From sequence record NC_103192.1: DNA of 64,000 nucleotides, one strand, 5' to 3'. Position numbers and translations under genes: made by a program. Numbering within the stretch: the first letter of the stretch is position 1; each line of letters opens with the position of its first letter. The notes beneath the pieces were generated by a model. The model was not told the DNA's origin and made no database searches. It worked only from the letters and a program-made list of their open reading frames with translations. This DNA is from a phage. Shown here one piece after another: positions 1 to 64,000 of this stretch.

Positions 1-339
1 CGTGAGTTCCCTCAAGCATTGGCAGCTGACAAAGAGACCAGATATGGTTGCCTAAGTAAACTGGGTGCGTTCTCCCGCTGGGAGCACTTATCTCCGAGAG
101 GTATTGTCTACGGAATCAATCTGTATACTCAGTTCTACCCAGGACCTAATGCTGAATATTTCTCAATCCTGAAAGGCTTTGAGCTAGTCAATAAGGTATT
201 CAGTGGATCGACTTTACCATTCTACATCCCTAAGATCGGGTGCGGCATAGGCGGTTTGAAGTGGGAGCACGTAGAGGACGTTATTAACCTTGCCACTTTT
301 GATATAGATATTATCGTGGTGGAGTACAAAGAGTGTTGA
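1..339 (+). CDS. Macrodomain protein, TARG1/DarG-like (5' end lies outside window)
   Basis: Frame is open to the window edge; C-terminal motif YIPKIGCGIGGLKWEHV...DIDIIVVEY resembles, from memory, the TARG1/OARD1 macrodomain signature PRIGCGLDRLQWENV...ITVYTL. Confidence 0.45.
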   Translation, partial: REFPQALAADKETRYGCLSKLGAFSRWEHLSPRGIVYGINLYTQFYPGPNAEYFSILKGFELVNKVFSGSTLPFYIPKIGCGIGGLKWEHVEDVINLATFDIDIIVVEYKEC

Positions 340-590
340 CAGATATATTTTAAGGTGGTATAGTCACCACAACGATTAAGACAGAGGAGCACTATGGAGA
401 CTAAAATCTTAATTCTAGCTGTGATAGATACAACAGAAGGAGCCATGTTTGAATCTGCAGGAGGGTATTTCTACCTGCCCTACGGAAAAAGAACTTCCGA
501 GCCGAGTAAAGATTCAATCCTCAAAGTGTTCCCGTGTGCTTTCTGGCTGGAGATTCTGGTAGAAGATTGCAGAGGACTAGGGAGATAATT

Positions 591-785
591 ATGAGAAACA
601 AGAAAGAGCTTTACTCTGGTGAGTGGATAAACGATCAACAGGTAGGAGAGGTAACCTGCTTCCGGTGCTTTACTCGGTACAATCTTAAAACTGCACCAAA
701 AAGTGTTCCAAAGACTGATGGTTATTACATAAAAGAACCTCATTGCCCAAAATGTAAATGCCGATTGTACTGGAGCAATCTGTAA
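591..785 (+). CDS. Small zinc-ribbon protein (64 aa)
   Basis: ATG preceded by ggagataatt; two Cys pairs CFRC...CPKCKC; start moved inward from the 534 ORF. Confidence 0.5.
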   Translation: MRNKKELYSGEWINDQQVGEVTCFRCFTRYNLKTAPKSVPKTDGYYIKEPHCPKCKCRLYWSNL

Positions 786-848
786 GAGGTTGACATCTGA
801 AAACTGTAGTGTATAATATACGCATAAACTAACAGAGAGTGATGTATT

Positions 849-1040
849 ATGGTAATTTTTAACCGAGATGGTATCATAGTTAGACAGCACCCGTTCCTTG
901 AATACTATCAAATTGAGCAATGGTGTTATGGTGATTGCAGCCATTCTTATGGGCAAAGTTGGGGATATCGTACAGTTTTTGAATCAACAGACATTGATAA
1001 GGTAAGACAGAAAGTTTTAGAACTTATTAACAACAAGTGA
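849..1040 (+). CDS. Hypothetical early protein
   Basis: ORF with upstream gagagtga SD-like sequence; first gene of a tightly packed run. Confidence 0.45.
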   Translation: MVIFNRDGIIVRQHPFLEYYQIEQWCYGDCSHSYGQSWGYRTVFESTDIDKVRQKVLELINNK

Positions 1041-1047
1041 GTATGAT

Positions 1048-1380
1048 ATGGTAACATTAGAAAGACGTAAAGCTATCGCCGCCACACTGGCAGACATCTT
1101 TTGGGATTGCAACTTAAAAGATACCCGAAATTGTGGCGCATCTGTAGATGTATTATTCCCACGGCCCACCATTGTTGCAATGGGAAACCTGTTAAACGTG
1201 GTGTACGGAGCATGGGACAAAGAAGGTGGATTCTATATCTGGCAACCTGACTACGGGGCCTGGAAAGAGGTAAGGGGTGCGGATGACTTTGGGCCTACAG
1301 TTGCTAAGATGGATGGCTGGGAAATTTATGTTGGAAATGACATGAAGCTGAAAGGCGAGATTGTTTACTGGCTACCTTAA
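1048..1380 (+). CDS. Hypothetical early protein
   Basis: ORF 7 nt after the previous stop; no recognisable motif. Confidence 0.45.
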   Translation: MVTLERRKAIAATLADIFWDCNLKDTRNCGASVDVLFPRPTIVAMGNLLNVVYGAWDKEGGFYIWQPDYGAWKEVRGADDFGPTVAKMDGWEIYVGNDMKLKGEIVYWLP

Positions 1381-1389
1381 GGGTAAAGT

Positions 1390-1635
1390 ATGAACACAGA
1401 GTGGACATTTGTAGACGGCGTTAAAAACATGCCTCTTGGAAAGTATATCGTAGCCATGGCTGATAAGGATGGCAATGTGGATTTCGGAGCTTGCGAGGTT
1501 GTTCTTGCAGGATCTGGTAACTATGTGGACAAAACCGGGATAATTAACGGTCAGTTCTACTTTGATCACAACCCTGTTGTAGCGTATATGGCTATGCCAG
1601 AGTTTAAGTTCCCAAAGGAGGGTGCTGATGTTTAA
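1390..1635 (+). CDS. Hypothetical early protein
   Basis: ORF with aagggtaaag SD; no recognisable motif. Confidence 0.45.
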   Translation: MNTEWTFVDGVKNMPLGKYIVAMADKDGNVDFGACEVVLAGSGNYVDKTGIINGQFYFDHNPVVAYMAMPEFKFPKEGADV

Positions 1636-1825
1636 GCTTAAATCCGCATGGAACATTGCTGTGGGTGATGAGATCCGTATCCCAGGGGGAAAGACCATTA
1701 TGAAGATATCTCGTATCGAGTACGAAGGTGATCGTGTATTTCATATCTTTGCAGAAGATGGTCGAGAAATTTATATACAGGCAGGCTCTCACATCTATAT
1801 TCGTAAGAAAGGGGACGACAAATGA
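1622..1825 (+). CDS. Hypothetical early protein
   Basis: Start overlaps upstream gene; SD aaggaggg. Confidence 0.45.
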   Translation: MLMFKLKSAWNIAVGDEIRIPGGKTIMKISRIEYEGDRVFHIFAEDGREIYIQAGSHIYIRKKGDDK

Positions 1826-2151
1826 CAGAGATCATCGTTTCAACTGCAGGGTATGTATTCCTGACAATCATTGCACTGACTATTTTGGTGACAGTGTATG
1901 GGTTTGTTATCCTTCCTATCCTTGAGACATTTAGTTTGTGTCGGTGTTGGAGAAAAGCTTACGGTCCACAACCATGGAAGGACTGGCCCCACCTGGTGCG
2001 CTTAGCGTTCTCTTATGCTTACGATCACTCCAGCAGTGCATGCATAACCGGATACCACGCCCACAACTGGAGCTGGGAAGGGTTGAGGAAATGGAATGTT
2101 ACAAAGACCATACCTCTGCGCATGTACAAACCTAAAAACAAAGACAGCTGA
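1822..2151 (+). CDS. Hypothetical membrane protein
   Basis: ATGA start/stop overlap; N-terminal hydrophobic stretch VFLTIIALTILVTVYGFVILPIL. Confidence 0.45.
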   Translation: MTEIIVSTAGYVFLTIIALTILVTVYGFVILPILETFSLCRCWRKAYGPQPWKDWPHLVRLAFSYAYDHSSSACITGYHAHNWSWEGLRKWNVTKTIPLRMYKPKNKDS

Positions 2152-2454
2152 TACTTGAAAATTCCTGGCATATCAAGTATAAGGGGGATTTCTAAAATGG
2201 ATTTCCTCCTTTTGATATTTCACCAGGCTGGATATTTTAAAATCCTTAGAAAATCAGAAAATGGATCGAAAACTAAAATGGATTTTTTCAAGACAGGCAC
2301 GATAAGCTGCGCTGCTCATTCTATCATTCGCACCGTACTTCAAATCACAGTTCCAGATTTTCCACACACACTCTCGCCCATCTAACAGGACTTTCCCAAC
2401 TTACCTTCGACCTTTTATGACAATAAGTTAATTATTATCAGTAAGTTTTGATAC

Positions 2455-2650
2455 ATCTCTCTCAGTACTCGATCTGTTTTTCATTTCAAAGATTGGATTT
2501 TCTGAAAATTTTTCTCGATAAATTTCTCAGTACTCGATCTGTTTTTCGTTTTCTGAATTGGATTTTCTGGAAATCGTTCCAGCTCTCGACCTGAAATTTT
2601 TGGGGACGAAATCGATTTTTCGTTTTCAGAAATGGATTTTTAAAATTTCT
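2455..2650. repeat. Tandem direct repeats, about 65-bp unit (ctcagtactcgatctgtttttc...ttggattttctg), 2 good copies plus 1 degenerate
   Basis: Near-identical copies readable at about 2462-2520 and 2527-2585; non-coding. Confidence 0.7.
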
Positions 2651-2789
2651 ATATGGGAATATTTTAGTGGATACTATTTTATAGGAAATTGTTACGGAGG
2701 GTAATTAGCATGCTAACTAAATTTATTAAATGCGAAAAGTTCTCATTTAGAATTTTGAATGATAATCATTCTCGTTTGCAGAATAACGG

Positions 2790-3260
2790 GCACCCCCGGT
2801 GATTGTCTCCCGGCCCCTGTTGCCCCGGCTTGTTATTATAGTATCACACAGGACAAAGAAAGCAAAGACTTTTTGCATAAATTTTTAAATGATAATGATA
2901 ACCGTTCTCATTTTATGCAGCGCCCATCCCCGGTGGTTGTCTCCCCCGTCACCGGTGCCTGCCGTCCTTTCGATAGGTATATTGTGCCACCTGGCGGGGC
3001 CGCTGTCAACACTTTTCAAAAAAAAAAAATTCTAACCTGATGCGCTAACCGTTGCAACCTGGCGGGGCCAGCCTGGCAGGTCCGCGCTATAAAGTAAGCA
3101 GCTACAGAAGAGGTACAAAAATGAAAAGTAATATAATCCCCTGGAAAATGTAGCGATCAATGCCGCTGAAGTTATCGCCCTGGTTGAAAAGGCTATGGCG
3201 GGAGCGTTGGAACATAAAGAAGAGTACGAAAAAATGGTGGTTAACCTGGCGGGGGGCGGC
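2790..3260. repeat. GC-rich repeated motifs (CCGGTGRTTGTCTCCC x2; ACCTGGCGGGG x3) in a non-coding tract
   Basis: Motif copies at about 2796, 2929, 2988, 3055, 3243; GC content far above flanking sequence. Confidence 0.6.
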
Positions 3261-3297
3261 AGGTGGATTCTATCATAAAAATAATTTAAAATAGTCG

Positions 3298-3327
3298 TTG
3301 ACAACAAGGTTAATCATGGTATTATTA
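3298..3327 (+). promoter_or_regulatory. Sigma70-like promoter
   Basis: TTGACA, 17-nt spacer, TATTAT-like -10, about 50 nt upstream of the 3377 gene. Confidence 0.5.
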
Positions 3328-3376
3328 CCCTACAAGGTGAACAACACCACACTAATTAACAGAGAGGATAAAAATC

Positions 3377-3574
3377 ATGAACGCCTACGGAATTAAAGTA
3401 CGTCGCAACACTCGCCAGGTGGTCACCGATCAAATGGTTTGCCGGGTGGATGTAACCATCAACAACGGGCAAGGCCTTTATAAATTCTGTCGCGGTCAGA
3501 GCTATACCCTGCAACAGCTTAATCGTTGCGCCCTGACAAAAGGTCAGATCAACCACTGGTTTAATAAAAAATAA
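3377..3574 (+). CDS. Hypothetical early protein
   Basis: SD agagaggat upstream of ATG; own promoter. Confidence 0.5.
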   Translation: MNAYGIKVRRNTRQVVTDQMVCRVDVTINNGQGLYKFCRGQSYTLQQLNRCALTKGQINHWFNKK

Positions 3575-3577
3575 ATA

Positions 3578-3606
3578 TTGACATGTAGTCTGAAACAAAA
3601 CATACT
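3578..3606 (+). promoter_or_regulatory. Sigma70-like promoter
   Basis: TTGACA, 17 nt, CATACT upstream of the 3639 gene. Confidence 0.5.
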
Positions 3607-3638
3607 GAAAGCACAAAAGGCACTAAGAGGATAAAATC

Positions 3639-4037
3639 ATGAAAACCACAACCTTTAATTTTGACAATGCTGACTTCTCTTTTTCTGATGTTAAAAGCTG
3701 CCGCCGTGATCGCGGATTCTACAAGGCCTATAATCTGGTTGGCCTGGACGATGATAATAATTTGCACGAAGTAGCGGAGATCCGGTACTATGCCGCCGCC
3801 AGCGGTAACACTCACTACTGCGTTTTTTGGATACACGACAACAAGAACAATAAGTACGGTTATACTGGCGGCAAGGCGAGCGGTCACGGTTATGATAAAG
3901 CTAACGCAGCACTTGAGAGCGCATTAAATGCTATGGGGATCACTGCCGACGGCTGGATCTACGAAGAAGGGTTTTTGTCGGCACTTGCTGACCACCTAGG
4001 CTATAAAAAGCACATTGTAACATGTGCCCACGAATAA
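3639..4037 (+). CDS. Hypothetical early protein
   Basis: SD aagaggat; 132 aa. Confidence 0.5.
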   Translation: MKTTTFNFDNADFSFSDVKSCRRDRGFYKAYNLVGLDDDNNLHEVAEIRYYAAASGNTHYCVFWIHDNKNNKYGYTGGKASGHGYDKANAALESALNAMGITADGWIYEEGFLSALADHLGYKKHIVTCAHE

Positions 4038-4125
4038 AAAAAAAAATTATTGACACGCTGCAAAATTCAAGTAAACTATGCACAAAAGGCGGGAATGTTT
4101 CCCGCCAACACAAAGGAAAAAGATC

Positions 4126-4521
4126 ATGAATAAGAACGTACGCCGCATCATGAACGAACTGGCAAACGATGAAAAAATTATTGACATGCATTTAGTCAAC
4201 ATTTGCCGCCGTTGTGTAACATATAACAACCGCGCCGCAAAAGCGCGTGAGATGAACGCAAAAGGCACCTTAAAGCCCTTTCAGGTGGTTGTAAAATCTA
4301 TAACTAATGCAGCAGGCCAGGCGCATGACCACAACAACGAGAGCGCTAATATTGATCCGTCTTACGTAATGAAACGGATCCGGACTTGCAAGAATAAAGA
4401 GCAGGTGTATAACGTCATAGATTGGCTGGACTCCCTGGGCGATGTGGTTTACAATAGGTTTTCTGCAGCTATCGAGATCCAGCTTGACAGATTGGACGGG
4501 AAAGTACTAAAAACTTATTGA
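4126..4521 (+). CDS. Hypothetical early protein
   Basis: Start moved to the ATG after SD aaggaaaaag; leader has GC hairpin ggcgggaatgtttcccgcc. Confidence 0.5.
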   Translation: MNKNVRRIMNELANDEKIIDMHLVNICRRCVTYNNRAAKAREMNAKGTLKPFQVVVKSITNAAGQAHDHNNESANIDPSYVMKRIRTCKNKEQVYNVIDWLDSLGDVVYNRFSAAIEIQLDRLDGKVLKTY

Positions 4522-4568
4522 GTTTATTTTTAGATGGCCTTGACACCAGGGCCATCAATAAAGTAAAC
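4521..4568 (+). promoter_or_regulatory. Repeated promoter element with -35 TTGACA in the loop of a GATGGCC/GGCCATC hairpin (copy 1)
   Basis: 48-nt element aatttatttttagatggccttgacaccagggccatcaataaagtaaac; near-identical copies at 5151 and 8887. Confidence 0.55.
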
Positions 4569-4600
4569 TAATCTCAGTTAGGCTAAAAGGAGGCTTGAAG

Positions 4601-4720
4601 ATGAGCACTACACGCCAGCACACAAAGGTAACCATCATCGTTTGCATCATTGGTTACATCCTGGCGCAAATGTTGATGGGTAGCGCCAATGATTTCGCAA
4701 AATTTTTCTTAAACTTCTAA
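4601..4720 (+). CDS. Small hydrophobic peptide (39 aa)
   Basis: Strong SD aaaggagg; predicted single TM helix VTIIVCIIGYILAQMLM; below the ORF-track size cutoff. Confidence 0.4.
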   Translation: MSTTRQHTKVTIIVCIIGYILAQMLMGSANDFAKFFLNF

Positions 4721-4800
4721 TTGACAAGCTAACTTAAATCAGTATAATACTAAGCACATAAACGGGAAAACTTCCCAGAACACCAAAAGGAGAAAACATT

Positions 4801-5151
4801 ATGAATACTTCCATCACTATGACCGCCGAAGAAAAAGCCCTGCAGATCGCCGCTCTGAAAAAACAGATTGCAGAACTTGAAGACAAGATCGACAATTTTG
4901 AAATCGACGAAGACAAACACGACGATAAATATGATGAATGGTTAGACGAGATCTACGGCGAAATCATGATCGGAAACATTTCTTTTCTTCCGTCGCGTAT
5001 CCTCAAGGAGCTAGATCCTATCGCTTACCGCTGCGGATTTAGCGACTACATCGACAGCCTAGATATTGAGGACGATGAAGAATACCAGGAATTGCAGACA
5101 GAGCTCGAAGAAGTGAAAGAGGAGCTTTCAGAGCTGGAAGAAAACGAGTAA
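4801..5151 (+). CDS. Hypothetical acidic protein
   Basis: SD aaaaggagaaaac; leader hairpin; very acidic, heptad-like C-terminal half. Confidence 0.5.
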   Translation: MNTSITMTAEEKALQIAALKKQIAELEDKIDNFEIDEDKHDDKYDEWLDEIYGEIMIGNISFLPSRILKELDPIAYRCGFSDYIDSLDIEDDEEYQELQTELEEVKEELSELEENE

Positions 5152-5198
5152 ATTTATTTTTAGATGGCCTTGACACCAGGGCCATCAATAAAGTAAAC
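5151..5198 (+). promoter_or_regulatory. Repeated hairpin-promoter element (copy 2)
   Basis: Same 48-nt element as at 4521. Confidence 0.55.
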
Positions 5199-5240
5199 TT
5201 TATACTGTTAACACTTAACCAATACAGAGGAGTTAAAACC

Positions 5241-5486
5241 ATGGCCGCACTAATTACCAAATATTATGCCCCTACCAACACCAAAAGCGCCCGTATCATG
5301 GTAAAAGGCTTCGGACGTAAAAAGGTGTACACCTGGGATTATTCCCTAGACATGGAAGACAACTACACCAACGCGATGACAGATTTTATTAATGAGCTGA
5401 ACACGCGGATCTTGACAAATTATAAAATTACCGATATTGCCTATGTAGGGGAAGGCGGGATCTGTTTTGTCGGTATCGTCAAATAA
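5241..5486 (+). CDS. Hypothetical early protein
   Basis: SD agaggag upstream of ATG. Confidence 0.5.
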   Translation: MAALITKYYAPTNTKSARIMVKGFGRKKVYTWDYSLDMEDNYTNAMTDFINELNTRILTNYKITDIAYVGEGGICFVGIVK

Positions 5487-5562
5487 ACTGTTTTTTCGGT
5501 GGTCCTGGTAGCAGGGCCATCTATAAAGATAGTTTATCAACACAATGAAAGGAGAAAGTAAC

Positions 5563-5910
5563 ATGATCAGCGGGGCAAGTTTTATTATTGGCGCTATTGC
5601 TACGGCTTTAATTGTAAACAAGATCCAGGATAAAAAGGAAAGTACCGCCCTTGCAGAATATCCATTTTGGACATTCAACGATAATGAAGATTATATTGTA
5701 AAGTATAAAAATAAAGAAGGTGACCAAGTAACACCGCGACCGATCCCGGCTTACAAAATGCAGGAAACACTGTACCGCCTGGAAGCGGGGGGCGCAAAAA
5801 TTGTAGACTTTTGGGGATACGATCACACAGATCAGGAAGTTATAAAGCGCCGTATCCGGGCTATTCAGGCCAATATCGAAGTTAGTAAGGGGGGAATATA
5901 TGAAGATTAA
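5563..5910 (+). CDS. Hypothetical membrane protein
   Basis: Start moved to the ATG after SD aaaggagaaag; N-terminal TM segment ISGASFIIGAIATALIV. Confidence 0.45.
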   Translation: MISGASFIIGAIATALIVNKIQDKKESTALAEYPFWTFNDNEDYIVKYKNKEGDQVTPRPIPAYKMQETLYRLEAGGAKIVDFWGYDHTDQEVIKRRIRAIQANIEVSKGGIYED

Positions 5911-6097
5911 TTTTGAAAAGATTGTAAAGCGATCTCATGATTCCGAAGAGCTGCCGGAACGCCGCCAGCGTAACAATAAACTGAATAAGCCAAAAAGATT
6001 TGGGAAGATCTGGCGGAATCATTATGATCGCAAATTACCGGGCCTGCTTTTGGAACGTGAACGACAGGCGGAACGATACCGCCACAAAGGCAAATAA
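5900..6097 (+). CDS. Hypothetical basic protein
   Basis: Overlaps upstream gene; Arg/Lys-rich. Confidence 0.4.
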   Translation: MKINFEKIVKRSHDSEELPERRQRNNKLNKPKRFGKIWRNHYDRKLPGLLLERERQAERYRHKGK

Positions 6098-6105
6098 CAA
6101 CCAAC

Positions 6106-6133
6106 GCCCCGCCATTGTGCGGGGCTTTTTATT
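6106..6133 (+). terminator. Rho-independent terminator
   Basis: gccccgccattgtgcggggc hairpin followed by a T-run. Confidence 0.6.
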
Positions 6134-6278
6134 TCTATCCTACGAATAGCGCCCCTGGTTGGCCCCACAAACGCCACAAAAGCCCCTACCTATGCAATCC
6201 CCTTTCTTAATCTGAAAACATCACCCAGGGCCGTTTTATGGCGTTAAAAATATTATTGACAGTTATTTTATTTAAAGC

Positions 6279-6307
6279 TTGACACCTTGGAATAGTCCGG
6301 ATATACT
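6279..6307 (+). promoter_or_regulatory. Sigma70-like promoter
   Basis: TTGACA, 17 nt, TATACT. Confidence 0.5.
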
Positions 6308-6342
6308 AGCCACATCAAAGCAAGAAGGAAGGAGTAAACGCC

Positions 6343-6603
6343 ATGCGTAAATTGAAAAATTTTGATAAGGTCGATGCAGTACTAAATAATTTTTACTACT
6401 GCAATAATAAAGCCGTTTGGTGGCGTGATAGTTCCACCGATAAAGTTAAAGCGCGCTTTCTCCAGGGGCACTGGCAAGGCCGCCCAGTGATTAAAATCTT
6501 GGGGCAATTGGTAGCGTTTAAAAATTGCCGCCGTGTTGATGACGTTGAAGAGATTTTAAACATTTTGCGCCACAATAATTTAAAAAATAGTGTTGACAAG
6601 TAA
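6343..6603 (+). CDS. Hypothetical early protein
   Basis: SD aaggaaggag. Confidence 0.5.
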   Translation: MRKLKNFDKVDAVLNNFYYCNNKAVWWRDSSTDKVKARFLQGHWQGRPVIKILGQLVAFKNCRRVDDVEEILNILRHNNLKNSVDK

Positions 6604-6675
6604 GTATCAATAAGTATACTTAAACACAGGCGGGAAAACTTCCCGCCACTAACAAAGAAAATAGGAGAAAATATC

Positions 6676-7299
6676 ATGACCACCGTTAACATTACCACAG
6701 GTTACAATTTAGCTTTCGACGTGCTGACCGACGAACAAAAAGAAAAAGCCGTTGAAATGGTCCGAGAAAGAGAAGAACACAGCGGGGATAACTTTTTTGC
6801 AGAAAGTGTAATTGAAGACTATAAAGAATATGTCTTTCCAGAGTATGGCCTTGAAGATACCAAGGTACATTGGTCCGGCTTTTGGTGTCAGGGTGACGGC
6901 GCGTCAATCAGTGCGGAAAACGTGGATTTAGAAAAATTCTTGCGTAAAGTCAAGTCTCTGACTAAATTTCGCTCAATTCGTCACTTGTTCGGCACAATGC
7001 ACGATGGCGAACTATCCGCAAGTGTTGAGCGTGATCCATATAGCCGCTATAGCCACGAAAACACTGTAAACGGGTACATCGATACTACATGGCTAGACCT
7101 GACCGCCAAACAAGAAGATAAAGTGGAAGATTTGGAAGAACTGATCACCGAGACGGTACGGGAGCTATCCCGCAAGGTTTACGTAGACTTGGAAGCGGCC
7201 TATTTGGAGCAATTCACATCTGAAAACCTGATCAACCTTATTAAGGACAATGATTGGCGGTTTGATGTAGATGAACATGGCGAGATGACTTTTTCATAA
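6676..7299 (+). CDS. Hypothetical early protein (207 aa)
   Basis: SD aataggag; leader GC hairpin ggcgggaaaacttcccgcc. Confidence 0.5.
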   Translation: MTTVNITTGYNLAFDVLTDEQKEKAVEMVREREEHSGDNFFAESVIEDYKEYVFPEYGLEDTKVHWSGFWCQGDGASISAENVDLEKFLRKVKSLTKFRSIRHLFGTMHDGELSASVERDPYSRYSHENTVNGYIDTTWLDLTAKQEDKVEDLEELITETVRELSRKVYVDLEAAYLEQFTSENLINLIKDNDWRFDVDEHGEMTFS

Positions 7300-7388
7300 A
7301 TAAAGTGTTGCAATAACCTAAAAACCTGCTATATTAAAACTCAAGGGGGCAAGACGTTTGCCCCACACAAAACAAAGAGGAAAACATT

Positions 7389-7769
7389 ATGAAAAACACT
7401 ACTAAAGCTATTGACACCGTTATGTTTAACCTGGTTACCTTTCGCGAGGATATGAAAGATCTTCCACGTGAAACAGTGTGCGATCACATTGAAAACTATC
7501 GCAAACTAATCAAAGAGTTGCCTTTAAAACGTGACCAGTATGCGGCTAACGCTATGCTCAACGCCATGATCAAAAAGATGATTCAGTGTGATTTAACCCT
7601 GGCCTATGATTATGCAGGTGGTCGTTTTGCAGTATATAATCAGCCCGTGCCTGGTATGGGCACCACCGAAGAATTGCACGCGCTCAATCTAAAACAAGAC
7701 GTGTGGGATAGTATGCCTCGCGTGGTGGTGTGGGCAGAAAGCGGAAAGATTTACGGCGATAATTTTTAA
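7389..7769 (+). CDS. Hypothetical early protein
   Basis: SD aaagagg; leader hairpin gggggcaagacgtttgcccc. Confidence 0.5.
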   Translation: MKNTTKAIDTVMFNLVTFREDMKDLPRETVCDHIENYRKLIKELPLKRDQYAANAMLNAMIKKMIQCDLTLAYDYAGGRFAVYNQPVPGMGTTEELHALNLKQDVWDSMPRVVVWAESGKIYGDNF

Positions 7770-7780
7770 TCAAGAACAGA

Positions 7781-7806
7781 CGGCGGCATATTTGCCGCCT
7801 TATTGT
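7781..7806 (+). terminator. Rho-independent terminator
   Basis: cggcggcatatttgccgcc hairpin followed by ttatt. Confidence 0.55.
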
Positions 7807-7835
7807 TAAACAGAACTGCAAAAGAGGTACATAGA

Positions 7836-8207
7836 ATGGAATTTATTATTTTGGCTGTATTAGTTGCCTTGTTTAACGCCTGGATCGCTGGCAAGATGGG
7901 TAGATCCGCCTTTTTATGGTTTATTATATCTATTTTCCTGGGGGTGGTTGCAACTATTGTATTAGTTATCCTTGCAATTGTTGACAAGGGCGATAATAGA
8001 AAGGGTAAAGTATTTTCAGACCTGTACGACGCTCAAACGTTTGTCAACGCATATTATAGTGATCTTCCAGTCTCCCTACGCTGCAGCCTGGCACAACAAG
8101 TTTTCGATGAGGCTAAAACCAGAGATCAAGCCCATGAGATATGTTTAACTGAGGCGGATCGCCTATTTGAGAGGAATAGAAAATATGTGGGCCAACCGTT
8201 TAAATAA
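7836..8207 (+). CDS. Hypothetical membrane protein
   Basis: Two predicted TM segments (IILAVLVALFNAWIA; FLWFIISIFLGVVATIVLVILAIV). Confidence 0.45.
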   Translation: MEFIILAVLVALFNAWIAGKMGRSAFLWFIISIFLGVVATIVLVILAIVDKGDNRKGKVFSDLYDAQTFVNAYYSDLPVSLRCSLAQQVFDEAKTRDQAHEICLTEADRLFERNRKYVGQPFK

Positions 8208-8430
8208 TGCCACGTTAATTAATCCCTTTAGTGAAGATTTGAAGCCAGCCGCCTGGCGTGATGGATTCAATACCGAACGCTTTATTTTCAGGCCTGATCT
8301 TGAGGAATTTTATAACAATGGATCGAACAACGACAGAGATAATTTTTCTTGTGATGTGCGTAGTGATGGTACTCCTGGGGGCCATTGTAAACCACGTCAC
8401 TACTACCAGGAGGAAAGGGGGAGACGATGA
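8185..8430 (+). CDS. Hypothetical early protein
   Basis: ORF overlapping upstream gene; start is a guess. Confidence 0.35.
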   Translation: MWANRLNNATLINPFSEDLKPAAWRDGFNTERFIFRPDLEEFYNNGSNNDRDNFSCDVRSDGTPGGHCKPRHYYQEERGRR

Positions 8431-8546
8431 CACCCAAGGATAAGCCACGCACCGATAAGGCGCGCCGTGTTATGGTGTGGCTGGAGATCATCGCCCTTGA
8501 AATATTGTTAGGCGTAGGGATGTACTTTATCGCTATAAGTAACTAA
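8427..8546 (+). CDS. Small membrane peptide (39 aa)
   Basis: ATGA overlap with upstream gene; SD ggaggaaaggggg; C-terminal TM; terminator directly downstream. Confidence 0.4.
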   Translation: MTPKDKPRTDKARRVMVWLEIIALEILLGVGMYFIAISN

Positions 8547-8547
8547 G

Positions 8548-8580
8548 AACGGCCCCCGATCATGGGGCTTATCTTTTTAA
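8548..8580 (+). terminator. Rho-independent terminator
   Basis: ggcccccgatcatggggc hairpin followed by a T-run. Confidence 0.55.
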
Positions 8581-8685
8581 AAAATTTTTCTTCTAGGGTG
8601 TTGCAATCCGGTCCGAGATGTGGATAATGACAATCAACGGGGAGCCAATCCCCACCAACACAAAAAACCAGAAAGGAGAAACAAA

Positions 8686-8886
8686 ATGAGCAACAATATC
8701 CGCGTTATTAACTTCAAAAAAGAAGAAAAAATTGCCGTGCTGATTGACGGTCAAGAAATCTTCAAGGGCGATTATGAAGATCATCAAACGGCGATTAGTA
8801 TCACTCGCGTGATCGGTTACCATAATTTCTACCCCCAAGGCGCTGAGGCAGCAGTTAAACGAATCAAAGAGATTGTAGGCCTGTAA
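8686..8886 (+). CDS. Hypothetical early protein
   Basis: SD aaaggag; leader hairpin ggggagccaatcccc plus CA-rich linker. Confidence 0.5.
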   Translation: MSNNIRVINFKKEEKIAVLIDGQEIFKGDYEDHQTAISITRVIGYHNFYPQGAEAAVKRIKEIVGL

Positions 8887-8935
8887 AATTTATTTTTAGA
8901 TGGCCTTGACATCAGGGCCATCAATAAAGTAAATT
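8887..8935 (+). promoter_or_regulatory. Repeated hairpin-promoter element (copy 3)
   Basis: Same 48-nt element as at 4521 and 5151, with one C-to-T change in the loop. Confidence 0.55.
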
Positions 8936-8977
8936 TAAACCCTGTTAAAATAATCAGTGCAAAAAGGAGTAATGATC

Positions 8978-9277
8978 ATGTTTATACCCGCCAATAATCT
9001 TTATTTCTTTGATGGTCAGATCGTAGACGGTGTGGAAGTCGAGATCACTGGATGTCAAGGCGGTCAGGCAATGATCTTTCGCAATAGTGCCTTTAACGAT
9101 CAATTCATTACAATGACCATGGAAGTTAAAAAGCTGGACGATAAGAAAACGCTCATTGACTATTCCGTGAAAGATCATCCAGACTACCACATGATCTATG
9201 GTGATTTGTGCATTGTTGACCGTGACAAGGTGGGCGGCATTGTGATCGCTATTGTGAACGATGTTTTCTCAAACTAA
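8978..9277 (+). CDS. Hypothetical early protein
   Basis: SD aaaaggag; start moved to the third in-frame ATG. Confidence 0.45.
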   Translation: MFIPANNLYFFDGQIVDGVEVEITGCQGGQAMIFRNSAFNDQFITMTMEVKKLDDKKTLIDYSVKDHPDYHMIYGDLCIVDRDKVGGIVIAIVNDVFSN

Positions 9278-9294
9278 TTTCAGCAGGTGATTTT

Positions 9295-9645
9295 ATGAAA
9301 GTAAAACTATATTACCTTAATGAGCTTAACCCCCTTGCCCAGGTCCGCGCCCTGGCTAATACCTTGATTTGTGAGAAATCTGCATATTGTGTTGAGCTTA
9401 ACGCCATGCGTGAACGTCTTAAAGGGGGTTACTTTGACATCCATGCTGCAATCAACGGCCTGAATATGGGATTTATACGCTTACGTAACAGCCGCCGGAA
9501 TCTGGCAAGAATGGAACAAGATCCGGCCCACCTTCGTAAGCTGGTTATTGAAAACCATCTGATGTTTAATGCCGAGGGTGATTATTACCATTTTCACCGC
9601 AAACGCTGGTACCGTGGCGGCAATACAGGCAAGAGTGCAAAATAA
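9295..9645 (+). CDS. Hypothetical early protein
   Basis: ORF followed by GC hairpins. Confidence 0.45.
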   Translation: MKVKLYYLNELNPLAQVRALANTLICEKSAYCVELNAMRERLKGGYFDIHAAINGLNMGFIRLRNSRRNLARMEQDPAHLRKLVIENHLMFNAEGDYYHFHRKRWYRGGNTGKSAK

Positions 9646-9846
9646 GGCCCCAGGCAGGGCCTGCAGCGATATAATCACATAAAGGCTATGCGGTTGCATG
9701 GCCTTTATTATTTTAGCGTTACAGCGGCCTCCAAGGCGCTTAAAAATTTTTAAAGAAGTACTTGCATCAAGCCCTACAATATGGATAATAGGACGTGTCA
9801 GGGGGGCGGCCCCCAATCATTAACCAGATAGATAGGAGTTAAAACC

Positions 9847-10131
9847 ATGGCTATTGTTACCGCTGGCGATGTAGTAGAAATGGAAGCAAAATACTTAAAA
9901 GCTGGTATGCATATCATCCGCAATGATCTTGATCTGGTCCTCACTATGGTTGATTATAACCCTGGTCAAGATTATCCAAGCGTTGACTACTTTTTCCAGT
10001 ATGTTGATGAAGAATTAAAAGAGGATGAGGCTTATCGGGGTGAATTTTGTAATTTCTTTTGCCCTGATGAGGTTGTAAAAGTTATTTATCAACCTGGCGT
10101 ACCTTTCCCGTTGCACGCTATCAATAAATAA
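9847..10131 (+). CDS. Hypothetical early protein
   Basis: SD gataggag; terminator hairpin gggccgataaggccc downstream. Confidence 0.5.
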   Translation: MAIVTAGDVVEMEAKYLKAGMHIIRNDLDLVLTMVDYNPGQDYPSVDYFFQYVDEELKEDEAYRGEFCNFFCPDEVVKVIYQPGVPFPLHAINK

Positions 10132-10197
10132 ACCTGGAGGGGCCGATAAGGCCCCCACCCAACCTGAGATTATGAAAATAAAGAGAGACAAATCATC

Positions 10198-10431
10198 ATG
10201 ATGGAACAAATTAAACGCGCTGAGGCTATTAATGGCAATGTGATCTATTTTGTCAGCAAAAACGAAAAAGGCGTACCATATGCGGCGGTAATAGTACAGC
10301 CTGACGGCAATTATTGGTTTACTGTATACGGATCTTATTCTTTCGGGCGTCCGGTGCATGATAGAATTTTGAAAGTAGCGAACCCCACCGGGAAGAATAT
10401 CACGGCAGAAAAATTTTTTGAAAATAATTGA
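10198..10431 (+). CDS. Hypothetical early protein
   Basis: SD aagagaga. Confidence 0.45.
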   Translation: MMEQIKRAEAINGNVIYFVSKNEKGVPYAAVIVQPDGNYWFTVYGSYSFGRPVHDRILKVANPTGKNITAEKFFENN

Positions 10432-10509
10432 CAACGTTTTAAATTAGTTTAAGATGTATCACGTAGGGGCAAGCGCCCTATTAAACGCAACAAGAAGAGG
10501 ATAAACACC

Positions 10510-10749
10510 ATGAAAAGCAGTAAAGGTTATAACGGTTGGAAAAACTTTAATCAGTGGAACGTTGTTCTGTGGATCAATAATGACGAAAGTATGTACTTTT
10601 TCGCCCTGGGCCTGATTAATGAGTGTGGTAATAAAGGTGCGGCGGCTGATTTGATGTGCTACCGTTTGAAACAGGAAGGGATCACCCATACCCCTGACGG
10701 TGTGCCTTATACTAAAACCAATATCCGCGCCGCTATGGTTGGAATGTGA
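10510..10749 (+). CDS. Hypothetical early protein
   Basis: Promoter TTGACA at about 10426; conserved leader stem-loop; SD aagaggat. Confidence 0.5.
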   Translation: MKSSKGYNGWKNFNQWNVVLWINNDESMYFFALGLINECGNKGAAADLMCYRLKQEGITHTPDGVPYTKTNIRAAMVGM

Positions 10750-10838
10750 TAAAATAGCTTGACACTGTTTTTTATTCTGGTATAGTTTATCACATAGGGC
10801 GGCAATAGTGCCGCTCACAACTAAAAAGGGAAATCATC

Positions 10839-11033
10839 ATGGCGCTTAAAAAACTAACAAGCAATACTCGTTGGGATGAAATCGACGGGGAAGTTTACAT
10901 TTTTGCCCGTAAACCAGGGGATCAAAAATGGTCAAAGGCTTTTACTTGCCACCCTGCAACAATAGATCTAATAAAAAGTAAAGGTTTACGTGAAGCAGTA
11001 GCGAGAAGTTTACTGATCCCTTATAAAAAATAG
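10839..11033 (+). CDS. Hypothetical early protein
   Basis: Promoter TTGACA at about 10757; conserved leader stem-loop gcggcaatagtgccgc. Confidence 0.5.
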   Translation: MALKKLTSNTRWDEIDGEVYIFARKPGDQKWSKAFTCHPATIDLIKSKGLREAVARSLLIPYKK

Positions 11034-11093
11034 TTTGACAATATCGCACTAACCTTTAAAATGTTCTCTGTTACGTATCTTTAAAGGTGTAAC

Positions 11094-11273
11094 ATGTTCC
11101 AATCAATCATTGATGTTCTATCAGTCGCTAACAACGTGATGAACGTCATTACAATGATTAAACTTGTTGCGTGGTTTGTTTCTGGGGATTATCGCTATAC
11201 TAAGTGGCGCAAGCCAACCATAAAAGACGTAGCAAAGATCTTGTTTGAAGCAATGACAGAATATTATCTATAA
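11094..11273 (+). CDS. Hypothetical small protein (59 aa)
   Basis: Promoter TTGACA at about 11033; SD aaaggtg; below ORF-track cutoff. Confidence 0.35.
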   Translation: MFQSIIDVLSVANNVMNVITMIKLVAWFVSGDYRYTKWRKPTIKDVAKILFEAMTEYYL

Positions 11274-11369
11274 CGATTATTTTTTGTTGACATCTTGGGA
11301 TTGCTCTTTTACTATTAACGTGACTCGAAGGCCGTAACTGGTACGGCCTGATTCGAAAGGTGAATTAAT

Positions 11370-11570
11370 ATGAAACGTTTTACTTATGGCGTTGTTGGTG
11401 GGTATGTATCTAACCGTTTTTACAATACCGAGCGTGGTGCTAAAAATGCCGCTACCCGTGAACATGGCAATAGTGTGAATTTACAAATTGGTTATATTAG
11501 CAACATTAGTGGTATGTTTATTCCGGTTGCTCAACGCGGCATGTATTGCATAAACTGGATGCCAATGTAA
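11370..11570 (+). CDS. Hypothetical early protein
   Basis: Promoter TTGACA at about 11286; SD gaaaggtg. Confidence 0.45.
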   Translation: MKRFTYGVVGGYVSNRFYNTERGAKNAATREHGNSVNLQIGYISNISGMFIPVAQRGMYCINWMPM

Positions 11571-11585
11571 AAAGGAGTAATAAAA

Positions 11586-11777
11586 ATGAATGCCGAACAA
11601 GTTAGAAAGGTATTGGCGGTACTGCGTTATCATAATCATAGAAAGGTCATAGACGATCCTGATTATGTTGATTCAAGCCTGGAAGAAGGCACATTGCAAG
11701 CTATAAGCCATATGCAAGAATTGCTTAAGCGTATGACAGAGAAAAACAGATCTGATTATATAGGTGACGAGATCTAA
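11586..11777 (+). CDS. Hypothetical early protein
   Basis: SD aaaaggag. Confidence 0.45.
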   Translation: MNAEQVRKVLAVLRYHNHRKVIDDPDYVDSSLEEGTLQAISHMQELLKRMTEKNRSDYIGDEI

Positions 11778-11861
11778 AATAGCTTGCACAATGTATCTGA
11801 TAGTGTAAGATGTATCACGTAGGGCGGCAATGGTGCCGCTCACAACTGGAAGGAAAACACC

Positions 11862-12065
11862 ATGACTACAGCTAACCGCCTGATCGCCGTCCTGAACAAA
11901 GCAAAGGCTAACCGCCTGGATGTTCAAATCAAAGATCAAGCAAATGGCGAGATCCTTGCTACGGTGTCCGATGGCGGTTATGTATCGGAATCATTTTTAT
12001 CAGGGAGCTTAGATCATCTTGTTTGGAAATTAGAAATTATCGTGGAGGATATGCAGATCATCTAA
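11862..12065 (+). CDS. Hypothetical early protein
   Basis: Conserved leader stem-loop gcggcaatggtgccgc; SD ggaaggaaa. Confidence 0.5.
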   Translation: MTTANRLIAVLNKAKANRLDVQIKDQANGEILATVSDGGYVSESFLSGSLDHLVWKLEIIVEDMQII

Positions 12066-12117
12066 TCTTTACAAAACAGGGCTTGCAATGGTCCTGTTTT
12101 TTGTTATACTTATTCTA

Positions 12118-12165
12118 CGGCAGGCACCTGGCGACGGGGGGAGACAATCACCGGGCCTGCCTGTC
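12118..12165. repeat. GC-rich element, inverted copy of the motifs at about 2926-2970
   Basis: cggcaggcacctggcgacggggggagacaatcaccgggcctgcc matches the reverse complement of the 2.9-kb element at roughly 85 percent; self-complementary ends. Confidence 0.5.
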
Positions 12166-12269
12166 ATATAAGAACTATAAAAACCGTTGACATCTGCCAT
12201 GGGGTGGGGTAACATTTATCTTGAAGGGGCAAAAGTGCCCACACAACAACCAGGAGAGAGGAAAACATT

Positions 12270-12542
12270 ATGTCAAGCTGGATTAATCAAGAAGTCGAAT
12301 CACGTTTTAACGCTATTTGGGATCTCATCGAAAAAGAAGACGGAACATCAAGCCCCTACCTCAACAATTTGGAATTCCATTTTGTGGAAGCGATGAACGC
12401 AGAACATGATCACGAAGGTGGTGCGGATGAGTTCGCTAAAGGTTATGGCTTCAACAGCGCCAACGAAATGATCGAGGCGGTTGTACTCCAGGCTGAGGAA
12501 GATTATCAATTAAAAACGCTTGAATTTTGCCGCCGTAAGTAA
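12270..12542 (+). CDS. Hypothetical acidic early protein
   Basis: Promoter TTGACA at about 12186; SD aggagagagg. Confidence 0.5.
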   Translation: MSSWINQEVESRFNAIWDLIEKEDGTSSPYLNNLEFHFVEAMNAEHDHEGGADEFAKGYGFNSANEMIEAVVLQAEEDYQLKTLEFCRRK

Positions 12543-12601
12543 TAAGATAATGACACGGGCCAAAAGGCCCACCAAACCAGAACCGCATAGAGGTAAACAT
12601 C

Positions 12602-12865
12602 ATGAAACGTCTTGACCAGCTCAAACTAGTTCAATATATGGCTTATCGTGTTCTTGAAGTACAGAAAGGTAGCAAAAAAGAGGTTTGCGAAAAAGCGTAC
12701 AAGATCTTTACTCGTAAAAAAGATGATTGGATGTTACGCCAGACCAAAAAAGCCGATATCCTGGGGTACCTGGAAGAAGAGATCCGACTTGAAGAGCAAG
12801 AAGAGATCCGCCGTAGTGAGGCAGATTATCAGGCAGCTTGGGAAAACTGGATGAGCAACAAATAA
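12602..12865 (+). CDS. Hypothetical early protein
   Basis: SD agaggtaaa. Confidence 0.45.
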   Translation: MKRLDQLKLVQYMAYRVLEVQKGSKKEVCEKAYKIFTRKKDDWMLRQTKKADILGYLEEEIRLEEQEEIRRSEADYQAAWENWMSNK

Positions 12866-13008
12866 TACAACAAGTTACGGTCAGGGGGTAATAAAGCCCC
12901 TTGATCACATAAAAATTATGCTATCCCTGGTTGACAGGGATCGGCAGTTTTGCTATATTCTTTTTTGAAGGGAAGTTGTAAGAAAATTAACTAAGAGGTA
13001 AAAACACC

Positions 13009-13428
13009 ATGAACATTAAATCTAATAATCCGGCATATAGCTTTGATAACGCTTTTTGTCACGGTCCGGCGGCGAAAGGATTCGAAATCGATGGTAAACT
13101 AATTATTGTCAATGTTGACGGGGAAGAGGTTGCAGTATATCCGGTGGCAGACGTTAAAAGCCGTTTGCAATGCCGCATGGATGTTACCGCCTACCAGCTT
13201 GATCCGGTCCGCATAGTTGCCCTGGTCCTGGAGGAAGAGATCAAAGCAATGCACCACAGCAACAAGTTTATTGGTGACGCTCAAGATAATATGAAGGTGT
13301 GCCGCCATAAAGTTAATGAAGTGCTTAAAGAATATGGCTTTAAAGATCTGATGATCAAACGTGAGGAAAAATTCCGCTACCGTAACGACCTGGCAAATCG
13401 GATTTTTGAAATATACGAATCATTATAA
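13009..13428 (+). CDS. Hypothetical early protein (139 aa)
   Basis: Promoter TTGACA at about 12932; SD aagaggtaaaaa. Confidence 0.5.
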   Translation: MNIKSNNPAYSFDNAFCHGPAAKGFEIDGKLIIVNVDGEEVAVYPVADVKSRLQCRMDVTAYQLDPVRIVALVLEEEIKAMHHSNKFIGDAQDNMKVCRHKVNEVLKEYGFKDLMIKREEKFRYRNDLANRIFEIYESL

Positions 13429-13446
13429 TTTCTTAACTGAATTATC

Positions 13447-13475
13447 AAGGGGCTTAAAGGCCCCTTTCTTTTTGT
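13447..13475 (+). terminator. Rho-independent terminator
   Basis: aaggggcttaaaggcccctt hairpin plus T-run; ends the plus-strand early block. Confidence 0.65.
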
Positions 13476-14079
13476 CTGCTCTTCTCCTACCATAAACGGC
13501 CCCACCCGGCAAGTGGAATAATTGACTAGCCAGCAATTGCCTGCACTGTACAAACATACAGGTAAAATAGTTATTGCATAACCTTTCATTGTGTGGTAGC
13601 AGTGCCATTTTTACACGTTTTTCCTTCCAAAATTGCACGTAATGCCGCTATTGCATAAATTTTAACCTGATGCATATCTTCAATATCTTGTCAACAACTA
13701 AAAATCTTTATAAGTCATACACTTACACCACCACAAAAGCGTGTTCTACGTGAAAAATCGGGTGTAACTATAGCCGCCAGATCTCAGAATTTACGTACGC
13801 TCACCAGTCTATAGCCTGCTAAGTATTTATTCCAACCATAGAATAACGGAATAGTCAATACCTGCATAAAATAATTATTCGTGTAAACTGCATAACATAA
13901 ATCAGCCAGGGTGTCAACATTTTTCGTAAACATCTCGAAATTATCACGATGAGTTATCATAAACAGAGAAATCTTTAGTCGTCTAATGTTTACTGTACAT
14001 TACTATACTGGCTGGAATCATTAGATGACTAAGAGAAAGATAAGAAATAGTTAACAATGTAATTGTTTTACCTGTAACA

Positions 14080-14310
14080 ATAAGGCAACTATGCAAACGA
14101 ATGGCATGGCGCGACGGAGTCGCGACATAATATAAAAGCAGTAACCATCACCCCCGTGATAGTTTGTCTGCAAACTATTAATCAGATCATAGTTGCCTTG
14201 TAGTTAGTTAATCATGACACAATAAGCAAGGCAACTATAGATCTGCTAATAGTTGCCCTGCTTTTATATTATGTCATAGAAACACCCGAAGGGGTGACCG
14301 AAGGTCACCT
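14080..14310. repeat. Nested inverted repeats (18-bp gacataatataaaagcag / ctgcttttatattatgtc; four copies of CAAGGCAACT in alternating orientation)
   Basis: Read directly: 14124-14141 versus 14258-14275; motif copies at about 14082, 14189, 14229, 14249. Confidence 0.7.
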
Positions 14311-14329
14311 GGCCTAGCCAGTGAAAGAT

Positions 14330-14530
14330 TATTAACTTGTTAATTGTTAACTTGCTAATTGTTTTCATGCAAACGAATGTCATGGCTTATCATATCTGCG
14401 TGAACAGTGAAACATGGAAATGATAAATATGTGAACAGTTATCCATGTAAACTATTAGACATGCAAACAATCAGGTGTGCAAAAGTGACATAGTATGTCA
14501 CCAGTATGTCATAGTATGTCAGACAAGTTT
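14330..14530. repeat. Direct repeats and overlapping palindromes (ATGCAAACRAAT x3, GTGAACAG x3, TGACATAGTATGTCA array)
   Basis: Read directly in a non-coding tract. Confidence 0.65.
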
Positions 14531-16006
14531 TTCTCCTCTTTGTCAAGTGCTGCATGGAAAATTTACAAACTGGTATGGTAGCATTTTTGCGGCCCTGTTT
14601 ACATTCAGGAGTGTATGTATAATCCTTGTTGTGTGGGCGTTTAGACGTCTGGACGGTCAGAAGTCCGCAGGTTAATATCTAATCTATTGGTTGCTAACTA
14701 TATCCCACACAAATAGTAAGAAATATAATTGTTATATGCGTAAACAGTAACTCATGTTATCAATCCATGTATGGATCGCCAGTGGTGCGCATAATGGGTA
14801 TTATGTTAAATTGCCCGTAATGATAACCATTCCCACAATGATAGGTATTCTCATTCACCCCCACAAGATAGGTTGCAAATGTTGTGCCACTGTGTGAACG
14901 GCCTCACCTATTAATTTGCCCCACTGCCTCGATATTTGAGAATTGTTATAAGAATGAGAAGTATTCCCATTCCGTCCGCCTGGCAGCACTCCAGTCGCTA
15001 ACGCTCTCGGGCTGAGAGCTATGCTCGATGCTACCGGCTCCTGACAGGGAGGCACTCCTGTAGGACAGGTCAAAATCGGGGCATAACTGGACCCCCCTTC
15101 AGATATTTCTGGCTGACTCTTCAGGTCTGTGTGGGAAAAGCCAACCTCTCCGGCAGAGGGGAGGGGGTCAATTAAAAAATTTACGTGGTGTATGAAGCGC
15201 TCTTCAGGCAAGGTGTGTATTATGGGAGGAATCACTCTTCAGGTGATGATATTTGTGGGTGTGATATTTGCTGGAAAGCCAGATATGACGGGACTCCCGG
15301 CGGGGCAGGGGTAGTACAGACAGGGAAAATGTGGAGAATGTGGTGGGTAAATTGATCAGGCAGGTAGAGTATGAAATATGTTACAGGTATGTTAAATATG
15401 GAGGGTGAATATCTGTAAGATTTGTGTGTAAAATCAAAGACTTAAGTGGTGTTGTGGTATTTTCTATAAATAATTCAAGTTTAATAGGTAATATTTGTCT
15501 CTATCCACTTTGTGTGGTAACCAGATTCAGATGAAATTGGTTTACAAGTGTATACATAATATACAAATTAAAGATACAAGAAACCCCCCTCCCCCTTCGG
15601 CTACCATTCACCTTTTCCTCTGACTGGTACTTAAACACTTATTCAGACTCTTCAGGTTATCACCCATATATCATATGGCAGTGACTGGTGTCCTCCGGCC
15701 CCTCTTTCGTCACCCGTCCGCTTCGCCATGCTAATGCCATAGCCAAAGGTTCGGTTGTTCACCCTGTTCACTCAGGTGTATCTCCATACCCCTTCAAACC
15801 GAAGAGAACAGAAAACCCGAATTACTCGGTAAAAGAAAAGAGAAGAACTTAATTTTATCAGGATAGGCAAGAATGTCAAGGCATGACTGCTCACTAAACA
15901 AGCAAACAGTCATGTGTGGGAGGTAAGTGATTGTGGTGGTAGGAAATTTAGTTGAAAGATGTGTTATAGGTGCTTCCAGCACTTTAGCCGGGCAGCTAAT
16001 TGTGTG

Positions 16007-16222
16007 TCAGTCCAGCGGTTCATCTACTACTTCACTGAAATCAATGTTCAGAGTCTCTTCCCAACCATCGATCTCAGCACAAGAGTGGAGTTCTTTAGGG
16101 TTTACTCCCAAAGCCTCAGCAACAGAGTCTATATTTAACACCTCTGGCAGGTATGATTCATCGAATTCAAGGTAAATCAGGCCACGAGTGTTGTCAGCTC
16201 CACCAAATATTTCTATCTTCAT
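16007..16222 (-). CDS. Hypothetical acidic protein
   Basis: ORF at the distal end of the minus-strand gene array. Confidence 0.4.
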   Translation of the reverse strand: MKIEIFGGADNTRGLIYLEFDESYLPEVLNIDSVAEALGVNPKELHSCAEIDGWEETLNIDFSEVVDEPLD

Positions 16223-16342
16223 AAAATCTCCTCTGGAAATGAGAGTGTGAACAGGGTTATACGTTCCAATGCACTGGAATTTATATACGTTTGCCTCTTC
16301 AGGCCATGCTTTAGCATGATAAACTTGTGTGGGCTCGGTACT

Positions 16343-16756
16343 TCATAGTCTGCCACCTCTGAACTCTTCGTTCTCAGGCATGATAGAGAACCAGATGGCT
16401 ATGATGTCCTCCCACGTCAGGTCATCAGCCTCAGGATCTACCTGGAGCGAAGATGGAGAATCTTCAGAATTGAAGTTTTTCTCTTTCACTGTCTCAGCCA
16501 AGGGACATATAGTCACTCCTTTGGATGCCTCTTCAGATGCATGTGTGTTTATCATGTTCCACCCGTGAGTATTCCGGCAACAACTGCTATGGACGTAATG
16601 ATCATCAGGATCACCACCAAAACCTCTGACAATGTTTTCATTGTGCGCTCCATATTCTCCAAATGATGTGTGGATACTATCACAGGAGCGGTAATGTGTC
16701 AACAGAAACGCCGCGAGGGTTTGGTTAAAATCCGAGCGTATGGTGATTTGGGTCAA
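16343..16756 (-). CDS. Hypothetical protein
   Basis: ORF in the minus-strand array. Confidence 0.4.
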   Translation of the reverse strand: MTQITIRSDFNQTLAAFLLTHYRSCDSIHTSFGEYGAHNENIVRGFGGDPDDHYVHSSCCRNTHGWNMINTHASEEASKGVTICPLAETVKEKNFNSEDSPSSLQVDPEADDLTWEDIIAIWFSIMPENEEFRGGRL

Positions 16757-16915
16757 AACGGACGTGCGTTCTCGCTACGCTCGAAAGAGAGATTTGTTCG
16801 TAGGAAGCTCTTAAACGCTCTGTAATGAGATTAACTGCCCAAGGTATGCAATCGTGCACCAGATAAAGAAAAGGACGCCACAGAGCGTCCTAGGTGTCTT
16901 AAATTTGATATTTTG

Positions 16916-17227
16916 CTATACCCATGAGGGCTTATCAAGGTTGGAGTAGCTGAAAGGTGTCAAAAGGTGACTGTCAAAATCCCTCAAACTATCCAAATCT
17001 TTTTCCTCGTCCTGACACCATCTGTGCCTACATTTATTGTTGTAGTGCATGGAATGCATAGCGTTCTGCAACTTAACAGGCACAAGTGATTCAGGAGTAG
17101 ATAGTATTGTAGGGTATGCCAGAACCACCTCAAACAGTGGAAATACATCGAAACTAAAGTCTACCTCTGCAGAGGTTGATGGCATATAGGAGTATTTAGC
17201 CGCCTTTGTAGACATAATCCACCTCAC
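16916..17227 (-). CDS. Hypothetical protein
   Basis: ORF, 4-nt overlap with upstream gene. Confidence 0.4.
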   Translation of the reverse strand: MRWIMSTKAAKYSYMPSTSAEVDFSFDVFPLFEVVLAYPTILSTPESLVPVKLQNAMHSMHYNNKCRHRWCQDEEKDLDSLRDFDSHLLTPFSYSNLDKPSWV

Positions 17228-17589
17228 ACAGGTTTGATAATACCTTCACCGAATAACTCTTCATATTTAATCTTATCAGGATCCCACTCCTGGATAATTT
17301 CGAAGACAATGTCCAGCCCAGGAATAATCACTTCTCCAGTATCCAGTCTGGCAAGAACAAAACCGGAAGGTTGAATGGTTTCCCAGTTGCGACGATTAGA
17401 ATAGAGAACTTCGAAAATATCACCAACCGCAATCTGTTGATCAAGGTGCTCAAGATTCTCTTTCATATAAACGCAGCGTATTTTCCGTGCAGGCCACAGG
17501 CCCCCTGCATCACGTTCATTTAGCTCTTTTACAGTAATCGGCATTAGCATTTCTGATCTCCTCCATAGATAGTAAAAAAGAGGGGCCAA
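17224..17589 (-). CDS. Hypothetical protein
   Basis: ORF; true start may be an internal Met. Confidence 0.4.
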   Translation of the reverse strand: MAPLFYYLWRRSEMLMPITVKELNERDAGGLWPARKIRCVYMKENLEHLDQQIAVGDIFEVLYSNRRNWETIQPSGFVLARLDTGEVIIPGLDIVFEIIQEWDPDKIKYEELFGEGIIKPV

Positions 17590-17604
17590 GACCCCTCTTC
17601 GTTG

Positions 17605-17910
17605 TTATTCTGCAGAGCGTTTGAACAGAATGTCTGCTTCAGACATGTGCTCAACCTCTTCTTCGATTTTAGCTCGACGTTTTTCAGCTTCGTAGCGGAT
17701 ATCGAATTCAGTAGCCACCAATGACTTGATAAACTTAGGAGAATACAGGTGATCCTGTTTCTCGACAATAATAATATCCTTGATAGCGTCTTTCAGATCT
17801 TTAATCTGAAGCTGAAGTTCCACCAGCTCTTCAATTGTTTTACGGAGGCGATCACGCTCTGCAGTGTCAGAAGGAAGAGAGGTGAACAGTTCAACTTTAG
17901 ATTTAGCCAT
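17605..17910 (-). CDS. Hypothetical coiled-coil protein
   Basis: Charged, heptad-like sequence. Confidence 0.45.
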   Translation of the reverse strand: MAKSKVELFTSLPSDTAERDRLRKTIEELVELQLQIKDLKDAIKDIIIVEKQDHLYSPKFIKSLVATEFDIRYEAEKRRAKIEEEVEHMSEADILFKRSAE

Positions 17911-17938
17911 AGTAAGAGTCTCCTTATGTTGTTTTAAA

Positions 17939-18256
17939 TTAACGTTCTACAAAAATACCGTTCAGTTCAATAACCAGGAATTTCTGGTCTTCACTATCGT
18001 CACGTGCCAGCACCTCACAGACGTAACGGTCATCTCCGTCATCATCACAGTCAAATACAAGGCTGAGGACTTTATCATGATAAACCTTCGCCACCACTGC
18101 CTCGTAAGTATTGCCGATTGTGAATCCAAGATAATCCCCGATGCATTTGACAACAACATGGTCGCCAGCATTTAAGTCAATCTTCGTCATTACTGTGCCC
18201 CTTGGGTGAGAATATGGTATGTAAAACTTTAACCAGAGATGTGAATAACGCCCCAA
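17939..18256 (-). CDS. Hypothetical protein
   Basis: ORF; start likely at internal MTKIDL. Confidence 0.4.
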   Translation of the reverse strand: MGRYSHLWLKFYIPYSHPRGTVMTKIDLNAGDHVVVKCIGDYLGFTIGNTYEAVVAKVYHDKVLSLVFDCDDDGDDRYVCEVLARDDSEDQKFLVIELNGIFVER

Positions 18257-18345
18257 AACACACCGATAGCGCTAAAACGGATAAGGCCATCATTAAAGCT
18301 TCAGTAAAATCAGTCATTCCTCACCTCTTGTTAGTCACTATACTA

Positions 18346-18609
18346 TCATTTATCCTTGTCGTCAAGAACTTTTTTAAATCTTTCAGGGATATCTCCCGTT
18401 CTTAGATAGTTCATGACCTCGCAAGGTTCCCACTTGAATTTCTTACAGAGCAGGGCGGCTGAGATTGTTTCATTGCGAAAAGAAAGGATATTAATATCCC
18501 ACTCTGAGAACCCCAACTTCCGAAGGGTAGCTACAGAAATCCTCACCGCAACCCAGCAGCAAAAACATGCAACAAACGCCACTGCTATAACCCACATCAG
18601 GATGTTCAT
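18346..18609 (-). CDS. Hypothetical membrane protein
   Basis: N-terminal TM segment ILMWVIAVAFVACFCCWVAV. Confidence 0.45.
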   Translation of the reverse strand: MNILMWVIAVAFVACFCCWVAVRISVATLRKLGFSEWDINILSFRNETISAALLCKKFKWEPCEVMNYLRTGDIPERFKKVLDDKDK

Positions 18610-18698
18610 ACAAGCACCTCACTGAAATACAAGGCATAGTGTCAAGGTTACTGACCAGCAAATAATTAACAGTGCCGTTGCAACCTTGGCAAGATTTA

Positions 18699-18986
18699 TC
18701 ATAGTGCCTCTAAGATTTCATATCCTTCGGGTCGGAATACAAGCCACTCTGTGGCTCCGTTTGGTCGATACGCTTTATACAGAACAACCTGGTCTCGGCA
18801 CATGCACATGGCTACATAGTTTTCATCCACACCTGCAGCCTGCATTGCATCTTCTTCTCCGGCAACTGCTTTGCTTACAACTTCCTTGGTAGGCAGGTGT
18901 GCGATCAGCTCGTCACCATCATTAATTCCAAAATGGCTGAGTTCGCCGTTGGTATCTTTAATCTTAATCTTAACCAAATCTTTCAT
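18699..18986 (-). CDS. Small acidic protein, family A-like
   Basis: Abuts the next gene; acidic; MK.L.KIK start as in paralogs. Confidence 0.45.
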   Translation of the reverse strand: MKDLVKIKIKDTNGELSHFGINDGDELIAHLPTKEVVSKAVAGEEDAMQAAGVDENYVAMCMCRDQVVLYKAYRPNGATEWLVFRPEGYEILEAL

Positions 18987-19315
18987 TAGTCTTCCCCCAG
19001 GTTCAAAGGTCCTAAGATTTCATATGCCAGATTAGAAGTTACAAGAGGGTCTTCTGCGTCTTTAGTATTATACCACCCGTGAATAACCAGAGTCCCACTT
19101 TGTTTCATGTCCAACTGGAACTCTTCTGCCGTTTCCTCATCCAGCTCCAAGATTTCCATAAGGTATTTGATGTTAGGGAGGTATGCAGCTGTTACAGTCC
19201 CCTCTACCAGACCTTCAGGCCAACCTACATCCGGATGACAAGTAGGAACCAAGTTGGTCAACTTAATGGTGTACGCTTTTTCTGCACGAGCCTTCAGTAA
19301 CGGGTCAATCTTCAT
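18986..19315 (-). CDS. Small acidic protein, family A-like
   Basis: 1-nt stop/start overlap; acidic. Confidence 0.45.
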   Translation of the reverse strand: MKIDPLLKARAEKAYTIKLTNLVPTCHPDVGWPEGLVEGTVTAAYLPNIKYLMEILELDEETAEEFQLDMKQSGTLVIHGWYNTKDAEDPLVTSNLAYEILGPLNLGED

Positions 19316-19665
19316 TATTCGTCCTCCTCTTCGGTGCCTGCTTCCAGTAATAAGTTAAGAATATCTTCTGCACAAGGCTCATAGAACTCTTGGCCTTCAT
19401 TATCGATGATTTTGTAGTCATCTCCACGAATAATCAGGGGATCACTCTCAAAATTATCGAGACCTTTAACAACGACAACACGATCGATTGCCATCATTGT
19501 AAGAACTTTATCGACATCTTCCTCTGCTACACCATACTGCAGCAGAATGTCTTTGGTAGGAGGAACAGCATCCACCACAACGCCGTTACCAAAACCTTCT
19601 GGAAGTTTAGCTAAAATATCTTCCGGAACCACATTCACATCAAAACCGGTAATTTCTACTTTCAT
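19315..19665 (-). CDS. Small acidic protein, family A
   Basis: MKVEITG start; acidic C-terminus; 1-nt overlaps on both sides. Confidence 0.5.
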   Translation of the reverse strand: MKVEITGFDVNVVPEDILAKLPEGFGNGVVVDAVPPTKDILLQYGVAEEDVDKVLTMMAIDRVVVVKGLDNFESDPLIIRGDDYKIIDNEGQEFYEPCAEDILNLLLEAGTEEEDE

Positions 19666-19926
19666 TTACAGCACCTCTTCGTCAACTACTTCATAAAAAT
19701 GGCCTGGGATTGCAATAGCGTTCTCACCTTCACCTACAAACACAGTTCCGTCAAGAATCAACATCATAAGAATTTCTGTAATATCCTCTTCCGGAACGTT
19801 GCCAAAACCTTTAATCAACTTATAGGTCGGGATATCCGCCTCTAGGATGTCTCCATCTTTAGAACGGAAATCAACACCTTCCTGAATCTCTGCCGTTTCA
19901 AGGTTTTTCAATTTAATCTTCATCAA
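19666..19926 (-). CDS. Small acidic protein, family A
   Basis: MMKIKLKNL start; shares the family pattern. Confidence 0.5.
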   Translation of the reverse strand: MMKIKLKNLETAEIQEGVDFRSKDGDILEADIPTYKLIKGFGNVPEEDITEILMMLILDGTVFVGEGENAIAIPGHFYEVVDEEVL

Positions 19927-20002
19927 TCGGTCTCCTATCTTGTTAAGATGAAGGTATTATTGCACACAGGGTTGGTGTTGTCAACACCTGTGTGGCATAA
20001 AA

Positions 20003-20398
20003 TTACTGAAACAGTGCAGATAAATTACCTTCTGGTGGAAACTTATCTGCCAAGAACGGAGTCAGAACAGTGGCCTTCTGGAGATCTGGAGTCCACTCGT
20101 TGTTCAGAACATCCCAGTAGTACGCAATGTTACTGTGTGGGTGCCGCATTACGAACTTTTTCCCTTCGTAGTCATCTGAAACCTCTACAGAAGAAATAAC
20201 AACAGAATCTTCAAGGGTTTCTTCATAGAAAGATCCGCCTTCAAATTTCCAACGAGATGCAAGAGCCCCTGCCTTGAACGCTGCAGATAACGGACTGTCG
20301 GCAAGAACATACATTTCTTGCATTCTGTCGCTGCGATCTTTGCTTCTTACGTTGTATACAGTATCTGAGCTATACTCAACACGGTATAGGCTTACCAT
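20003..20398 (-). CDS. Paralog family B protein
   Basis: Shares HP.S...YW......WTP block with the 22205..22603 product. Confidence 0.5.
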   Translation of the reverse strand: MVSLYRVEYSSDTVYNVRSKDRSDRMQEMYVLADSPLSAAFKAGALASRWKFEGGSFYEETLEDSVVISSVEVSDDYEGKKFVMRHPHSNIAYYWDVLNNEWTPDLQKATVLTPFLADKFPPEGNLSALFQ

Positions 20399-20757
20399 TA
20401 CCGCACCTCCTCAATAACTTCCACATCTGAACCCACCACAAATGCAAAAGGACAGGTTTCATGAAAGACATCCGGATCTCCACCAAGCTTGCTAACTATC
20501 TCTCCACCACTGATAAACACAAGCTCACCAATATTCATCAGATTGCTAAAATAGTAGCCATAATGATTGAAGAATGCAGCTGGGTCAGGTAGACTGGTGG
20601 CCTCAAGCTCTACATTGCTTGAGATCACTTTCTTATCATACCCTCTCGCCTTTTGAGATGCAAGATCTGCAGAATCCTCAGGCGACCGAAGATGCACAGG
20701 AATTGTTTCACCAATAAAGCGTACTTTCATATTATCACCCAACAACCATAGCTTCAA
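20398..20757 (-). CDS. Small acidic protein, family A-like
   Basis: Sits upstream of a family B gene, the same arrangement as 22616/22205. Confidence 0.45.
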   Translation of the reverse strand: MKLWLLGDNMKVRFIGETIPVHLRSPEDSADLASQKARGYDKKVISSNVELEATSLPDPAAFFNHYGYYFSNLMNIGELVFISGGEIVSKLGGDPDVFHETCPFAFVVGSDVEVIEEVR

Positions 20758-20998
20758 AAGGAGTCATAAACGAATAAACAGCATCATCATCTGCTTCAGG
20801 AAATGCCCCCAAAGCCTTCATGTCTGAGCCTTTAACAAATACAAGGTTTTGATCAAAAGCTTCTTGTGGATCAATCCGGTACATATTTCGTAGGGTATCA
20901 CTTACCTCATCATCGAGAGGCGAGTATGCTGTGCACGTTTTTCCAATCAAGCTTTGAGAATCAGGGTATCCACCTGAAGTTTTAAAATAAACAATCAT
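20735..20998 (-). CDS. Small acidic protein, family A-like
   Basis: VFVKGSDMKALGAFPEADDD resembles the family G.DL.AAGA block. Confidence 0.4.
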   Translation of the reverse strand: MIVYFKTSGGYPDSQSLIGKTCTAYSPLDDEVSDTLRNMYRIDPQEAFDQNLVFVKGSDMKALGAFPEADDDAVYSFMTPFEAMVVG

Positions 20999-21090
20999 AT
21001 AGTCTCACCTTTGGTAAGAGATGGGGATTCCTTTCCCACAAATAATTACAAACCTTTCTTGTAGAGGAAAGTATGCTAACCCAAGCAGGA

Positions 21091-21360
21091 TTACTCTTCT
21101 ACAATCTCATACACATCCGGAGTTACAATCAACTCTTCCCCGTTACCTGGTGCAACAAACACTACCAAACCTTCAGGTGTGTGCTTTTTAGCCATCTCGA
21201 TGACATCTTCTCGCAGAGCTGGCTCCATCAGATCAAAACCTTCACCCAGGGCATCACGAACCACCTTCATGTAGTCAACTGGTTGTGCTTCAACGATCAT
21301 GCCTTCAACCAGTCCACAGTTTTTGTCTGCCAGTTCAGTTTGGAATAATTTAATTTTCAT
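21091..21360 (-). CDS. Small acidic protein, family A
   Basis: MKIKLFQTEL start; acidic. Confidence 0.45.
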   Translation of the reverse strand: MKIKLFQTELADKNCGLVEGMIVEAQPVDYMKVVRDALGEGFDLMEPALREDVIEMAKKHTPEGLVVFVAPGNGEELIVTPDVYEIVEE

Positions 21361-21503
21361 TTAGAGGTCTCCTCAATTATTTGATATTAATAGCCGTAAC
21401 CTAACACATTAACTACAACTGCGATTGCAAACATAATTCCAAAGCATGCAATCTCTACATTTGGGATTAATTTCTTAATCGTGCCCATTGTAGCACCTCA
21501 ATC

Positions 21504-21815
21504 TCAAAAGTCAATCTTTACTTTACCTTTTCCCTTACCTTTCTTTCCACCGCATTTAGCCAACTGGCGTGCTGCAACATCCACCATACGGTCAGTTGCC
21601 TCGTAAGCATCACTACCTTTAGCTTTGGCGATAACTTCTTTTCCAGAAGTGTCAAAAATGAAAGCCATAACTTCCTGGTGATCATTTTCAACTTTTACAC
21701 TCACACGTGCATAGTTGGCAGAGGGGTGCAAACGCTCCAGCTTGGACATTTTGTTGGAAATGAAAGACACCATACCTTCAGTGATCTCTACGTTGCCAGT
21801 GATTTCAATTTGCAT
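21504..21815 (-). CDS. hpf: Ribosome hibernation promoting factor / RaiA-family protein
   Basis: MQIEITGNVEITEGMVSFISNKMSKLERL...DAYEATDRMVDVAARQLAK aligns by eye with E. coli HPF (MQLNITGNNVEITEALREFVTAKFAKLEQY...DMYAAIDGLIDKLARQLTK). Confidence 0.8.
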   Translation of the reverse strand: MQIEITGNVEITEGMVSFISNKMSKLERLHPSANYARVSVKVENDHQEVMAFIFDTSGKEVIAKAKGSDAYEATDRMVDVAARQLAKCGGKKGKGKGKVKIDF

Positions 21816-21896
21816 AATGTGTTCCTTTTAAAGAAGAGGGACCAACCCCTCTTTGAAAACAATGATACTAAATCTGAAGCGTTGTGTCAACAGTTT

Positions 21897-22187
21897 TTAC
21901 AGCTTGTTGTCAATAGTATCTAAAATATCTACAGCAAGATCTGCCATTTTTCGAACATACTCTGCAAACTCAACAGGATCCTTGATCAAAGAATTCACAG
22001 GGTCGTACCCTAGAGCGTTCAAAATGGCTGCAGCATCTACAACCTTCTCATCATTTGCGAAGATCTCTCCGTCAAACTTGTAGGTCCATTTTGAGTCAAC
22101 CTTAGCAGAGCAGGGTTTGTCCATGCTTGTTACACCATCATCTTTAAACTCTCTTGAGTTATCAGTATCCAAAACTAAATCCATCAT
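21897..22187 (-). CDS. Hypothetical protein
   Basis: ORF in array. Confidence 0.4.
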   Translation of the reverse strand: MMDLVLDTDNSREFKDDGVTSMDKPCSAKVDSKWTYKFDGEIFANDEKVVDAAAILNALGYDPVNSLIKDPVEFAEYVRKMADLAVDILDTIDNKL

Positions 22188-22204
22188 GTAAGTACCCCAC
22201 TATT

Positions 22205-22603
22205 TCAGCTTATCTTTTCTTCAACAACCCCATAGCTTGGGGCAGAGTCAAGAGCTTTCTGGTTCAAAAGTGGTGTAGCAGAATCTGCAAACGGTGTCCA
22301 GGTTTTTGTTCTGGCATTCCAGTAATGCTTCACTCTGGAATCAGGATGCACTATAACAAAAACTTTTTCACTTGTCAACACATTAATTTCTTCCACACCC
22401 TTACTGACAATTTCTCCGTCATAGCCCCCAGTCTGGTATCCTTCGTACCAGGTTCTTGCATAGGCATAGCCAGCCTGCCAGCATGCAGCCTCCTCCGAGG
22501 TGGAGACTACGTAGAAGTCTTTCTCAAATTCTGGGATACGCCCTTGCTTTACGCTCCAAGCTCCGCGAATTTTCATTGTAACTTTGAACAGTTTATTTTT
22601 CAC
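22205..22603 (-). CDS. Paralog family B protein
   Basis: VIVHPDSRVKHYWNARTKTWTP matches VMRHPHSNIAYYWDVLNNEWTP in the 20003 gene. Confidence 0.5.
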   Translation of the reverse strand: MKNKLFKVTMKIRGAWSVKQGRIPEFEKDFYVVSTSEEAACWQAGYAYARTWYEGYQTGGYDGEIVSKGVEEINVLTSEKVFVIVHPDSRVKHYWNARTKTWTPFADSATPLLNQKALDSAPSYGVVEEKIS

Positions 22604-22615
22604 AACGGTTACCCA

Positions 22616-22870
22616 TCACAGCTCTACAATATCTGCATCTGACCCTACCCCAAAGGCATAATAGGACTCTTCCCCGAAATAATATTCAGGTGCACCAGCG
22701 GTGATCAGGTCTGATCCTAAAATAAACACCACGTTGTGGCCTACATAACTGTGATGTTGCCGCACAGGATCATCCCACGGCAACCCTTCAAAGTATACCG
22801 CAGGGACGACCTTTCCTTTCAGGAAGGATTGCCCCAAGTAGACGTTAGAATCAAGAATTTTAACCTTCAT
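22616..22870 (-). CDS. Small acidic protein, family A
   Basis: MKVKILDSNVYLGQ...GSDLITAGA; paralog of 22860 and 26410. Confidence 0.55.
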   Translation of the reverse strand: MKVKILDSNVYLGQSFLKGKVVPAVYFEGLPWDDPVRQHHSYVGHNVVFILGSDLITAGAPEYYFGEESYYAFGVGSDADIVEL

Positions 22871-23087
22871 GATCGTCCTCCACTATCTCTACATCCTCAC
22901 CTAGGGCAAAGTTGTAGTCCCACTGGCTGTCAAAGCAGTCCTGAGATGCACCAGCGGCAATAAGATCTGCCCCTTTTATTTTTAAAAGGTCAGGGTAATC
23001 TTCGTTAGGGACAGCAGTAAACACTTTTCCTACTAAAGGCTCCTGACCAATATAGAAGCTTGAATCTAAAACTTTAACTTTCATCAA
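22860..23087 (-). CDS. Small acidic protein, family A
   Basis: MMKVKVLDSSFYIGQ...KGADLIAAGA. Confidence 0.55.
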   Translation of the reverse strand: MMKVKVLDSSFYIGQEPLVGKVFTAVPNEDYPDLLKIKGADLIAAGASQDCFDSQWDYNFALGEDVEIVEDDHEG

Positions 23088-23365
23088 CGGTCTCCATCAG
23101 GTGGTTGTGGGACGTAAACACTGTTACGAATATCGTCAGCAGTGTAGTAATAAGTGGTTCCAACCCTGTCTCGGGCTGCAATGTACTCTGCTATACCAAT
23201 AAGTGCCATTGATTTGGTGGCATATCTTCCCAACTCGTTAGCTCCCCAGTAGAATTTAGACCAATATGGGATAAGTCCAAACAAATATACCTTTTGTCTC
23301 ACTTCCCAATAGGTCTCCTTACTACACACCTTGAACTCCACATCTGTATCGCAAATCTTTTTCAT
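23084..23365 (-). CDS. Hypothetical protein
   Basis: ORF; start set at internal MKKICD to avoid the long overlap. Confidence 0.35.
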   Translation of the reverse strand: MKKICDTDVEFKVCSKETYWEVRQKVYLFGLIPYWSKFYWGANELGRYATKSMALIGIAEYIAARDRVGTTYYYTADDIRNSVYVPQPPDGDR

Positions 23366-23367
23366 TA

Positions 23368-23661
23368 CTAGTCCTCTTCTGTGGTTGGATTGGTAGTAAG
23401 ATATTGTGCATTGGCCGGAGGTACACCAGACATCTTCCACACAATCATACATTTATACCCAGGAATTCTCCTAAAAGATGCTCCTGAGGTATCCGTGCAG
23501 GAATATTTCCGTTTACCGAACCCGTTCTCAAGCATGATCCAGTATCCCGTGTCTTTATCACCTGGAATTGGTGATCCATCATCGTCCACCCACTGAATGG
23601 ACCACGGCACGATGGCTACAGCTTTATATTTAAACTTTTTAAACCACTCAAAAAGTTTCAT
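23368..23661 (-). CDS. Hypothetical protein
   Basis: ORF in array. Confidence 0.4.
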   Translation of the reverse strand: MKLFEWFKKFKYKAVAIVPWSIQWVDDDGSPIPGDKDTGYWIMLENGFGKRKYSCTDTSGASFRRIPGYKCMIVWKMSGVPPANAQYLTTNPTTEED

Positions 23662-23846
23662 AATTCAGCCTCGCTTGGCAACTCTTCTACCTTAACATGC
23701 CGAAAAGTGTTACCGTAATGGTTGATCCATGACATCAGCTCGCTTTCTTGCTCTTCCTCTGGGATGAACTCTCGAATGCTGACAAGTTTTAAGAAAACCC
23801 AATCACAATCTGCACCCATTCTACCAGACAGACAATAGTGCTTCAT
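23658..23846 (-). CDS. Hypothetical protein
   Basis: 4-nt overlap with downstream gene. Confidence 0.35.
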   Translation of the reverse strand: MKHYCLSGRMGADCDWVFLKLVSIREFIPEEEQESELMSWINHYGNTFRHVKVEELPSEAEL

Positions 23847-23864
23847 AAAACCCTCCCGCCTGGT

Positions 23865-24059
23865 TTAGAATATTGCTTCTTCCATTGCACCTGAGAGCAA
23901 CAAAGAGGTAATCTGGCTAACATTCATCTCAGACTCCACTTCCTCTCCTTTGAAAGGTTCGCGGCAGAATAGGACTGTTTCAGGACTTTTACTTCGAACA
24001 ATATAATACAAATCATTCAATGTGTTGTAGTAATAAGTGTTAAAACGTAAGTTTTTCAT
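23865..24059 (-). CDS. Hypothetical protein
   Basis: ORF in array. Confidence 0.35.
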   Translation of the reverse strand: MKNLRFNTYYYNTLNDLYYIVRSKSPETVLFCREPFKGEEVESEMNVSQITSLLLSGAMEEAIF

Positions 24060-24343
24060 TTTCTAGTCCTCTTCTTAGATTTTTGGGGAGAAACGCTTTC
24101 TGCAATACGAGACAGACGTTCTTCTGAAGCCTTACCTACTCCAGGTTTTTTGAGTGGATTATCTTTATGACCACAATCCAACTGGATATTGGATACCTCT
24201 CCAACTTTGTAAGTCAATTCTAGCAAAAGGTTGTCGTCCTTGTCAAATGTTTTTACGATAAATTTTTTATCGTTCTCCTGAACTTCATATCTGGTACCTG
24301 CAGTATACAGCATGGTGCCATCAGCATAGGATATCCAGATCAT
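24056..24343 (-). CDS. Hypothetical protein
   Basis: 4-nt overlap; basic C-terminus. Confidence 0.4.
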   Translation of the reverse strand: MIWISYADGTMLYTAGTRYEVQENDKKFIVKTFDKDDNLLLELTYKVGEVSNIQLDCGHKDNPLKKPGVGKASEERLSRIAESVSPQKSKKRTRK

Positions 24344-24687
24344 TGAGCCTCCTTTTGCTGCAACAGCATTAACTCTTTGTTAGAGATCTTTACTGCTGTT
24401 TTTATTGTTCCATCTTCACGAAACCACGACCAGAACTCTACAGTGTCACCACTATCAAGTAAAGCATGCCCATGGTAAAAATCTTTGTCCTTAGACAGTT
24501 TCTCATCTATATCTGCATCAACACATTCGTGATCCATAGCATTTTGCCTGAACGCATCGGTTATGCCAATGCACGCCTTGCTCTCAAGACTGGTATATCC
24601 GATATCTTTTAATTCAGTTTCCCAAGTCCAGTACCCTATAAAAGCTAAAACAGCTACCCACAGTAATAACGTTTTAATCTTTGGCAT
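24340..24687 (-). CDS. Hypothetical secreted or membrane protein
   Basis: N-terminal signal/TM segment LLLWVAVLAFIGYWTW. Confidence 0.45.
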   Translation of the reverse strand: MPKIKTLLLWVAVLAFIGYWTWETELKDIGYTSLESKACIGITDAFRQNAMDHECVDADIDEKLSKDKDFYHGHALLDSGDTVEFWSWFREDGTIKTAVKISNKELMLLQQKEAQ

Positions 24688-24749
24688 TCTCTCTACCTCT
24701 TTCTTAGTTTATTTCACTATGGCACATCCTTTGTGCCATATCTCAACTA

Positions 24750-25220
24750 CTACTTAAATAGTAGTTCAAAATAGTGCAAAATTAACAGAAGTTGAACTAC
24801 ACCTAGTGCAACGGCGAGTATGTTAATCTTAGAATCGAAAAACTTCTTAACTTTTACTCTAAAAGGTTCCTTAATGTCCTTTACGATCCTATCTATAGAT
24901 GACCTCATATCTCTGATTACCATCCTGAACATTAAAGACGGATGCTCCCCCATCTCTGTAACGGAATCGAAAACATACTCTCTTCGGTCATAAGGGCCGC
25001 CAGCTCTGCGTATTAACCTCTCCACAGAGACCTCGAACGTCACACCTGTAACGTAATCATCTATAACAAGTCGTGACGGGTCTTTACCTTTACTATCAAG
25101 AGGTATCAAAGTTATCTTTCCAGATTTTGTTAAAATTTCCCCTTTTTCAAGCAAGGTGTACCAATGCTCTCTGCCAAGACTGTTGAGGCACGTTTTTACA
25201 TATTTAACAAACATCGTCAC
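24750..25220 (-). CDS. Hypothetical membrane-anchored protein
   Basis: C-terminal TM segment ILAVALGVVQLLLILHYF. Confidence 0.45.
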   Translation of the reverse strand: MTMFVKYVKTCLNSLGREHWYTLLEKGEILTKSGKITLIPLDSKGKDPSRLVIDDYVTGVTFEVSVERLIRRAGGPYDRREYVFDSVTEMGEHPSLMFRMVIRDMRSSIDRIVKDIKEPFRVKVKKFFDSKINILAVALGVVQLLLILHYFELLFK

Positions 25221-25420
25221 CCCTCATCGCACGTCTGATATAACCACTCTATAAAATCTTGATACCATTCGCCCTCTGAGCGCTCCGTAGGCCAATAATC
25301 TTCACCCTCTCGTGCATTAAAATCTGAGTATTCAACTTTCCACTCCTTTACCAGCTCGTGGAGAAGGTTTTCAGCCTGCTCTAAAGATTTATTTTTTACC
25401 ATTGCTGTCTCCTTTTTCAA
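25217..25420 (-). CDS. Hypothetical protein
   Basis: 4-nt overlap; SD aaaggagac. Confidence 0.45.
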   Translation of the reverse strand: MKKETAMVKNKSLEQAENLLHELVKEWKVEYSDFNAREGEDYWPTERSEGEWYQDFIEWLYQTCDEG

Positions 25421-25496
25421 GATAGTTATACATCAGAACTGCACCACCTAAGATGGCTACCAGTAACAATATCCCAGATAGCATCTCAATAAACAT
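25389..25496 (-). CDS. Small membrane peptide (35 aa)
   Basis: MFIEMLSGILLLVAILGGAVLMYNYLEKGDSNGKK; overlaps the start of the downstream gene; not in ORF track. Confidence 0.3.
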   Translation of the reverse strand: MFIEMLSGILLLVAILGGAVLMYNYLEKGDSNGKK

Positions 25497-25621
25497 GGCT
25501 TGAAACACTGGAAGGTCTCCCTAAATTAACGCACCATTTTAAATACATGCTCTTTTCCCATAAAGGTGCCTGGCTAAGATCTGCGTAGAACGCAATCTCT
25601 TTAAGAACAGTATAGATAGTT

Positions 25622-25849
25622 TTAGGTGCGGTCTCCATCCCTACTCTCCTTCCTGATATTCTTGTAGTAATCAACTAGGCACATTATTACGATGAAGATA
25701 ACAACAGGCCAAAAAGGTGCAGCAGTGATGATGGTGATAAAATCATCAAACTTCACCCTTCGTCTGGACACGATGCATACACCTGTCAAGAATACCGCTG
25801 TTATAACGGACATTACCAGGTAACCTATTAGCACAACATTTATACTCAT
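25622..25849 (-). CDS. Hypothetical membrane protein
   Basis: Two hydrophobic segments. Confidence 0.4.
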   Translation of the reverse strand: MSINVVLIGYLVMSVITAVFLTGVCIVSRRRVKFDDFITIITAAPFWPVVIFIVIMCLVDYYKNIRKESRDGDRT

Positions 25850-25879
25850 TGGTCCTCCCTTTGTAGGTTAAATTGTATA

Positions 25880-26413
25880 CTACAAATGGTCGCTGAGGGT
25901 GTCAAGAAAATTATCCCGTTCTTTCTCAGAGTTTTCATGTGTGTAGCTGAAAAACATATCGAGAATAACCTTATTGATATATTCCAGCTCCTCTGTGTTC
26001 AGATGCTTAGCAGGATCTACAATGACATCCCAAATATCATACAGACCACACTCATGATACCCATAACGCCACTCAATTGTCAAGCTGAGCGGCAAATCTT
26101 TACCTTCACAAACAACCTTCCATCTACATATGTTGGTATCTGGTCGTACCTGTGCACGGTACACCTGCACAAAATCCAATTTGAATTTGAGGTACTCGTC
26201 ATACAATTTAAGCACAAAGCTCTCGATTTGTGGAGACACTTTTGCAGCAAACTGTGCGTATTTGTACTTGCACTGGATGATCTTTCTGCGTTTTGCAGTT
26301 AAATTTTTTGCCGCCAGTTGTTCTTCAGTGTATCTCCACCTACGATCAACAAACGCAACAGGGTCTTTGTCCCCATAGAGGTCTTCCCAGTTAATCAGAA
26401 GCATACCTGTCAC
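25880..26413 (-). CDS. Hypothetical protein (177 aa)
   Basis: ORF in array. Confidence 0.45.
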   Translation of the reverse strand: MTGMLLINWEDLYGDKDPVAFVDRRWRYTEEQLAAKNLTAKRRKIIQCKYKYAQFAAKVSPQIESFVLKLYDEYLKFKLDFVQVYRAQVRPDTNICRWKVVCEGKDLPLSLTIEWRYGYHECGLYDIWDVIVDPAKHLNTEELEYINKVILDMFFSYTHENSEKERDNFLDTLSDHL

Positions 26414-26643
26414 TCCTCCACAACTTCAAGGCCTTTACCGCCTCGCTCTGGCAGATTACTTAAAGATAGGTAATACATATAATCAGGAGAGATCCTGCCA
26501 GACTCTGCACCTGCAGCTAGTAAATCCTTCCCTTTAACCAGGACAACATTCTCGTTTGCAGATAGCCGTTTTGCTTCCACAATTTTACCAACACAGTCAA
26601 CCAAGGAAGGGTACCCTAAATCTGTAAGAAATTTAACTTTCAT
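26410..26643 (-). CDS. Small acidic protein, family A
   Basis: MKVKFLTDLGYPSLVDCVGKIV...KGKDLLAAGA. Confidence 0.55.
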   Translation of the reverse strand: MKVKFLTDLGYPSLVDCVGKIVEAKRLSANENVVLVKGKDLLAAGAESGRISPDYMYYLSLSNLPERGGKGLEVVEE

Positions 26644-26680
26644 GCTACCTCCTACCTACCGTCCCTGGTAAGATAAATTA

Positions 26681-27079
26681 TTACTGAACAGAGCGCGGTG
26701 CTGGGAAGGATAACTCTTCTAAAGAGAAGATTTCATTTCCTACCACCCAAGTTGCTGGGTCATCTGGATCAACAGGTTGGACAATCATTACCTCATCCGC
26801 CTCGCACACACGTTTCCCACCCATAGTAGCGTCAGCCACTAACATACGCGGCTCTTCAGAAATGCACAGGTAGCCACCTCGGCCCACTGTTCCTTCCACG
26901 GGATCCTGCCCTTTGACCACAATGAATACCTTCTCTCCTGTGGAGATATTACTTTTCACACTAACAGTTTGACCAACTTTAGATGTACCGATCTTGGTGG
27001 CTTCAAACATTAAATCCCGAATTACTGTTGCATAGTTGCCGGACACTTTCTTACCTTCTTTAGTAATCTCAATCTTCAT
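26681..27079 (-). CDS. Hypothetical protein
   Basis: MKIEITKEG start. Confidence 0.45.
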   Translation of the reverse strand: MKIEITKEGKKVSGNYATVIRDLMFEATKIGTSKVGQTVSVKSNISTGEKVFIVVKGQDPVEGTVGRGGYLCISEEPRMLVADATMGGKRVCEADEVMIVQPVDPDDPATWVVGNEIFSLEELSFPAPRSVQ

Positions 27080-27351
27080 AATCTAGGCTCCTTAAATGAA
27101 TCTATGTAATCAATTAAATCCCAAGCATCGCGATGGGCTGTCAGAGGGTATACTTCTCCGAGAGGGATCATAGCAATAAGTCTATCAAAAACCCAGTCTG
27201 GACGCAACATTTTATGGTGATATTCCCACTCACCTTCTACAGATTTTTTCTGAGTGATCAGGATCTCTGTGTAGTGTTTCGCCTGTCTTGAGTAGATTGA
27301 AAATGACTTGTACATAAATGACCCCCTCTTGTTGAAAACAACAATACACAA
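27076..27351 (-). CDS. Hypothetical protein
   Basis: 4-nt overlap. Confidence 0.4.
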   Translation of the reverse strand: MCIVVFNKRGSFMYKSFSIYSRQAKHYTEILITQKKSVEGEWEYHHKMLRPDWVFDRLIAMIPLGEVYPLTAHRDAWDLIDYIDSFKEPRL

Positions 27352-27666
27352 CTACCAGGTTACTGTCAAGTAGGCAACCGTATTATTTTTCTCTGGGGAG
27401 ATGCCAACAACATCTACCTGCAGACCTCCTGCCCTTAAATCTCCAACAATGTGCGGGAAGTAATCTGAGAAATGCGAGGGTAGATTTATCGAAAATCCGC
27501 ACCCCAGAAAGCCTGCTAACGCTTTATTTTGTATCTCCCCTACAATCGCATCATAAATGGAGTTAAGCTCGTCAGGGAGCGTTACAGGGCGTTTTAGCGC
27601 CAGCTGGTGTAATTTGTCCTTAGCACTCATTTTCATTTCAGGTCTACCTCTGGGGGTGCCAACCAC
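27352..27666 (-). CDS. Hypothetical protein
   Basis: ORF in array. Confidence 0.4.
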   Translation of the reverse strand: MVGTPRGRPEMKMSAKDKLHQLALKRPVTLPDELNSIYDAIVGEIQNKALAGFLGCGFSINLPSHFSDYFPHIVGDLRAGGLQVDVVGISPEKNNTVAYLTVTW

Positions 27667-28166
27667 ATAAACGGCGGCAAGTCTAAACGGTTTTTCTTAT
27701 CCCACACAAAATATGCATATGCTTGCCCGTCAGTTCTGCCGTTTGATTGAAATGATGGACGCTTAGATATTGTGATCACAGTAGTAGGTGCATTATCAAG
27801 CCACCATTCAAATCTGGCTTTGCTTTCCAGAAAATTAAGACGTAAAAGCATAATAACTACGTCAGCATCTTTCAACGCCTTGTCTACAAACTCACGAGCC
27901 AGGCTGTATGGTGGGTTGGTGATAATACAGTCAACATGGTTGTATTCTGTATTCAGATAGTCAACACCTTCTTGTATTTCTCCCCATGCAGATCCTAACG
28001 GCATACGGGAGTAGAACACACCTGAGGCACTATTCCTGCAAGGCTCTAAGTAGGTCCAGTCTTCTGGGAACGGAATAAGGTCATACAGCCCTTCTGCACA
28101 CCACTCCGGTGTCACATACTCATCGTAGGCGTTACGTTGTTCATCAGGTTTTCTAGCACAAGTCAT
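27633..28166 (-). CDS. Phage-type DNA N6-adenine methyltransferase
   Basis: Catalytic motif IV CIITNPPYS; small size typical of phage Dam-like MTases. Confidence 0.65.
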   Translation of the reverse strand: MTCARKPDEQRNAYDEYVTPEWCAEGLYDLIPFPEDWTYLEPCRNSASGVFYSRMPLGSAWGEIQEGVDYLNTEYNHVDCIITNPPYSLAREFVDKALKDADVVIMLLRLNFLESKARFEWWLDNAPTTVITISKRPSFQSNGRTDGQAYAYFVWDKKNRLDLPPFMWLAPPEVDLK

Positions 28167-28217
28167 GCAAATCTCCAGATCGTAAAAGCCCTCCGAAGAG
28201 GGCTTTAGAATTAATGT

Positions 28218-29267
28218 TTAAGCTTCTTCGACAATTCCTGCACCCAGGATTTTTTCATTGAGCTCTTTTGCTGTTTTAATAATATTGTCCACCAGACGCT
28301 TGCGCGTCTTATCTTTCACCTTAACCTCTTCACCGCCGTTCAGAGTAGTCTTCAATTGAGACAGAATATCCTGAAGTTCAACGACAGAGAATCTCTGCAG
28401 ATCTTCTGAAGTAATCTCACCCAGGGCAATTCTGACGGTCTCGCCACTCTCCATCTGCAGATTCAGGAACACAGTGTGAACATCACCTTTCGAACCACCC
28501 GCTTTTGCAGATTCAACAGCATGAACTAACTCATCTAAAGATGTGCACTGGTGAATCTCCGGAAGACCTGCTTCACCTAACACGCCTTCTTCATCACCTT
28601 TTGCCAGAAGCTTTTTCGGTTTTTGTCCGTTCTGGATGCGTTGTATGTTGCCTTCATCCAGAATAATAGCTCCAGTGCGTGCTGCCAGCTCTTCTCCGTC
28701 CAACCACACTTCGCCACCAGCTGTGATGGATGCGATCTCATCTTCTGTTAGCACCCCACCGTAGTATTTTTCGATCAGGCGTTCAAAACGTTTTTTCCAG
28801 TAGCTGACCTGAGTATTCATGTTCACACCGTTACCATAAGTGCCACCTTGATAGTAGTGGAACATAAACTCTGTGTCCGGAGCCACAGTACGTTCTTTAC
28901 AACCAAGCCATAAGATTGTTCCAGCAGAGCAGCACATCCCTTCAGCATGTGCAACAACGCTTGCCTGAGACTCGCGGAATGCCTGCAGATAGGCCATTGC
29001 AATGTGCACGCAACCCCCAGGGCTATTGATGATCACCCGAATGCTTTCTTCCGGCTGAGCCATACGGATCGTCTGCAGACGAGACATATGATCTTGTAAG
29101 TCTTCCAAATCGTCGATATAAAGAACGTGGTCAACAACAGGTGTTGGGTAGCTGTATGTTTCCATAATACCACCCGGCATACCAAACATTTTATTACTCA
29201 TAGGTTCGAAACCGTTCTGTTTTTCTTTCATGCCGTGTACCATGGTGCTGCGAGGTGTTAAATTCAT
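28218..29267 (-). CDS. ClpP-family serine peptidase with C-terminal extension
   Basis: INSPGG and GMCCSAG match ClpP/S14 oxyanion and active-site Ser motifs; about 130 extra charged C-terminal residues. Confidence 0.6.
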   Translation of the reverse strand: MNLTPRSTMVHGMKEKQNGFEPMSNKMFGMPGGIMETYSYPTPVVDHVLYIDDLEDLQDHMSRLQTIRMAQPEESIRVIINSPGGCVHIAMAYLQAFRESQASVVAHAEGMCCSAGTILWLGCKERTVAPDTEFMFHYYQGGTYGNGVNMNTQVSYWKKRFERLIEKYYGGVLTEDEIASITAGGEVWLDGEELAARTGAIILDEGNIQRIQNGQKPKKLLAKGDEEGVLGEAGLPEIHQCTSLDELVHAVESAKAGGSKGDVHTVFLNLQMESGETVRIALGEITSEDLQRFSVVELQDILSQLKTTLNGGEEVKVKDKTRKRLVDNIIKTAKELNEKILGAGIVEEA

Positions 29268-29327
29268 GAGAAATCCTTAATATTGGAAGTTGAAAGCTAT
29301 TTATTTAAACCTGATTCACATTTACCT

Positions 29328-29639
29328 TTATTTAGCAATCACTAGGGAGTACTTACGATTGTCAGAAGCATCACAGCTCAATGATTGCCAGTCTACCACA
29401 TACCAAGTATCATTGTCAACAATTACTTTATCGCCTGTTCTGTAGCAGGTGCTGCTTTCAATAATCCGAGACTCGATAAAGAATCTGTGTCGGCGCTCAC
29501 GTAGCAACGCTAAGTTGATTATATTACCACCACTGTCCTTGATCCACACATTCTTGGATCCTTTATTTGCCAAAATTGTCTCGCCGTTATAGACAAACAG
29601 GCAGTATATTTTATTCAGTCTCTCTTGTATTGTAGCCAT
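29328..29639 (-). CDS. Hypothetical protein
   Basis: ORF in array. Confidence 0.4.
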   Translation of the reverse strand: MATIQERLNKIYCLFVYNGETILANKGSKNVWIKDSGGNIINLALLRERRHRFFIESRIIESSTCYRTGDKVIVDNDTWYVVDWQSLSCDASDNRKYSLVIAK

Positions 29640-29742
29640 ACTATCTCCTTCTCCTTGTCTTGTCCGGTAATAATATCTAAATCTTACCTGTTTGTCAACA
29701 ACTGTTTTAGATATCTAAGGGTGGAATAACCACCCTTCTGTA

Positions 29743-30531
29743 TTACTCGGAAACAGGGGTCCAAATATGATTTGCACGATCCTCAATAAGATTGAGTGCA
29801 ATCTGACGACCCAACCCGGAACGAACAACATCGTCTGGACTATCAAAGCTGATCATTCCAACCTCAGGATCTGGATGACGAGTAAAGAAATCCGTCACCC
29901 ATGCAAGGCCAGATTTACCAGGGATGTCACGTTGGCTATTATCGCCCATAATTACAAGGGTGGCCTGATCAGAGATCCTTGTGATAATTGACAACATTTC
30001 TTCAGGGTTAGTTTGCTGTGCCTCGTCAATCAGGACAAAGCATCGCTCATCGAAACTACGACCACGAATGCTTTCAACCTCACAAATCTCGATACGGCTG
30101 TTCTGACCGTCTCCCAGCATTGCGGCAAAAGCACCTTTGCCAACACGACGACAAATCGTGTCCATCATGCTTCGAAGATAGGGCCACAGTTTCTGCATTG
30201 CATTTCCAGGTTTAAATCCTGAAGTCTTTCCTGTCTGAACGTAAGGACGTGCAACAATGATCTTATCAATCTCGTTCTTACGCAGAAGATCACCTGCATA
30301 TGCAGATGCCATAAACGTCTTACCGGATCCAAACACACCGTTTACAATAATAATCTTACGTGACCCTAGATAATCAAGATACTTTTGCTGCTTTTTATTC
30401 ATTGGTCGGAGAGCTGGAGCGGTGTGCTCTCGTTCGTCAGCAAATTTCTCAGCAGCCTTACGCAGGCGATCAGATTTGCGAGCCTCTCTAGCTTCATCCC
30501 GCATGCGTTTTGTTTCTTTAGCTCGACCCAT
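29743..30531 (-). CDS. phoH: PhoH-like ATPase
   Basis: Walker A GVFGSGKT, Walker B-like VLIDEAQ, charged N-terminal extension. Confidence 0.75.
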   Translation of the reverse strand: MGRAKETKRMRDEAREARKSDRLRKAAEKFADEREHTAPALRPMNKKQQKYLDYLGSRKIIIVNGVFGSGKTFMASAYAGDLLRKNEIDKIIVARPYVQTGKTSGFKPGNAMQKLWPYLRSMMDTICRRVGKGAFAAMLGDGQNSRIEICEVESIRGRSFDERCFVLIDEAQQTNPEEMLSIITRISDQATLVIMGDNSQRDIPGKSGLAWVTDFFTRHPDPEVGMISFDSPDDVVRSGLGRQIALNLIEDRANHIWTPVSE

Positions 30532-30569
30532 GTTGGGACTCCTTTCAGATTGAGATGTGCCAAGTACTT

Positions 30570-30920
30570 TTACTGCAACAGTTTTTCAATAGCCGCTTCC
30601 ATGCTGCTTGCAACAGCCTGAACTCGGATATTCATCTCTTCTTGGTGGATCAGCTCCTTAAGCTCTTTAATGGTAAATTCTTTAGAGAAACCCTCCACCA
30701 TAATCTTGTGCAAGGCTTCTTGCGTGTCTACTTGCAAGAACTTTTCCAGTTTGTTGGCAGAGGCTTCTAAATCAGCCCGAATACGAGGGTCATCTGTGCG
30801 ATTAAGCATTAGGCGTAAGCCATCAAGATTAGTAGAAATAGCGTCTGCATGTTGAGTAACTAACCGTGGCAAAATGAGATCTACAAACTTATTAGCTAAA
30901 TCGATACGTTCTTGTGTCAC
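30570..30920 (-). CDS. Hypothetical protein
   Basis: ORF in array. Confidence 0.4.
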   Translation of the reverse strand: MTQERIDLANKFVDLILPRLVTQHADAISTNLDGLRLMLNRTDDPRIRADLEASANKLEKFLQVDTQEALHKIMVEGFSKEFTIKELKELIHQEEMNIRVQAVASSMEAAIEKLLQ

Positions 30921-31030
30921 TGTTGCACCCCCTCTTCATCCTCATGATGTTTCTTTTCACGCTTGTGTTTTTTCTTAAGCTCAAGCGCAATCTCTTTTTT
31001 GTACGCCTTCTTCAAGGCCTTTTTAGCCAT
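30917..31030 (-). CDS. Small lysine-rich peptide (37 aa)
   Basis: MAKKALKKAYKKEIALELKKKHKREKKHHEDEEGVQQ with strong SD aggagg; not in ORF track. Confidence 0.3.
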   Translation of the reverse strand: MAKKALKKAYKKEIALELKKKHKREKKHHEDEEGVQQ

Positions 31031-31092
31031 TTGGCACCTCCTCTGCTTTCATTACGCTAATTATAACCAACTTAACAAGACTTTGTCAACAA

Positions 31093-31584
31093 TTAGTCAA
31101 CCTGAACCCAACCGCCTGCTACCTTTTTAAACATTCTTTGGTTATCACTGCCTCGGAATGGTTTCTTGGTTGGTAAATCTTTTACATACTTTCCATCAAT
31201 GACGATATCAGCCAGTTTAAGAACATCACTAGAGATATGCTCAAATGTGAACCCAGTATACACAAGAATAGTTTTCTTGTCACCAAACTTTTCCTTAATT
31301 CTCCTCATAAGGTTGATAATATCTGGCTCATTATAAGTAGCCAAAGGCTCTCCACCAAGTAAAGAAATACCGCATACAGATTCATTGTCTAAATCCAACA
31401 AAATTTTCTGCAAATCTTCTTCGGTGAACTCTCTTCCTTTATCTTTTGACCAAAATGCTTGATTAAAGCAACCAGGACAAGCGTGTGGGCACCCAGATAC
31501 CCACAAAGCTGTCCTAATACCTGGCCCCTCGGTGTAAGATATCTCTGTATACCCGACAATATTCATACATACTCCGCATCGCAT
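31093..31584 (-). CDS. nrdG: Anaerobic ribonucleotide reductase activating protein (radical SAM)
   Basis: Cys cluster CPHACPGC near N-terminus; size and position next to nrdD. Confidence 0.75.
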   Translation of the reverse strand: MRCGVCMNIVGYTEISYTEGPGIRTALWVSGCPHACPGCFNQAFWSKDKGREFTEEDLQKILLDLDNESVCGISLLGGEPLATYNEPDIINLMRRIKEKFGDKKTILVYTGFTFEHISSDVLKLADIVIDGKYVKDLPTKKPFRGSDNQRMFKKVAGGWVQVD

Positions 31585-31731
31585 TTAGGACAATGCCAAA
31601 TAAAATCGTCCAGTGCCTTACACCAACGAAGATTGCAATGACAACCACACTTGCAGATTTTATAGATACCCGATGACATACTGCACCTCCTTAGTTAATA
31701 GCATATTTAAAATATGCATATCTTTCTACGA

Positions 31732-32667
31732 TCATTTACCGCAGATCTCTTTATACGCTGCTTCCACTATGCTGAACACCTCAGGCCTGTAGTAGAAGAA
31801 TTCGGTGCTACCATTAAATTTTACAGGAAAGTTTATTTTACACTTGTTGAAAATCTCGTGCACAGATTTTTCTACACTTAGCATGTTTTTAGTCGATCCG
31901 CTCCATGTTTTCAATATATGTAAATCATGTAGACCCGCGCCAGATGTATGTGCGCTTTTTAATATCTCATCCTTTCTATTATCAACACGGACGCTCACAC
32001 CTATCTTCATGAGTGTAGGCAATTCTAGATCATCAACCATGATGTAAAGTTTACCACAATCGTGGGATAAAAATCCACTTTTGGTGCATTTAGGACATCC
32101 TCTCCCTCCTAAATGCTTGGTAGGGGATTGACAGAAATCTCCATGGTCTGTGCAAACAATTGTAACCTTGATGTGTGAATTCACATACCTAACTTTAGAG
32201 TAATCATACTTGTTCCCGTGGACAGCCACAGCGTCCTGGATAAACTCTTCAGTGGTCTTTTTCATAGATCCGCCACATCCTGGACAGCCGTGACCACGCT
32301 TAAGGCTACCAGGAGTAGCTGACCATTCGTGGTTGCAAACTTTGCAACGACATAATACTTTATTACACCCTGTAGTGATCTCTTCTAATATTTCAATATA
32401 AGTATTTTTCTTCCCTATGTCCTCAACCCACTTTTCATGAGGTTTGGTTTTACTTTGTGCTATTTTTAGCTTCCTGCATTCAGGACACCCGCATTTTTGA
32501 TTTAGATGTATATCAGGTGTTTGGGCAAAGTGGGTGCCGCAGTGCTTACATATTATCTCCACTTTATCTTTACAGGTTTTATAGTCCACAAGAGAGTAGT
32601 CGTATTTATCACCATGTTTCTCTCTAGCCCTCCCTATAAATTCCTCCGTTGTCAGTCGTCTGGTCAC
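31732..32667 (-). CDS. Free-standing homing-endonuclease-like protein (tandem Zn-ribbon modules, T5orf172/GIY-YIG-like C-terminus)
   Basis: Two repeats of TTEEFI...HG.KYDYS.V.Y...C..HG; C-terminal KLYIMVD...KIGVS block; inserted between nrdG and nrdD. Confidence 0.4.
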   Translation of the reverse strand: MTRRLTTEEFIGRAREKHGDKYDYSLVDYKTCKDKVEIICKHCGTHFAQTPDIHLNQKCGCPECRKLKIAQSKTKPHEKWVEDIGKKNTYIEILEEITTGCNKVLCRCKVCNHEWSATPGSLKRGHGCPGCGGSMKKTTEEFIQDAVAVHGNKYDYSKVRYVNSHIKVTIVCTDHGDFCQSPTKHLGGRGCPKCTKSGFLSHDCGKLYIMVDDLELPTLMKIGVSVRVDNRKDEILKSAHTSGAGLHDLHILKTWSGSTKNMLSVEKSVHEIFNKCKINFPVKFNGSTEFFYYRPEVFSIVEAAYKEICGK

Positions 32668-32734
32668 CGCTAAATCCTCTTGGTTGCTAATCTATGTACT
32701 AAGTGTGCCACATCCTTGTGGCTTTTGTCAAGTA

Positions 32735-33697
32735 TCAGCAACTACAACTTCCATAGTGCTTCACTCGCTCGATAACTTCCGCTTGCTTACCTGTGTTATA
32801 CGGCCTACTGTTCGGGCTGGAGAGATAGCCAGACACTCTTCGGATCACTGAGATATATTGTTCATCGTGGCATCCGCACGCAGGGCAGCAGAACCCTTTA
32901 GCTGTTGCACTGAACTCACCAGAGAAACCACACTTGAGACATTTATCCACAGGTTGGTTAATACCAAAATACATAATATGTTTATACCCGAAGTCAACAA
33001 GAGCCTCTAAAGCATCTAAGTTGTTTTTCAGATTTGGTGTCTCTATGTACCCAATGTTGCCACCAGAGGAGATCATAGCAAAACCTTCCTCATACTTCCA
33101 CTTATCAAAAGGTGAGCTATTGATCCATACTGGCTGGTGGAAACTGTTGGTGAGGTATTCATGCTCGTGCTTCAACACTTCAGGATATTCACGATCCAGG
33201 CAGGTTGCAGCCTTATAGCATAAACTCTCAGAAGGGGTGCCGTACAAGCTAAATGCTAGTCCACTTTCCTTCTTATATCGCTCACAAGCATCCTTCATGT
33301 GCTGAAGGATTCCAAGAGCTAAAGCCTTGTCACCCTCTCTGCCCAAAATCTGACAGGTTTCATACACACCAATATACCCAATACTGATGGAAGCGTACCC
33401 GTCATAGAAGAGTTTATCGATACTCTCTTCAGGATCCAGGCGAGCAAGAGCTCCTTCACACCACATGATAGGATTCTGCCCGGCCTTGGTGCCTTTCAGA
33501 CGGTTAACCCTTACAAGGTGAGATTCATATGCCAAATCCAGATACTCGTCAAGAACGGCAAAGAAATCAACACCTTCCGTCTTAGCTTTTGCCGCAATCA
33601 TTGGTAGGTTAAGGCTAACAACACCCAAGTTGAATCTGCCAAGGTATTTCTCCTCGCCTGTTACAGGGTCGCTATATTTCGATAAGAAACTTCTACA
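32735..33697 (-). CDS. nrdD: Anaerobic ribonucleotide reductase NrdD, exon 3 (glycyl radical domain)
   Basis: CRSFLS..NLGVVSLNLP and C-terminal RRVSGYL glycyl-radical motif plus Zn-ribbon cysteines align with E. coli NrdD C-terminus. Confidence 0.8.
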   Translation of the reverse strand, partial: CRSFLSKYSDPVTGEEKYLGRFNLGVVSLNLPMIAAKAKTEGVDFFAVLDEYLDLAYESHLVRVNRLKGTKAGQNPIMWCEGALARLDPEESIDKLFYDGYASISIGYIGVYETCQILGREGDKALALGILQHMKDACERYKKESGLAFSLYGTPSESLCYKAATCLDREYPEVLKHEHEYLTNSFHQPVWINSSPFDKWKYEEGFAMISSGGNIGYIETPNLKNNLDALEALVDFGYKHIMYFGINQPVDKCLKCGFSGEFSATAKGFCCPACGCHDEQYISVIRRVSGYLSSPNSRPYNTGKQAEVIERVKHYGSCSC

Positions 33698-34459
33698 CAT
33701 TATGTTCAAGGTGGTTCGCAAGGCCACCCCCGCACCTTTACGTGCTGCTGCATGTCCCCATGCAGATCAGACTATATCTTCACACTTAGTGTGTCTACCA
33801 TTTCGAGTGTCATCAGCTTACACCCTACACCGCTACATTCATCACGGTTAGTCGTTAGGCATTTCGTAACAGAACTCGTAATCATAGTTATTAGGTGCAC
33901 CACGTTTCAGGATAGCAGATATTCTTTTTCTATCTATTCCTAAAACATCAGCACAACATCTCAGACTCTTAAAGTGAATAACCACACCAGTTAATTTGTG
34001 GGTGGCTTTCACCCCGTGACATCTTGTGTAAAAAGCATAACAGTTGTTGTCGTATCCTTCTTGAGTATTGTCTGGGCAAGCTCCCCACTCAAGGTTGTAT
34101 ACGCTGTTATCTTTCCTGTTGTCACCTTTGTGCTTAACATATGGTAAATTGTCTGGATTTGGTAAAAACGCTTCAGCAACAAGTCTGTGAACCCTTAGGC
34201 AAACAGTCTTTTTGTTCTTGCGTATCCTGACAAGACGGTAACCTGTGTTTATCTCTTCCCACGAATGAATAATTCTTTCATTTTCGTATCGGGTGCAATA
34301 AACATTGCCCATCTCGTCAATTTCATAACCTTCAAAATCACGAATTTGTTTTCTCATTTCAGGACTCCTCTTAGTCAGGAGTTCTGTTACGTTTAGCACG
34401 GGATTGTCCGTTCTGGAGTTTCCCCGTTTAGATAGATTTTACATGAGCAGTTATAGTTT
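33698..34459 (-). mobile_element. Group I intron 2 in nrdD (contains HNH endonuclease ORF)
   Basis: Exon 2 ends ...SMG (codon ggt, terminal U), exon 3 resumes CRSF, restoring the conserved PMGCRSF block; 3' end carries AAGATATAGTC P7-like element and a P9 hairpin. Confidence 0.65.
33848..34399 (-). CDS. HNH homing endonuclease (intron-encoded)
   Basis: VKHKGDNRKDNSVYNLEWG HNH_3-type motif; N-terminal FEGYEIDEMGNVY module. Confidence 0.7.
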   Translation of the reverse strand: MLNVTELLTKRSPEMRKQIRDFEGYEIDEMGNVYCTRYENERIIHSWEEINTGYRLVRIRKNKKTVCLRVHRLVAEAFLPNPDNLPYVKHKGDNRKDNSVYNLEWGACPDNTQEGYDNNCYAFYTRCHGVKATHKLTGVVIHFKSLRCCADVLGIDRKRISAILKRGAPNNYDYEFCYEMPND

Positions 34460-34759
34460 ACCCATGCTTGTTACTTTGCCGTCTGTTGAACCTGTCACTT
34501 TTCTATTTAGCGGTACAGATACGAAGTCGGGATAAATCCGCTCTGCAGAGCATTCCAGAGCCAACCGTTTCAAATCATAGTTAGGATCCCCAGGATTCAT
34601 GTTGACACCCTCTTCTAGGAAGAACAGCACTTTAGGGAACACAGGTGTGATACGTTCTTCACCAAGACCCATTTTGTGGACTTTCAAGTAATTTTTGGTA
34701 ATCATTCTACCAAAGACCGAGGTATCCAGTCCTAAACTTAATGTGATGAATGGAGTCTG
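34460..34759 (-). CDS. nrdD: NrdD, exon 2
   Basis: QTPFITLSLGLDTS...ITPVFPKVLFFLEEGVNMNPGDPNYDLKRLALECSAERIYPD aligns with E. coli QTPFVTFGFGLGTS...AVFPKLVFAIRDGLNLKKGDPNYDIKQLALECASKRMYPD. Confidence 0.75.
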
Positions 34760-35556
34760 CTGTCTCCTCCCTGTGTTTCCACAGGGCCAGACTATCTCTT
34801 ACTCTACTTCAATAAGATAATAACCCTTTATTGTGAGATGCTTACCTTCGGCATTTCCTTCGATAGCCCTATGAACGTTACCTACGTTCAAATTTAAGGC
34901 TTTTGCACAGGCATAGAGTGAAGGATATTCACCAACCAAGGTTTTCCCTTTGTATGCCTGCACTTTCCTATAGCACTTACCTGGACAAAGTCCTGTTCGG
35001 AAAGCATGTCTCTTATTATCTTCCGGCAAAACCCACTCTAGGTTAGACGGATGATCATTCAATGTATTGCCATCTTTATGATTCACTTCCCAGTTTTCAG
35101 GGTCTTCTGGGACATCTGGCAAACAATACAAGGCAACAACCCTTGAGGTTTGGATTCGAATCTTTTTACCTTTGTGGTTGAAAGAGTACATATAACGGCG
35201 TTTAACATGCTTGTTACCTTTTCCATAACCTCCCCACAATATTGGGTGTAGCATTCCACGTTTTCCGTATACGTTTCCAACCTCATCAATCACATAGTTT
35301 GACTCTTCACCATTAAGAATGATCTTTTTCATAGAGCCTCTCCATTTCGAAGTTAGTATTTCAACTAACCCCTACACTACTTGGTTCAGAAATGTTTGTC
35401 AAGCATCTCTGCCTTTCGTTAGTCGTTACAACCGTTCCAACTCCTGTAAGAACTAGTCACGGGATTGGCGTAGCTTTCGCCTTAGCGTTCCCCGTTAGCC
35501 GGATTTACCGACCCCTCTTATGAGGTTAGGAGAGTTTTACAACGGCCAGTTTGTTA
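34760..35556 (-). mobile_element. Group I intron 1 in nrdD (contains HNH endonuclease ORF)
   Basis: Exon 1 ends ...SVNG then in-frame stop; exon 2 starts QTPF; intron 3' end has GAGATAGTCTGG plus hairpin; 5' part has GTTGTAACGACTAACG core-like element. Confidence 0.65.
34799..35332 (-). CDS. HNH homing endonuclease (intron-encoded)
   Basis: VNHKDGNTLNDHPSNLEWV HNH_3-type motif. Confidence 0.7.
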   Translation of the reverse strand: MKKIILNGEESNYVIDEVGNVYGKRGMLHPILWGGYGKGNKHVKRRYMYSFNHKGKKIRIQTSRVVALYCLPDVPEDPENWEVNHKDGNTLNDHPSNLEWVLPEDNKRHAFRTGLCPGKCYRKVQAYKGKTLVGEYPSLYACAKALNLNVGNVHRAIEGNAEGKHLTIKGYYLIEVE

Positions 35557-36417
35557 ACCGTTGACAGAAGTTAACGTATTGATTTGATAGAGCAAAGTCT
35601 GCATGCTGTCAAATACGTCTTTATCTGTCATTTGCATTGCAACAGTCTCAGCATCTGGCAACCAATGTTCCTGGCAAAATTTAAGGTTCTTCTCATAGGT
35701 CGCTTCAGCATACTGTGCCAGATAATGATCAATATGACTCATGGTCTGACCGCCATATTGAGCACTAGCTACTGCACTAGAGATTTGGCTAAGGATTGTT
35801 GTTGCAACCCCTATTGACTTCGGCTTACTGACATGGGCGTTACCAATGTTGAATCCGTTTTCCAACATATCTGGATAATTTACCAAACAACAGTTTGTTA
35901 ACGGACTGATCAAATAGTCAAGATCATGCACATGGATGAAGCCTTTGTTGTGCTCTTCGGAGACACGGTCTGGCAGGATCTGTGTTGATGCAAGGTGTTT
36001 GCTAAGGATGCCTGCAAGCAGGTCACGATGAGTATGCACATGATTAGTAGGCTTATTTGCGTTTTCTTTTGTAAATTCATCACAAGTACGATCCAAGAAG
36101 CCACTAATATCGGCAAGCAGTTTTCCACCTGCCTCTCTGTTATTATCTCTTGTCTGTCTATACTGGATGTATTCTCTGGCTGCACATTTTAAACCCATAT
36201 CCATAAGAGCATCTTCAACAAGGATATGGATATTTTTTACAGAGATCGTGCACTGGTCAGTTGGCAGATTGTTGGCAACAACTTCATTAACCGCACAGGC
36301 AATCCGGTAAGCTTCTTCTTCAGTATGTCCAGACTCAAGTAAGGCGGACTCTGCCGCCTTGATCACCTTAATTCCGTTATAGACCTCTTCTCTACCGTCC
36401 CGTTTTACAACTTTCAC
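35557..36417 (-). CDS. nrdD: NrdD, exon 1 (ATP-cone and N-terminal core)
   Basis: MKVVKRDGREEVYNGIKVIKAAE ATP-cone start; NENANK...RDLLAGI, HDLDY, PKSIGVAT blocks match E. coli NrdD. Confidence 0.8.
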
Positions 36418-36692
36418 TTTTTCTCTCCAAAACCATTCTTAACAAAAGAGATGAAATCATCGGCACCGCCTATATGGGCACTTTCAAGATTACTTTCTAA
36501 GAAGATCTGCGGCAACGTTCTGGGTACGATTGGACTGCACTTCTCAATAAGCTCTTCTTTTGTGTAACCCTCGCCAAGTGTCTTATATACAAAAGGCAGA
36601 CCTTTACTGACTGCAAATTCTTTTGCTCTTACACAATGTGGGCAGTTATCTTTACCGTAAATAATAAAGAAAAAAGATTTTTCACAACTCAT
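36414..36692 (-). CDS. Glutaredoxin/NrdH-like redoxin
   Basis: CPHC active-site motif near N-terminus, 92 aa, directly downstream of nrdB. Confidence 0.65.
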   Translation of the reverse strand: MSCEKSFFFIIYGKDNCPHCVRAKEFAVSKGLPFVYKTLGEGYTKEELIEKCSPIVPRTLPQIFLESNLESAHIGGADDFISFVKNGFGEKK

Positions 36693-36695
36693 GTA

Positions 36696-37784
36696 TTAAA
36701 ACTCCCAAATTTCTTCTTCAGCGTCGTTAACAGTTGTGTTGACTCGGTAGTCAGTGTTCGACATTTCTTGGTTCGCCGTCTGTTGCAATGAAGGTTTCAT
36801 CCACACCTGCATAAACGGTAGCGGGTCCTTTGTTGGCGGCACAAAGTCTTTGTCGATGTTGTAGTAATCATAAATCGGTGAGCAGTTATAATCAACCCAT
36901 TCTTTAAGTAATGGTGAGTTAAGACCTATAATTGCTCTTCCTTCGCTGAAAATATAGTCACTCCAACCGTACTCCTTGGTCCGCACTTCATCAAGAATTT
37001 CTTTTAACTCACTTTTAATCTCAAGAAAGCTTTGCTCCCATGCAGGATCATCAAGCAGGATATCGATGATAGCAAAATCACCTTTCGAATGCAGCATTTC
37101 ATCAAGCATAATTTTTTGAACAAGTTGTGCCACTTGAACAAAAATACCTTGCTCAGCTACTGCAAACGTACATGCAAAACTTGCAATAAACTCAATGCTT
37201 TCTAGAGCTAAAAGTGCAAAAAGTGCTCTAAGGATACATTTCCGTACAACATCTTCTTCAACACTGGAAGGATCCAGTCGGTATTTTGCACCAATAACCT
37301 CAAGCTCTTGCATATATTTGACAATAACTCCAGACCTGCTCAGCACGTTCTGGTTTTCCTGAATCTCTTCTATAATCTCACGAGCATTAGGAAGGCATTG
37401 TCTAACAATCTCTGAGTAAGTTAGTGCATGAAGAACCTCAATCTCAGACTGCTTCATCAACAAGGTGAAAAGCTCACTATTGGTGATAAATGGTGAAAAC
37501 AGACAAATGATAGATCTTGCTGCAACACTGTCTGCCTCCCATTGCCACATCAGTGTCTGCACCATTACATCGTAAGTTGACTTTGAGCATGTTACGAAAT
37601 CCGAAATAGACTGTGACAAATCTACTTCGTCCTCTGCCCAATCTTGTTCTTTTTGTTTTTTGTATAGTTCAAACAGCTGTGGGTACTTTTTGTTAATAGA
37701 GTCGTACATCCCCATCTGCTGTCCTAAAAACAGCGGATAATCACCAGTTTTATGAGCAGTGTTCTCAGTATTAAATACAGCCAT
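36696..37784 (-). CDS. nrdB: Ribonucleotide reductase class I beta subunit
   Basis: Size, position after nrdA, ferritin-like helical sequence with conserved Glu/His-containing blocks. Confidence 0.75.
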   Translation of the reverse strand: MAVFNTENTAHKTGDYPLFLGQQMGMYDSINKKYPQLFELYKKQKEQDWAEDEVDLSQSISDFVTCSKSTYDVMVQTLMWQWEADSVAARSIICLFSPFITNSELFTLLMKQSEIEVLHALTYSEIVRQCLPNAREIIEEIQENQNVLSRSGVIVKYMQELEVIGAKYRLDPSSVEEDVVRKCILRALFALLALESIEFIASFACTFAVAEQGIFVQVAQLVQKIMLDEMLHSKGDFAIIDILLDDPAWEQSFLEIKSELKEILDEVRTKEYGWSDYIFSEGRAIIGLNSPLLKEWVDYNCSPIYDYYNIDKDFVPPTKDPLPFMQVWMKPSLQQTANQEMSNTDYRVNTTVNDAEEEIWEF

Positions 37785-37823
37785 TATTCTACCTCTAAAA
37801 TGGGGCCGAAGCCCCTTTTTAAA

Positions 37824-40139
37824 TTACAGTGCACAACTTTCGCAATATGGATCTTCAACTGAACTATCTGCAATCAAAGGATAGTTCTTTCTGGTTTCAT
37901 CTTCAGCCTGTTTCTTCGCGTGAAGCTCCTCTGTCAAAGAGTCACCAGCACCAACCCGAGAGTTTAAGTAATACCATGTCTTCATCCCGAATTTAGTAGC
38001 ACGGATAAGATACCCAAGCTGCTCCTTCATTGAAATTTTACCATCTTTCAACTTGGTGTAATCAATATATAGGTCAGCACTGATTGCCTGTCCTGTGAAT
38101 TTTTGAATCACAGCATACATATCAATCATGTCGTTAGTATCAACGTCCCAAGCCGAGGTATAATACTCTTTCAGTTCATCATATTCAGGAACGATAAACA
38201 GCACCTGCCCTTGTGGTGACTTTTTAAAGATAATGTGTTCACGGACAGGATAAACCCCGTTAGTGGTGTTTGTTGCCAACGAAGAGCTTTCATTAGGCAT
38301 GTATGCTTCAAGAACGCTATTACGTAGTCCACCGTTTTCAATAATTTCTTTACGTAACCCTTCCCAATCCTGCTTAAGAGAAGGATCTTTCACCACACTA
38401 TCGACCTCTTTGTTATAAGTGTCGATTGGTAACCAACCATCTGGGTATTTTGTTTTATGCATCCACTCGCAGACACCACGCTCTTTTGCCAATCGTAAAC
38501 TTGCCTTATGCAAGCTGTAGCTGTGGAGCTCTGCAAGATCGTGAACAAGCTGTTTACTTTCAGGAGATCCGTAAGCAACCTTGTGGCTGGCAATAAAATG
38601 TGCAACATTGGTAAGGCCAACCCCGATGGATCTGCGTTTTTTAACAGTGCTCTCCATATTTTCATACGGATATGTCATGATTTCCATAACATTGTCAATC
38701 ATAAGCACAGTGTAGTATGCAACATCCTCATACTCCTCTGGGGTAACCCTTCCCGCTACAAGAGATGACAGGAAGCACAATGCAACTTCGCCATCATCAA
38801 CATCGTACTTGAAGATATTACGCATATCTGAATAGCCTTTTGTCGGGAGGGCTATTTCTGCACACAGGTTACTTGAATAGATTACATCTTTAAAAGGTGT
38901 ATGTCTATTCATCTCATCTGTCCAGTACACATACAGTCTGCCTACCTCGGTACGCTGCGTGATCAGTTCAACAGCAAGGTCTCTAGCACGGATCCATGTT
39001 TTAGGAATGCTGTCATCTTTAGCGATACGATCAACCTCTGCATCAAACTCCTCCATAGACATGGTGAAGATACCCTCGTGCAGTTGAGGTGCGTGCTTAT
39101 AAGAAACAAGCATCCAATCTAAATTCTTAGCCACACGGTTGATAAATGATCTATTAATACCTATAGAGTAGTCCATGGTGTTGATTCTTTTTGAAGCAAC
39201 AGTCATAGGGTTTCTCAAACGGATTAGCTCATCAATCTGCGGGTCTAGTGCAAGGAATGATACCGTTGCCGAACCTCCGCGTGATTGTTGTCTATTCTCC
39301 TTAACCCCGGCATCAATGCCTCGATAATATGGAATCTTACCCATGTGTTTAATAGTGTTACCACGAACACCATCGCCTGCAGATCTTGAGGATAAGTAGT
39401 AGCCGATACCTGCCTGGTTAACCGTCATTGTGTACGCAACTTCACGTGCCACACCAATGGATTTTGCTGTATCGTCAGCTTTTATTACACAACAAGATGC
39501 ATACCCTGTCTTACCTGTGCGCAGCCCGTTTAAGTACGGTGTCGGGGCATTGATCTTTAAGTCGGACAGATAAGTGTATAATTTTACAACATCGTTGATA
39601 CGACGTTCTTTCGGCATATTCTTCATGACAGCCATTGCTATCCCCATAAACATCATCTGGGGAGATTCAAACAAGGTGTCTTTAAGAGTATCCTTGATCC
39701 CGTATTTGTCGCGAAACTGTTTAAGGACTGCATAGCCATAACCGAGATCTTTACTGTGGTCAATAACAGCGTCTAAAGTGTTTAGCTCGGTAAAGCTATA
39801 ACCCATATCCTCCCAATAACCTTTCTCAACCATGTCATTGTAAAATGATGGTAAGGAAGGGATCTTTGTAAACCCTCCAAAAGCCTCTTTATAGATCTGA
39901 CCAATAAGAACACGACCAGCCATACGGGAATGTGCTTCGTCTTTACGGCTAACACAAGAGTCTATAATAGCTTGGTTAACTTCTTTGGTTGTACATCCAT
40001 CATACAACCGCTTGTAGGCATCCAGTGCAATATGTGACCAATTGCCGTTACCATCGTCACCGAAAATAGCTGCCTTATTTAAACGTTCTGGATCGAATGC
40101 CACTTCACATCCGTTGCTTTTAATTACCTTGGTGATCAA
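37824..40139 (-). CDS. nrdA: Ribonucleotide reductase class I alpha subunit
   Basis: 771 aa; N-terminal ATP-cone; active-site SSNLCAEIALP; C-terminal CESCAL cysteine pair. Confidence 0.9.
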   Translation of the reverse strand: MITKVIKSNGCEVAFDPERLNKAAIFGDDGNGNWSHIALDAYKRLYDGCTTKEVNQAIIDSCVSRKDEAHSRMAGRVLIGQIYKEAFGGFTKIPSLPSFYNDMVEKGYWEDMGYSFTELNTLDAVIDHSKDLGYGYAVLKQFRDKYGIKDTLKDTLFESPQMMFMGIAMAVMKNMPKERRINDVVKLYTYLSDLKINAPTPYLNGLRTGKTGYASCCVIKADDTAKSIGVAREVAYTMTVNQAGIGYYLSSRSAGDGVRGNTIKHMGKIPYYRGIDAGVKENRQQSRGGSATVSFLALDPQIDELIRLRNPMTVASKRINTMDYSIGINRSFINRVAKNLDWMLVSYKHAPQLHEGIFTMSMEEFDAEVDRIAKDDSIPKTWIRARDLAVELITQRTEVGRLYVYWTDEMNRHTPFKDVIYSSNLCAEIALPTKGYSDMRNIFKYDVDDGEVALCFLSSLVAGRVTPEEYEDVAYYTVLMIDNVMEIMTYPYENMESTVKKRRSIGVGLTNVAHFIASHKVAYGSPESKQLVHDLAELHSYSLHKASLRLAKERGVCEWMHKTKYPDGWLPIDTYNKEVDSVVKDPSLKQDWEGLRKEIIENGGLRNSVLEAYMPNESSSLATNTTNGVYPVREHIIFKKSPQGQVLFIVPEYDELKEYYTSAWDVDTNDMIDMYAVIQKFTGQAISADLYIDYTKLKDGKISMKEQLGYLIRATKFGMKTWYYLNSRVGAGDSLTEELHAKKQAEDETRKNYPLIADSSVEDPYCESCAL

Positions 40140-40387
40140 TTTGCTTCCTCCACTTCACTAACGTATTTATCAAGGCAGGTATCAGTATCTTGCTGGATAA
40201 AAGTATCCTCTTCTACAGAGATATTTATAATTTTACCTGTATACTCGTCATAATAAACATCATCATACATTTTAATATCGTTTGTCAGGCCGTTGAACCA
40301 AAGCCAACCAACATATTCTGCCCGACTTGCAAAACCAAGATCCTTCCACTTGGAGTTATGGCTCATCTTCACCACCTTAGCTTTCAA
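40136..40387 (-). CDS. Hypothetical protein
   Basis: 4-nt overlap with nrdA start. Confidence 0.4.
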   Translation of the reverse strand: MKAKVVKMSHNSKWKDLGFASRAEYVGWLWFNGLTNDIKMYDDVYYDEYTGKIINISVEEDTFIQQDTDTCLDKYVSEVEEAN

Positions 40388-40877
40388 TACCGAATAATTT
40401 TTCTAGGCGATGCAGATCTTCAAAATTGAAAGGTTCATCAACAATATGAATATCTTCAGCCTTTTCAGATTGTTTTGTATACTTTCTTACATTAACACGA
40501 TCTTCTACTGGGATATCATACGGAAGATCTTGCACAAGCATTGCCTCACCAGGTGCTTTATCTACATCTAAAATATCTACACCGTTATACATTTGTGGGT
40601 ATCTAAAGTCTGCACGCATGACACCAGCAAATACATCTGCCTTTCGATAATGGGTTGGCTTATTTTTGCATCGAACGTTTTTTCCACGGAGAACATCAAT
40701 ATTTTTTAAATCAAACCCTACGGCAAAGAGTGCAGCTCGGAGACCGTTTCGTGTGCGAACGTTAAACCCAGGGACGGTAGCTAGGAAATCTAAAGTAACT
40801 GAAATAAATGTCTTTTTAGGAATCATAACATTACTCATATCTGTCTCCATTTCTGGCTCACCAACAAAGTGAGCCAT
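40377..40877 (-). CDS. Hypothetical protein
   Basis: ORF in array. Confidence 0.4.
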   Translation of the reverse strand: MAHFVGEPEMETDMSNVMIPKKTFISVTLDFLATVPGFNVRTRNGLRAALFAVGFDLKNIDVLRGKNVRCKNKPTHYRKADVFAGVMRADFRYPQMYNGVDILDVDKAPGEAMLVQDLPYDIPVEDRVNVRKYTKQSEKAEDIHIVDEPFNFEDLHRLEKLFGIES

Positions 40878-40936
40878 TATTATAGATTATCTGATACTAT
40901 TAGTCAACACAAAAGTTACCTATCGCTGTGATAGGA

Positions 40937-41920
40937 TTAACCTTTCACGAAGTGGTTATTAAGCAGTTGTCTGTGCTGAACCCACCCACAAAAGTTGGCA
41001 GACCAGAATTTACCATCACGGTCTTGATGGGTTACACCTTCCTGCCAAACACAGCTGTCTTGTGTGATTTCACATGAAGACAGGTAGTAGTTTAAACGTT
41101 CCATTGCGTTATCGTGATCCATAGGTGTTGCCTGGTGCTCGTAAGGGCTTGCATGGATACGATCCCCACCAATCAATTTTTTAGCCACACTGTCTGCCTT
41201 TTCAAACGTGCTGTCAATATTTCGATAAGATACTTGTGCACAGCAACTAGCACTGATAGACAGAGCTTCTTTAGTATCGAGAATGCAGAGCTTTCCTTCT
41301 GTGTCACGTACAGCGTAGTTAAACTCTCCGTCCAAATAAACGTGCTCTACATATGGAGTGTGCCATTGCCCTGGTTTAAGGATTTCAGGAGTGCTATTCA
41401 CAAGAGCTTCCCACATACAATTAGCCAACATCTGAATCGTAGGATCCGCATCGTGCCAGCAACGGAGATGGAAAAAATTATTCCACTCTGTGCTTGTTAC
41501 AACTGTTTTCATGCGCTGAAACGGCTCCACTAAGCGGTTACATACTTGTTTATGGTAACCAGCAAGGGCGAACTTCTCTGCATGCCAAGCGGCGTTTTTT
41601 GCAGCTTCTTTCCAAAACTCTTCAGGGGTTAGCTCCATGTCAGTGTACTCTACACGGATCTTTTGATCGTGTTCTCCACCATCTTCCATACCTCGCTTAT
41701 TTACACCGAAGCGAACTGGCATTGCCGGATTCTCCACAATCTGCTGCAGCATCTTGCCGACAGGAACTGCACGGGAAGACATGGCGTTTCGGCTGAACAC
41801 TCGGTGCGTCATAAGCTCTGAGTGAATAATTCGAGGATACTCTAGCTCAAAAGTGGTGATACGCTTACCTTTCTCGGAAATGCTGTCAGCAATGATCTTT
41901 GCAGTGCACAGTTTTAGCAT
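40937..41920 (-). CDS. thyX: Flavin-dependent thymidylate synthase-like protein (ThyX family)
   Basis: ELMTHRVFSRNAMSSRA resembles the ThyX RHR-x7-S signature; longer than typical ThyX. Confidence 0.5.
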   Translation of the reverse strand: MLKLCTAKIIADSISEKGKRITTFELEYPRIIHSELMTHRVFSRNAMSSRAVPVGKMLQQIVENPAMPVRFGVNKRGMEDGGEHDQKIRVEYTDMELTPEEFWKEAAKNAAWHAEKFALAGYHKQVCNRLVEPFQRMKTVVTSTEWNNFFHLRCWHDADPTIQMLANCMWEALVNSTPEILKPGQWHTPYVEHVYLDGEFNYAVRDTEGKLCILDTKEALSISASCCAQVSYRNIDSTFEKADSVAKKLIGGDRIHASPYEHQATPMDHDNAMERLNYYLSSCEITQDSCVWQEGVTHQDRDGKFWSANFCGWVQHRQLLNNHFVKG

Positions 41921-42120
41921 TATTTAGCTCTCCTTGTTTTAATTTTGGAAATTTCGTCTGGGTTTATGTTGGCCTTAAATGCAAGGTATCTGTTAAACAT
42001 ATCAGAGCACATGTCTTGGGTGATCCTGGAGGCATACACCAGCTTACCGCCCAGATCATACACCTCTATCCAGTCACCGTATCTGACTACAGGATCGCCA
42101 CCTTTAGAACATCTGCCCAT
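41920..42120 (-). CDS. Hypothetical protein
   Basis: 1-nt overlap with thyX. Confidence 0.35.
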   Translation of the reverse strand: MGRCSKGGDPVVRYGDWIEVYDLGGKLVYASRITQDMCSDMFNRYLAFKANINPDEISKIKTRRAK

Positions 42121-42121
42121 T

Positions 42122-42715
42122 TCAAATACCTTCTAAAAACTTCCCTATTTTGTACCAGCTGTTAGCGGTATAGTCAACACTAACCTTCAACTCCTCGAAT
42201 TGCTCGTAAGGAGTGTCTTTTAAGATTTTAATAACTTCAGGACGTGAAGCGAATTGATTCAGGTATTCATGCCTGTCGTCAATTATAACATCTACAGCCA
42301 CATTACCTTTGAAATGTGTGGCGTAGAAGCCGTGACCCTGGGTGTGATCGTCCAGATCCATAAAATCGCTGGTCCAACGCTTTAAGAACCTTGATTTAGA
42401 TGCAAGGTGACCTTTCTTACATACAGAGATAAATGCAAGCTTGTGACCACGAGCCACCAAATCTTTCATAACCTCAATAGCCCCCTCTTCAGGCTTAAGA
42501 AAGTCGTAGAGGAACGGGTCACTCCAGAAATCAAAAGGCCCTATGATGTTTTCTTTGGGGCGATCAGGCCAATACTTTGACAGATCGTAATACATCAGTC
42601 CGTTAGAAGGTTTAGCGACTGTCTTGCTGGCTGGACCATACAAACGCTCTAGCCATTCCCACCATGCTGTTCCTGAGTCTACCAGTGTTAAATCTACATC
42701 AATTCCGATCAGCAT
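42122..42715 (-). CDS. HAD-family 5'(3')-deoxyribonucleotidase
   Basis: N-terminal DxDxT motif GIDVDLTLVD. Confidence 0.55.
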   Translation of the reverse strand: MLIGIDVDLTLVDSGTAWWEWLERLYGPASKTVAKPSNGLMYYDLSKYWPDRPKENIIGPFDFWSDPFLYDFLKPEEGAIEVMKDLVARGHKLAFISVCKKGHLASKSRFLKRWTSDFMDLDDHTQGHGFYATHFKGNVAVDVIIDDRHEYLNQFASRPEVIKILKDTPYEQFEELKVSVDYTANSWYKIGKFLEGI

Positions 42716-42720
42716 TGTTC

Positions 42721-44280
42721 TCAGCCCTCTTTAGCATCAATATACTTGCACACAATCTCAGATGCGCACTCCCAAGGAGCTCCCTCGGGGTTAACAACAT
42801 CAAACTCGATACCTTTTATCCCGTTCTTCTCTAAGCTAAGGTAAGTTCTGGAATCATTTCCCCAATCATATCCTGCACGGTGGATACGGAACAGTAGAAG
42901 ATCGCCACCTGTGCTGTATGCGTACTCGCCAAGGCATGCCAGCTCCTCTTTGAAGCCACCGTCGGAGTAAACAACAACCCCTTTACCTTCAGGGAAATCT
43001 TTCTTCAAGGATGCGACTGCGGCCTTACCGAAAGCATCTTCACCAAAGATAGGTTTAATCAGATTTTCACTACAATGGATCATCCATTCTCGCGGAGAAA
43101 CATGCTTGCCGTCTATCATTAAGAACGGGCACGGTTCTTCTTTGTAGCGGCGATCATAAAGTGCATTCCACAACTGTGGTGAAATACCCGCTGCCTTAAT
43201 TGCCACACTGAATAGCATTTCCTTTACCTCGCGGTGATGCGAGTTTGGAATGGCTTCCAACAAAAGATCTGCGATATGGTCTTTTCCACTGTTACCTGTT
43301 AAAAACACCATACCGTTTTGTCTTGCCACCCAAAATCCGGTTGTTGTGGTAAAGCAGTAACACTTACCCCCAGGTAACTCCTCTTTGTAAGGTTGAAAAG
43401 CTTTATCTGGATTATCATATCCGCCACTTTTACGCATCGAATAAGAGTCTGACTTTAGAATTTTTACCGCATAGCAAACGCTACGAGTTCTGCTCTCTTT
43501 ATCACACTCCCTTTTGTAGTTATCTATTTCAATTTTGGCCTTTCTTCCACATTTTGCTGCTAAAAGCTGAAACAGATCTGCCTCCTCTTTAGAAGTGGTT
43601 GAGAAAGATTTGTATTTCTCGCACCCATCCCATTTCAGCATCTCGTTTAGTAGTTTTTCACTAGCATTAGAAGAGAGATTCCACCAATGGCTAGGTATAC
43701 CATCTTTCTTCATGAAAGGGCTGTTGTAAATGAAAAAACGGGTGTAGCCAGGCATACTATCAAACTCTTTTTCGGAAAAGGTTACTCCAGTTCTTTTAAA
43801 TAAGTATCGTAGCCTCTCCTTTTTACGGTCCTTTTTAATATTAAACATCAAAACACCCTCCCGATTTTTAACCTCAGAGGAGTCTGCTAAGATTGCAACT
43901 CTAAGCAGGTCAAAATCGTCAACATCCTCTCCAGATTCTTGATGGAAGGTGGCAGGTATATATCCATCGTAGCCAGTTTTGGATTCCAAAGTTATCTCTG
44001 ACCACTCTCTAGCAATTCTTGATCCTCTTCTGTTTTCATACAGAACTTTGTGGTTAGGTGTTAAAACCATGGACCATGTGGCAAAAACGCCCTTTTCAAA
44101 AACTGGAGTATTGCCTTCAATAAATTCAGGTATCTCCCAATGCATTGCCCCAAATTTATCGCACACTGCCACGAAATCATTATCAAAATCTTCTATACTT
44201 TTCCACCCAGATTTGGTGAGGAACTCTGTACCACTCGGGACGCAGCACGGTGGAGCGTTAAGAACAATAATATCCATCAA
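42721..44280 (-). CDS. P-loop nucleotide kinase-like protein interrupted by an intein
   Basis: N-extein MMDIIVLNAPP(C) and C-extein SGKDHIADLL reconstitute a Walker-A-like loop; insert starts CVPSGTEF, has TPNH block and ends FLTGN before Ser. Confidence 0.5.
   Translation of the reverse strand: MMDIIVLNAPPCCVPSGTEFLTKSGWKSIEDFDNDFVAVCDKFGAMHWEIPEFIEGNTPVFEKGVFATWSMVLTPNHKVLYENRRGSRIAREWSEITLESKTGYDGYIPATFHQESGEDVDDFDLLRVAILADSSEVKNREGVLMFNIKKDRKKERLRYLFKRTGVTFSEKEFDSMPGYTRFFIYNSPFMKKDGIPSHWWNLSSNASEKLLNEMLKWDGCEKYKSFSTTSKEEADLFQLLAAKCGRKAKIEIDNYKRECDKESRTRSVCYAVKILKSDSYSMRKSGGYDNPDKAFQPYKEELPGGKCYCFTTTTGFWVARQNGMVFLTGNSGKDHIADLLLEAIPNSHHREVKEMLFSVAIKAAGISPQLWNALYDRRYKEEPCPFLMIDGKHVSPREWMIHCSENLIKPIFGEDAFGKAAVASLKKDFPEGKGVVVYSDGGFKEELACLGEYAYSTGGDLLLFRIHRAGYDWGNDSRTYLSLEKNGIKGIEFDVVNPEGAPWECASEIVCKYIDAKEG
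43291..44244 (-). mobile_element. Intein (Hint domain with degenerate LAGLIDADG-like region)
   Basis: Hint blocks A (C-x-x-x-G-T), B (TPNH), terminal ...GN then S; internal LLRVAILADSS resembles a LAGLIDADG motif. Confidence 0.5.
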
Positions 44281-44480
44281 AAACCTCCGTGGTATTCTTC
44301 AACTGCATCAATAATACTTTTACACTTATCTACCAGCTCGTTAGCCACTACAGCATCGTCTTCCCAAACAGCCTCCTCAATCTGATCAAGCAGTGATCGC
44401 ATCTTACCCATCATTTCTGGGATAAAGTCTTCTGAAAAGCTGTCTGGAATTGTTAACTTTAGTGTCATTGTGGCCTCCAA
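44277..44480 (-). CDS. Hypothetical protein
   Basis: 4-nt overlap. Confidence 0.35.
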   Translation of the reverse strand: MEATMTLKLTIPDSFSEDFIPEMMGKMRSLLDQIEEAVWEDDAVVANELVDKCKSIIDAVEEYHGGF

Positions 44481-44495
44481 TCATACTATGCGTTA

Positions 44496-44954
44496 TTAGA
44501 AGTTTGTTTTTACACGTCCCTTTTCATCAACCTCGTTGTTAGCTAAAAGCGTTACAAAGTCTGTGAAACGGACATGAAGAACTTTTTTCTTATCAAGGTA
44601 TCCTAAAGCCACCCCTGAGAAATTTAGCATCAAAGGGGCTAAAGAAGCTCTGGCACTGAAATGCCGTTGTTCTACCCTTCCAACACCCTTAGTGTAGGAT
44701 GGGTTAAGATTGTAAGTTCTGAATCCTAGTTTTGTTGGAGCTTTAGAATTAAAAACAACTTTATAGCGTTTCTTACTCAACTTATGCTCCAGGATAAGCA
44801 TTCCCTTATCACCTTTGATAAGTTGAAAATCTGTAAAGTGCTCTTTTAAGACGAAAGGTAGTGCCAGTCCCATCGCCTGTCCTCTTTGTACCGCTGTCTC
44901 ACCAAAAGCTTTTGCATCAGTAAGTTCTTTGGTCAAGTCTATGCTTTTGATCAT
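44496..44954 (-). CDS. Hypothetical protein
   Basis: ORF; start may be internal. Confidence 0.4.
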   Translation of the reverse strand: MIKSIDLTKELTDAKAFGETAVQRGQAMGLALPFVLKEHFTDFQLIKGDKGMLILEHKLSKKRYKVVFNSKAPTKLGFRTYNLNPSYTKGVGRVEQRHFSARASLAPLMLNFSGVALGYLDKKKVLHVRFTDFVTLLANNEVDEKGRVKTNF

Positions 44955-45765
44955 ACCTGGTCTCCAAAATGTATTGTAGTTCTTTCTTACCTATACTCTT
45001 CATTCCAGCAGTCTTACCTGCTTCTTCTTGAAAAGAAGAATAGCATTCAGCAAACACTCTGTCAACACCGTCAACTAAAGATTTTATGAAATATGTTGAT
45101 TCTTCAGATTTTGGGTCATCATCCCCCAATACTTTTCCAGCATTATACCCAACACGTCTTACACAGAAGTCGTAGTCATCTGGTGTGCTAAAAGAAAATA
45201 ACTTATTCTCTCCAATCTCTACAGGATCCCTATTGCACGCCTTTTTCTCCCAAATTTGGAAAACACATGGCACGTCATAAGGTTTACCATTAAGTAAAAA
45301 CGAGTTCTTAGGGCACCTTTCGCTGTAGACAAGGTGCATAGACATGTCCAGTTTGTTTGCAAAAAATATTTTTTCAAATGTCCGTGGCAAGATGAAGGCT
45401 ATAGCCCCGCCAAGCTCTAGCAATGATGCACAATGGTTAAAGAATTTGCAAGCTAAAGATGAATTCTTGCCAAATGGTGGGTTACCTATGAAGACATCTG
45501 CCTTGGGATGCACCTCCAAGAAGTTTGCCTGAATGCACTGTGTTGGTCCTTCAAATTCAGGATCTGGTACTAGATCGTACGACAGTATCTTTGAAAATAG
45601 TTTTGAAAAAGAACCCCTTCCAGCAGAAGGCTCAACGTATGCACAATTCCCATACTTGTCTTTTACTTTACCAACAAGATATTCTGCATACTCAGGGTTT
45701 GTGTAATATTTGTCGTTGGACTCTTTCTTGCTCAAAGTGCCTCCAAAAGGAAAAGGGAGGCGCAA
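44917..45765 (-). CDS. DNA N6-adenine methyltransferase
   Basis: Motif I-like EPSAGRGSF, YYTNP, and catalytic motif IV GNPPF. Confidence 0.65.
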   Translation of the reverse strand: MRLPFPFGGTLSKKESNDKYYTNPEYAEYLVGKVKDKYGNCAYVEPSAGRGSFSKLFSKILSYDLVPDPEFEGPTQCIQANFLEVHPKADVFIGNPPFGKNSSLACKFFNHCASLLELGGAIAFILPRTFEKIFFANKLDMSMHLVYSERCPKNSFLLNGKPYDVPCVFQIWEKKACNRDPVEIGENKLFSFSTPDDYDFCVRRVGYNAGKVLGDDDPKSEESTYFIKSLVDGVDRVFAECYSSFQEEAGKTAGMKSIGKKELQYILETRYDQKHRLDQRTY

Positions 45766-45780
45766 GCCTCCCTATAATTG

Positions 45781-46764
45781 TTAGATTATCTGAATCAGGG
45801 TGTTTTTCATTTCTTCTCTGGTGCGGATGTTGTTACGGTCACGAACAACAGATCCACAACCTTCGCAGCGGTATGTTTTAAATGCACTCAGTTGAGTATA
45901 CGCCAAAGCTTCTTCCTCGTGAAGGTGTTCTCCACCACAGCGTGGGCAACGAACTTTTGGCTCCTCGTCTTGATAGTACAATGACATGTTTGGGTGCTGC
46001 TTAGCAAACGGGCGAGCCAGCAAATACAGGCCTTCCAGAGACAAGATATCACCAACATTGTACTCCCGCATCTGTTTAAACGCCTCAAGGTCACCGTGAA
46101 CACACTTGATCCACATTTCAAATGTGTGGTCAATCAGTTTCTGTCTGGCAAGTTGGAAGTATTTGCATGCATACTCCAAAGTGTTTGCATTCAAACGGAA
46201 TGCCTTCTTGATCATTTTAAGGGTGTCAACCTCTTTGTAGGGGCTTGTTGGAGGCAACCCGTGAAATGCAAATCGTTGGTTGGCCCACCCGCAGTCAAAA
46301 CCTGAATTGTGGGCTACTGCTACATCGCATTTATCCAGATAATACCACAAATCCTGAATCAATTCGAGATCATTGTGAATATCCTCATCCCACATTTTGT
46401 AATCTGGAAGAGCGCAGTCAACCACACTAGGGTTGTCTAACCACTTACCTGCGAAAGTTAGCATATAGGGCATAACTTCAATACCACAGGTTTGAATGTT
46501 GGTCTTATAGTGCCCAAAGAACCAGCCGTTTGTTGGGGATGTCTCTGTATCATACACCCAAACTTTAGCACCTTTGTGCTCTTCAAGGAAGCGCTCCGTT
46601 GCTTCTCCTACAATCTCTGACATATTCTCTTGTGCACGTTTAAGCTGTAGTCGGATCCAGCTCTCGCGTGACTCACGGCCTAAAAATTCACGAGCAATTT
46701 GTCTATTAGTGTATCCCTGTTGCTTTAGTGTTAAAATTTGCTCAAGAGTTAACTTTGTCATCAT
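45781..46764 (-). CDS. DnaQ-like 3'-5' exonuclease with N-terminal HTH
   Basis: Exo I VYDTETS, Exo II HNSGFDCGW; C-terminal CPRCGG...CEGCG zinc ribbon. Confidence 0.65.
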   Translation of the reverse strand: MMTKLTLEQILTLKQQGYTNRQIAREFLGRESRESWIRLQLKRAQENMSEIVGEATERFLEEHKGAKVWVYDTETSPTNGWFFGHYKTNIQTCGIEVMPYMLTFAGKWLDNPSVVDCALPDYKMWDEDIHNDLELIQDLWYYLDKCDVAVAHNSGFDCGWANQRFAFHGLPPTSPYKEVDTLKMIKKAFRLNANTLEYACKYFQLARQKLIDHTFEMWIKCVHGDLEAFKQMREYNVGDILSLEGLYLLARPFAKQHPNMSLYYQDEEPKVRCPRCGGEHLHEEEALAYTQLSAFKTYRCEGCGSVVRDRNNIRTREEMKNTLIQII

Positions 46765-46776
46765 CGTTAAGATTCC

Positions 46777-46998
46777 TTAGTAAAACTGAAGAATGTCTTT
46801 TAAAGCGAAGTCACGATATTCGCCCTTGTCTACATCGAAGGCACGCATCAACCACTGCTCTTCTTTATGATACTCTGTAGAGCCAAACCATAAATTAGGC
46901 TCAGTAACGCAGCGATCTGCAACAACACCTTTCCAGTTACGGTATTTCATCCTGATCAGGACTGAGTCGCAAGGATTGAATACCTTTTTCATCCCCAT
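46777..46998 (-). CDS. Hypothetical protein
   Basis: ORF in array. Confidence 0.35.
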   Translation of the reverse strand: MGMKKVFNPCDSVLIRMKYRNWKGVVADRCVTEPNLWFGSTEYHKEEQWLMRAFDVDKGEYRDFALKDILQFY

Positions 46999-47542
46999 AG
47001 AAATCTCTCTCCTCAGTTTTCTTTATAAACTCCTGCATGTAGAACTCAATAGCCTCATGCTTGGTGCACTCCGGATTAATGACAAGATTGAGATCTGATT
47101 CTGCTCGTGCAATAATCGTAGCTTTAGAGCATCTCCTCAAGAACTTTGTCATATCATCTCTGTAGTTTTTGTGGAGCGGGAAGTCGCTGTAGTCTTTCTC
47201 CAAATAGTCAGCCATCCGGCGCAACGCCTCTGATAAACTGCAATCTGTATACTCGTTACAGTATTTCATCCAGTATTTAAGCACATACCCCTCAAAGGTA
47301 TTAGTGCATTGAGACAAAACACCCCTGCAGCGACCAGTCAGATGATCATGATCTAAACAAGGCTTACGAAGTGGTTCACACAAGATCGGATCAAGACCAT
47401 CCTGCTCTTCTGACAATTCTTTCCGAAAGTTGGCTATGTCCTTAGAATCTTTTAGCCACCCGCTATGAACGGGGGCTTTGACAGCTTTCTTTCTTATTTT
47501 ACGCTTTGCGATAATCCCTCCAGATGCGCCCTGCCTATCCAA
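46937..47542 (-). CDS. Endonuclease VII-like junction resolvase
   Basis: CLDHDHLTGRCRGVLSQCTN matches the T4 endo VII DHDH.TG..RG.LC..CN signature. Confidence 0.65.
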   Translation of the reverse strand: MDRQGASGGIIAKRKIRKKAVKAPVHSGWLKDSKDIANFRKELSEEQDGLDPILCEPLRKPCLDHDHLTGRCRGVLSQCTNTFEGYVLKYWMKYCNEYTDCSLSEALRRMADYLEKDYSDFPLHKNYRDDMTKFLRRCSKATIIARAESDLNLVINPECTKHEAIEFYMQEFIKKTEERDFYGDEKGIQSLRLSPDQDEIP

Positions 47543-48123
47543 TAAGCATCTGCAAGATCGGCCTTACCTTGTGCCAAATTGATCCCATCCAGGAACCCAG
47601 GTTCAGATACTTCGCAGGCCTTAACCATCAACTTTTTATCCATTGTAACAGGTTTCTTCACAGTATGCTCTTTACCTGTCTTTTTGTCAAGCTTTTTCTT
47701 CTCCTCAAAAGCAAGTTCTTCAGGAAGATGACTACGAGCAAACTTTTTGGCAGTTGTTGGTGTCACTGTGTGGACCTTAAACAGGCCGTCATTTTCACAA
47801 TCAGCTAAGGCATCCCAAAGCATAATTTCAAGACCGTAAAACAACCCAGCCAGTTCACGTGTGGCATCCCCGCGTGATCCAAAGGAAAGCCCTTCCATAA
47901 CCACGGTGTCAACGTGATGCGTGTGGATATAATATCTGACCTGTTTGCAGATCCAGTCAATACGCTCAGCAGCTGTTGCAAAAGAAACCGTCCCTGGTTT
48001 CTTCTCTTTTGCAGATGAGCTTTGAGTTCGTAACACAACCTTATGAACAGGCTTTCCATCGTCCCATACAACGCAGGCTGTGTGGGTAAGAGACTGATCT
48101 ATAGACAGCAGTCTTTCTCTCAT
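47494..48123 (-). CDS. RuvC-like Holliday junction resolvase
   Basis: LLSIDQSLTHTACVV (Asp1), VVMEGLSFG (Glu), KADLADAYWIG (C-terminal acidic pair) in RuvC order. Confidence 0.6.
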   Translation of the reverse strand: MRERLLSIDQSLTHTACVVWDDGKPVHKVVLRTQSSSAKEKKPGTVSFATAAERIDWICKQVRYYIHTHHVDTVVMEGLSFGSRGDATRELAGLFYGLEIMLWDALADCENDGLFKVHTVTPTTAKKFARSHLPEELAFEEKKKLDKKTGKEHTVKKPVTMDKKLMVKACEVSEPGFLDGINLAQGKADLADAYWIGRAHLEGLSQSVK

Positions 48124-48446
48124 ACTGTTTCCTCTTCATGTGGGGAATAAGCTTTGTCTTTGAACAGCACAAGAGAGCAAAGCTTAACGTCTGTTTCCAC
48201 GCTGGTAAACATGCATAGCCGCTCGCCCTCAATCAGCTCACAATCCTCTTTTAAAACAGCAGACCATACACGATCATCTGCGTAATCATCAGTATACAAG
48301 ATGTATGCAATAGTGTCATCTTCATACAACCGCCACATACCTGTGGCAACAATAAATGTATTTTTTGTTTTAATGGTCCCTGTTGTATGATCATCCTCAA
48401 AAACAGCTTCCATAATTGCACTATCTACAGAATTTTTAGTCATCAA
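48120..48446 (-). CDS. Hypothetical protein
   Basis: 4-nt overlaps both sides. Confidence 0.4.
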   Translation of the reverse strand: MMTKNSVDSAIMEAVFEDDHTTGTIKTKNTFIVATGMWRLYEDDTIAYILYTDDYADDRVWSAVLKEDCELIEGERLCMFTSVETDVKLCSLVLFKDKAYSPHEEETV

Positions 48447-49582
48447 ATTGCTCCAACATTTCTAAGAACGTTAACAAGTTTTGTTTGATCATTGAATGTT
48501 CGCTTCATATACAAACAGTCAAAAATTATACTCATCCACTGACCTACGGAAATTCTACGATCAATACCGTTGAAGTCAGTATACTTAACAACACCTTTCG
48601 GGAACCACTTCTTGTACTGATCAATAATAGCCACCCACATCTCTTTTGGAGTGCTGCACTGAGACAGCAGGTAGAATGCTGAGGCATCCCCGAACTTACC
48701 CTTACCGATAAGTCCTTGATACGGCTTGATATTGTCAGCAGAGTCACCACACAGCATTTGGTATCCGAAGAACAGCATTCCGTAACCACCAACCTCTCCA
48801 TTAGGCTTCATGAAGATGTTCCCCATACCATTATCGATCAGCATAGGGGTTTCCCTCACAAAATCTCCCTTATCGTTTCGCATGGGATCGAACACAAGCC
48901 CCGGTAGTGTTCTTTGGTCCTTATCAATAGAGATAATAAACTTGTTGAACTTACCTGTTTTTTGGTAGTGGTTCCAACCTTCAAATTGCTGGATAGCTAA
49001 CCAGTCGTCAGCCTCGATACCGTTGATCACTTGAGCATTATACTGCTTTTGGAGATACTGTCTTGCATCTCCAAGCAGCAGTGGTCGAAGAGTATTGTTA
49101 CGGTTGGCTTTGTATCTTTCCGGCATTGGAAGATCTAGTCTGAAGTTACCTGTGCCTCCCAACACCCCGACACATCGCTCTTCCGGAATACCAAGATAGT
49201 TAAGAACTGCATTTGCCTTACATTTTATTGTGTGCAAGCAGTTTTCTACAGGATCAGGGGTTTGGATATCCAAGACATCAAAATCTTCGCGTGTCCACGG
49301 AATAAACTCCTTGCCAGCTTTTTTACATGCAGCTTCACGGTTGGTGTTCTCAGCCTTTAACCAACCGCCAACTGCGTTCTTCTGCCTCCCCCAAAACTCT
49401 GTTCGTGTTTTAAACACCTTCTTACGTCCGGAGGCTTTATGTGTTACCTCAATTGTCCTTTTTTCACAACTTGCTGCAGCTTGATATGCAACCTGATCGA
49501 AGTCATAATAAACTATAGCGTCAGGTTCAAGAAGATCAGCTAGACAATCTATGGACTCAATAAGTGGATATTCTCTACTCAA
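48443..49582 (-). CDS. 5'-3' exonuclease / flap endonuclease (RNase H family)
   Basis: VINGIEADDWLAIQ matches the FEN G.EADD.IA metal-site motif. Confidence 0.65.
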   Translation of the reverse strand: MSREYPLIESIDCLADLLEPDAIVYYDFDQVAYQAAASCEKRTIEVTHKASGRKKVFKTRTEFWGRQKNAVGGWLKAENTNREAACKKAGKEFIPWTREDFDVLDIQTPDPVENCLHTIKCKANAVLNYLGIPEERCVGVLGGTGNFRLDLPMPERYKANRNNTLRPLLLGDARQYLQKQYNAQVINGIEADDWLAIQQFEGWNHYQKTGKFNKFIISIDKDQRTLPGLVFDPMRNDKGDFVRETPMLIDNGMGNIFMKPNGEVGGYGMLFFGYQMLCGDSADNIKPYQGLIGKGKFGDASAFYLLSQCSTPKEMWVAIIDQYKKWFPKGVVKYTDFNGIDRRISVGQWMSIIFDCLYMKRTFNDQTKLVNVLRNVGAI

Positions 49583-49901
49583 AGACCCTCCTGTTAGTTA
49601 CTCTGCAAGATGGTTGGATGCTGTAATGGAATGCATCATCACTCTCTGCAATAAGCGACTCAACATCCCAATATTTTTCAAAAAGGAACGGATTAGACCC
49701 CCAGTGGTGGGTTATTTTCATCAAGGAGTCTGGTATCAGATAGCCACAAATCTTAATTACATCGCCAGGTTGAATGGTGTTTTCATGAAGGTTGCTTGCC
49801 TTCTTCAGGATCATACCTTTATGATTCTCGTTTGCATACAACTGGACAATATCTTTATCTTCAACAATAAAAATTTTAAGCATATCTGGAAATTTAAGCA
49901 T
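49575..49901 (-). CDS. Hypothetical protein
   Basis: ORF in array. Confidence 0.4.
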   Translation of the reverse strand: MLKFPDMLKIFIVEDKDIVQLYANENHKGMILKKASNLHENTIQPGDVIKICGYLIPDSLMKITHHWGSNPFLFEKYWDVESLIAESDDAFHYSIQPSCRVTNRRVFE

Positions 49902-49960
49902 ATCTGGTTCTCCTAGTTTATAAATGTTTGACTGATAATATCAGACTAATAACACTTTTG

Positions 49961-50254
49961 TCAAGACTTTTTAGTCTTCCTTGGAGAGCTTTTTGTTGAT
50001 CTTTTCCTTTTGTGGTAGATTCCAAGTGCGGCGTTTTCTTGTGCGCACGTTTTAACAGTTCTCAGACAAGAACTTTCAGCTTTAGGCAGGTTTAACTCCC
50101 ACCAACCAAGCCAGTAAAGTTCTGATTCAGACAACTGCTCAGATTCAGCCTTCCGATACAATGATTGCATACCTCTAATAATGTCGTCCAGAGGCGTATC
50201 AAATACAAAAGCTGTCTTATCGAATTTCTCTTTTACAGGTTTCTTAGCCATCAA
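49961..50254 (-). CDS. Hypothetical basic protein
   Basis: Basic C-terminal tail. Confidence 0.4.
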   Translation of the reverse strand: MMAKKPVKEKFDKTAFVFDTPLDDIIRGMQSLYRKAESEQLSESELYWLGWWELNLPKAESSCLRTVKTCAQENAALGIYHKRKRSTKSSPRKTKKS

Positions 50255-50759
50255 GGTAACCCTCTATCCACGAAAAGTCAGTCTTCCATTCCGGAACTTT
50301 ACTAAGCTCACGCCACTCTGCAAAGCAGTCTCGGTAATACGCCTCTGCCATACCCTTGGTGATCTTATTCACCTTAGCCAACTGATTAACTGCCTGAGCA
50401 TACTTTCCACGGATATTTGCTAACCCCGGATGCACCGATGTGTGACAATCTGGGCACAATGCTATCAATCCGACAAGCCGGATCACGCCCTCTTCGAAAG
50501 TGTAAAGTTCATGACACTCCACTGGGTGTTTGCTGCCTTTACCGCCGCACACCTCACAAGTGTAGTTGGCTTCTCTGTAGCACTTCTTACGGATCTTATC
50601 CCACTCACTCTTCTTCACAGCGTTTCGGAGGTTATTATACCAAGCTGTTTCTGGGATCAGTTGCACAATAAGCCTGCGTTCAGACTTCATTAAACGTCCG
50701 TCTTCCACGTGTTCTCCCTCATTCAAAGAAATGGGTGCGAGGGCAGGAACCTGCCTCAC
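50244..50759 (-). CDS. HNH-type zinc-finger nuclease-like protein
   Basis: CEVCGG...HPVECHE...LCPDCH pattern. Confidence 0.45.
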   Translation of the reverse strand: MRQVPALAPISLNEGEHVEDGRLMKSERRLIVQLIPETAWYNNLRNAVKKSEWDKIRKKCYREANYTCEVCGGKGSKHPVECHELYTFEEGVIRLVGLIALCPDCHTSVHPGLANIRGKYAQAVNQLAKVNKITKGMAEAYYRDCFAEWRELSKVPEWKTDFSWIEGYLDG

Positions 50760-50925
50760 CTTGTTTCACAAGCTCGTAGAGCTCCCCTTGGCTTGTCTCA
50801 TAAAGGCAAATACGTTTACCATTGTCCCGATATACATCGACAAGGTATGCTGTTTCACCTGCAAATACGACACCACAGGCCAAACATGCCACCATGAACA
50901 AAATTGCCAACAGAAAATCTTTCAT
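50719..50925 (-). CDS. Small secreted protein (signal peptide)
   Basis: SD gggaggg; hydrophobic N-terminus LLAILFMVACLACGVVFA. Confidence 0.45.
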   Translation of the reverse strand: MKDFLLAILFMVACLACGVVFAGETAYLVDVYRDNGKRICLYETSQGELYELVKQGEAGSCPRTHFFE

Positions 50926-50988
50926 GGTTAAACCCTCCCAAACATTTTATGAGGTGACAATACCACGTCCGTGTGGTTATGTCAACCA

Positions 50989-51468
50989 TTAATCCAGTAC
51001 TGTGCCTCCGGCTTTTCGGAAGACGTCCAGCATCTTCTCTATGTTTTCTACACGCTGATCATACAGTTTACCAGCCCCCGGTGGTGGTGGGAAACTTGCC
51101 CAACGGCTACGGCATTTATAGATAGCTGAACGGATCCTTCCTTCATAAATGTCATCAAGGGCTTTACATTCGCGGATCAACTGTTTTGCTATGGCATCCT
51201 GACTTGCCGGACCAAAATCTCTTAAGCCAAGCTGCTTCATGTAATGCTTAGCGTATTTCTCCAGAATTTGGTATCTGCCAAATGCTGAAGAGGTAAGGCC
51301 TGGTCTTAATTTGACATAAATACCGGGATGCCTGCTGAGATCCTCTATGTATTTTCCACCAACAAGGATGTGGTACGAAGCATCTTCGCCACCATATCTG
51401 TCAGTACCTTCTGAGTGTGAAATCATCGAAAAAAATGCTCTCAATTGTACATTTTTATCTAGCTTCAT
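50989..51468 (-). CDS. Lambda-R-like endolysin (lytic transglycosylase)
   Basis: AFFSMISHSEGTD, AFGRYQIL, WASFPPPPGAG, FRKAGGTV align with lambda R blocks. Confidence 0.75.
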   Translation of the reverse strand: MKLDKNVQLRAFFSMISHSEGTDRYGGEDASYHILVGGKYIEDLSRHPGIYVKLRPGLTSSAFGRYQILEKYAKHYMKQLGLRDFGPASQDAIAKQLIRECKALDDIYEGRIRSAIYKCRSRWASFPPPPGAGKLYDQRVENIEKMLDVFRKAGGTVLD

Positions 51469-51755
51469 TTAAACCTCCGATTAAACCACTCTTCCAACGA
51501 ATCATCATGTTTTGCATATTCTGCGGATTTTCTGACGCATACAGCATCCCACCACTCCGTGTATTGCCCCAAATGATACCTTTTGCTGTTTTCAGCAATC
51601 TGAACTTGCCACTTGTCAGTATCGTGTCTCCATTTAACACCTGTACACCCAGATGTGTTATTAAGTTTTAGTATTTTGCCTTTATAAGTACCTGAAACTA
51701 GCTCCCCATCTTTGTACCAAAATGCAAAATTATCATTGAAGAAGAAATTAATCAT
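51465..51755 (-). CDS. AP2-like DNA-binding domain protein
   Basis: GVKWRHDTDKWQVQI...YHLGQYTEWWDAV resembles AP2 domains of homing-endonuclease families. Confidence 0.45.
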   Translation of the reverse strand: MINFFFNDNFAFWYKDGELVSGTYKGKILKLNNTSGCTGVKWRHDTDKWQVQIAENSKRYHLGQYTEWWDAVCVRKSAEYAKHDDSLEEWFNRRFK

Positions 51756-51906
51756 TTTTTACTCTTCAATCTACTTATAGCATATCCGATCAACAACACT
51801 GTACAGCATGGTTATATTGCACAGTGCGAATATCAGGGCATATGCAGGTGCCAATTGAAAAAACCCTCATTCAATTGGCTACCGTTACCTACTGAACCTT
51901 CCTACA

Positions 51907-53190
51907 TCATTCCAGCACCTCCCAAGTGTCTGGGTTAACATTTCGAACGCAGATACCGACAGGGAATTGGTAGTTGTTGTCTTCTGTCCTTGCTTGGTAT
52001 TTGAAGGTGATAAACTTGCCGATCATTTCCTGCATCCTGTCATAGCTACGCTCCTCGTGAGTGCCTTTCATCTTCATTTTAACAACAACACCTTCCTTGT
52101 CAACACAGATAAGAACACCTTCATCATTCTTATCTTTCTCAACGTCAATAACTTTCACCTCTGCGTCGTTGAACTTTTTCCATTTCAATGCTTCAGATGT
52201 TCGCTGACCATACTCATATTTACCACAGAAATTACGCATGATAGTACCTTCATATCCTTCGGACATGAATATACCAACAGATTCTTCGCAATGATCAACT
52301 GTGTACGCAAGCTCTGCGTCAACAACCTTGATATGGTCAAGCATCAGAGTGGTAACGGTATCCTCTGCATCCATAAGATCCTTGCAGCGTCCAGACTCTG
52401 TTTCTGGATCCCACCACACCTTGTCGCTAGGAATATCAAAAATGTGATACTCCAGATCGTAGCTACAGTACCCACCATAACGCAAATCATCACGAACAGG
52501 CTCAACATCGACAGGAATATCTACCTTGTTGAAGTTTTTGTATGTTGATAAGCCTGCCTTAATTGCGGCATGACGGCGTTTTTTATCTGCCTCATAGTCT
52601 TTATCGATCTCGGCCTGAATCTCTTCCTGTGTGCGCCACCGTTTAGCAAGAGACACTATTTTCTGCAAAGGAAGACCATGAATGTATAGTTCCCCATCAA
52701 GTTGTTTAATCCCAGTGGTGAAGTGGAAAGAACGAAGTTGCTCCAGAAGCTTTCCTTGAATAGGGTAGGACTTATTACCACGGGAAATAAATTTAGGCTC
52801 ACCATTCTGGAAAACAACAAGTAGACGAAGGCCATCTAACTTACGCAAGATCCAGCAAGGTAATTTAAGTGCCTTGCCACGCTTCAGGTAGTCATGCACC
52901 AACATGGGTAAAAGGTCAACACCCTGCTCGCAATCTTCCATATTTTCAACATACCCCAGACGGACTTGTTTTTCCCACTTACTGATCGCTTCCAGCTCAG
53001 CCTGTTGCTCAGCTGTAGTTTCATTGGCACGACCCACGTTCTTAGGTGTGCAGATCGTCTCTTTGTATTGCAGTTTACCATCAAGCTTGCCAAACTCTAC
53101 GATAACCTTATCACCATCCGTGAATACTTTCCACTGTTGGTAGCTGCCATCTTTGTTCAGTGCGTACAGTGTTGTTTTGATCTGATGCAT
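51907..53190 (-). CDS. ATP-dependent polynucleotide ligase (DNA ligase-like)
   Basis: Motif I RKLDGLR (KxDGxR), motif IV EGTIMR, motif V LKWKKF. Confidence 0.6.
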   Translation of the reverse strand: MHQIKTTLYALNKDGSYQQWKVFTDGDKVIVEFGKLDGKLQYKETICTPKNVGRANETTAEQQAELEAISKWEKQVRLGYVENMEDCEQGVDLLPMLVHDYLKRGKALKLPCWILRKLDGLRLLVVFQNGEPKFISRGNKSYPIQGKLLEQLRSFHFTTGIKQLDGELYIHGLPLQKIVSLAKRWRTQEEIQAEIDKDYEADKKRRHAAIKAGLSTYKNFNKVDIPVDVEPVRDDLRYGGYCSYDLEYHIFDIPSDKVWWDPETESGRCKDLMDAEDTVTTLMLDHIKVVDAELAYTVDHCEESVGIFMSEGYEGTIMRNFCGKYEYGQRTSEALKWKKFNDAEVKVIDVEKDKNDEGVLICVDKEGVVVKMKMKGTHEERSYDRMQEMIGKFITFKYQARTEDNNYQFPVGICVRNVNPDTWEVLE

Positions 53191-53459
53191 TACTCAGCCT
53201 CTTCCTTAAAAATTTTAAACATCTCTTCTTTACTCATTACCAACCAGTCTCCCATAAAGTCAACTAACCAATCCCCCTGGTATAATACCAGGTTACCAAA
53301 CGGCTCAACAAGCTCACACATGCGACGAATATCTCTGGTCCGAACAGGTGACCATGTAAACACGCCTGTATCAATCCACCGTTGCAGATCAGATACTGAT
53401 GAAGAGCTTCCGTCAAACTGGTGTGCTTCTACAGGTTTAGCAAGATTAAATAACGGCAT
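53190..53459 (-). CDS. Hypothetical protein
   Basis: 1-nt overlap with ligase. Confidence 0.4.
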   Translation of the reverse strand: MPLFNLAKPVEAHQFDGSSSSVSDLQRWIDTGVFTWSPVRTRDIRRMCELVEPFGNLVLYQGDWLVDFMGDWLVMSKEEMFKIFKEEAE

Positions 53460-53805
53460 TGCAGTCCTCCTTCTCTAATAGGTCTTTTATCGGGTAAACA
53501 AGCAGGTGTGGATCGTAATAATTTATAGTCTTATTCTGCCACACTATGAACTTAATTACAACTAAATTTACCACATCTTTATCTCCATGTAGTCCAACGC
53601 ACAAATTTGTCCATATTTTGTGGTTGAATACTTTGCTGTCGATGTAGATCTTAGTGTCAAACTTATCCTCTATCCTGCCTATGAGTTTAACCAACTCTTT
53701 CATCTGATCCCCAAACACAGCATCGTTTTCAAGATCTCTAGAGTGCTTGTACATAACTATCTGCCTCACTTGCATACTTTCCACAACAAGTAAAGCCGGG
53801 ATCAC
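53446..53805 (-). CDS. Hypothetical protein
   Basis: ORF in array. Confidence 0.4.
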   Translation of the reverse strand: MIPALLVVESMQVRQIVMYKHSRDLENDAVFGDQMKELVKLIGRIEDKFDTKIYIDSKVFNHKIWTNLCVGLHGDKDVVNLVVIKFIVWQNKTINYYDPHLLVYPIKDLLEKEDCNAVI

Positions 53806-53817
53806 CCGGCTATGTTG

Positions 53818-54531
53818 TTAAATATACTCTGTTACATCCTTGAAGCTTGAAGGCTTCATGATCTTACCTTTACTGTCAAGGAATATGATAACTTTATTAC
53901 CGTTGTAGAATTCTTCCTTAGCAACAAAACCTTCATATCGACCATCAAAGCGTCGCTCAAGATCTTTAATCTCCAACTCGATGAGTTGTTCAGCAGGCAT
54001 ATCTGCACTGGCACCGTGTGAATACCGTAGATGATTTACCCGTGCAAACTTGCTGTCATTCGATTTGAGAACCTTACGCATCATCCCGCACACATCGCCG
54101 CGAAGCTGGAACAGCAAAGCTGTTGACAACTCTGCTAAGCGGTAAGCGGATGCTCTTTGCTTAGAGGTGTTTTTCGCAGCGATCAGTGTATCATAGAACT
54201 CACCGATCTTGAACTTAAGACCCTGCGGATTATCAAACAGGTCTGACCACATTTTGTGATTATCATTAACAAGATAAGCGGCATAACTTGTGACAACGTG
54301 AAGATCGCAGGCCTCTTTTAGCAGGTGATCTCCGCCATCACCTTTCTCCAGCTCTTCCAAAACTTCATTGAACTCTTCCTCAATGAAGCTAAGCTGTAAT
54401 TCGAACGGTGTGTATGATTTTTTCACTTTAGCTGCCACACGGTTCCAATTTTCCACCCAGTTGGCAGACCAAAGGTAGTTTTCAGGCTGAGACAGTTTTT
54501 CCAGGTTGTCGATCAGTTTAGTATTCAGCAT
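53818..54531 (-). CDS. Hypothetical protein, possible MazG-like NTP pyrophosphohydrolase
   Basis: FIEEEFNEVLEELEKGD...LLKEACDL resembles the MazG EExxE...E..D metal site; weak. Confidence 0.3.
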   Translation of the reverse strand: MLNTKLIDNLEKLSQPENYLWSANWVENWNRVAAKVKKSYTPFELQLSFIEEEFNEVLEELEKGDGGDHLLKEACDLHVVTSYAAYLVNDNHKMWSDLFDNPQGLKFKIGEFYDTLIAAKNTSKQRASAYRLAELSTALLFQLRGDVCGMMRKVLKSNDSKFARVNHLRYSHGASADMPAEQLIELEIKDLERRFDGRYEGFVAKEEFYNGNKVIIFLDSKGKIMKPSSFKDVTEYI

Positions 54532-54545
54532 TAAAAGGCCTCCGC

Positions 54546-55307
54546 TTACAGTTCCATAAAGTTTTCTACGATGTCAATGAATGTTTTATCAGAGAAAGCG
54601 TCAACCGCCCCGTTAAACCAAACTGGGATGCCGCGATCCTCATACTGGTAAATGTCACTACGTGAAATGCCATTCTCCCCTAAATGCTGTGAGTCGTATT
54701 TGTTAACGATCAGTAGTTTAGTCCCCTTACTACAGGCAGGAAACAGCTCCCAGTTAAAATTGATAACTGTGTTGGAGCACCCTACAAGAATAACCATATC
54801 ATTGCTAGTCAGAGAAGTCAACAGGTCATACATGTCTGTATACTTTGGAGCTACTTCTCCGAAGAACACTACATTAGGCTTGACCCAAGTATACTTGCTT
54901 GCATCTACCTCAGAGTATCCAATGTCTTTAATGACGTCACTCCCCTCATCATCCTCATAGACTATTTCTGGCAAATATCCGTGGACATGTAAAATATCTT
55001 CATGTTTTACACCAGCACGCTCCAGCAAATCATCTACATTGGTGGTCAGGTTGATCACACGACCAGACCAGCGGGAATACCACTCAGCGATCCGAAGATG
55101 CGCAAGGTTAGGATCAACACTGCCCAGAGCTACACGTCGTGCATTGTAAAAGTCATGCACCTTATAGTAGTTCTTGGCAAAGGTGTGGATGTTACACACC
55201 TCATCGATGCTGAAATTCTCCCACATTGCAGTGCCACCAGACCGGAAAGTGGGGATACCAGATTCAGCGCTCAAACCAGCACCGGAGATAATGATCAGTC
55301 GTCGCAT
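54546..55307 (-). CDS. Sir2-family NAD-dependent deacylase/ADP-ribosyltransferase
   Basis: GAGLSAESGIPTFRSGG...MWENF, TTNVDDLLERAG, VHGYL catalytic His; no clear Zn-ribbon cysteines. Confidence 0.75.
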   Translation of the reverse strand: MRRLIIISGAGLSAESGIPTFRSGGTAMWENFSIDEVCNIHTFAKNYYKVHDFYNARRVALGSVDPNLAHLRIAEWYSRWSGRVINLTTNVDDLLERAGVKHEDILHVHGYLPEIVYEDDEGSDVIKDIGYSEVDASKYTWVKPNVVFFGEVAPKYTDMYDLLTSLTSNDMVILVGCSNTVINFNWELFPACSKGTKLLIVNKYDSQHLGENGISRSDIYQYEDRGIPVWFNGAVDAFSDKTFIDIVENFMEL

Positions 55308-55315
55308 AAGTGTCC

Positions 55316-55666
55316 TCAGTAGATGTTTTGTTTAATCTCTATTCCAAACTTTTTAAACGAGTCAGCTGCAAGCATGAATTTACGAGCAGCTGATGGGTTA
55401 GAAGTATGCACGAAAATCTTCACGTTGTCAACTACAGGAGGCTTACCAAATACAAATTTTTCCTCTAGGAGGCAGAAGCAATCGTATCCTTCAAGAATTT
55501 CTCCCAAGTCGCTGTCAAAATGCCACTCAGAAACGCGCCTGTAGAGCTTTCCCTTATCGTTAATAAAATCCATAAACTCAGAAGAATTCTTTAGCCACAG
55601 AGCGTCTGGGAGTCCATAATCTGACGGATCTCTAAAATCATCAAGCCACACAATCCACTTCTTCAT
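55316..55666 (-). CDS. Hypothetical protein
   Basis: 4-nt overlap with upstream ligase gene. Confidence 0.4.
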   Translation of the reverse strand: MKKWIVWLDDFRDPSDYGLPDALWLKNSSEFMDFINDKGKLYRRVSEWHFDSDLGEILEGYDCFCLLEEKFVFGKPPVVDNVKIFVHTSNPSAARKFMLAADSFKKFGIEIKQNIY

Positions 55667-56598
55667 TGCATATAGTCCTCGTTGTGGAAATAGTAGTCCA
55701 GTATCTCACGACGCTCCTGCTCTAATAAGCAATTCCACACATCTTCTGTATAGTTGCTACGAATAAATTTTACCATACCGTAAAACTCTTCGTCAACACG
55801 TTTAAAGATATCATCATCCCAAATCTTCCAAGCTTTACCCCTCATTACGGCCTTCCGTGCCAAATAGTATGGAGACTTGATCTTCAGCTGCAGATCATAA
55901 GGGTAGTAAGGCTTACGAATCATATACCCTTCACCTCTTGTTTCTGCAGCTAATTCTTTTGCATAGCTGAACGGAATTTCACGCACAGTGTGAGGACGTT
56001 TTGCACCAAGGTATTTGGCAATCCCATCTAAAGCTGCTTCTGGTAGCATTATTCCAGAATCATTATATCTGCAACCTATCAAATATGCGCCATGATCTTC
56101 CTGAACAATATGCGGATCTGAAGGGTGACAAATTTCAAACATGAATGTCATGTTTTCATGGCCCATAACCTTCTTGATAAGATCTAAATTACCACATTGC
56201 TCCTGGATGGTTTCCTTTGCAAGGTTACAATATGGAGAATCAAGAGACCCGGTTGTTGAAAACAATAGTTCACCTTTATGAGATGATACCACACCAAGGA
56301 ATCCGTTCTTTTTCTCTACCACCGTCACAAGTTTATTGTCAGGCAGGTTGGTGGAATTTTCTCCCAAGTTAAACACTTTTGTGAAGGGCCATGCCACAAC
56401 ATTTCCTTCATTACCGACAACAATGCCTCGGCACTCCAGCAAACGAGGAGACAAATGCCATAAATTGTTGTAGAATACTTTTCTGGCATATTTATAGATC
56501 TTTAACCCAAGATCCGGGTAATATCTGCTGGTTACAAGACCTTTGTCAACTAGGTCGTCTGCATTAAAATACTTCATCATACATTCCTCATTTGTCAT
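55663..56598 (-). CDS. RNA ligase-like nucleotidyltransferase
   Basis: Motif I VVEKKNGFLG, motif IV EGYMIRK, motif V LKIKSPYYL; context with kinase and phosphoesterase. Confidence 0.5.
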   Translation of the reverse strand: MTNEECMMKYFNADDLVDKGLVTSRYYPDLGLKIYKYARKVFYNNLWHLSPRLLECRGIVVGNEGNVVAWPFTKVFNLGENSTNLPDNKLVTVVEKKNGFLGVVSSHKGELLFSTTGSLDSPYCNLAKETIQEQCGNLDLIKKVMGHENMTFMFEICHPSDPHIVQEDHGAYLIGCRYNDSGIMLPEAALDGIAKYLGAKRPHTVREIPFSYAKELAAETRGEGYMIRKPYYPYDLQLKIKSPYYLARKAVMRGKAWKIWDDDIFKRVDEEFYGMVKFIRSNYTEDVWNCLLEQERREILDYYFHNEDYMQ

Positions 56599-56698
56599 TT
56601 TGTCCCTTTATTCTGCCACACAAATAACCCAGTGTCAACACTTGAAATTAACAAAACCGTTAGGTATACTATCATTCAAATTAAAACGGAGGGTTACT
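56599..56698. promoter_or_regulatory. Divergent promoter region between the minus-strand and plus-strand blocks
   Basis: Plus: TTGAAA, 17 nt, TATACT ahead of 56699; minus: TTGACA-containing sequence ahead of 56598. Confidence 0.5.
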
Positions 56699-57109
56699 AT
56701 GTCTAAAATGCTATATATCGTGCGTGGTCTACCAGGGTCTGGCAAATCAACACTGGCAAATGCGCTATCTTTAGAAGGTCTGTACCCACATTTTGAGAAC
56801 GACATGTTCTGGTACGACGATGACGGCAATTACAACTGGGATGCAAGTAAAGTAACACTTGCAGCAAAATGGTGCAAAGATAACGTAGAAGATATGATGC
56901 GTATGGGATACGACCGTATCGTGGTAAGTAATACGTTTACAAAAGAAAAATATGTTCAAGAATATATTGACATGGCGATCAGTCATGGATATAGTTATAC
57001 CGTGATCGTGGTTGAAAACCGCCATGGTAATAAAAGCATTCATGATGTTCCAGACAGGGTTGTGGATCGTATGGAACGCCAGCTTAAAAACTGCATTAAA
57101 CTTAAATGA
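56699..57109 (+). CDS. Polynucleotide kinase-like P-loop kinase
   Basis: Walker A GLPGSGKST at residues 10-18; SD ggaggg; 137 aa. Confidence 0.6.
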   Translation: MSKMLYIVRGLPGSGKSTLANALSLEGLYPHFENDMFWYDDDGNYNWDASKVTLAAKWCKDNVEDMMRMGYDRIVVSNTFTKEKYVQEYIDMAISHGYSYTVIVVENRHGNKSIHDVPDRVVDRMERQLKNCIKLK

Positions 57110-57116
57110 GGGATGT

Positions 57117-57671
57117 ATGAAATACTTTGTAACAAGCGACACACACTTTCTCCACCAGCGGGTAATGGAGTTCGACTCATGTCAAAAACACAGATCTCAG
57201 TATGATCACAATCTTGACAGTATGAATGCGGGAATCATCACCAAGTGGAACTCTGTTGTGTCACCTGCAGACACTGTGTTTCACTTGGGGGATATTGCGT
57301 GCACTAATGATAAGAATATCAACAAATTGCTTCCAGATGTTCTAAATATGTTGAACGGACATATTATTCTTGTTCGTGGTAACCATGACACAAGGACGAC
57401 TGTCAGAATTATGAAAGAGTTCGGTCATGAGGTTGTGGATTATTACGAGCTTCGCCACAACAAGAATTTGATCTGTATGAGCCATTACCAGTTTGCAACG
57501 TGGAACAGAAAGCATCACGGATCAGTCCAACTGTTCGGTCATGCTCACGGAACCACACAACAGTTGTTTGGCAGGCAGTTTGATGTCGGTTGGGATGTGT
57601 GGGGGAGACTCTTACCATTAGAAGAGGCATACCGTGTTGCAATGAGTTTTGCTATTGACAGCGGGGAGTAA
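57117..57671 (+). CDS. Calcineurin-like metallophosphoesterase
   Basis: SDTHF, GDIAC.ND, GNHD motifs in canonical order. Confidence 0.65.
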   Translation: MKYFVTSDTHFLHQRVMEFDSCQKHRSQYDHNLDSMNAGIITKWNSVVSPADTVFHLGDIACTNDKNINKLLPDVLNMLNGHIILVRGNHDTRTTVRIMKEFGHEVVDYYELRHNKNLICMSHYQFATWNRKHHGSVQLFGHAHGTTQQLFGRQFDVGWDVWGRLLPLEEAYRVAMSFAIDSGE

Positions 57672-57718
57672 TCTCCGCTATTTTAAAGAAAATTACCACA
57701 CAAGGAGAATCAGGAGAT

Positions 57719-58069
57719 ATGAAAGATGGGGATAAACTGCCATATCTTAAAGTCCCCCTTGGTATACTGTCTATGTCAAAAGTTTTGAATGACACAACTG
57801 GAGAGGTTGTTGTTCTTGACTTGTATGATAAGATCGTATACTGCTACCTGCACAACTGGTATAAGCTTGGAGGAAATTCACGCTTCACACCCAGCACAAG
57901 GAAAATTGCAGCAGATATTGGGATAAAGAAAACAAAAGCAGCAGCGTGCGTTAAAACTTTAGAATGTGCAGGGGTGGTTGAAACATCCACACAAGGGAGA
58001 GGCAAGAGATGCACATTTTCCAAAGTTTTGCCACCAGAAGAAGTTATTCGAATGTCAACAACTGGTTAG
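57719..58069 (+). CDS. Putative HTH DNA-binding protein (candidate initiator/regulator)
   Basis: RKIAADIGIKKTKAAACVKTLECAGVVE helix-turn-helix-like segment; iteron array immediately downstream. Confidence 0.4.
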   Translation: MKDGDKLPYLKVPLGILSMSKVLNDTTGEVVVLDLYDKIVYCYLHNWYKLGGNSRFTPSTRKIAADIGIKKTKAAACVKTLECAGVVETSTQGRGKRCTFSKVLPPEEVIRMSTTG

Positions 58070-58144
58070 ACCAGTAAAAACTTAAACATCTGTACTATAA
58101 GGATTTGTATGTTTTATGTTCGCTCTGGAACAGAGGTTAGTAAC

Positions 58145-58225
58145 TGTCCGTGATACGGACACTACTGTCCGTCACGCGGACACATCTGTCCGTAATACGG
58201 ACACTAACTGTCCGTGATACGGACA
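58145..58225. repeat. Four 17-bp palindromic iterons (TGTCCGTGATACGGACA and variants) at 21-22 bp spacing
   Basis: Copies at 58145, 58166, 58187, 58209. Confidence 0.85.
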
Positions 58226-58229
58226 CATA

Positions 58230-58345
58230 AAGAATATAACTAAAATAACTAAATAATAAAAAATAAAAGATCTAGTACTTATGGTACTAAAGTACATATA
58301 CTTAACTTATGTAGAATATACTAGATCCTAAGTACCATGTTTTAA
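58230..58345. other. AT-rich tract with short palindromes (candidate DNA unwinding element)
   Basis: Over 80 percent A+T immediately after the iterons; agtacttatggtact palindrome. Confidence 0.45.
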
Positions 58346-58374
58346 ATTTATTACTTATTATGGGTAGTGTCGGC

Positions 58375-58725
58375 CCTTCATTGGCACTCGCCTACGAGGG
58401 GCGAGATGCCGGGCCTCCATAGTGCACACAATAACAGAAGTGCATACATGCAGGACTGTTAACATGTGTGGGAGCGAAGCGATAGCGCAGGCCAAAGGCC
58501 GAGCACTAATGTGGACCACCGACGAAAGCTTGCCAGCGCCGGAAGGAGTCGGTTGAGAGCCTCCCGCGCGAGTTTGGTTAAAGTTTATGTGTGGAAACGG
58601 ACAGGAAGGCTCCTAAATCGCCACACAGCTGCGTAAACTATATCAAGTAAGGCAATCGCACCAGTTTGATAGAAAAGCTCGTTACAAAGCGATACAGTGA
58701 GTTTTTCTATAACTTGAAGAGGAGA
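58375..58725 (+). ncRNA. GC-rich structured non-coding segment (candidate structured RNA or long leader)
   Basis: About 350 nt with multiple complementary GC-rich stems (ctcgcc/ggcgag, ggcc aaa ggcc); no credible ORF. Confidence 0.3.
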
Positions 58726-58730
58726 CAGCT

Positions 58731-59309
58731 ATGAGTTCACGCAAAGATGACCGCGAAAAGATTGCAAAACGTTATCAGAATGAAGAACAGATGGAGAAAA
58801 CTTTCAAGTGGAAGCCGGGTTTCCAGCGTAATCATTCTAACGCTCGTGATCGTAAGCATCCGGATAAGTGGCTAACACCGCCAAAGGATGGCATGCAGGT
58901 TGGTGATGAGAAGGAGCTATCGCCCGGAAAAGATGGCAACTACATTCGCACTAAGGACGCTGGTCCAAAGGATGACAGCTATCTTGTAGATAAGGTTCTT
59001 GATGGTATTGATGTAGATGTTGACACTACACGGAACTTTTTTCTTGGGTGGTATCGCACAGGTTTTTTCGACATCAAGGCCATTCGTCGTGTTTGTGATA
59101 TTAAAAAGTCTGCATATGATGACGACTCGTTACATCGCACCCTGAGACAATATTCAGAAAGATATGGTCATCCGGTTATCACTCTTGACGATGTTAACGA
59201 AGTGATGTATCATGCAGAGGTTGTTGCAGGCAGATTTGGTGATGCATATCTTGATATCCTTTCTGCAAACGATGAGGTAATGTTGAATAAGATTTACTAC
59301 GAGCGTTGA
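58731..59309 (+). CDS. Hypothetical protein (192 aa)
   Basis: SD gaggagacag. Confidence 0.5.
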   Translation: MSSRKDDREKIAKRYQNEEQMEKTFKWKPGFQRNHSNARDRKHPDKWLTPPKDGMQVGDEKELSPGKDGNYIRTKDAGPKDDSYLVDKVLDGIDVDVDTTRNFFLGWYRTGFFDIKAIRRVCDIKKSAYDDDSLHRTLRQYSERYGHPVITLDDVNEVMYHAEVVAGRFGDAYLDILSANDEVMLNKIYYER

Positions 59310-59319
59310 GGAGAGCTTA

Positions 59320-59508
59320 ATGAACAATCCGGTAGCAAAGAATTGTAATAAGTTCAACAAGTCTGCAATTCACACTGACAGGAAAAAGAGCTGGTCACCG
59401 GACATTGACGAGGAGCTTGAGAATTACTTTGAAGATCTGGTTACCAATGCAGGTGAGGTTGCGATTAAAGAATACGCAGACAGGAGGGATAAGGCCGGAA
59501 TCTGTTGA
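59320..59508 (+). CDS. Hypothetical protein
   Basis: SD ggagag; 10 nt after upstream stop. Confidence 0.45.
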   Translation: MNNPVAKNCNKFNKSAIHTDRKKSWSPDIDEELENYFEDLVTNAGEVAIKEYADRRDKAGIC

Positions 59509-59584
59509 CAAAAATAATGTTACCTGATAAGATCTGCAATATGATGTGATACAATTTTAACTTACGAGGTCTACAGGTAATGCT

Positions 59585-59827
59585 ATGTTTAAGGTTAAGC
59601 TCGTTTTCCGTTCCATGAATGAGGATTATTTAGAAGATGAAGGTGAATTTCGTGCACTAGATGATGCAATAGATTTTGCCAACGACTTAGCTTGTATGAA
59701 TACTGGTTATGGTTTATGTTGTTGGGATGGTGGTGTTCAGATTGGTGATAGCAAGATCTTCTACTTCTACCCTGAGCCCGATAACAAACAAATTAAGTAT
59801 GTTTTATTTATTTGTGCTTTACAATGA
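59585..59827 (+). CDS. Hypothetical protein
   Basis: Promoter-like TTGACA at about 59505. Confidence 0.45.
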   Translation: MFKVKLVFRSMNEDYLEDEGEFRALDDAIDFANDLACMNTGYGLCCWDGGVQIGDSKIFYFYPEPDNKQIKYVLFICALQ

Positions 59828-59864
59828 GGTTGTTTTCGTGTATCATGATGAATATCCAATTTAA

Positions 59865-60125
59865 AGATGAGTTTGATGGCTTTATCTCCGGATGCTTTGA
59901 AACAGGGTTCGGAGAAGACTGAGTTCCCCTTAGAGGTCTTGATAGTGCACCACACTTAAAATGGTAGGGGCAGCCAGCACATGACGATGTGACCCCAGCC
60001 AACCTGTAATAAGGTCGAGCCTGAGAGCGGTAATGGGTATAGCTGGAAAACCCACTCGTTGGGTCTTGTTGGTCCAGGACGCTGGGCAAGTCGCAGGGAA
60101 TACCACCCTGCGGCGAACTTGACAA
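59865..60125 (+). ncRNA. Structured non-coding segment (candidate small RNA)
   Basis: GC-rich hairpins (gcaggg aatacca ccctgc; cccc...gggg); only low-complexity overlapping ORFs. Confidence 0.25.
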
Positions 60126-60175
60126 TCAGTATTTGCCGTGATAAAATCCACCTATCACGTGATAATGGAGGAAAC

Positions 60176-60514
60176 ATGGCGGATACAACTAAAAAGCGTC
60201 GCCGTAGAGGCAGACCTCTGAAAGAGGAGTCCAACGCCATTCAGCTAGAGAAGAACATTCTTGATATGAAGGAATCTTTTATAGCGATGGTTCCAGAAGC
60301 TCACAAAGTTTTAAGAGAGCTGATGTTGGACCCGAAAACCAAACAAAATATTCGTCAAAGCATTGCAGAGTATGTTCTTGATAAGGCAGACCGAATGCAG
60401 GAAGAATATGATGAGATGTTTGGTGAAGAGGAAGAGGTGGTAGTAGAAGAGGCTGAAAAACCAGCACCTTTTATGCCATTTACCACAGAAATACAGCCTG
60501 TTGGCAATAGTTAA
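60176..60514 (+). CDS. Hypothetical protein with basic N-terminus and acidic C-terminus
   Basis: Promoter TTGACA, 17 nt, GATAAAAT at about 60120-60150; SD ggaggaaac; KKRRRRGRP motif. Confidence 0.5.
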   Translation: MADTTKKRRRRGRPLKEESNAIQLEKNILDMKESFIAMVPEAHKVLRELMLDPKTKQNIRQSIAEYVLDKADRMQEEYDEMFGEEEEVVVEEAEKPAPFMPFTTEIQPVGNS

Positions 60515-60523
60515 AATATTTTC

Positions 60524-60552
60524 TTGACAAACTTTGCCTAACAGTGTAATAT
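60524..60552 (+). promoter_or_regulatory. Sigma70-like promoter for the tRNA cluster
   Basis: TTGACA, 17 nt, TAATAT. Confidence 0.55.
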
Positions 60553-60600
60553 TATAAACATGGTCTCCCACCTTTTCTGGCGGCTCAGGTGTAAAAGAAA

Positions 60601-60675
60601 GCCACCCAGTGCCCTGTTAGCTTAGTGGATAAAGCAGCGGCCTTCTAAGCCGTTGACACTGGTTCGAGTCCAGTA
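60601..60675 (+). tRNA. tRNA-Arg (anticodon TCT)
   Basis: Hand-folded cloverleaf: acceptor GCCCTGT/ACGGGGT, anticodon loop CTTCTAA, T-loop TTCGAGT, CCA encoded. Confidence 0.7.
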
Positions 60676-60815
60676 CGGGGTGCCAAGTTCTTTTTAATGT
60701 AGCTTACTTTAGCAGAGTAAATCTTCGGCAAGTGGCGGTAACCACTTTACCGATACCTCATAGTTAGTGGTGAGAACACTAGCTATTTTAAAAAGAATTT
60801 AAATATTAGTATTTA

Positions 60816-60903
60816 GGTGAGTTAATTCCGTAGGGGTAGCGGGGCAGACTGTAAATCTGTTATCATTGCGATTCGGGTGGTTCGACTCCATCACTCACCA
60901 CCA
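60816..60903 (+). tRNA. tRNA-Tyr (anticodon GTA), long variable arm
   Basis: Acceptor GGTGAGT/ACTCACC, anticodon arm CAGACTGTAAATCTG as in E. coli tRNA-Tyr, T-loop TTCGACT, CCA. Confidence 0.7.
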
Positions 60904-61017
60904 AATTTATATTTTTAAATGCATAAATCATACAGATAATGGCATTGATATTTATCGTCGTTTATACTAGTCACTAACTGCTCGAAAATCAGTGTCATTA
61001 TCAGTATTGTTTATAAA

Positions 61018-61108
61018 AGAGGGTAGGGAGCAATGGTGCTCAAGCGGTCTTGAAAACCGTCCCGTTGAGGATGACTCGATGATGGTTCGATTCCATTATC
61101 CTCTGCCA
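61018..61108 (+). tRNA. tRNA-Ser (anticodon TGA), long variable arm
   Basis: Acceptor AGAGGGT/ATCCTCT, anticodon arm CGGTCTTGAAAACCG, T-loop TTCGATT, CCA. Confidence 0.7.
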
Positions 61109-61206
61109 TATTGTTGACTATGTAATTAAGCGAAAGCCGGAAGCAGAACCGGATTATCAAATGTTACAGTCGTCATCGCCGACTAGCAACATGGTCAACA
61201 TACTGA

Positions 61207-61305
61207 GCTAGGTAAGCCCTTTGGCAAGGGCGAGGATTTTTAATCCTGAAAATAGACGAGGTAGTCGTTGAATACATAGGTGGTTCGATTCCATCACCTA
61301 GCACC
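61207..61305 (+). tRNA. Atypical tRNA-like element (type II shape, irregular anticodon arm)
   Basis: Acceptor GCTAGGT/ACCTAGC, D-arm GCCC/GGGC, T-loop TTCGATT, long variable arm; anticodon region is either a 5-nt loop or a 4-bp stem with TTTTTAA loop; no CCA. Confidence 0.35.
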
Positions 61306-61310
61306 TTTTT

Positions 61311-61386
61311 GCTGATGTAGCACAATTGGTAGTGCAATTGATTTGTAATCAATAGGTTGCAGGTTCAAGTCCTGCCATCAGCACCA
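61311..61386 (+). tRNA. tRNA-Thr (anticodon TGT)
   Basis: Acceptor GCTGATG/CATCAGC, anticodon loop TTTGTAA, T-loop TTCAAGT, CCA. Confidence 0.75.
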
Positions 61387-61387
61387 T

Positions 61388-61462
61388 GGCCCTGTAGCTG
61401 GAAGGTTCAAGCAAGCGACTCATAATCGCCAGACGGTGGTTCAATTCCACCCAGGGCCACCA
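61388..61462 (+). tRNA. tRNA-Met or Ile2 (anticodon CAT)
   Basis: Acceptor GGCCCTG/CAGGGCC, anticodon loop CTCATAA, T-loop TTCAATT, CCA. Confidence 0.75.
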
Positions 61463-61473
61463 AATAATAAATA

Positions 61474-61550
61474 CTCCGCGTAGCTCAGCTTGGTAGAGTG
61501 CCTGATTTGGGATCAGGAGGTCGAGTGTTCGAATCACTCCGTGGAGACCA
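61474..61550 (+). tRNA. tRNA-Pro (anticodon TGG)
   Basis: Acceptor CTCCGCG/CGTGGAG, anticodon loop TTTGGGA, T-loop TTCGAAT, CCA. Confidence 0.75.
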
Positions 61551-61596
61551 CTTTCAGTTATACTTTAAACATATACAAACAAAAGGAACCTTTAAA

Positions 61597-61866
61597 ATGT
61601 ATACACTTAAAATTGTAGAGCGTGTAAATCCAACCCATACTGTAGATTTTCGTGACGATTTCAATCCTCTGGCTGTAAATCTTCGAGAGTCATATCATGA
61701 ACTCAGCTGCGATGCAGTGGTGGTCTTTTTTGAAGACAACTCTGAAGGGGCGGTAGCTTGTGTTGTTGATAGTGAGCAGAAGTTTTATATTTACAGAGAT
61801 GTGGATGCTTACTTGATGAATGAGAATGCGGTTACTGTCAGAATCATCCACCGAGTGCCTCGATAA
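61597..61866 (+). CDS. Hypothetical protein (89 aa)
   Basis: SD aaaggaacc; start placed downstream of tRNA-Pro. Confidence 0.45.
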   Translation: MYTLKIVERVNPTHTVDFRDDFNPLAVNLRESYHELSCDAVVVFFEDNSEGAVACVVDSEQKFYIYRDVDAYLMNENAVTVRIIHRVPR

Positions 61867-61914
61867 GTATTAGTCTCCTTTTAGTTAGTTTCGATCTATT
61901 TAGGTTACTCAATT

Positions 61915-61952
61915 TTAACCCGCCCCGTTAGCTGTATAGCTGCGGGGTTTTT
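61915..61952 (+). terminator. Rho-independent terminator
   Basis: ccgccccgttagctgtatagctgcgggg hairpin followed by a T-run. Confidence 0.6.
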
Positions 61953-61971
61953 TCGTTTCTGGAGCCTTAAA

Positions 61972-62370
61972 ATGATTTCAGTTTTAACATGGCTGGGTAG
62001 GTATAGAGGGATCATAAAAGGTTTAGTTTTTGCAGCTGCTCTAGGCACAGCATACCTGGGGGCCGTGTATTGGTTTAACTCTAAGCTTAACGCTGCTTAT
62101 CAGGAAGGCGTAACAGCAACAGATTTGAAGTGGGAGCAGATCCTTGACCAGCAACAAAAGCGAGCCGACAGGATTAAAATGGGACATGCCGAGGAGGTGA
62201 AAAACCTTGAAAAATCCCTTTCTGACTTACAGGATAAGCTGGAGGCAGCTAAGATGGCAGGTAAAGAAAAGCAGATTATTTACCTCCAATCACCTGAAGG
62301 TAAGAAGTCAACACTCCCTGATCAGCTTATAGATATTTATAATGAGAGTATCAATCAGGAGGGTCGATGA
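61972..62370 (+). CDS. i-spanin-like protein (Rz-like)
   Basis: N-terminal TM segment plus coiled-coil periplasmic domain; overlaps downstream lipoprotein gene. Confidence 0.55.
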   Translation: MISVLTWLGRYRGIIKGLVFAAALGTAYLGAVYWFNSKLNAAYQEGVTATDLKWEQILDQQQKRADRIKMGHAEEVKNLEKSLSDLQDKLEAAKMAGKEKQIIYLQSPEGKKSTLPDQLIDIYNESINQEGR

Positions 62371-62654
62371 GAGTTGCTACACTATTTATTGTGTGCTTGT
62401 TATTATGTGGGTGTGCAACCAGTGTTGAGAAAGAATACAAGATTGACCCTCCAGATGTAGGAAGGTTGATTGTTAAACCCCCAGAAGGTGCTATGAAACC
62501 ACCTGCTAAAGCTATGCCTTTGAAGAAAGGTGCGCCAGATGCAGTAAATTCTGGCATTATGAGGGATAATAATCTGTCTTGTAGCAATGATAGAGCTAAA
62601 TTGATCATTTTGCAAGACTATATTAGAACACTTTTTCCAAAGGAGAGAGGTTAA
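62367..62654 (+). CDS. o-spanin-like lipoprotein (Rz1-like)
   Basis: Signal with lipobox-like LLCGCAT; proline-rich mature part. Confidence 0.55.
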   Translation: MRVATLFIVCLLLCGCATSVEKEYKIDPPDVGRLIVKPPEGAMKPPAKAMPLKKGAPDAVNSGIMRDNNLSCSNDRAKLIILQDYIRTLFPKERG

Positions 62655-63079
62655 TGTCTAAGATTTACGGACCGTGTTCTGAAAAGCAGAAGATGATCCT
62701 CGAAAACGATGCAGATATTTTGGTAATCGGCGGTGCCGCAGGGTCTGGCAAGTCGTTCCTCTTGCAGTTGATGCCACTTAAAATTATTGATGACCCCCAC
62801 AGCTCTGTGGTTATGTTCCGAAGAACAACCCCACAGTTGGAAGGTGAGGGTGGGCTATGGCCTAAAGCAGTAGCTATTTATAGCGATCTGCCTGAAAACA
62901 TTAAGCCAAAGTTCAGAGAGAAGGATCATAAGTTCATTTTCCCACGGTTTGATCCGGGCACTGGCAAGTGGGATAGAAGCAAAAAGGGAGCTGTTGTAAA
63001 ATACTGCCACATGGAGTATGTACAAGATAAGCTTAACCATCAAGGGCTTGAGTACACCATGGTTTGCTTTGATGAGGGT
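62654..63079 (+). CDS. terL: Terminase large subunit, exon 1 (ATPase N-terminal part)
   Basis: Walker A GGAAGSGKS, Walker B MVCFDEG; reading frame then hits a stop where the intron begins. Confidence 0.7.
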
Positions 63080-63398
63080 TAATTTGTAGCTCTCGTAAAA
63101 CCTCCCTAATTGCGGGGAAATCTTTATTATTGACACCACCAACCTGTCATGGTAACATGACAGAGGCTTCGAAGAGAGATCGAAGGTATGGTAACAGTGT
63201 GTTAATTTAGATAATCCGCAGCGAAGCATCCGAAAGGATGAACGTTCAACGACTAGTCGAAAGACGTAGAATCAAGCGATTCGAAACGGGAGGATAAGCG
63301 GTTGTTGTCGCTTATAAGATATAGTCTGGTCTGCATGGAGACATGCAGCTGCCTGAAAATGGCGGGGCAAGACTAGCGACCTTGCCCGAACATAAACG
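63080..63398 (+). mobile_element. Group I intron (ORF-less) in terminase large subunit gene
   Basis: GTTCAACGACTAGTC and AAGATATAGTC core elements (P7-like), P9-like hairpin; exon 1 ends on U of ggt; frame resumes TQFEWEQIDYLMSRL. Confidence 0.6.
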
Positions 63399-63716
63399 AC
63401 GCAATTCGAATGGGAGCAGATAGACTACCTAATGTCTCGTCTGCGATCTCAGTCAAAGTATCCATCAAGAATGGTTATCAGCTGTAACCCCGACTCAGAA
63501 CACATGCTTGCCAAACTGATTAGGTGGTGGTTGGACGATGAAGGGTATCCAGATCCGGAGAAATGTGGTAAGAAAAGATATTTTATCCGACGCGACGGTG
63601 AATTTATCTGGGGAGACTCTAAGGAAGAGTTAATAGAGAAATACACCACGGTTAACGGACTAGGTGTGGAGATCAAGCCAAGACCGTTGTCATTCTCGTT
63701 CATAGGCGCAACCATT
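63399..63716 (+). CDS. terL: Terminase large subunit, exon 2
   Basis: Continues the ATPase domain (RMVISCNPD region) in frame after the intron; ends at a stop followed by a second intron. Confidence 0.6.
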
Positions 63717-64000
63717 AAATGATAGTGGCTTCGTGCAGAAATGCACGTCGAATAACTTCGTTAATTGCTGGAAAATCCTTTATGAAAGGACAATCAGCAG
63801 CCAAGCCTGAATATTCAGGAAGGTTCAACGACTATCCTGAGAGGGAGTAGGGCGCAAGCTTATGGCGCTCGAAAAGCGAAGCACCCTGAGATGGGTGGTG
63901 ATATAGTCTACTCTGCATGGTAACATGCAGCGGCACGTAATGGTGCGGAGGGTGGTGTTGCGACCACCCTTGAATATAAGGATTCGATAATCCTGTCTGC
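63717..64000 (+). mobile_element. Second group I intron in terminase gene (3' end beyond window)
   Basis: GTTCAACGACTA and GATATAGTC elements and a P9 hairpin closely resembling intron 1 and the nrdD intron. Confidence 0.55.

What the first reader, a model, noticed from the sequence alone, without database searches (positions are those of the whole stretch)
54546..55307. Phage Sir2-family enzyme, encoded in the same genome as a macrodomain
The sequence has a canonical sirtuin Rossmann signature and catalytic His. Sir2 domains act as NAD-consuming effectors in several bacterial defense systems, while true sirtuins deacylate or ADP-ribosylate; the same genome encodes a TARG1-like macrodomain, an enzyme class that processes O-acyl-ADP-ribose or reverses ADP-ribosylation. 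A phage sirtuin could modify host or phage proteins or manipulate NAD pools.
Basis: partly seen in the sequence, partly recalled or inferred. Interest (0 to 1): 0.55.

Follow-up and report, generated by a model that had tools for sequence, protein, structure and literature searches.

The report
Phage sirtuin inside an RNA-repair operon
This is a real, well-conserved sirtuin (NAD-using enzyme) gene of an rV5-like E. coli phage; it is already annotated in over a thousand phage genomes and sits in an RNA-repair gene cluster, not paired with the distant macrodomain gene, and its true substrate has never been tested.

Summary
The ORF at 54546-55307 (minus strand, 253 aa) is a genuine Sir2-family gene (Pfam E=1.3e-26), closest in sequence and predicted fold to E. 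coli CobB and SIRT5. The NAD-binding motifs, catalytic His109 and the class-III Tyr54/Arg57 pair are invariant in the clade. All Zn-binding cysteines are lost, and the canonical TQNID glutamine is always threonine. The window is a Vequintavirus (rV5-like) phage, and homologs occur in 1012 phage records. The gene lies in a tight unit, Rnl1 RNA ligase - cREC - Sir2 - MazG-like, divergent from a P-loop kinase and a calcineurin-like phosphoesterase. T5-like phages couple the same sirtuin to a HAD "Swiss-army-knife" RNA-repair phosphatase. Iyer et al. 2022 described exactly this neighbourhood and proposed KptA-like removal of RNA 2'-phosphate. The macrodomain is real (DarG/Poa1p/TARG1 class, T4 Tk.4 homolog) but lies 54 kb away, cut by the window edge. 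A complete T5-like genome has the Sir2 and no macrodomain. The macrodomain family is nearly three times more widespread, including in T4. The gene does not resemble defence NADase Sir2 models. Verdict: observation confirmed, interpretation partly supported, already known, biochemistry untested.

The parts
54546..55307 (-). Sir2-family (sirtuin) gene, 253 aa. Zn-less, with Thr in place of the TQNID Gln, and the class-III Tyr54/Arg57 pair retained.
55316..55666 (-). cREC (cyclic-phosphate processing receiver domain) protein, 116 aa. It lies immediately upstream of Sir2 (8-bp gap) and its start overlaps the Rnl1 stop by 4 bp.
   Evidence: Pfam PF20274 E=3.2e-13; phrog_1479; junction sequences.
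55663..56598 (-). T4 Rnl1-type RNA ligase, 311 aa; first gene of the unit.
   Evidence: Pfam PF09511 E=1.3e-15; phrog_562 E=4e-66.
53818..54531 (-). MazG-like nucleotide pyrophosphohydrolase candidate, 237 aa, 14 bp downstream of Sir2 with a GGAGG Shine-Dalgarno sequence.
   Evidence: phrog_671 E=5.5e-22. No Pfam, NCBIfam or PDB hit. Called a MazG superfamily member in PMC9503650.
56610..56638 (-). Sigma-70-like promoter match (TTGACA-17-CAGAAT with an extended TG) just upstream of Rnl1, in the 100-bp divergent intergenic region.
   Evidence: This is a consensus match only.
53794..53811 (.). GC-rich hairpin (AGCCGGG-TGAT-CCCGGCT) just after the MazG-like stop codon; terminator-like on both strands.
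   Evidence: This is a consensus match only.
56699..57109 (+). P-loop nucleotide/polynucleotide kinase, 136 aa, divergently transcribed from the Rnl1 unit.
   Evidence: Pfam AAA_33 E=2.7e-10; annotated as polynucleotide kinase in relatives.
57117..57671 (+). Calcineurin-like metallophosphoesterase, 184 aa.
   Evidence: Pfam Metallophos E=1.3e-5.
51907..53190 (-). ATP-dependent DNA ligase, 427 aa. It is a recurrent near neighbour of this Sir2 in rV5/Mydovirus-like lineages.
60611..61550 (+). Phage tRNA gene cluster about 3 kb beyond the kinase/phosphoesterase genes. Given as context only.
1..336 (+). C-terminal 112 aa of the macrodomain protein (T4 Tk.4 homolog, DarG/Poa1p/TARG1 class), truncated by the window edge. 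It belongs to the finding but not to the Sir2 unit.

Best explanation
The gene encodes an active NAD+-cleaving sirtuin of a phage-restricted clade. The clade descends from class-III (CobB/SIRT5-like) sirtuins and has lost the structural zinc site. The gene is expressed as the third gene of a four-gene unit: Rnl1 RNA ligase, cREC, Sir2, MazG-like pyrophosphatase. Together with the divergently transcribed kinase and metallophosphoesterase, this unit forms the phage's RNA (tRNA) end-healing and sealing module, a counter to host anticodon or other RNA nucleases. The proposed mechanism within that module is as follows. The sirtuin uses NAD+ to remove a blocking 2'-phosphate left after a 2',3'-cyclic phosphate end is opened. 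An oxygen of the phosphate attacks C1'' of NAD+ and nicotinamide leaves. The ribose 2''-OH, activated by His109, then attacks the phosphorus, releasing 2'-OH RNA and ADP-ribose 1'',2''-cyclic phosphate. cREC and the MazG-like enzyme then degrade that by-product, and Rnl1 seals the RNA. What is shown here: family, intact catalytic residues, fold, operon-like layout, recurrence of RNA-repair neighbours, and restriction to phages. What is inferred: NAD consumption, participation in RNA repair, and above all the RNA 2'-phosphate substrate, which is the hypothesis of Iyer et al. 2022.
For: Catalytic and NAD-binding residues are invariant in 121 homologs, and selection is strongly purifying. The AF2 model is confident (pLDDT 90) and has a CobB-like fold. 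The genes are tightly packed (4-bp overlap, 8-bp and 14-bp gaps) between a promoter-like site and a hairpin. Rnl1, kinase, phosphoesterase, MazG-like protein and sometimes cREC lie within about 4 kb of Sir2 in rV5-like, Mydovirus-like and four further Sir2 lineages, although gene order is rearranged. A non-homologous RNA-end phosphatase, HAD_SAK_2 (E=5e-20), lies 0.8-1.3 kb downstream of Sir2 in 28 of the 29 loci that carry it, spanning 4 Sir2 lineages, mostly T5-like. An Rnl1-type ligase lies two genes upstream of a 41%-identical Sir2 in a 608-kb jumbo phage. NAMPT or NADAR genes are the next large ORFs upstream of distant versions, consistent with real NAD turnover. No KptA/Tpt1 homolog was found in the whole rV5-like genome, the whole T5-like genome or the 61 loci. 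The protein scores far below the CobB equivalog cut-offs. Clade-specific changes fall in elements that build the substrate cleft: Zn module cysteines lost, Q to T, and VYP to VIN. The same proposal was made independently in PMC9503650, section 3.7.3. The two-step chemistry of sirtuins and of Tpt1 is formally parallel (established knowledge).
Against: No sirtuin is known to act on an RNA phosphate. The protein is acidic (pI 4.8, clade median 5.1), like the CobB core (5.4) and unlike E. coli KptA (9.4). CobB acyl-lysine pocket residues are conserved or conservatively replaced: A76/C38, Y92/Y54, R95/R57, I131/V91, V187/V146. That is what a protein deacylase would keep. Several Sir2 lineages (phi92-like and relatives) show no recognisable RNA-repair neighbours. 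The T5-like genome has no RNA ligase homolog. A kinase, a metallophosphoesterase and Rnl1 could in principle heal and seal without a 2'-phosphotransferase. Phage gene order is partly inherited synteny, so the lineages are not fully independent. The promoter and terminator calls are consensus matches only.
Confidence: 0.4

Rival explanations
1. It is an ordinary protein lysine deacylase (CobB/SIRT5-like deacetylase or desuccinylase). It removes acyl groups from host or phage proteins during infection, and its position among RNA and DNA ligase genes is inherited synteny or reflects protein targets in that module. A variant of this idea is deacylation of N-acylated aminoacyl-tRNA or of repair enzymes.
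For: The closest sequence and fold relatives are all bona fide deacylases. N90, D92, H109, the FGE loop and the acyl-pocket equivalents are conserved, and the class-III Tyr54-x-x-Arg57 pair that binds acidic acyl groups is invariant. The pI is acidic like the CobB core. Some lineages lack RNA-repair neighbours.
Against: All NCBIfam CobB and deacylase models score far below their cut-offs; the best is 120.6 bits against 243. The Zn-binding cysteines that define canonical sirtuins are absent, and the TQNID Gln is replaced throughout the clade. The host already encodes CobB. The association with three different kinds of RNA-end enzymes recurs. No acyltransferase partner was seen.
Confidence: 0.33
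2. It is a processor of small NAD/ADP-ribose-derived molecules, or an NAD glycohydrolase. It would manipulate NAD pools or destroy NAD-derived immune signals or toxic metabolites, working with cREC and the MazG-like enzyme on soluble nucleotides rather than on RNA.
For: Its neighbours are predicted nucleotide and cyclic-phosphate hydrolases. Distant versions sit near NAMPT, NADAR or a nucleoside deoxyribosyltransferase-like gene. PMC9503650 argues that many phage ADPr-processing domains target soluble derivatives.
Against: There is no similarity to any PADLOC defence Sir2 NADase model. The fold and pocket are deacylase-like, with an intact acceptor tunnel. NAD depletion would harm a lytic phage; some phages encode NAD-rebuilding pathways (PMC13464706).
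Confidence: 0.12
3. One reading: the sirtuin and the TARG1-like macrodomain form a functional writer/eraser or product-clearing pair. The macrodomain would remove O-acyl-ADP-ribose made by the sirtuin or reverse ADP-ribosylation it writes, as in SirTM-macro systems.
For: Both genes are in the same genome. The macrodomain is of the TARG1/DarG/Poa1p class, whose members hydrolyse O-acyl-ADPr, ADPr-1''-phosphate or ADP-ribosylated nucleic acids. Either sirtuin product could in principle be a macrodomain substrate.
Against: The genes are 54 kb apart, on opposite strands, in different gene blocks. A whole T5-like genome has the Sir2 but no macrodomain. The macro family is in 2730 records, mostly T4-like, against 1012 for the Sir2. 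PMC9503650 notes that this sirtuin clade is not coupled to an adjacent macro gene. By my recollection SirTM enzymes lack the catalytic His, whereas His109 is invariant here. The macrodomain's best profile match is DarG, which suggests an independent anti-DarT role.
Confidence: 0.05

Closest known systems
Phage 'RNA-repair' sirtuin clade of Iyer, Burroughs, Anantharaman & Aravind 2022 (PMC9503650, section 3.7.3; type 2 neighbourhood prototyped by Escherichia phage V5 and Proteus phage Mydo)
   Same: The gene family and the neighbourhood are the same: T4-like RNA ligase, cREC, nucleotide kinase, MazG-like protein and calcineurin-like phosphoesterase. The window is an rV5-like genome, 96% identical at nucleotide level to annotated relatives. 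The protein is 99.6% identical to the annotated Sir2 of phage NHEP1.
   Different: Nothing essential differs; this is a member. Details added here: Thr89 is invariant and the Zn cysteines are lost, while jumbo-phage relatives keep both canonical features. The four-gene unit has boundary signals. No KptA was found. The macrodomain is decoupled from the Sir2.
E. coli CobB / human SIRT5 (class III sirtuins, NAD-dependent protein deacylases)
   Same: They are the best sequence and fold matches: E~3e-21, TM 0.75/0.85, 27% identity. The GAGxS, FR, PNxAH, N-x-D, HG and FGE motifs and the Tyr-x-x-Arg pair are shared.
   Different: The protein scores far below the NCBIfam CobB cut-offs. It has no Zn-binding cysteines, Thr replaces the TQNID Gln, and VYP becomes VIN. 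The clade is essentially phage-restricted, with 1 member among 185,579 species genomes. Its genomic context is RNA repair.
Tpt1/KptA RNA 2'-phosphotransferase (ADP-ribosyltransferase fold)
   Same: The proposed job is the same: NAD+-dependent removal of an RNA 2'-phosphate, giving ADP-ribose 1'',2''-cyclic phosphate. It has comparable partners (cyclic phosphodiesterase, ligase, kinase). No KptA homolog was found in the Sir2-bearing genomes and loci tested.
   Different: The fold is unrelated and there is no sequence similarity. KptA is basic (pI 9.4) whereas this protein is acidic (pI 4.8). The activity is hypothetical here.
Defence-system Sir2 NADases (ThsA, DSR1/2, Sir2-HerA, SPARSA)
   Same: They share the Sir2 superfamily Rossmann core and NAD+ binding.
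   Different: No PADLOC model matches at E<=0.01, and none appears among the top 50 fold matches. The protein is a stand-alone 253-aa enzyme with no sensor or partner domains, and it is encoded by a lytic phage.
SirTM-macrodomain operons (for example the Streptomyces phage Moab type in PMC9503650)
   Same: A sirtuin and a macrodomain are encoded in one genome.
   Different: In those systems the two genes are adjacent and co-transcribed; here they are 54 kb apart and phylogenetically decoupled. Similarity at the Moab locus is only 25%.

Membership tests
Sir2/sirtuin superfamily (Pfam PF02146) | Significant match to the family profile above the curated threshold | tested here: met
   94.1 bits against a cut-off of 24, E=1.3e-26, covering profile positions 1-178 of 180.
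Sir2/sirtuin superfamily (Pfam PF02146) | Rossmann NAD-binding motifs (GAGxS, FR) and the catalytic Asn, Asp and His | tested here: met
   G9AG11, S16, F21, R22, N90, D92 and H109 are invariant in 121 clade sequences and align with CobB G48AG50, F60R61, N130, D132 and H147.
Sir2/sirtuin superfamily (Pfam PF02146) | Sirtuin two-domain fold (Rossmann domain plus small domain) | tested here: met
   AF2 model with pLDDT 90 and pTM 0.88. Foldseek top hits are CobB, Af1 and SIRT5, TM up to 0.76/0.85, E~6e-18.
Canonical sirtuin deacylases (CobB, SIRT1-7, Sir2Tm) | Zn2+-binding module with four (in CobB, three or four) cysteine ligands (feature as stated in PMC8603916) | tested here: not met
   There is no Cys between H109 and F148. 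CobB C155/C174/C176 align with Y117/Y139/W141, and these positions are never Cys in 121 clade members. Jumbo-phage relatives L062 and L063 still have CxxC...CxxC.
Canonical sirtuin deacylases (CobB, SIRT1-7, Sir2Tm) | The conserved T-Q-N-I-D motif with Gln | tested here: not met
   The motif is T-T-N-V-D, with Thr89 in 121 of 121 clade members. CobB, L062, L063 and L016 have Gln.
CobB protein deacylase (NCBIfam NF040867, NF001753 and related equivalogs) | Score at or above the curated equivalog/subfamily cut-off | tested here: not met
   The best score is 120.6 bits against a cut-off of 243; NF040867 scores 101.7 against 320.
Class III sirtuins (SIRT5/CobB type) | Tyr-x-x-Arg pair that binds acidic acyl groups (SIRT5 Y102/R105, CobB Y92/R95) | tested here: met
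   Y54 and R57 are invariant in the clade and align with CobB Y92 and R95.
Class III sirtuins (SIRT5/CobB type) | NAD-dependent lysine deacylase activity | not testable with these tools
   This needs an enzyme assay. No experimental paper on this clade was found.
Phage RNA-repair sirtuin clade (Iyer et al. 2022) | Sirtuin gene in a conserved neighbourhood with T4-like RNA ligase, cREC, nucleotide kinase, MazG-like pyrophosphatase and sometimes a calcineurin-like phosphoesterase | tested here: met
   All five partners lie within 2.4 kb in the window. The set recurs in other lineages.
Phage RNA-repair sirtuin clade (Iyer et al. 2022) | KptA-like RNA 2'-phosphotransferase activity | not testable with these tools
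   This is a hypothesis only. Indirect points: no KptA homolog found but an acidic pI.
Defence-associated Sir2 NADases | Match to ThsA, DSR, Sir2-HerA or pAgo-Sir2 profiles, or fusion/linkage to a sensor module | tested here: not met
   There are no PADLOC hits at E<=0.01. The protein has a single domain of 253 aa.
SirTM-macrodomain pair | Adjacent, co-transcribed macrodomain gene | tested here: not met
   The macro gene is at window 1..336 (+), 54 kb from the Sir2 on the other strand. It is absent from the Sir2-bearing T5-like genome SP15.
TARG1/DarG/Poa1p-class macrodomain (for the second gene in the finding) | Profile or sequence similarity to that macro class | tested here: met
   Tested on the full-length HMD-6 ortholog. 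PADLOC DarG E=6.8e-13. NCBIfam DarG E=1.5e-11, below its whole-protein cut-off because only the macro part matches. PDB hits are Poa1p 6lfu at 3.5e-5, DarG 5m3i at 4e-5 and TARG1 4j5r at 0.04. Pfam Macro E=3.4e-6.

The most novel reading that the evidence does not exclude
A sirtuin-fold enzyme that acts on nucleic acid rather than protein. The Zn-less, Thr89 phage clade would be an RNA 2'-phosphotransferase, a functional analogue of Tpt1/KptA that arose by convergence from a CobB-like deacylase. The class-III Tyr/Arg pair would be re-used to hold a phosphate. The enzyme would serve phage tRNA repair against host anticodon nucleases.
Probability: 0.3. Interest if true: 0.75.

Novelty: already known. 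Interest (0 to 1): 0.33.

Why it matters
Sirtuins are among the most studied NAD-dependent enzymes, yet this clade has no assigned substrate although it is present in over a thousand sequenced phages, including the classical phage T5 group. If it acts on RNA 2'-phosphate, it would extend sirtuin chemistry to nucleic acids and add an NAD-dependent step to phage tRNA repair. That is relevant to how phages escape tRNA-cleaving defences. If it is simply a deacylase, it would show that phages reprogram host protein acylation. Either result is directly testable with a small soluble protein and with genetically tractable phages such as T5 and the rV5-like BASEL phages. As a scan finding it is ordinary: the gene is correctly annotated in public records, and its context and the leading hypothesis were published in 2022.

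Tried and rejected
1. Literature searches for experimental work on phage sirtuins found only the computational survey PMC9503650. The 'phage Sir2' hit in PMC13464706 refers to the host anti-phage Sir2-HerA system. A search for SIRT5 Q140L/N141V papers, to interpret the Q-to-T change, found nothing.
2. The macrodomain is not at the position colinear with HMD-6 inside the window. tblastn showed it is cut by the window start.
3. A single-protein scan of viral contigs gave only 15 loci, so I repeated it with the alignment and obtained 60.
4. Sequence searches of the MazG-like protein, cREC and Rnl1 against solved structures gave no usable hits.
5. Phi92-like and related neighbours of Sir2 gave no informative Pfam matches, only DUF7275/DUF7277. 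That context remains unexplained.
6. The defence-NADase reading was rejected after the PADLOC and fold results.
7. The SirTM-macro pair reading was rejected on distance and on the two genes occurring separately.
Full report
OBSERVATION. An ORF occupies exactly 54546..55307 on the minus strand (ATG start, 253 aa), preceded by a GAGGA ribosome-binding site. It matches Pfam SIR2 (PF02146) at E=1.3e-26, 94 bits against a cut-off of 24, over almost the whole profile. It matches PHROG 2162 'Sir2 (NAD-dependent deacetylase)' at E=1.9e-108. Its best solved relatives are E. coli CobB (1s5p, 6rx*), human and zebrafish SIRT5, and Archaeoglobus Af1/Af2, at E about 3e-21. The gene is under strong purifying selection, with dN/dS 0.07 against a 93%-identical relative.

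WHAT THE GENOME IS. The 4 kb around the gene is 95-96% identical to more than 100 Vequintavirus (rV5-like) E. coli myoviruses, such as ECP32, NHEP1, FV3 and RudolfGeigy. In those records the gene is already annotated as a Sir2-like protein or NAD-dependent deacetylase. tblastn finds homologs in 1012 phage records: rV5-like at 92-99.6% identity, T5-like (Demerecviridae) at about 46-58%, Klebsiella Mydovirus-like at about 56%, phi92-like at about 48%, a 90-kb Salmonella phage at about 50%, and jumbo phages at 32-48%. A search of 5.8 billion clustered proteins returned 844 hits, and the top 120 all belong to this clade at 48-99% identity. A motif scan of one genome for each of 185,579 prokaryotic species found a single clade member, on a 43-kb contig of a Bacilli MAG, plus one ordinary sirtuin. 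The clade is essentially phage-restricted.

ANATOMY OF THE PROTEIN. I aligned 121 clade members with E. coli CobB.
- Invariant residues: G9-A-G11, S16, G17, F21-R22, W29, P66-N67, H70, N90, V91, D92, H109-G110, F148-F149, E151, G176, S178 and N202. This set includes the NAD-binding motifs, the catalytic Asn, Asp and His, and the FGE loop.
- The class-III pair that binds acidic acyl groups (CobB Y92/R95, SIRT5 Y102/R105) is invariant as Y54/R57.
- CobB acyl-pocket positions named in engineered-CobB PDB titles (A76, I131, V187) align with invariant C38 and V91 and near-invariant V146.
- Departure 1: the Gln of the canonical T-Q-N-I-D motif is Thr89 in all 121 sequences.
- Departure 2: the positions of the CobB zinc ligands (C155, C174, C176) are Y117, Y139 and W141, and are never Cys.
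- Departure 3: the G-T-S-x-x-V-Y-P segment is G-C-S-N-x-V-I-N.

The more distant jumbo-phage versions L062 and L063 (41-42% identity) still carry TQN(I/C)D and CxxC...CxxC, and L016 keeps Gln but not the cysteines. Loss of zinc and the Q-to-T change therefore arose inside the phage radiation.

An AlphaFold2 model built on 47 sequences is confident (mean pLDDT 90, pTM 0.88). The former zinc module (residues 110-146) is predicted at pLDDT 93-95 as a three-stranded sheet. Only the cofactor-binding loop (23-27) and an rV5-specific insertion (about 203-215) are weak. All 50 Foldseek hits listed against the PDB are deacylase-type sirtuins, led by CobB (TM 0.75/0.85), then Af1, SIRT5, SIRT2 and Sir2Tm. 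All NCBIfam CobB/deacylase models score far below their curated cut-offs, the best being 120.6 against 243. No PADLOC defence-system Sir2 model matches at E<=0.01. The protein is acidic (pI 4.84, clade median 5.14), like the CobB core at 5.42.

SURROUNDINGS.
- On the minus strand the genes are tightly packed: Rnl1-type RNA ligase (55663-56598, PF09511 E=1.3e-15), then cREC 'cyclic-phosphate processing receiver' (55316-55666, PF20274 E=3.2e-13, 4-bp overlap), then Sir2 (8-bp gap), then a MazG-like pyrophosphohydrolase candidate (53818-54531, phrog_671 E=5.5e-22, 14-bp gap).
- A sigma-70-like match (TTGACA-17-CAGAAT with TG) lies at 56638-56610, just upstream of Rnl1.
- A GC-rich hairpin lies at 53811-53794, just after the MazG-like gene. 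Both are consensus matches only.
- Two small ORFs and an ATP-dependent DNA ligase (51907-53190) follow.
- Divergently, on the plus strand, come a P-loop kinase (56699-57109, AAA_33 E=2.7e-10) and a calcineurin-like phosphoesterase (57117-57671, E=1.3e-5).
- A tRNA gene cluster lies about 3 kb further on (60611-61550).

IS THE CONTEXT CONSERVED? I gathered 61 Sir2 loci from IMG/VR with 10-kb flanks. I searched their ORFs with profiles of the window's neighbours and clustered all ORFs within 3.5 kb of Sir2 de novo. Three context groups emerge.
- Group A comprises rV5-like, Mydovirus-like and four further Sir2 lineages, with genomes of about 137-153 kb. Rnl1, kinase, phosphoesterase, MazG-like protein, DNA ligase and in some lineages cREC lie within about 4 kb, but in rearranged order and orientation.
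- Group C comprises the T5-like lineages, with about 30 loci. None of those genes is present. Instead, a HAD_SAK_2 'Swiss Army Knife RNA repair' phosphatase (PF18143, E=5e-20) lies 0.8-1.3 kb downstream in 28 of the 29 loci that carry it, across 4 Sir2 lineages.
- Group B comprises phi92-like phages and relatives. It has recurrent neighbours with no informative annotation.

Among distant versions, a 608-kb jumbo phage has an Rnl1-type ligase (E=2.7e-28) two genes upstream of its Sir2. Others have NAMPT or a NADAR-domain gene as the next large ORF upstream, or a nucleoside deoxyribosyltransferase-like gene directly downstream. No KptA/Tpt1 homolog was found in the window, the whole rV5-like genome HMD-6, the whole T5-like genome SP15 or any of the 61 loci.

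PRIOR DESCRIPTION. [quoted passage not shown] That is exactly this locus. Their type 3 (phage SP15) has the HAD Swiss-army-knife phosphatase. [quoted passage not shown] They propose that it acts like KptA, removing the 2'-phosphate that remains after a 2',3'-cyclic phosphate end is opened. My neighbourhood analysis reproduces their description independently. I found no experimental test of it.

THE MACRODOMAIN. Only the C-terminal 112 residues are inside the window (1..336, plus strand). The full 152-aa protein is annotated in HMD-6. Its matches are Pfam Macro (E=3.4e-6), the DarG macrodomain in PADLOC (6.8e-13) and NCBIfam (1.5e-11). Among solved structures it matches yeast Poa1p ADP-ribose-1''-phosphatase, DarG macrodomains and, weakly, TARG1. 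'TARG1-like' is therefore fair at class level.

The macrodomain is a homolog of T4 Tk.4 (about 40% identity) and occurs in 2730 phage records, mostly T4-like. To my knowledge T4 has no sirtuin, and no record of T4-like genome size (about 165-170 kb) appears among the sampled Sir2 hits. Conversely, the complete T5-like genome SP15 has the Sir2 but no macrodomain homolog at E<=0.01. The two genes are 54 kb apart, on opposite strands, in different gene blocks. Co-occurrence in rV5-like phages is therefore not evidence of a functional pair. A DarG-like macrodomain more plausibly counters ADP-ribosylating host toxins on its own, although it could incidentally clear ADPr-1''-phosphate or O-acyl-ADPr.

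MECHANISM. Three things are shown here. The sirtuin active site is intact. The fold is CobB-like with a zinc-less small domain. The gene is embedded in an RNA end-healing/sealing module, and this association recurs with non-homologous RNA-end enzymes in separate lineages. The inference I favour, at about 0.4, is that the enzyme performs an NAD-dependent step in RNA (tRNA) repair. The specific KptA-like reaction, at about 0.3, is chemically reasonable from established sirtuin and Tpt1 mechanisms. In both, a substrate oxygen attacks C1'' of NAD+ with loss of nicotinamide, and the ribose 2''-OH then attacks the activated centre to give a 1'',2''-cyclic species. cREC and the MazG-like enzyme are plausible consumers of ADP-ribose 1'',2''-cyclic phosphate.

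Several points count against this reading. There is no precedent for such a sirtuin substrate. The protein is acidic, whereas KptA has pI 9.4. The acyl-lysine pocket is conserved. Group B lineages lack RNA-repair neighbours. The T5-like genome has no RNA ligase homolog. A kinase, a phosphoesterase and a ligase can in principle heal and seal without a 2'-phosphotransferase. The main rival, at about 0.33, is a conventional CobB/SIRT5-like protein deacylase.

VERDICT. The gene, its family, its neighbourhood and the leading hypothesis are already in the public record, so as a scan finding it is already known. The remaining interest lies in the untested biochemistry of a very widespread phage sirtuin clade. 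The small additions made here are the invariant Q-to-T change, the point in the phage radiation where zinc was lost, the four-gene unit, the absence of KptA, and the decoupling from the macrodomain.

Noticed in passing
window 1..336 (+): This is the C-terminal part of a macrodomain protein cut by the window edge. It is a homolog of T4 Tk.4 found in 2730 phage records, and its best profile match is the DarG antitoxin macrodomain. That suggests a possible anti-DarT (DNA ADP-ribosylation) counter-defence role independent of the Sir2.
   Followed up: partly
window 60611..61550 (+): This is a tRNA cluster on which ARAGORN and Rfam disagree for two members. ARAGORN calls a tRNA-Ser at 61018-61108 that is not in the Rfam gathering-score list, and Rfam calls a tRNA at 60816-60900 that ARAGORN does not report. 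The element at 61207-61305 is an odd, long tRNA-like sequence with a 4-base anticodon call and only 35.5 bits.
   Followed up: partly
window 21504..21815 (-) and 21091..21360 (-): These are small ORFs at the positions where the relative HMD-6 annotates a 'ribosome-associated translation inhibitor RaiA' and a 'sigma 54 modulation factor'. They would be phage-encoded ribosome hibernation-factor-like proteins.
   Followed up: no
L064 7142..7648 (Escherichia phage SP15, HWA82_gp118): RefSeq labels this 168-aa protein 'Sir2 (NAD-dependent deacetylase)', but it is a HAD_SAK_2 phosphatase (Pfam E=5e-20). A Sir2 homolog in Klebsiella phage vB_Kpn_3 is likewise mislabelled 'tail assembly protein'.
   Followed up: yes
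phage records MG065654, MG065662 and others: Between 18 and 25 records named 'Campylobacter phage' are rV5-like genomes of 135-141 kb with a Sir2 92% identical to this E. coli phage gene. The host label looks doubtful.
   Followed up: no
window 9270-9636, 10433-12074, 25753-26361, 31202-32706, 34760-35558, 43288-44249: These are breaks in colinearity with phage HMD-6 (insertions, deletions or replaced segments). In the relative, HNH homing endonucleases are annotated nearby, including one that splits the anaerobic ribonucleotide reductase gene.
   Followed up: no
L074 323..796 (-) = HMD-6 113322..113795, outside the window: This 157-aa protein is annotated 'polynucleotide kinase'. It has a HAD motif I (DFDGT) but no Pfam hit. 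It may be the missing 3'-phosphatase half of a split T4 Pnkp-like system.
   Followed up: partly
L060 8039..9490; L016 7451..7993; L062 7576..9720; L063 10704..11195: Distant phage Sir2 genes lie close to NAMPT (nicotinamide salvage), a NADAR domain protein, an Rnl1 ligase plus an arginase-family protein, and a nucleoside 2-deoxyribosyltransferase-like protein, respectively.
   Followed up: partly
L068 14641..16594 (SP15): The T5-like genome carries an NAD-dependent DNA ligase annotated as two adjacent ORFs about 9 kb from the Sir2. The rV5-like genome instead has an ATP-dependent ligase 1.4 kb from its Sir2.
   Followed up: no

Follow-up and report, generated by a model that had tools for sequence, protein, structure and literature searches.

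To our knowledge, RNA repair by a phage has been demonstrated experimentally almost only in T4, where Pnkp and Rnl1 counter PrrC through a 5'-kinase and 3'-end healing, followed by sealing with an ATP-dependent Rnl1-family ligase. The T4 repair genes are required only on prr+ hosts (PMC11494293). In bacterial Pnkp, as described for C. thermocellum CthPnkp, a P-loop kinase, a dinuclear metallophosphoesterase and a ligase/adenylyltransferase are combined in one trifunctional protein, and a single metallophosphoesterase carries out both the 2',3'-cyclic phosphodiesterase and the phosphomonoesterase steps (PMC2190708). The ligase of the C. gingivalis Pnkp1-Rnl-Hen1 system is a polypeptide separate from the healing enzyme, but Hen1 is required there and the complex is heterohexameric (PMC4411300). 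Fungal and plant Trl1 also heals and seals 2',3'-cyclic phosphate/5'-OH ends, using a 2H cyclic phosphodiesterase, requiring a 2'-PO4, and relying on Tpt1 afterwards. A further relative is found in jumbo phages, in which cREC, a family for which cyclic-phosphate processing is predicted and an association with RNA ligases has been reported, lies beside an RNA ligase and Sir2; the HAD phosphatases of phage RNA repair are occasionally replaced by calcineurin-like ones (Iyer et al., 2021; PMC7824862).

The locus described here lies in the window, which is the whole 64,000-nt stretch of DNA that was analysed (NC_103192.1), from an rV5-like Vequintavirus, an E. coli phage with a genome of ~137 kb that, unlike those of Iyer et al., is not a jumbo phage. 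All three repair genes were found at 55663-57671 with their catalytic motifs intact, and GenBank already annotates ligase, kinase and metallophosphoesterase (MPE) along these lines. Their positions in the initial annotation were correct, with the ligase gene on the minus strand (55663-56598, 311 aa) divergent from the plus-strand kinase (56699-57109, 136 aa) and MPE (57117-57671, 184 aa) genes. The module of three genes proposed there was incomplete, however, since it missed two neighbors co-directional with the ligase, encoding cREC (cyclic-phosphate-processing receiver-like; 55316-55666, minus strand, 116 aa) and a Sir2-family NAD-dependent enzyme (54546-55307, minus strand, 253 aa). The 100-bp spacer between the ligase and kinase genes (56599-56698) contains back-to-back sigma-70-like promoter matches, detected by consensus scan only, on the plus strand at 56642-56670 (TTGAAA-17-TATACT) and on the minus strand at 56638-56610 (TTGACA-17-CAGAAT, with TG), and these consensus matches point to a putative promoter function for the spacer. 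PADLOC assigned no protein of the module to a known defense system, the kinase giving weak P-loop matches only. Taken together, the E-values and the family-wide invariance of the motifs put the predicted gene identities far beyond chance.

Judged by profile scores, the ligase is a member of the Rnl1 family and not a T4 RnlA equivalog, with a match to Pfam RNA_lig_T4_1 (PF09511) well above the gathering cut-off (E=1.3e-15, 58.3 bits, cut-off 28.3) and one to the NCBIfam equivalog TIGR02308 below it (41.8 bits, cut-off 242). Motif I is K96-K-N98-G99, motif III contains E155, motif IV is E223-G224 and motif V is K239-I-K241; in a 70-sequence family alignment, R57, K74, F76, K96, G99, E155, E223, G224, K239 and K241 are invariant. 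The KxNG and KxK motifs that had been noticed initially are thus present, while the reported EGxxxK is actually EGYMIRK, one residue off, and EG is its relevant part. When the ligase was aligned to T4 RnlA with hhalign (97.7% over residues 33-247), K96/G99, E155, E223-G224 and K239/K241 fell on T4 K99/G102, E159, E227-G228 and K240/K242, and the Rnl1-specific N-terminal residues R57, K74 and F76 fell on T4 R54, K75 and F77, which mutagenesis by the Shuman laboratory reportedly found to be essential in Rnl1. The family profile detected T4 Rnl1 as its only strong match in the PDB (E=3e-13) and gave no sequence-level match to Trl1; this profile was required, since a search of the PDB with the single ligase sequence returned nothing meaningful. 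Foldseek with the AlphaFold model (pLDDT 91.8) placed the Trl1 ligase domain (9qw7, E=1.2e-12) and T4 Rnl1 on top, at E~1e-12, with DNA ligases ranking behind, so that the profile favors T4 Rnl1, and the fold T4 Rnl1 and Trl1, over a DNA ligase or capping-enzyme family. An alternative start at M7/M8 is annotated in some records.

The phage ligase differs from T4 Rnl1 in two respects. The position of T4 Lys119 is occupied by T116 (STTGS, compared with KSKGS in T4), a Thr that is nearly invariant across the family, and the C-terminal all-helical domain of T4 Rnl1 responsible for RNA binding and tRNA specificity (~255-374, ~120 aa) is missing; profile alignments end at residue ~247, and only 64 residues, modeled as four short helices, follow motif V. 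Because of these two differences, tRNA specificity of the phage ligase cannot be assumed.

The kinase gene starts at the ATG at 56699, preceded by a GGAGGG ribosome-binding site, and not at the TTG at 56543. The P-loop (G10-LPGSGKST-18) and the match to Pfam AAA_33 (E=2.9e-10) bear out what was initially noted, and G10, G15, K16, D35, N78, T79 and E106-N-R108-H109 are invariant. In searches with the family profile, Pnkp1, T4 Pnk, PSTK and CthPnk ranked above adenylate kinases, with E=3.5e-5 for the C. gingivalis Pnkp1 kinase domain (4xrp). The AlphaFold model (pLDDT 92.5) gave CthPnk, the best structural match, and T4 Pnk as its top Foldseek matches in the PDB (TM 0.72-0.79, E 3e-6 to 1e-5), whereas UMP-CMP, shikimate and gluconate kinases reached TM 0.46-0.61, so the structural neighbors of this protein are polynucleotide kinases, not an unrelated NMP kinase family. 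Residue D35 aligns with T4 D35 (CthPnk D38) and is invariant in the family, and an Asp in this role is the general base of polynucleotide kinase catalysis (PMC3902929). The kinase is accordingly predicted to heal 5'-OH ends. It is a minimal protein, and lacks the Arg three residues past the catalytic Asp (N-D35-M-F-W38 in this phage; family consensus EADMFF). That Arg (T4 R38, CthPnk R41), whose role is to orient the base and to hold the acceptor, is essential in both characterized polynucleotide kinases (PMC3902929). The invariant R9, or another residue, might stand in for it. By position only, the invariant T79 (VSNT) and R108 (ENRHG) are candidates for the acceptor Thr (T4 T86, CthPnk T80) and the lid Arg, respectively.

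The MPE gene runs from the ATG at 57117 to 57671. As initially proposed from DTHF, GDIAC and GNHD, the protein has the motifs of a binuclear metallophosphoesterase, with D8-T-H10, G58-D59, G88-N89-H90-D, H123 and G141-H142-x-H144 all invariant among 21 homologues, and it matched Pfam Metallophos (E=1.3e-5, 26.1 bits, cut-off 21.5) and Metallophos_2 (E~1e-5). Its nearest solved relative is Aquifex aq_1665 (PDB 1XM7, E=4.8e-11), and not lambda phosphatase or CthPnkp; motif II is GDIAC, while the consensus for the lambda-phosphatase group is GDxxDRG. The protein is predicted to heal 2',3'-cyclic phosphate or 3'-phosphate ends. The initial annotation contrasted this calcineurin-type enzyme with HAD phosphatases, which holds for T4, where healing is done by an HAD (DxDxT) domain fused to the kinase instead of by a separate binuclear MPE, but is wrong for bacterial Pnkp/Hen1, whose healing domain is a dinuclear metallophosphoesterase (PMC2190708). 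Distant MPE homologues at three loci had neither ligase nor kinase neighbors, and their contexts were unrelated, so the MPE family in its entirety cannot be regarded as specific to RNA repair. In domain classes, the phage set is a split, Hen1-less counterpart of the bacterial Pnkp set joined to an Rnl1-type ligase, carried on three open reading frames on two strands. Unlike in C. gingivalis, kinase and phosphatase are also separate from each other, and no Hen1 methyltransferase was found among annotated features within 6 kb on either side in Bas54, a near-identical phage, or among Pfam matches of the window neighbors; the "methyltransferase" upstream of the ligase in Klebsiella Mydovirus has 127 aa, which is too small for Hen1.

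The start of the cREC gene and the stop of the ligase gene share 4 nt. The protein matched Pfam cREC_REC (PF20274; E=3.2e-13, 50.6 bits, cut-off 27) and is a stand-alone receiver-like protein with a conserved acidic pocket and the conserved motifs WxDDxR, HFDxDLG and VHTSNP; its neighbors are ligase and Sir2, and it is probably a fourth component of the module. In a search of 1.8 billion proteins, eight longer cREC proteins had cREC as their sole Pfam domain and a ninth, of 626 aa, had sub-threshold matches only, so that neither gave a functional clue. The Sir2 gene begins 8 nt downstream of cREC in the same direction; its product matched Pfam SIR2 (E=1.3e-26) and, below the cut-off, an NCBIfam deacylase subfamily (E=5e-35), resembling CobB-type deacylases. 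It may be an accessory gene with a putative tie to repair.

Gene linkage was evaluated in 80 IMG/VR phage loci with ligases 36-49% identical to the one described here, except in one closer locus (89%). The kinase gene lay within 8 kb of the ligase gene in 74 of the 80, the MPE gene in 62 and both in 59, in at least six gene orders that included mpe-lig-kin (24 loci), kin-lig-mpe (19), lig-mpe-kin (3) and mpe-lig-crec-kin-sir2 (6); these loci share ancestry, and the counts therefore exceed the number of independent events. In 12 loci, kinase and ligase were fused in a protein of ~420 aa, with AAA_33 at residues 5-104 and RNA_lig_T4_1 at 173-356, and these fusions carry no MPE. The 737-position "RNA ligase" profile phrog_8238, matched by kinase and ligase alike, suggests longer fusions as well. 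Neighborhoods that are kept but shuffled, together with the fusions, argue that the genes are functionally linked. In unrelated freshwater phage contigs, the gene of a kinase 47-50% identical to ours is translationally coupled to that of an MPE homologue (E~1e-47), by overlapping stop and start codons at four loci, and the pair adjoins a different RNA ligase, of the PF09414 type with an N-terminal OB domain. The healing pair therefore moves as a cassette in the company of RNA ligases. The trio of kinase, MPE and ligase is general, in contrast to cREC (10/80 loci) and Sir2 (11/80); in seven related loci the cREC gene separates the ligase gene from the kinase gene, and Sir2 follows the kinase gene in the 11 that have it.

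Published HIDEN-SEQ transposon data show how these genes behave in Bas54. Disrupted TA sites numbered 56 of 60 in the ligase gene, 33 of 36 in the kinase gene and 26 of 27 in the MPE gene; on E. coli K-12 these three and Sir2 were called non-essential, and cREC "intermediate". In one clinical-isolate comparison, ligase, kinase and MPE were not depleted (log2FC +0.3 to +0.43, q>=0.75), and no host requiring the three genes has been found so far in the Bas54 screen. Dispensability on K-12 fits a conditional accessory function, and is shared with the T4 genes on ordinary hosts. The Bas54 transposon library already exists. Our search for work on RNA repair in Vequintavirus specifically yielded nothing beyond genome reports and the HIDEN-SEQ preprint.

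The initial annotation assigned 5'-kinase, 2',3'- and 3'-end healing and sealing steps to three polypeptides, and family, fold, motif, linkage and fusion evidence all support this assignment. We consider an RNA end-healing and sealing system, used most likely to reverse the cuts made by host defense or toxin nucleases in an accessory role, to be the best reading of the locus, with a probability of about 0.68. In the scheme that we infer, as to the activities of all the enzymes, the RNA acted on and the counter-defense role alike, a ribonuclease cut would produce a 5'-OH end and an end bearing a 2',3'-cyclic phosphate or a 3'-phosphate; the 136-aa kinase of polynucleotide kinase fold would phosphorylate the 5'-OH; MPE, possibly aided by cREC, would open and remove the 2',3' or 3' phosphate to give a 3'-OH; and the Rnl1-type ligase would seal the ends via lysyl-AMP at K96. 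Functionally, this would be close to T4 Pnkp plus Rnl1. The RNAs mended may be tRNAs or other RNAs of translation, and counter-defense would be needed only on some hosts. A tRNA substrate, and action against PrrC, RloC or colicins, is plausible. The first tRNA begins at 60611, 2.9 kb past the MPE stop by ARAGORN, in agreement with the ~3 kb noted initially, and the plus-strand array (60611-61550) comprises Arg-UCU, Tyr-GUA, Ser-UGA, an odd Lys-UUU-like gene of 97-99 nt, Thr-UGU, Met/Ile-CAU and Pro-UGG; Rfam adds a tRNA at 60816-60900 and confirms the one at 61207-61303. Among related loci, 33 of 60 have tRNA or tmRNA genes within 8 kb of the ligase gene, which as a pointer to a tRNA substrate is suggestive only.

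That same proximity would also fit enzymes that act, instead of in counter-defense, on RNA of the phage itself, by joining or circularizing transcripts, maturing tRNAs or tidying ends left by phage endonucleases. Rfam detected two group I introns in the window, indicating active RNA processing in this phage; such introns are self-splicing, however. We rejected a ligase-dependent intron in the odd tRNA-Lys-like gene, which folds as a cloverleaf (z=-3.7), since its UUUUUAA anticodon loop is intact and the extra ~31 nt are at the position of the variable arm. Although the failure so far to find host dependence would suit a role in the phage's own RNA metabolism, every gene but the "intermediate" cREC is dispensable on K-12, where no essential phage RNA can need them, and we regard such a role as unlikely. 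Being unrelated neighbors, with the ligase acting as a tail-fiber attachment factor, the kinase on nucleotides or small molecules, and MPE as a phosphatase of general function or an enzyme that breaks down cyclic-nucleotide signals, would agree with the GenBank product name "RNA ligase 1 and tail attachment protein", with the distant MPE homologues that lack ligase or kinase nearby, with the missing acceptor-site Arg of the kinase, and with the proposal that calcineurin-like phage phosphodiesterases degrade signaling nucleotides (PMC7824862). We find this very unlikely, given linkage that survives rearrangement into six or more gene orders, in 59-74 of the 80 loci, the kinase-ligase fusions, and polynucleotide kinases as the closest folds to the kinase. 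Moreover, the HIDEN-SEQ study found the N-terminal domain of T4 rnlA to be essential and the Bas54 ligase fully dispensable, which argues against a role of the latter in tail fibers or virion assembly.

Kinase and MPE might also heal 3'-phosphate/5'-OH nicks in DNA as repair or replication accessories, for an ATP-dependent DNA ligase encoded 2.5 kb from the module in the window (51907-53190, by Pfam) and within a few kb of it in five related loci, and T4-type and CthPnk-type kinases do act on DNA as well (PMC2190708). However, shared synteny of early genes explains this proximity equally well, the immediate neighbors, fusion partners and translationally coupled genes involve RNA ligases and not the DNA ligase, and the match of MPE to the NCBIfam ligase-associated PdeM (E=3e-4), at 20 bits, is far under the cut-off of 150; DNA-end healing thus seems scarcely probable. 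Similarly little weight is given to the idea that ligase, cREC and Sir2 work in an NAD+/ADP-ribose pathway, on ADP-ribosylated or NAD-capped RNA or on 2'-phosphate junctions, with healing and sealing being only part of the function. It draws on the tight co-directional arrangement of these genes, the recurrence of mpe-lig-crec-kin-sir2, the NAD+ salvage or transport genes flanking the module in two loci, and the report of cREC only with NAD+/cyclic-nucleotide systems (PMC7824862), but cREC and Sir2 are far less widespread than the trio, this Sir2 is of CobB-type appearance, and accessory genes commonly cluster in phage genomes. It is highly improbable, too, that the locus is the phage parallel to Trl1/Tpt1 repair in eukaryotes, with the sirtuin replacing Tpt1, although this would, if true, provide the first defined RNA-repair chemistry for cREC and phage Sir2.

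Reversal of host nuclease cuts, the reading we prefer, is a kind of phage counter-measure that is already known, while the gene combination is less familiar. We derived the specific arrangement of the five genes, the fusions of kinase with ligase and the cassette of kinase and MPE from the present analysis and not from PMC7824862, although Burroughs and Aravind (2016) may already list the arrangement. The cluster indicates that a second configuration, consisting of a minimal kinase of polynucleotide kinase fold, a stand-alone MPE and an Rnl1-type ligase of reduced length, frequently accompanied by cREC, is widespread among rV5-like, phi92-like, Pseudomonas, Vibrio and environmental myoviruses, and that kinase and MPE act together as a transferable healing unit, partnering ligases of different families. 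Should the activities be confirmed, these genes would offer a small set of enzymes for mending RNA ends, and a handle on which RNA-cleaving defenses of E. coli these therapeutic-candidate phages neutralize.

ORF calling placed all three genes of the proposed RNA-repair trio at 55663-57671, as in the initial annotation: an RNA ligase on the minus strand (55663-56598, 311 aa) and, on the plus strand, a kinase (136 aa, likely start ATG 56699, preceded by a GGAGGG site) and a binuclear metallophosphoesterase, MPE (184 aa, likely start ATG 57117). The ligase does point away from the other two genes, across a 100-bp spacer in which a consensus scan gave back-to-back sigma-70-like promoter matches. 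The HMM searches proposed at that time matched the respective proteins to RNA_lig_T4_1 (E=1.3e-15), AAA_33 (E=2.9e-10) and Metallophos (E=1.3e-5, over the gathering cut-off), and the catalytic motifs first quoted are present, in columns that are invariant in family alignments. The initial observation is confirmed. Over 100 Escherichia phages of the rV5-like group (Vequintavirus), e.g., ECP32, NHEP1 and MaxBurger/Bas54, share 96-97% nucleotide identity with the surrounding sequence (55000-58200), and since the ligase, kinase and MPE genes are already labelled 'RNA ligase', 'polynucleotide kinase / ATPase' and 'phosphoesterase' in their records, the gene-by-gene annotation is not new; the module is already annotated piecemeal and was anticipated by comparative-genomic surveys. 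Eighteen records titled 'Campylobacter phage' (including MG065646, MG065647 and MG065658), with C. jejuni given as host, are ~96% identical to the E. coli rV5-like window sequence, and their host assignment looks doubtful.

T4 Rnl1 was the sole strong PDB sequence match of the ligase profile (70 homologues; E=3e-13), and hhalign aligned residues 33-247 with T4 RnlA at 97.7% probability. Ligase residues R57, K74, F76, K96, G99, E155, E223-G224 and K239/K241 align with T4 R54, K75, F77, K99, G102, E159, E227-G228 and K240/K242, and the position of T4 K119 is occupied by Thr. The alignment stops at motif V, and for the 64 residues that follow the model (pLDDT 91.8) predicts a small bundle of helices in place of the ~120-residue C-terminal domain of T4 Rnl1. 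When the model was searched with Foldseek, Trl1 ligase domains, T4 Rnl1 and archaeal Rnl3 came out on top (E~1e-12 to 1e-9) and DNA ligases ranked far lower (E>1e-5). The kinase belongs to a very large family (at least 8000 clusters of ~130-aa stand-alone proteins), in whose alignments the P-loop, Asp35, and the SNT and ENRHG motifs are invariant. Its profile ranks Pnkp1, T4 Pnk, PSTK and CthPnk over adenylate kinases, and the best structural superpositions of its model (pLDDT 92.5) are with CthPnk and T4 Pnk (TM 0.72-0.79). An Arg three residues past the catalytic Asp is essential in the T4 and C. thermocellum polynucleotide kinases (PMC3902929); since the window kinase lacks Arg at this position, its acceptor site must differ from those of characterised PNKs. 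The MPE keeps all metal-binding motifs in its family alignment, the nearest relative with a solved structure is Aquifex aq_1665, an uncharacterised protein (1XM7, E=5e-11), and more distant homologues were found without a ligase or kinase partner.

Linkage of the three genes was evaluated in 80 IMG/VR loci, fetched by ligase alignment and carrying ligases 36-49% identical to the window ligase in all but one; their ORFs were scanned with HMMs for the three trio proteins, and with jackhmmer seeded with the window's Sir2 protein and cREC (cyclic-phosphate-processing receiver-like) protein. Within 8 kb of the ligase, a kinase was found in 74/80 loci, an MPE in 62/80 and both in 59/80, counts that are not independent events because the loci share ancestry; among the rest are several truncated contigs. 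Gene orders vary (mpe-lig-kin in 24 loci, kin-lig-mpe in 19, lig-mpe-kin in 3, mpe-lig-crec-kin-sir2 in 6), and the window's divergent arrangement is also seen among related loci. Kinase and ligase form a single ~420-aa polypeptide, in which Pfam confirms AAA_33 plus RNA_lig_T4_1, in 12 loci from environmental phage contigs (L049-L053, L056, L058-L060, L062-L064; e.g., L060:7560-8825), with no MPE detected within 8 kb. In a second context, found in freshwater phage contigs (one of 283 kb), a 217-aa MPE homologue (HMM E~1e-47) shows translational coupling to a kinase that shares 47-50% identity with the window kinase, and the pair lies at most 2.5 kb from an RNA ligase of another family (PF09414 with an N-terminal PHA02142 OB domain; L094:5001-6055; L095-L097:5001-6055 and 7856-8977). 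Taken together, the linkage that outlasts rearrangement, the kinase-ligase fusion and the partnering of the kinase-MPE cassette with an RNA ligase of another family provide the strongest computational argument that the trio proteins act on a common RNA substrate.

The initial annotation compared the trio with the repair systems of T4 and bacteria. T4 Pnkp and Rnl1 repair PrrC-cut tRNA-Lys (summarised in PMC11494293) by the same logic as the window cluster, although in T4 a HAD phosphatase is fused to the kinase, while the window has a separate MPE; actinophages with Rnl1-like ligases retain a T4-type 300-aa PNK. CthPnkp is laid out, from N- to C-terminus, as a kinase, a dinuclear metallophosphoesterase, which takes off 2'-PO4, 3'-PO4 and 2',3'-cyclic phosphates, and an adenylyltransferase (PMC2190708), so that the window cluster corresponds to the Pnkp domain set as separate proteins. 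The contrast first drawn with Pnkp/Hen1, a calcineurin-type rather than a HAD phosphatase, was therefore incorrect; the window cluster differs from the bacterial system in its Rnl1-type ligase and in an MPE of a different subfamily, and no Hen1 is present in the annotated neighbourhood of Bas54. Calcineurin-like domains occasionally stand in for HAD phosphatases in phage RNA repair (Iyer et al.; PMC7824862). Given the family and fold matches, the linkage and the fusions, RNA heal-and-seal (5'-OH phosphorylation, 2',3'/3' phosphate removal and ligation of cut RNA) is the best explanation of the trio, with a probability that we put at roughly two in three.

The tRNA array does lie ~3 kb away, the first tRNA being 2.9 kb past the MPE gene. 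Among 60 loci scanned, the ligase is at most 8 kb from tRNA or tmRNA genes in 33, spread over several lineages, a figure that is inflated by shared synteny and exceeds our rough guess, made without calculation, that a single tRNA cluster at a random place in a 100-150-kb genome would give 10-20%. The window tRNAs include Arg-UCU, Tyr-GUA and Lys-UUU-like species, isoacceptors that are attacked by known anticodon nucleases. Apart from Tyr, they also read codons that end in A, so that the set is accounted for just as well by codon supplementation. The substrate RNA, and the counter-defence purpose first proposed for the module, are what we infer.

The Tyr species (60816-60900, +; anticodon GUA; Rfam 39 bits) was missed by ARAGORN and is a tRNA-Tyr in the MaxBurger annotation. 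The Lys-like species is a 97-99-nt tRNA-like gene (61207-61305, +), untyped by ARAGORN, with a cloverleaf fold (z=-3.7) and UUUUUAA as its anticodon loop (Lys-UUU); its variable region, ~31 nt with a hairpin, is unusual for tRNA-Lys. Because PrrC targets tRNA-Lys(UUU), the gene could be a nuclease-resistant replacement or decoy. Elsewhere, suppressor-type tRNAs (anticodons CUA, UUA) lie a few kb from the repair module in the environmental phage contigs L068, L069, L073, L074 and L080 and may be related to stop-codon recoding, and in L056, L060, L063 and L064 the kinase-ligase fusion is followed, a few kb downstream, by a permuted tmRNA gene. The window also contains two matches to the group I catalytic intron family (Rfam RF00028), at 63070-63348 (+; 84 bits, E=5.5e-21) and 63706-63930 (+; 93 bits, E=1.7e-23). 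These introns appear to interrupt the gene for the terminase large subunit, and exon-like ORFs lie at 62654-63082 (Walker A motif GGAAGSGKS) and 63432-63722.

A 2025 preprint used transposon sequencing to map the essential genes of Bas54 (MaxBurger), a phage with 95.9% identity to the window. On E. coli K-12, the ligase (bas54_0209, 56/60 TA sites hit), kinase (0210, 33/36), MPE (0211, 26/27) and Sir2 (0207, 48/51) genes were called 'non-essential', and the cREC gene (bas54_0208, 16/21) 'intermediate'. Insertions in the trio were not depleted in one comparison of K-12 with a clinical isolate (log2FC +0.3 to +0.43, q≥0.75); in T4 rnlA, the same preprint found insertions tolerated in the C-terminal domain only. 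The dispensability of these Bas54 genes fits a conditional accessory function and speaks against the 'tail attachment' label that the rV5-type ligase has inherited; it does not show which host nuclease is relevant, nor does it prove counter-defence.

Two neighbouring genes were missed by the initial annotation. The cREC gene (55316-55666, -; PF20274, E=3e-13) has a 4-nt overlap with the ligase stop codon, and a Sir2-family gene (54546-55307, -) lies 8 nt beyond it. Iyer et al. (2021), who defined the cREC family, described a receiver-like domain with predicted cyclic-phosphate processing and reported RNA ligases and NAD+-using enzymes as its neighbours (PMC7824862). The acidic pocket motifs of the window's cREC protein are kept across 12 homologues. 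The Sir2 protein has no cysteines at the usual sirtuin Zn-binding CxxC...CxxC module (region HVHGYLPEIVYEDDEGSDV...) and gave no match to the PADLOC defence Sir2 models. NAD+ salvage/transport genes (nicotinamide phosphoribosyltransferase, PRPP synthetase, NMN transporter, NadR-like AAA_28 protein) flank the trio in Pseudomonas phage psageK4 (L093, 5906-8864) and in the related locus L004 (548-2427), which echoes the window's Sir2/cREC link. Also in psageK4, the 153-aa product of 5380-5841, annotated 'putative ribose-phosphate pyrophosphokinase', is really an AAA_33 PNK-like kinase (Pfam E=1e-10), and its label looks like a mis-annotation. The repair module should take in cREC, and possibly Sir2, and its interest is modest unless the cREC/Sir2 link proves to bring new chemistry.

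What the first reader, a model, noticed from the sequence alone, without database searches (positions are those of the whole stretch)
57719..58350. Iteron-type candidate origin: HTH gene, four 21-bp-phased palindromic sites, AT-rich tract
Four copies of TGTCCGTGATACGGACA (one with TCACGCG centre, one with TAATACG) lie at 21-22 bp phasing directly after a small HTH-like protein gene and directly before a tract of more than 80 percent A+T with short palindromes, followed by a GC-rich segment. This is the canonical layout of iteron-controlled origins or of an autoregulated operator array.
Basis: partly seen in the sequence, partly recalled or inferred. Interest (0 to 1): 0.6.

Follow-up and report, generated by a model that had tools for sequence, protein, structure and literature searches.

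The report
Candidate replication origin of rV5-like phages
This stretch of an rV5-like E. coli phage genome looks like its replication origin: a small DNA-binding protein related to a proven replication initiator sits next to four evenly spaced binding sites and the easiest-to-melt DNA in the genome. No experiment has tested this.

Summary
The window is an rV5-like phage (genus Vequintavirus).

- **Sites.** Four copies of TGTCCG-N5-CGGACA start at 58145, 58166, 58187 and 58209, spaced 21, 21 and 22 bp. They begin 75 bp after a 116-aa winged-helix gene (57719-58069).
- **Flanks.** A 134-bp tract of about 80% A+T follows (58227-58360), then a GC-rich segment.
- **Uniqueness.** The site occurs nowhere else in the whole rV5 genome.
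- **Stability.** The AT tract is the least stable duplex segment of that genome.
- **Conservation.** The array and the tract vary less between genomes than the neighbouring coding DNA.
- **Protein.** Its only strong solved relative is 4RO3, the N-terminal domain of RepA from the Vibrio cholerae PLE satellite. RepA is a proven initiator that binds semi-palindromic iterons. The next structural matches are staphylococcal RepA_N plasmid initiators.
- **Relatives.** Sister genera and Aeromonas phages carry divergent homologues, each next to its own phased repeats and an AT-rich tract.

Best reading (about 0.6): an iteron-type origin with a minimal, N-terminal-domain-only initiator. The main rival (about 0.22) is a lambda-operator-like regulatory array. 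RefSeq already names the protein "replication initiation protein", but I found no annotation or paper describing the origin. It is a new member of a known kind, of moderate interest.

The parts
57655..57684 (+). Sigma-70-like promoter upstream of the winged-helix gene (TTGACA, 18-nt spacer, TATTTT)
   Evidence: Consensus scan, 10 of 12 matches. The same position is annotated as promoter P76 in rV5. No terminator is predicted between here and the array, so its transcript would probably run through the array and the AT tract.
57719..58069 (+). 116-aa winged-helix protein (rV5 gp075 / ORF79). It is like the N-terminal domain of RepA_N initiators and has no C-terminal domain. It is the candidate initiator.
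   Evidence: ORF. PHROG 12838 'replication initiation protein', E = 7e-78. Pfam DUF6945 27.4 bits against a cut-off of 28, and HTH_36 23.8 against 25. PDB 4ro3 at E = 4.5e-6 for the single sequence and 3.6e-12 for the family profile. AlphaFold model with pLDDT 78; Foldseek ranks 4ro3 first, then RepA_N initiators 4pql, 4pt7 and 5kbj. 4RO3 is the PLE RepA N-terminal domain.
58070..58140 (.). Variable spacer between the stop codon and the array
   Evidence: 28% of columns vary among 7 Vequintavirus genomes, the least conserved segment of the locus.
58145..58161 (.). Iteron 1, TGTCCG-TGATA-CGGACA
   Evidence: Arms invariant in 7 genomes; one centre position varies.
58166..58182 (.). Iteron 2, TGTCCG-TCACG-CGGACA
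   Evidence: One arm position (58180) and one centre position vary among 7 genomes.
58187..58203 (.). Iteron 3, TGTCCG-TAATA-CGGACA (TGCCCG in the other six genomes compared)
58209..58225 (.). Iteron 4, TGTCCG-TGATA-CGGACA, next to the AT tract
   Evidence: Only centre positions 58215-58216 vary.
58227..58360 (.). AT-rich tract, the candidate DNA-unwinding element
   Evidence: It is the least stable 60-, 100- and 140-bp duplex segment of the window and of the whole rV5 genome. For 100 bp it scores -101.7 kcal/mol against a mean of -133.5 (sd 5.7); the next weakest is -110.9. Only 8.2% of columns vary among 7 genomes, against 14-16.5% in flanking coding DNA.
58260..58272 (-). GATCTTTTATTTT, an exact match to the E. 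coli oriC 13-mer consensus GATCTnTTnTTTT. It contains a GATC.
   Evidence: The only exact match in the window, with 0.15 expected; 14 of 100 shuffles have at least one. This was noticed post hoc and is weak evidence on its own. AAAAGATCT-type elements recur in the AT tracts of the sister genera.
58361..58640 (.). GC-rich, purine-skewed non-coding segment after the AT tract. Its role is unknown and its membership in the element is uncertain.
   Evidence: 49-59% G+C in 100-nt windows over 58350-58649. No Rfam family. RNA fold z = -2.0 on the + strand and -2.7 on the - strand. 23% of columns vary, including an 18-nt deletion in rV5. It is absent from the homologous module of Mydovirus, Seunavirus and Henunavirus.
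58731..59309 (+). ORF77-like 192-aa protein directly downstream. It has the same genus-restricted distribution as the winged-helix gene. Its function is unknown and any link to the module is speculative.
   Evidence: PHROG 12226, unknown function. No Pfam, NCBIfam or PDB match. Found in 119 phage records, the same set of hosts and genera as the winged-helix gene.

Best explanation
This is an iteron-type replication origin of the rV5-like phage together with its initiator gene.

Proposed mechanism:
1. The 116-aa winged-helix protein is made early, from its own sigma-70-like promoter.
2. It binds as dimers to the four semi-palindromic 17-bp iterons. Their 21-22 bp spacing (two helical turns) places all dimers on one face of the DNA.
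3. The resulting protein-DNA complex helps to open the adjacent 134-bp AT tract, the weakest duplex in the genome. Transcription reading through from the same promoter may assist.
4. The phage's own replication proteins then load on the opened DNA. These are a T7 gp4-like primase-helicase, a Pif1/RecD-like SF1B helicase and a T7-like DNA polymerase.

Because the protein has only the DNA-binding N-terminal domain of RepA_N-type initiators, it probably remodels and melts DNA rather than recruiting a helicase through a second domain.

Shown here: the sequence anatomy, the uniqueness of the sites, the duplex-stability minimum, the conservation pattern, the homology to a proven initiator, and the recurrence of the layout in relatives.

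Inferred: binding, dimerisation, melting, helicase loading, and the requirement for replication.
For: 1. **Homology.**
- A profile of the family hits PDB 4ro3 at E = 3.6e-12 over the whole domain; the next hit is at 7e-3.
- The single sequence hits 4ro3 at E = 4.5e-6.
- Foldseek on a pLDDT-78 model ranks 4ro3 first (E = 3.9e-6, TM 0.67), then the RepA_N initiators 4pql, 4pt7, 5kbj (a Rep-iteron complex) and 4pta.
- PMC7145576 states that 4RO3 is the N-terminal domain of V. cholerae PLE RepA. It also reports that RepA binds a semi-palindromic repeat by EMSA, that this repeat is needed for PLE replication, and that RepA_N iterons are typically semi-palindromic direct repeats.
- All remote homologues score best against PHROG families named replication initiation, O-like or DnaD-like.

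2. **Anatomy.**
- Four phased dyad-symmetric sites are followed by an AT tract. This matches ori-lambda, which has four iterons, each an imperfect inverted repeat bound by O dimers, flanked by an AT-rich tract.

3. **Uniqueness.**
- No other site with 1 mismatch or fewer exists in the 137,947-bp rV5 genome.

4. **Duplex stability.**
- The tract is the least stable segment of the whole genome at three window sizes, about 5.6 sd from the mean at 100 bp.

5. **Selection.**
- 8.1% of array columns and 8.2% of AT-tract columns vary, against 14-16.5% in coding DNA and 28% in the adjacent spacer.
- Within the sites, 2 of 48 arm positions vary against 4 of 20 centre positions.

6. **Co-variation across clades.**
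- Mydovirus, Seunavirus and Henunavirus carry a 105-107-aa homologue next to two 23-bp-spaced AGCCTATGCTCAAATTGA-type repeats, an AT tract and AAAAGATCT palindromes.
- Aeromonas phage PhAER-4 has GTGWCA-N-TGACA sites; two of them are 23 bp apart and followed by an AT tract. Four of its five genome-wide matches cluster at the gene.
- The gene lies on the opposite strand relative to the repeat-plus-AT module in Vequintavirus compared with the sister genera. This argues that the module's role is not merely autoregulation of that gene.

7. **Location.**
- The array lies 1.46 kb from the global minimum of cumulative GC skew of rV5, at 66,689.
- In three sister genera the module sits exactly at the divergent transcription switch.

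8. **Promoters.**
- No sigma-70-like promoter overlaps the array on either strand.

9. **The same iteron elsewhere.**
- In two high-GC viral contigs, arrays of TGTCCG-N5-CGGACA with a 21-bp period lie inside genes, just after an N-terminal winged helix. This is the lambda-O-like arrangement.
- One of those proteins hits PHROG replication-initiation families.
Against: - No experiment exists for any rV5-like phage. I found no paper on their origin; the rV5 paper attempted only skew analysis.
- The protein lacks the C-terminal domain that full RepA_N initiators carry.
- It does not hit Pfam RepA_N, and it scores just under the DUF6945 and HTH_36 cut-offs.
- The winged-helix fold is shared with many repressors.
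- Tandem 17-bp palindromes are also how lambda-type operators look.
- GC skew in these phages follows gene orientation, so the skew minimum is weak evidence. It falls at the transcription switch, not at the array.
- In PhAER-4 the homologous locus is about 58 kb from the skew minimum, and its AT tract is only the second weakest.
- There are no DnaA boxes nearby, so a host-DnaA-assisted mechanism has no support.
- One of the unrelated arrays of the same motif lies upstream of a GntR-ABC operon, which looks like an operator context.
- Large lytic phages can have several origins or use recombination-dependent replication.
Confidence: 0.6

Rival explanations
1. The array is only a transcriptional operator. 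The small winged-helix protein would be a dimeric repressor or activator, as originally annotated for rV5. It would bind four tandem palindromic operators, like lambda OR/OL, to control transcription entering the downstream operon (ORF77, the tRNAs and the late genes) or a weak promoter in the AT tract. The AT tract would be promoter or UP-element DNA.
For: - Many records annotate the gene as 'putative transcriptional regulator'.
- The fold is shared with MarR, GntR and CodY repressors.
- 17-bp palindromes at a period of about two helical turns resemble lambda operators (my own knowledge).
- A 5-of-6 -10-like hexamer, TATAAC at 58235-58240, lies just after site 4 (read).
- In Mydovirus the repeats lie between a strong leftward promoter (TTGACA, 17-nt spacer, GATAAT) and the gene's start codon, which is a classic autorepression geometry.
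- An array of the same motif lies upstream of a GntR-ABC operon in a Ruminococcus MAG.
Against: - The specific homology is to a proven initiator, at E = 3.6e-12, while repressors score 7e-3 or worse.
- No consensus-like promoter overlaps the array on either strand.
- The site is unique in the genome, so there is no regulon.
- In Vequintavirus the sites are downstream of the gene, so they cannot autoregulate its promoter. Yet they are kept next to the AT tract.
- The AT tract is a genome-wide stability minimum and is nearly invariant, which is more constraint than a promoter region needs.
- Initiators commonly autoregulate as well, so regulatory geometry in the sister genera does not argue against an origin.
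Confidence: 0.22
2. The region is a transcription-primed origin, as in phages T4 and T7. It would be an origin, but opening and priming would come from transcription through the AT tract. An R-loop would be stabilised by the purine-rich, GC-rich segment downstream. The winged-helix protein would only modulate firing, for example by roadblocking or silencing, and would not be the initiator.
For: - A promoter upstream of the gene and no predicted terminator before the tract mean the tract is probably transcribed.
- The GC-rich segment has positive GC and AT skew on the transcribed-sense strand (GC skew +0.16 to +0.19, AT skew up to +0.37). This would favour a stable RNA-DNA hybrid (inference).
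- The phage replisome is T7-like.
- In Mydovirus the gene's own promoter also reads through the AT tract and the repeats.
Against: - The GC-rich segment is missing from the homologous modules of the sister genera and is less conserved than the array and the tract.
- The protein's closest characterised relative is an initiator that is sufficient, together with phage functions, to drive replication from its origin.
Confidence: 0.1
3. The array is some other cis-acting site bound by a small winged-helix protein. It could be a packaging (pac) recognition site or a centromere-like site, since it lies a few kb upstream of the terminase gene.
For: - The locus lies upstream of the large terminase gene. 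That gene starts about 4.8 kb after the winged-helix gene in FV3, and two group I introns mark it near 63.1-63.9 kb in the window.
- Small DNA-binding proteins that bind repeat arrays include terminase small subunits and TubR-type centromere binders. A TubR chain appears as a very weak hit, E = 1.3.
Against: - There is no homology to terminase small subunits or partition proteins at meaningful E-values.
- A strictly lytic phage has no obvious need for partition.
- The genome-wide stability minimum next to the sites has no role in those systems.
Confidence: 0.04

Closest known systems
RepA and the origin of the Vibrio cholerae phage satellite PLE (RepA_N family; N-terminal domain structure PDB 4RO3; Barth et al., PMC7145576)
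   Same: - It is the best sequence and structure match of the protein family.
- Its winged-helix N-terminal domain crystallised as a dimer.
[quoted passage not shown]
- The element replicates with a phage replisome and depends on an SF1B helicase. rV5 encodes a Pif1/RecD-like SF1B helicase.
   Different: - PLE RepA has a C-terminal domain; the rV5-type protein (116 aa) stops after the N-terminal domain.
- The PLE origin lies in a non-coding region between orf5 and orf7, apart from repA, which is in the orf7-14 gene cluster.
- The PLE inverted sub-repeats are 13 bp, against 6-bp arms here.
- PLE is a satellite that parasitises a phage, whereas this would be the phage's own origin.
RepA_N initiators of staphylococcal multiresistance plasmids (pSK41, pTZ2162; PDB 4PQL, 4PT7, 5KBJ, 4PTA)
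   Same: - They are the next-best structural matches over the whole domain, including the N-terminal extension (Foldseek E = 7.5e-4 to 4e-3, TM 0.51-0.57).
- Their dimers bind semi-palindromic iterons.
   Different: - No sequence-level match to Pfam RepA_N.
- A genus-specific C-terminal domain is present there and absent here.
- Their hosts are Firmicutes.
Bacteriophage lambda O protein and ori-lambda
   Same: - Four iterons, each an imperfect inverted repeat bound by initiator dimers, directly flanked by an AT-rich tract that is unwound.
- Two iterons plus the AT tract are the minimal unwinding unit, which matches the two-repeat versions in the sister genera.
- Transcription through the region activates the origin.
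   Different: - Ori-lambda lies inside the O gene, and O has a C-terminal domain that binds the P-DnaB complex (my own knowledge).
- Here the origin is outside the gene and there is no second domain.
- Pfam Phage_rep_O is hit by only 1 of 20 family members, at E = 0.004.
Iteron plasmid origins (RK2 oriV, F, R6K, P1 oriR)
   Same: - Direct repeats at helical phasing sit next to an AT-rich unwinding element that carries 13-mer repeats.
- The order iterons, AT-rich tract, GC-rich segment recalls RK2 oriV (my own knowledge).
   Different: - Those Rep proteins have two winged-helix domains and bind non-palindromic iterons as monomers.
- DnaA boxes are part of those origins; none is present here.
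Lambda OR/OL tandem operators (the regulatory look-alike)
   Same: Tandem 17-bp palindromic sites with a period near two helical turns, bound by dimers of a small helix-turn-helix protein (my own knowledge).
   Different: - Operators overlap promoters, and none is detectable here.
- There is no second operator set.
- The protein is not related to CI or Cro.

Membership tests
RepA_N-type initiator with iteron origin (includes PLE RepA / Pfam DUF6945) | N-terminal winged-helix domain homologous to the RepA_N / PLE RepA N-terminal domain | tested here: met
   Family profile against 4ro3 at E = 3.6e-12 over profile positions 8-108. Foldseek ranks 4ro3 at E = 3.9e-6 and TM 0.67, then 4pql, 4pt7 and 5kbj. 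All 20 family members hit DUF6945 at E <= 0.01.
RepA_N-type initiator with iteron origin (includes PLE RepA / Pfam DUF6945) | Passes the curated Pfam model (RepA_N PF06970, or DUF6945 PF22182) | tested here: not met
   RepA_N does not appear at E <= 1. DUF6945 scores 27.4 bits against a cut-off of 28, just below it.
RepA_N-type initiator with iteron origin (includes PLE RepA / Pfam DUF6945) | A second, host- or genus-specific C-terminal domain | tested here: not met
   The protein is 116 aa and ends about 10 residues after the wing. Sister-genus homologues are 105-107 aa. Only the Aeromonas clade adds a short acidic tail that ends in [ILVF]PF, with one extra W in one member.
RepA_N-type initiator with iteron origin (includes PLE RepA / Pfam DUF6945) | Iterons that are semi-palindromic direct repeats | tested here: met
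   Four direct repeats, each with 6-bp inverted arms around a 5-bp centre. PMC7145576 describes this as typical of the family.
RepA_N-type initiator with iteron origin (includes PLE RepA / Pfam DUF6945) | The protein binds the iterons, and both are required for replication | not testable with these tools
   This needs EMSA or footprinting, marker-frequency sequencing and mutants.
Lambda O / ori-lambda type origin | Four dyad-symmetric iterons directly flanked by an AT-rich tract | tested here: met
   The lambda description comes from PMC7466680.
Lambda O / ori-lambda type origin | Origin located inside the initiator gene, and an initiator with a C-terminal loader-binding domain | tested here: not met
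   The array lies 75 bp beyond the stop codon and the protein has one domain. The gene-internal layout is seen only in the unrelated contigs L026 and L027, which carry the same motif.
Lambda O / ori-lambda type origin | Membership of Pfam Phage_rep_O | tested here: not met
   Not hit by the window protein. Hit by 1 of 20 family members at E = 0.004.
Iteron plasmid origin (Rep with two winged-helix domains; RK2/F/R6K/P1 type) | Rep protein with two winged-helix domains | tested here: not met
   The model shows a single winged helix. The defining feature is taken from PMC10797057.
Iteron plasmid origin (Rep with two winged-helix domains; RK2/F/R6K/P1 type) | DnaA boxes in the origin | tested here: not met
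   No TTWTNCACA match lies between 49,468 and the end of the window.
Iteron plasmid origin (Rep with two winged-helix domains; RK2/F/R6K/P1 type) | AT-rich unwinding element with repeated 13-mers next to the iterons | tested here: inconclusive
   The AT tract is the genome-wide stability minimum. Only one exact oriC-type 13-mer is present, and 14% of shuffled windows also have one.
Tandem operator of a phage repressor (lambda OR/OL type) | Sites overlap the -35 or -10 element of a promoter they control | tested here: not met
   No sigma-70-like promoter was found between 57,685 and 59,185 on either strand. The scan covers consensus-like sigma-70 promoters only, so a weak or phage-specific promoter is not excluded.
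Tandem operator of a phage repressor (lambda OR/OL type) | Palindromic sites in tandem, suited to dimers | tested here: met

The most novel reading that the evidence does not exclude
A 105-116-aa protein consisting only of the RepA_N-type N-terminal domain would be a complete origin-opening initiator. It would need no recruiting domain, because it hands the melted AT tract to phage helicases that load themselves (a gp4-like primase-helicase and an SF1B helicase). In addition, the TGTCCG-N5-CGGACA iteron with its 21-bp period would be a recognition code shared by winged-helix initiators of very distant mobile elements, from E. coli phages to high-GC viruses and myxobacterial elements.
Probability: 0.25. 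Interest if true: 0.65.

Novelty: new member of a known kind. Interest (0 to 1): 0.45.

Why it matters
rV5-like phages (Vequintavirinae) are among the most often isolated E. coli phages and are used in biocontrol and therapy work. Their origin of replication is unknown: the rV5 genome paper tried only skew analysis and found that the shifts track transcription.

This locus gives a precise, testable candidate of about 220 bp plus one small gene.

If confirmed, it would extend RepA_N-type initiation from Gram-positive plasmids and one Vibrio satellite to large lytic coliphages. It would also provide a minimal, single-domain initiator for asking how this family opens DNA, which the PLE authors state is still unknown. 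Finally, it would supply a phage-dependent origin that could be useful for engineering these phages.

Tried and rejected
- **GC skew as a locator.** The global minimum in rV5 (66,689) coincides with the divergent transcription switch, 1.46 kb from the array. In Aeromonas phage PhAER-4 the homologous locus is nowhere near the minimum. Skew is therefore confounded by gene orientation, and I give it little weight.
- **DnaA boxes.** None lie near the locus.
- **Cruciform potential of the AT tract.** It is not above shuffles (z = -0.79).
- **The oriC 13-mer.** There is one exact hit inside the tract, but 14% of shuffled windows have at least one. This is suggestive only.
- **Known RNA families in the GC-rich segment.** None found. 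RNA folding is only mildly better than shuffles on both strands.
- **Homologues of the protein.** tblastn in phages finds the genus only. The word-indexed protein search finds 5 close relatives. IMG/VR finds none. The exhaustive HMMER search finds 12 proteins. The family is small and divergent.
- **ORF77 as a detached C-terminal domain of the initiator.** It has no similarity to anything, including the C-terminal part of the L027 initiator-like protein.
- **A homologue next to the AT-rich intergenic region of phi92/phAPEC8-like phages (ESCO13).** Neither flanking gene matches the family profile.
- **The first, alignment-free structure prediction.** It was unusable (pLDDT 48).
- **Genes next to the myxobacterial arrays.** In high-GC DNA the ORF calls were too ambiguous to assign neighbours.
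Full report
**What the window is.** The 1.15-kb stretch around the finding matches 118 phage records at 80-99% identity, all but one above 90%. Nearly all are Escherichia phages of the genus Vequintavirus, the rV5-like myoviruses of about 137 kb.
- The gene at 57719-58069 is rV5 gp075 / ORF79. GenBank depositors call it "putative transcriptional regulator", while RefSeq calls it "replication initiation protein".
- It lies near the head of a long rightward unit: polynucleotide kinase, phosphoesterase, this gene, small ORFs, tRNAs, spanins, terminase and structural genes.
- That unit starts 1.1 kb downstream of a divergent transcription switch at about 56,600-56,700.

- Four 17-bp sites, TGTCCG-N5-CGGACA, start at 58145, 58166, 58187 and 58209. 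As 22-nt direct repeats they are spaced 21, 21 and 22 bp. The pattern is far above chance: 10 strand-matches against 0.78 expected, and 0 of 100 shuffles reach that.
- The sites begin 75 bp after the stop codon.
- 58227-58326 is 82% A+T.
- 58350-58649 has 49-59% G+C in a window that averages about 42%.

**The sites are a single cluster.** In the complete rV5 genome the only sites with 1 mismatch or fewer are these four, at rV5 65,152-65,232. The few 2-mismatch sites are scattered singles. The protein therefore has no detectable regulon.

**The AT tract is physically special.** I computed a nearest-neighbour stacking-energy profile. The tract is the least stable 60-, 100- and 140-bp segment both of the 64-kb window and of the whole rV5 genome. 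For 100 bp it scores -101.7 kcal/mol, against a genome mean of -133.5 (sd 5.7) and a runner-up of -110.9.
- It also holds the window's only exact match to the E. coli oriC 13-mer consensus GATCTnTTnTTTT (58260-58272, minus strand). One such match arises in 14% of shuffles, so I treat this as a hint only.
- There are no DnaA boxes within 8 kb.
- The tract's short palindromes do not fold better than shuffles.

**Selection.** I aligned seven Vequintavirus genomes and counted the share of variable columns in each segment.

| Segment | Variable columns |
|---|---|
| Three flanking genes and ORF77 | 14-16.5% |
| Spacer between stop codon and array | 28% |
| Iteron array | 8.1% |
| AT tract | 8.2% |
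| GC-rich segment (includes an 18-nt deletion in rV5) | 23% |

Inside the sites, 2 of 48 arm positions vary, 4 of 20 centre positions vary, and 0 of 13 linker positions vary. The arms and the AT tract are therefore under stronger constraint than protein-coding DNA, and the arms are the recognised part.

**The protein.**
- It is a single winged helix. With a 20-sequence alignment the AlphaFold model reaches pLDDT 78; the alignment-free attempt was unusable.
- In Pfam it scores just under the cut-offs of DUF6945 (27.4 against 28 bits) and HTH_36 (23.8 against 25), and it does not hit RepA_N.
- It belongs to PHROG 12838, "replication initiation protein".
- Against the PDB, the only significant sequence hit is 4ro3, at E = 4.5e-6 for the single sequence and 3.6e-12 for the family profile, which covers the whole domain. 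The next hit, at 7e-3, begins a long list of ordinary MarR, GntR and CodY regulators.
- Foldseek gives the same order: 4ro3 first (TM 0.67), then the staphylococcal plasmid initiators 4pql, 4pt7, 5kbj (a Rep-iteron DNA complex) and 4pta, then generic repressors.

**What 4RO3 is.** Barth et al. (PMC7145576) identify 4RO3 as the N-terminal domain of RepA of the Vibrio cholerae phage satellite PLE. They report the following:
- It belongs structurally to the RepA_N family.
- It binds a semi-palindromic repeat at the PLE origin by EMSA.
- That repeat is needed for PLE replication, and RepA drives replication from the PLE origin only during phage infection.
- RepA_N iterons are typically semi-palindromic direct repeats.
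- PLE replication requires an SF1B helicase of the helper phage.
- How RepA_N proteins open DNA is unknown.

rV5 itself encodes a Pif1/RecD-like SF1B helicase, a gp4-like primase-helicase and a T7-like polymerase.

**Relatives carry the same layout with different repeats.** The protein is genus-restricted by BLAST, and only a dozen remote homologues exist among 1.8 billion representative proteins. All of those score best against initiator-type PHROG families.
- *Sister genera.* Following the conserved phosphoesterase gene into other genera led to a 105-aa homologue (31% identity over 48 aligned residues) in Mydovirus and Seunavirus, and a 107-aa homologue in Henunavirus. Each abuts two AGCCTATGCTCAAATTGA-type repeats spaced 23 bp apart. 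These are followed by an AT-rich tract of about 60-100 bp with AAAAGATCT palindromes. The whole module sits exactly at the divergent transcription switch.
- *Aeromonas phages.* PhAER-4 and 4L372D have 128-aa homologues next to a long AT-rich region of about 440-480 bp. In PhAER-4, two GTGACA-N-TGACA sites lie 23 bp apart in front of an AT tract, and 4 of the 5 matches in the genome cluster there.
- *Gene orientation.* In Vequintavirus the gene's 3' end faces the repeats. In the sister genera its 5' end does, while the order repeats, then AT tract, keeps the same polarity relative to the phosphoesterase gene. The module thus stays with the gene while the gene flips. That is hard to explain if its only role were to control that gene's promoter.
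- *Transcription.* In Mydovirus a strong leftward promoter reads through the AT tract and the repeats into the gene. In the window the gene's promoter reads through the gene into the array, and no terminator is predicted. In both cases the module is transcribed, as ori-lambda is.
- *A recruiting tail.* All eight members of the Aeromonas clade end in an acidic tail plus [ILVF]PF, followed by one extra W in one member. This resembles the C-terminal tip of E. coli SSB (DDDIPF, from my own knowledge), a known docking peptide for replication proteins. The window's protein lacks it.

**The same iteron elsewhere.** I searched for two adjacent sites as an exact pattern of 24 specified bases.
- Seven stretches matched in 596 Gb of prokaryotic genomes. 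By my own estimate, chance would give far fewer than one (not computed with a tool). They lie in four Myxococcales or deltaproteobacterial MAGs, one Byssovorax MAG, Hymenobacter and one Ruminococcus MAG. Two more matched in IMG/VR.
- In both viral contigs, which are 66-70% G+C, arrays of three and six sites with a 21-bp period lie inside a gene, immediately after an N-terminal winged helix. A locally A+T-richer stretch follows. This is the lambda-O arrangement.
- One of these proteins hits PHROG "replication initiation protein" and "O-like" families. Their winged helices align only weakly with the rV5 family.
- The Ruminococcus array lies upstream of a GntR-ABC transporter operon. I could not resolve the myxobacterial contexts. 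The motif is therefore not exclusively tied to origins. I count this as supportive but not decisive.

**What argues against.**
- Nothing has been tested experimentally. I found no paper on the origin of these phages.
- The protein lacks the second domain of RepA_N initiators and fails the curated Pfam thresholds.
- Tandem 17-bp palindromes also describe lambda operators.
- A 5-of-6 -10-like hexamer follows site 4.
- The geometry in the sister genera would allow autorepression.
- GC skew is confounded by gene orientation. The rV5 minimum (66,689) sits on the transcription switch, 1.46 kb from the array. In PhAER-4 the homologous locus is far from the minimum and its AT tract is only the second weakest.

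**Verdict.** The most likely reading is an iteron-type origin with a minimal, N-terminal-domain-only initiator of the RepA_N / PLE RepA kind (about 0.6).
- It works like ori-lambda and RepA_N origins, but it is not a member of the Pfam RepA_N, Phage_rep_O or two-domain Rep families.
- The main rival is a purely regulatory operator array (about 0.22).
- A transcription-primed origin in which the protein is only a modulator is a smaller possibility (about 0.1).
- It is a new member of a known kind. The protein name in RefSeq already points this way, but I found the iterons and the unwinding element neither annotated nor described.
- Marker-frequency sequencing of infected cells and an EMSA would settle the question quickly.

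Noticed in passing
window 58361-58640: A GC-rich (49-59% G+C), purine-skewed non-coding segment follows the AT tract. It is conserved within the genus but absent from the homologous modules of the sister genera. It matches no Rfam family. Its RNA fold z-score is -2.0 on the + strand and -2.7 on the - strand. rV5 annotates a 56-aa arginine-rich ORF78 inside it and lacks 18 nt of it. Its role is unknown.
   Followed up: partly
window ~59900-60150: A second GC-rich (52-55% G+C) stretch without a convincing ORF lies just upstream of the ORF at 60176-60514. A strong sigma-70-like promoter lies at 60119-60147. It shows no sequence similarity to the first GC-rich segment.
   Followed up: partly
window 63070-63348 and 63706-63930: Two group I introns (Rfam 84 and 93 bits) lie in what rV5 annotates as a large terminase gene joined from three pieces, with an HNH endonuclease ORF inside.
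   Followed up: no
window 61207-61305: This tRNA-like gene is called by ARAGORN with a four-base anticodon (atcc) and an undetermined amino acid, and it scores 35.5 bits in Rfam. A related phage record annotates a tRNA-Lys at the equivalent place. It could be an intron-containing or otherwise unusual tRNA.
   Followed up: no
window 13428-16006: This stretch is the counterpart of the 2.6-kb 'non-coding' box of rV5, at a convergent gene junction. It has no convincing ORFs, scattered 18-24-nt direct and inverted repeats, and several of the second-tier AT-rich low-stability segments. It could be an alternative origin or a terminus, and I did not study it.
   Followed up: partly
L026 4906-5030; L027 820-879; L019-L025: Arrays of TGTCCG-N5-CGGACA with a 21-bp period occur in very distant genomes: Myxococcales, Hymenobacter and Ruminococcus MAGs, and two high-GC viral contigs. 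In both viral contigs the array is encoded inside a gene, right after an N-terminal winged helix, as in lambda O. It appears there as a peptide repeat such as DVRHAD or VRNTD.
   Followed up: partly
alignment A3 (proteins P0017, P0018, P0021, P0027-P0029, P0031; loci L014-L016): The Aeromonas-phage branch of this winged-helix family ends in an acidic tail that finishes with [ILVF]PF. This resembles the C-terminal docking tip of bacterial SSB and suggests direct recruitment of replication proteins.
   Followed up: no
L009 380-600 (Escherichia phage ESCO13, Phapecoctavirus): The intergenic region at the divergent transcription switch is very AT-rich, with GATC palindromes and clusters of (A)GTAC repeats that resemble those inside the window's AT tract. 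Neither neighbouring gene belongs to the winged-helix family.
   Followed up: partly
GenBank MG0656xx records; PLSDB CP057073.1: Eighteen records named 'Campylobacter phage' are more than 90% identical to this E. coli rV5-like locus. Separately, a 137.5-kb E. coli 'plasmid' record is an rV5-like phage genome. Mislabelling, contamination or a carrier state could explain these.
   Followed up: no
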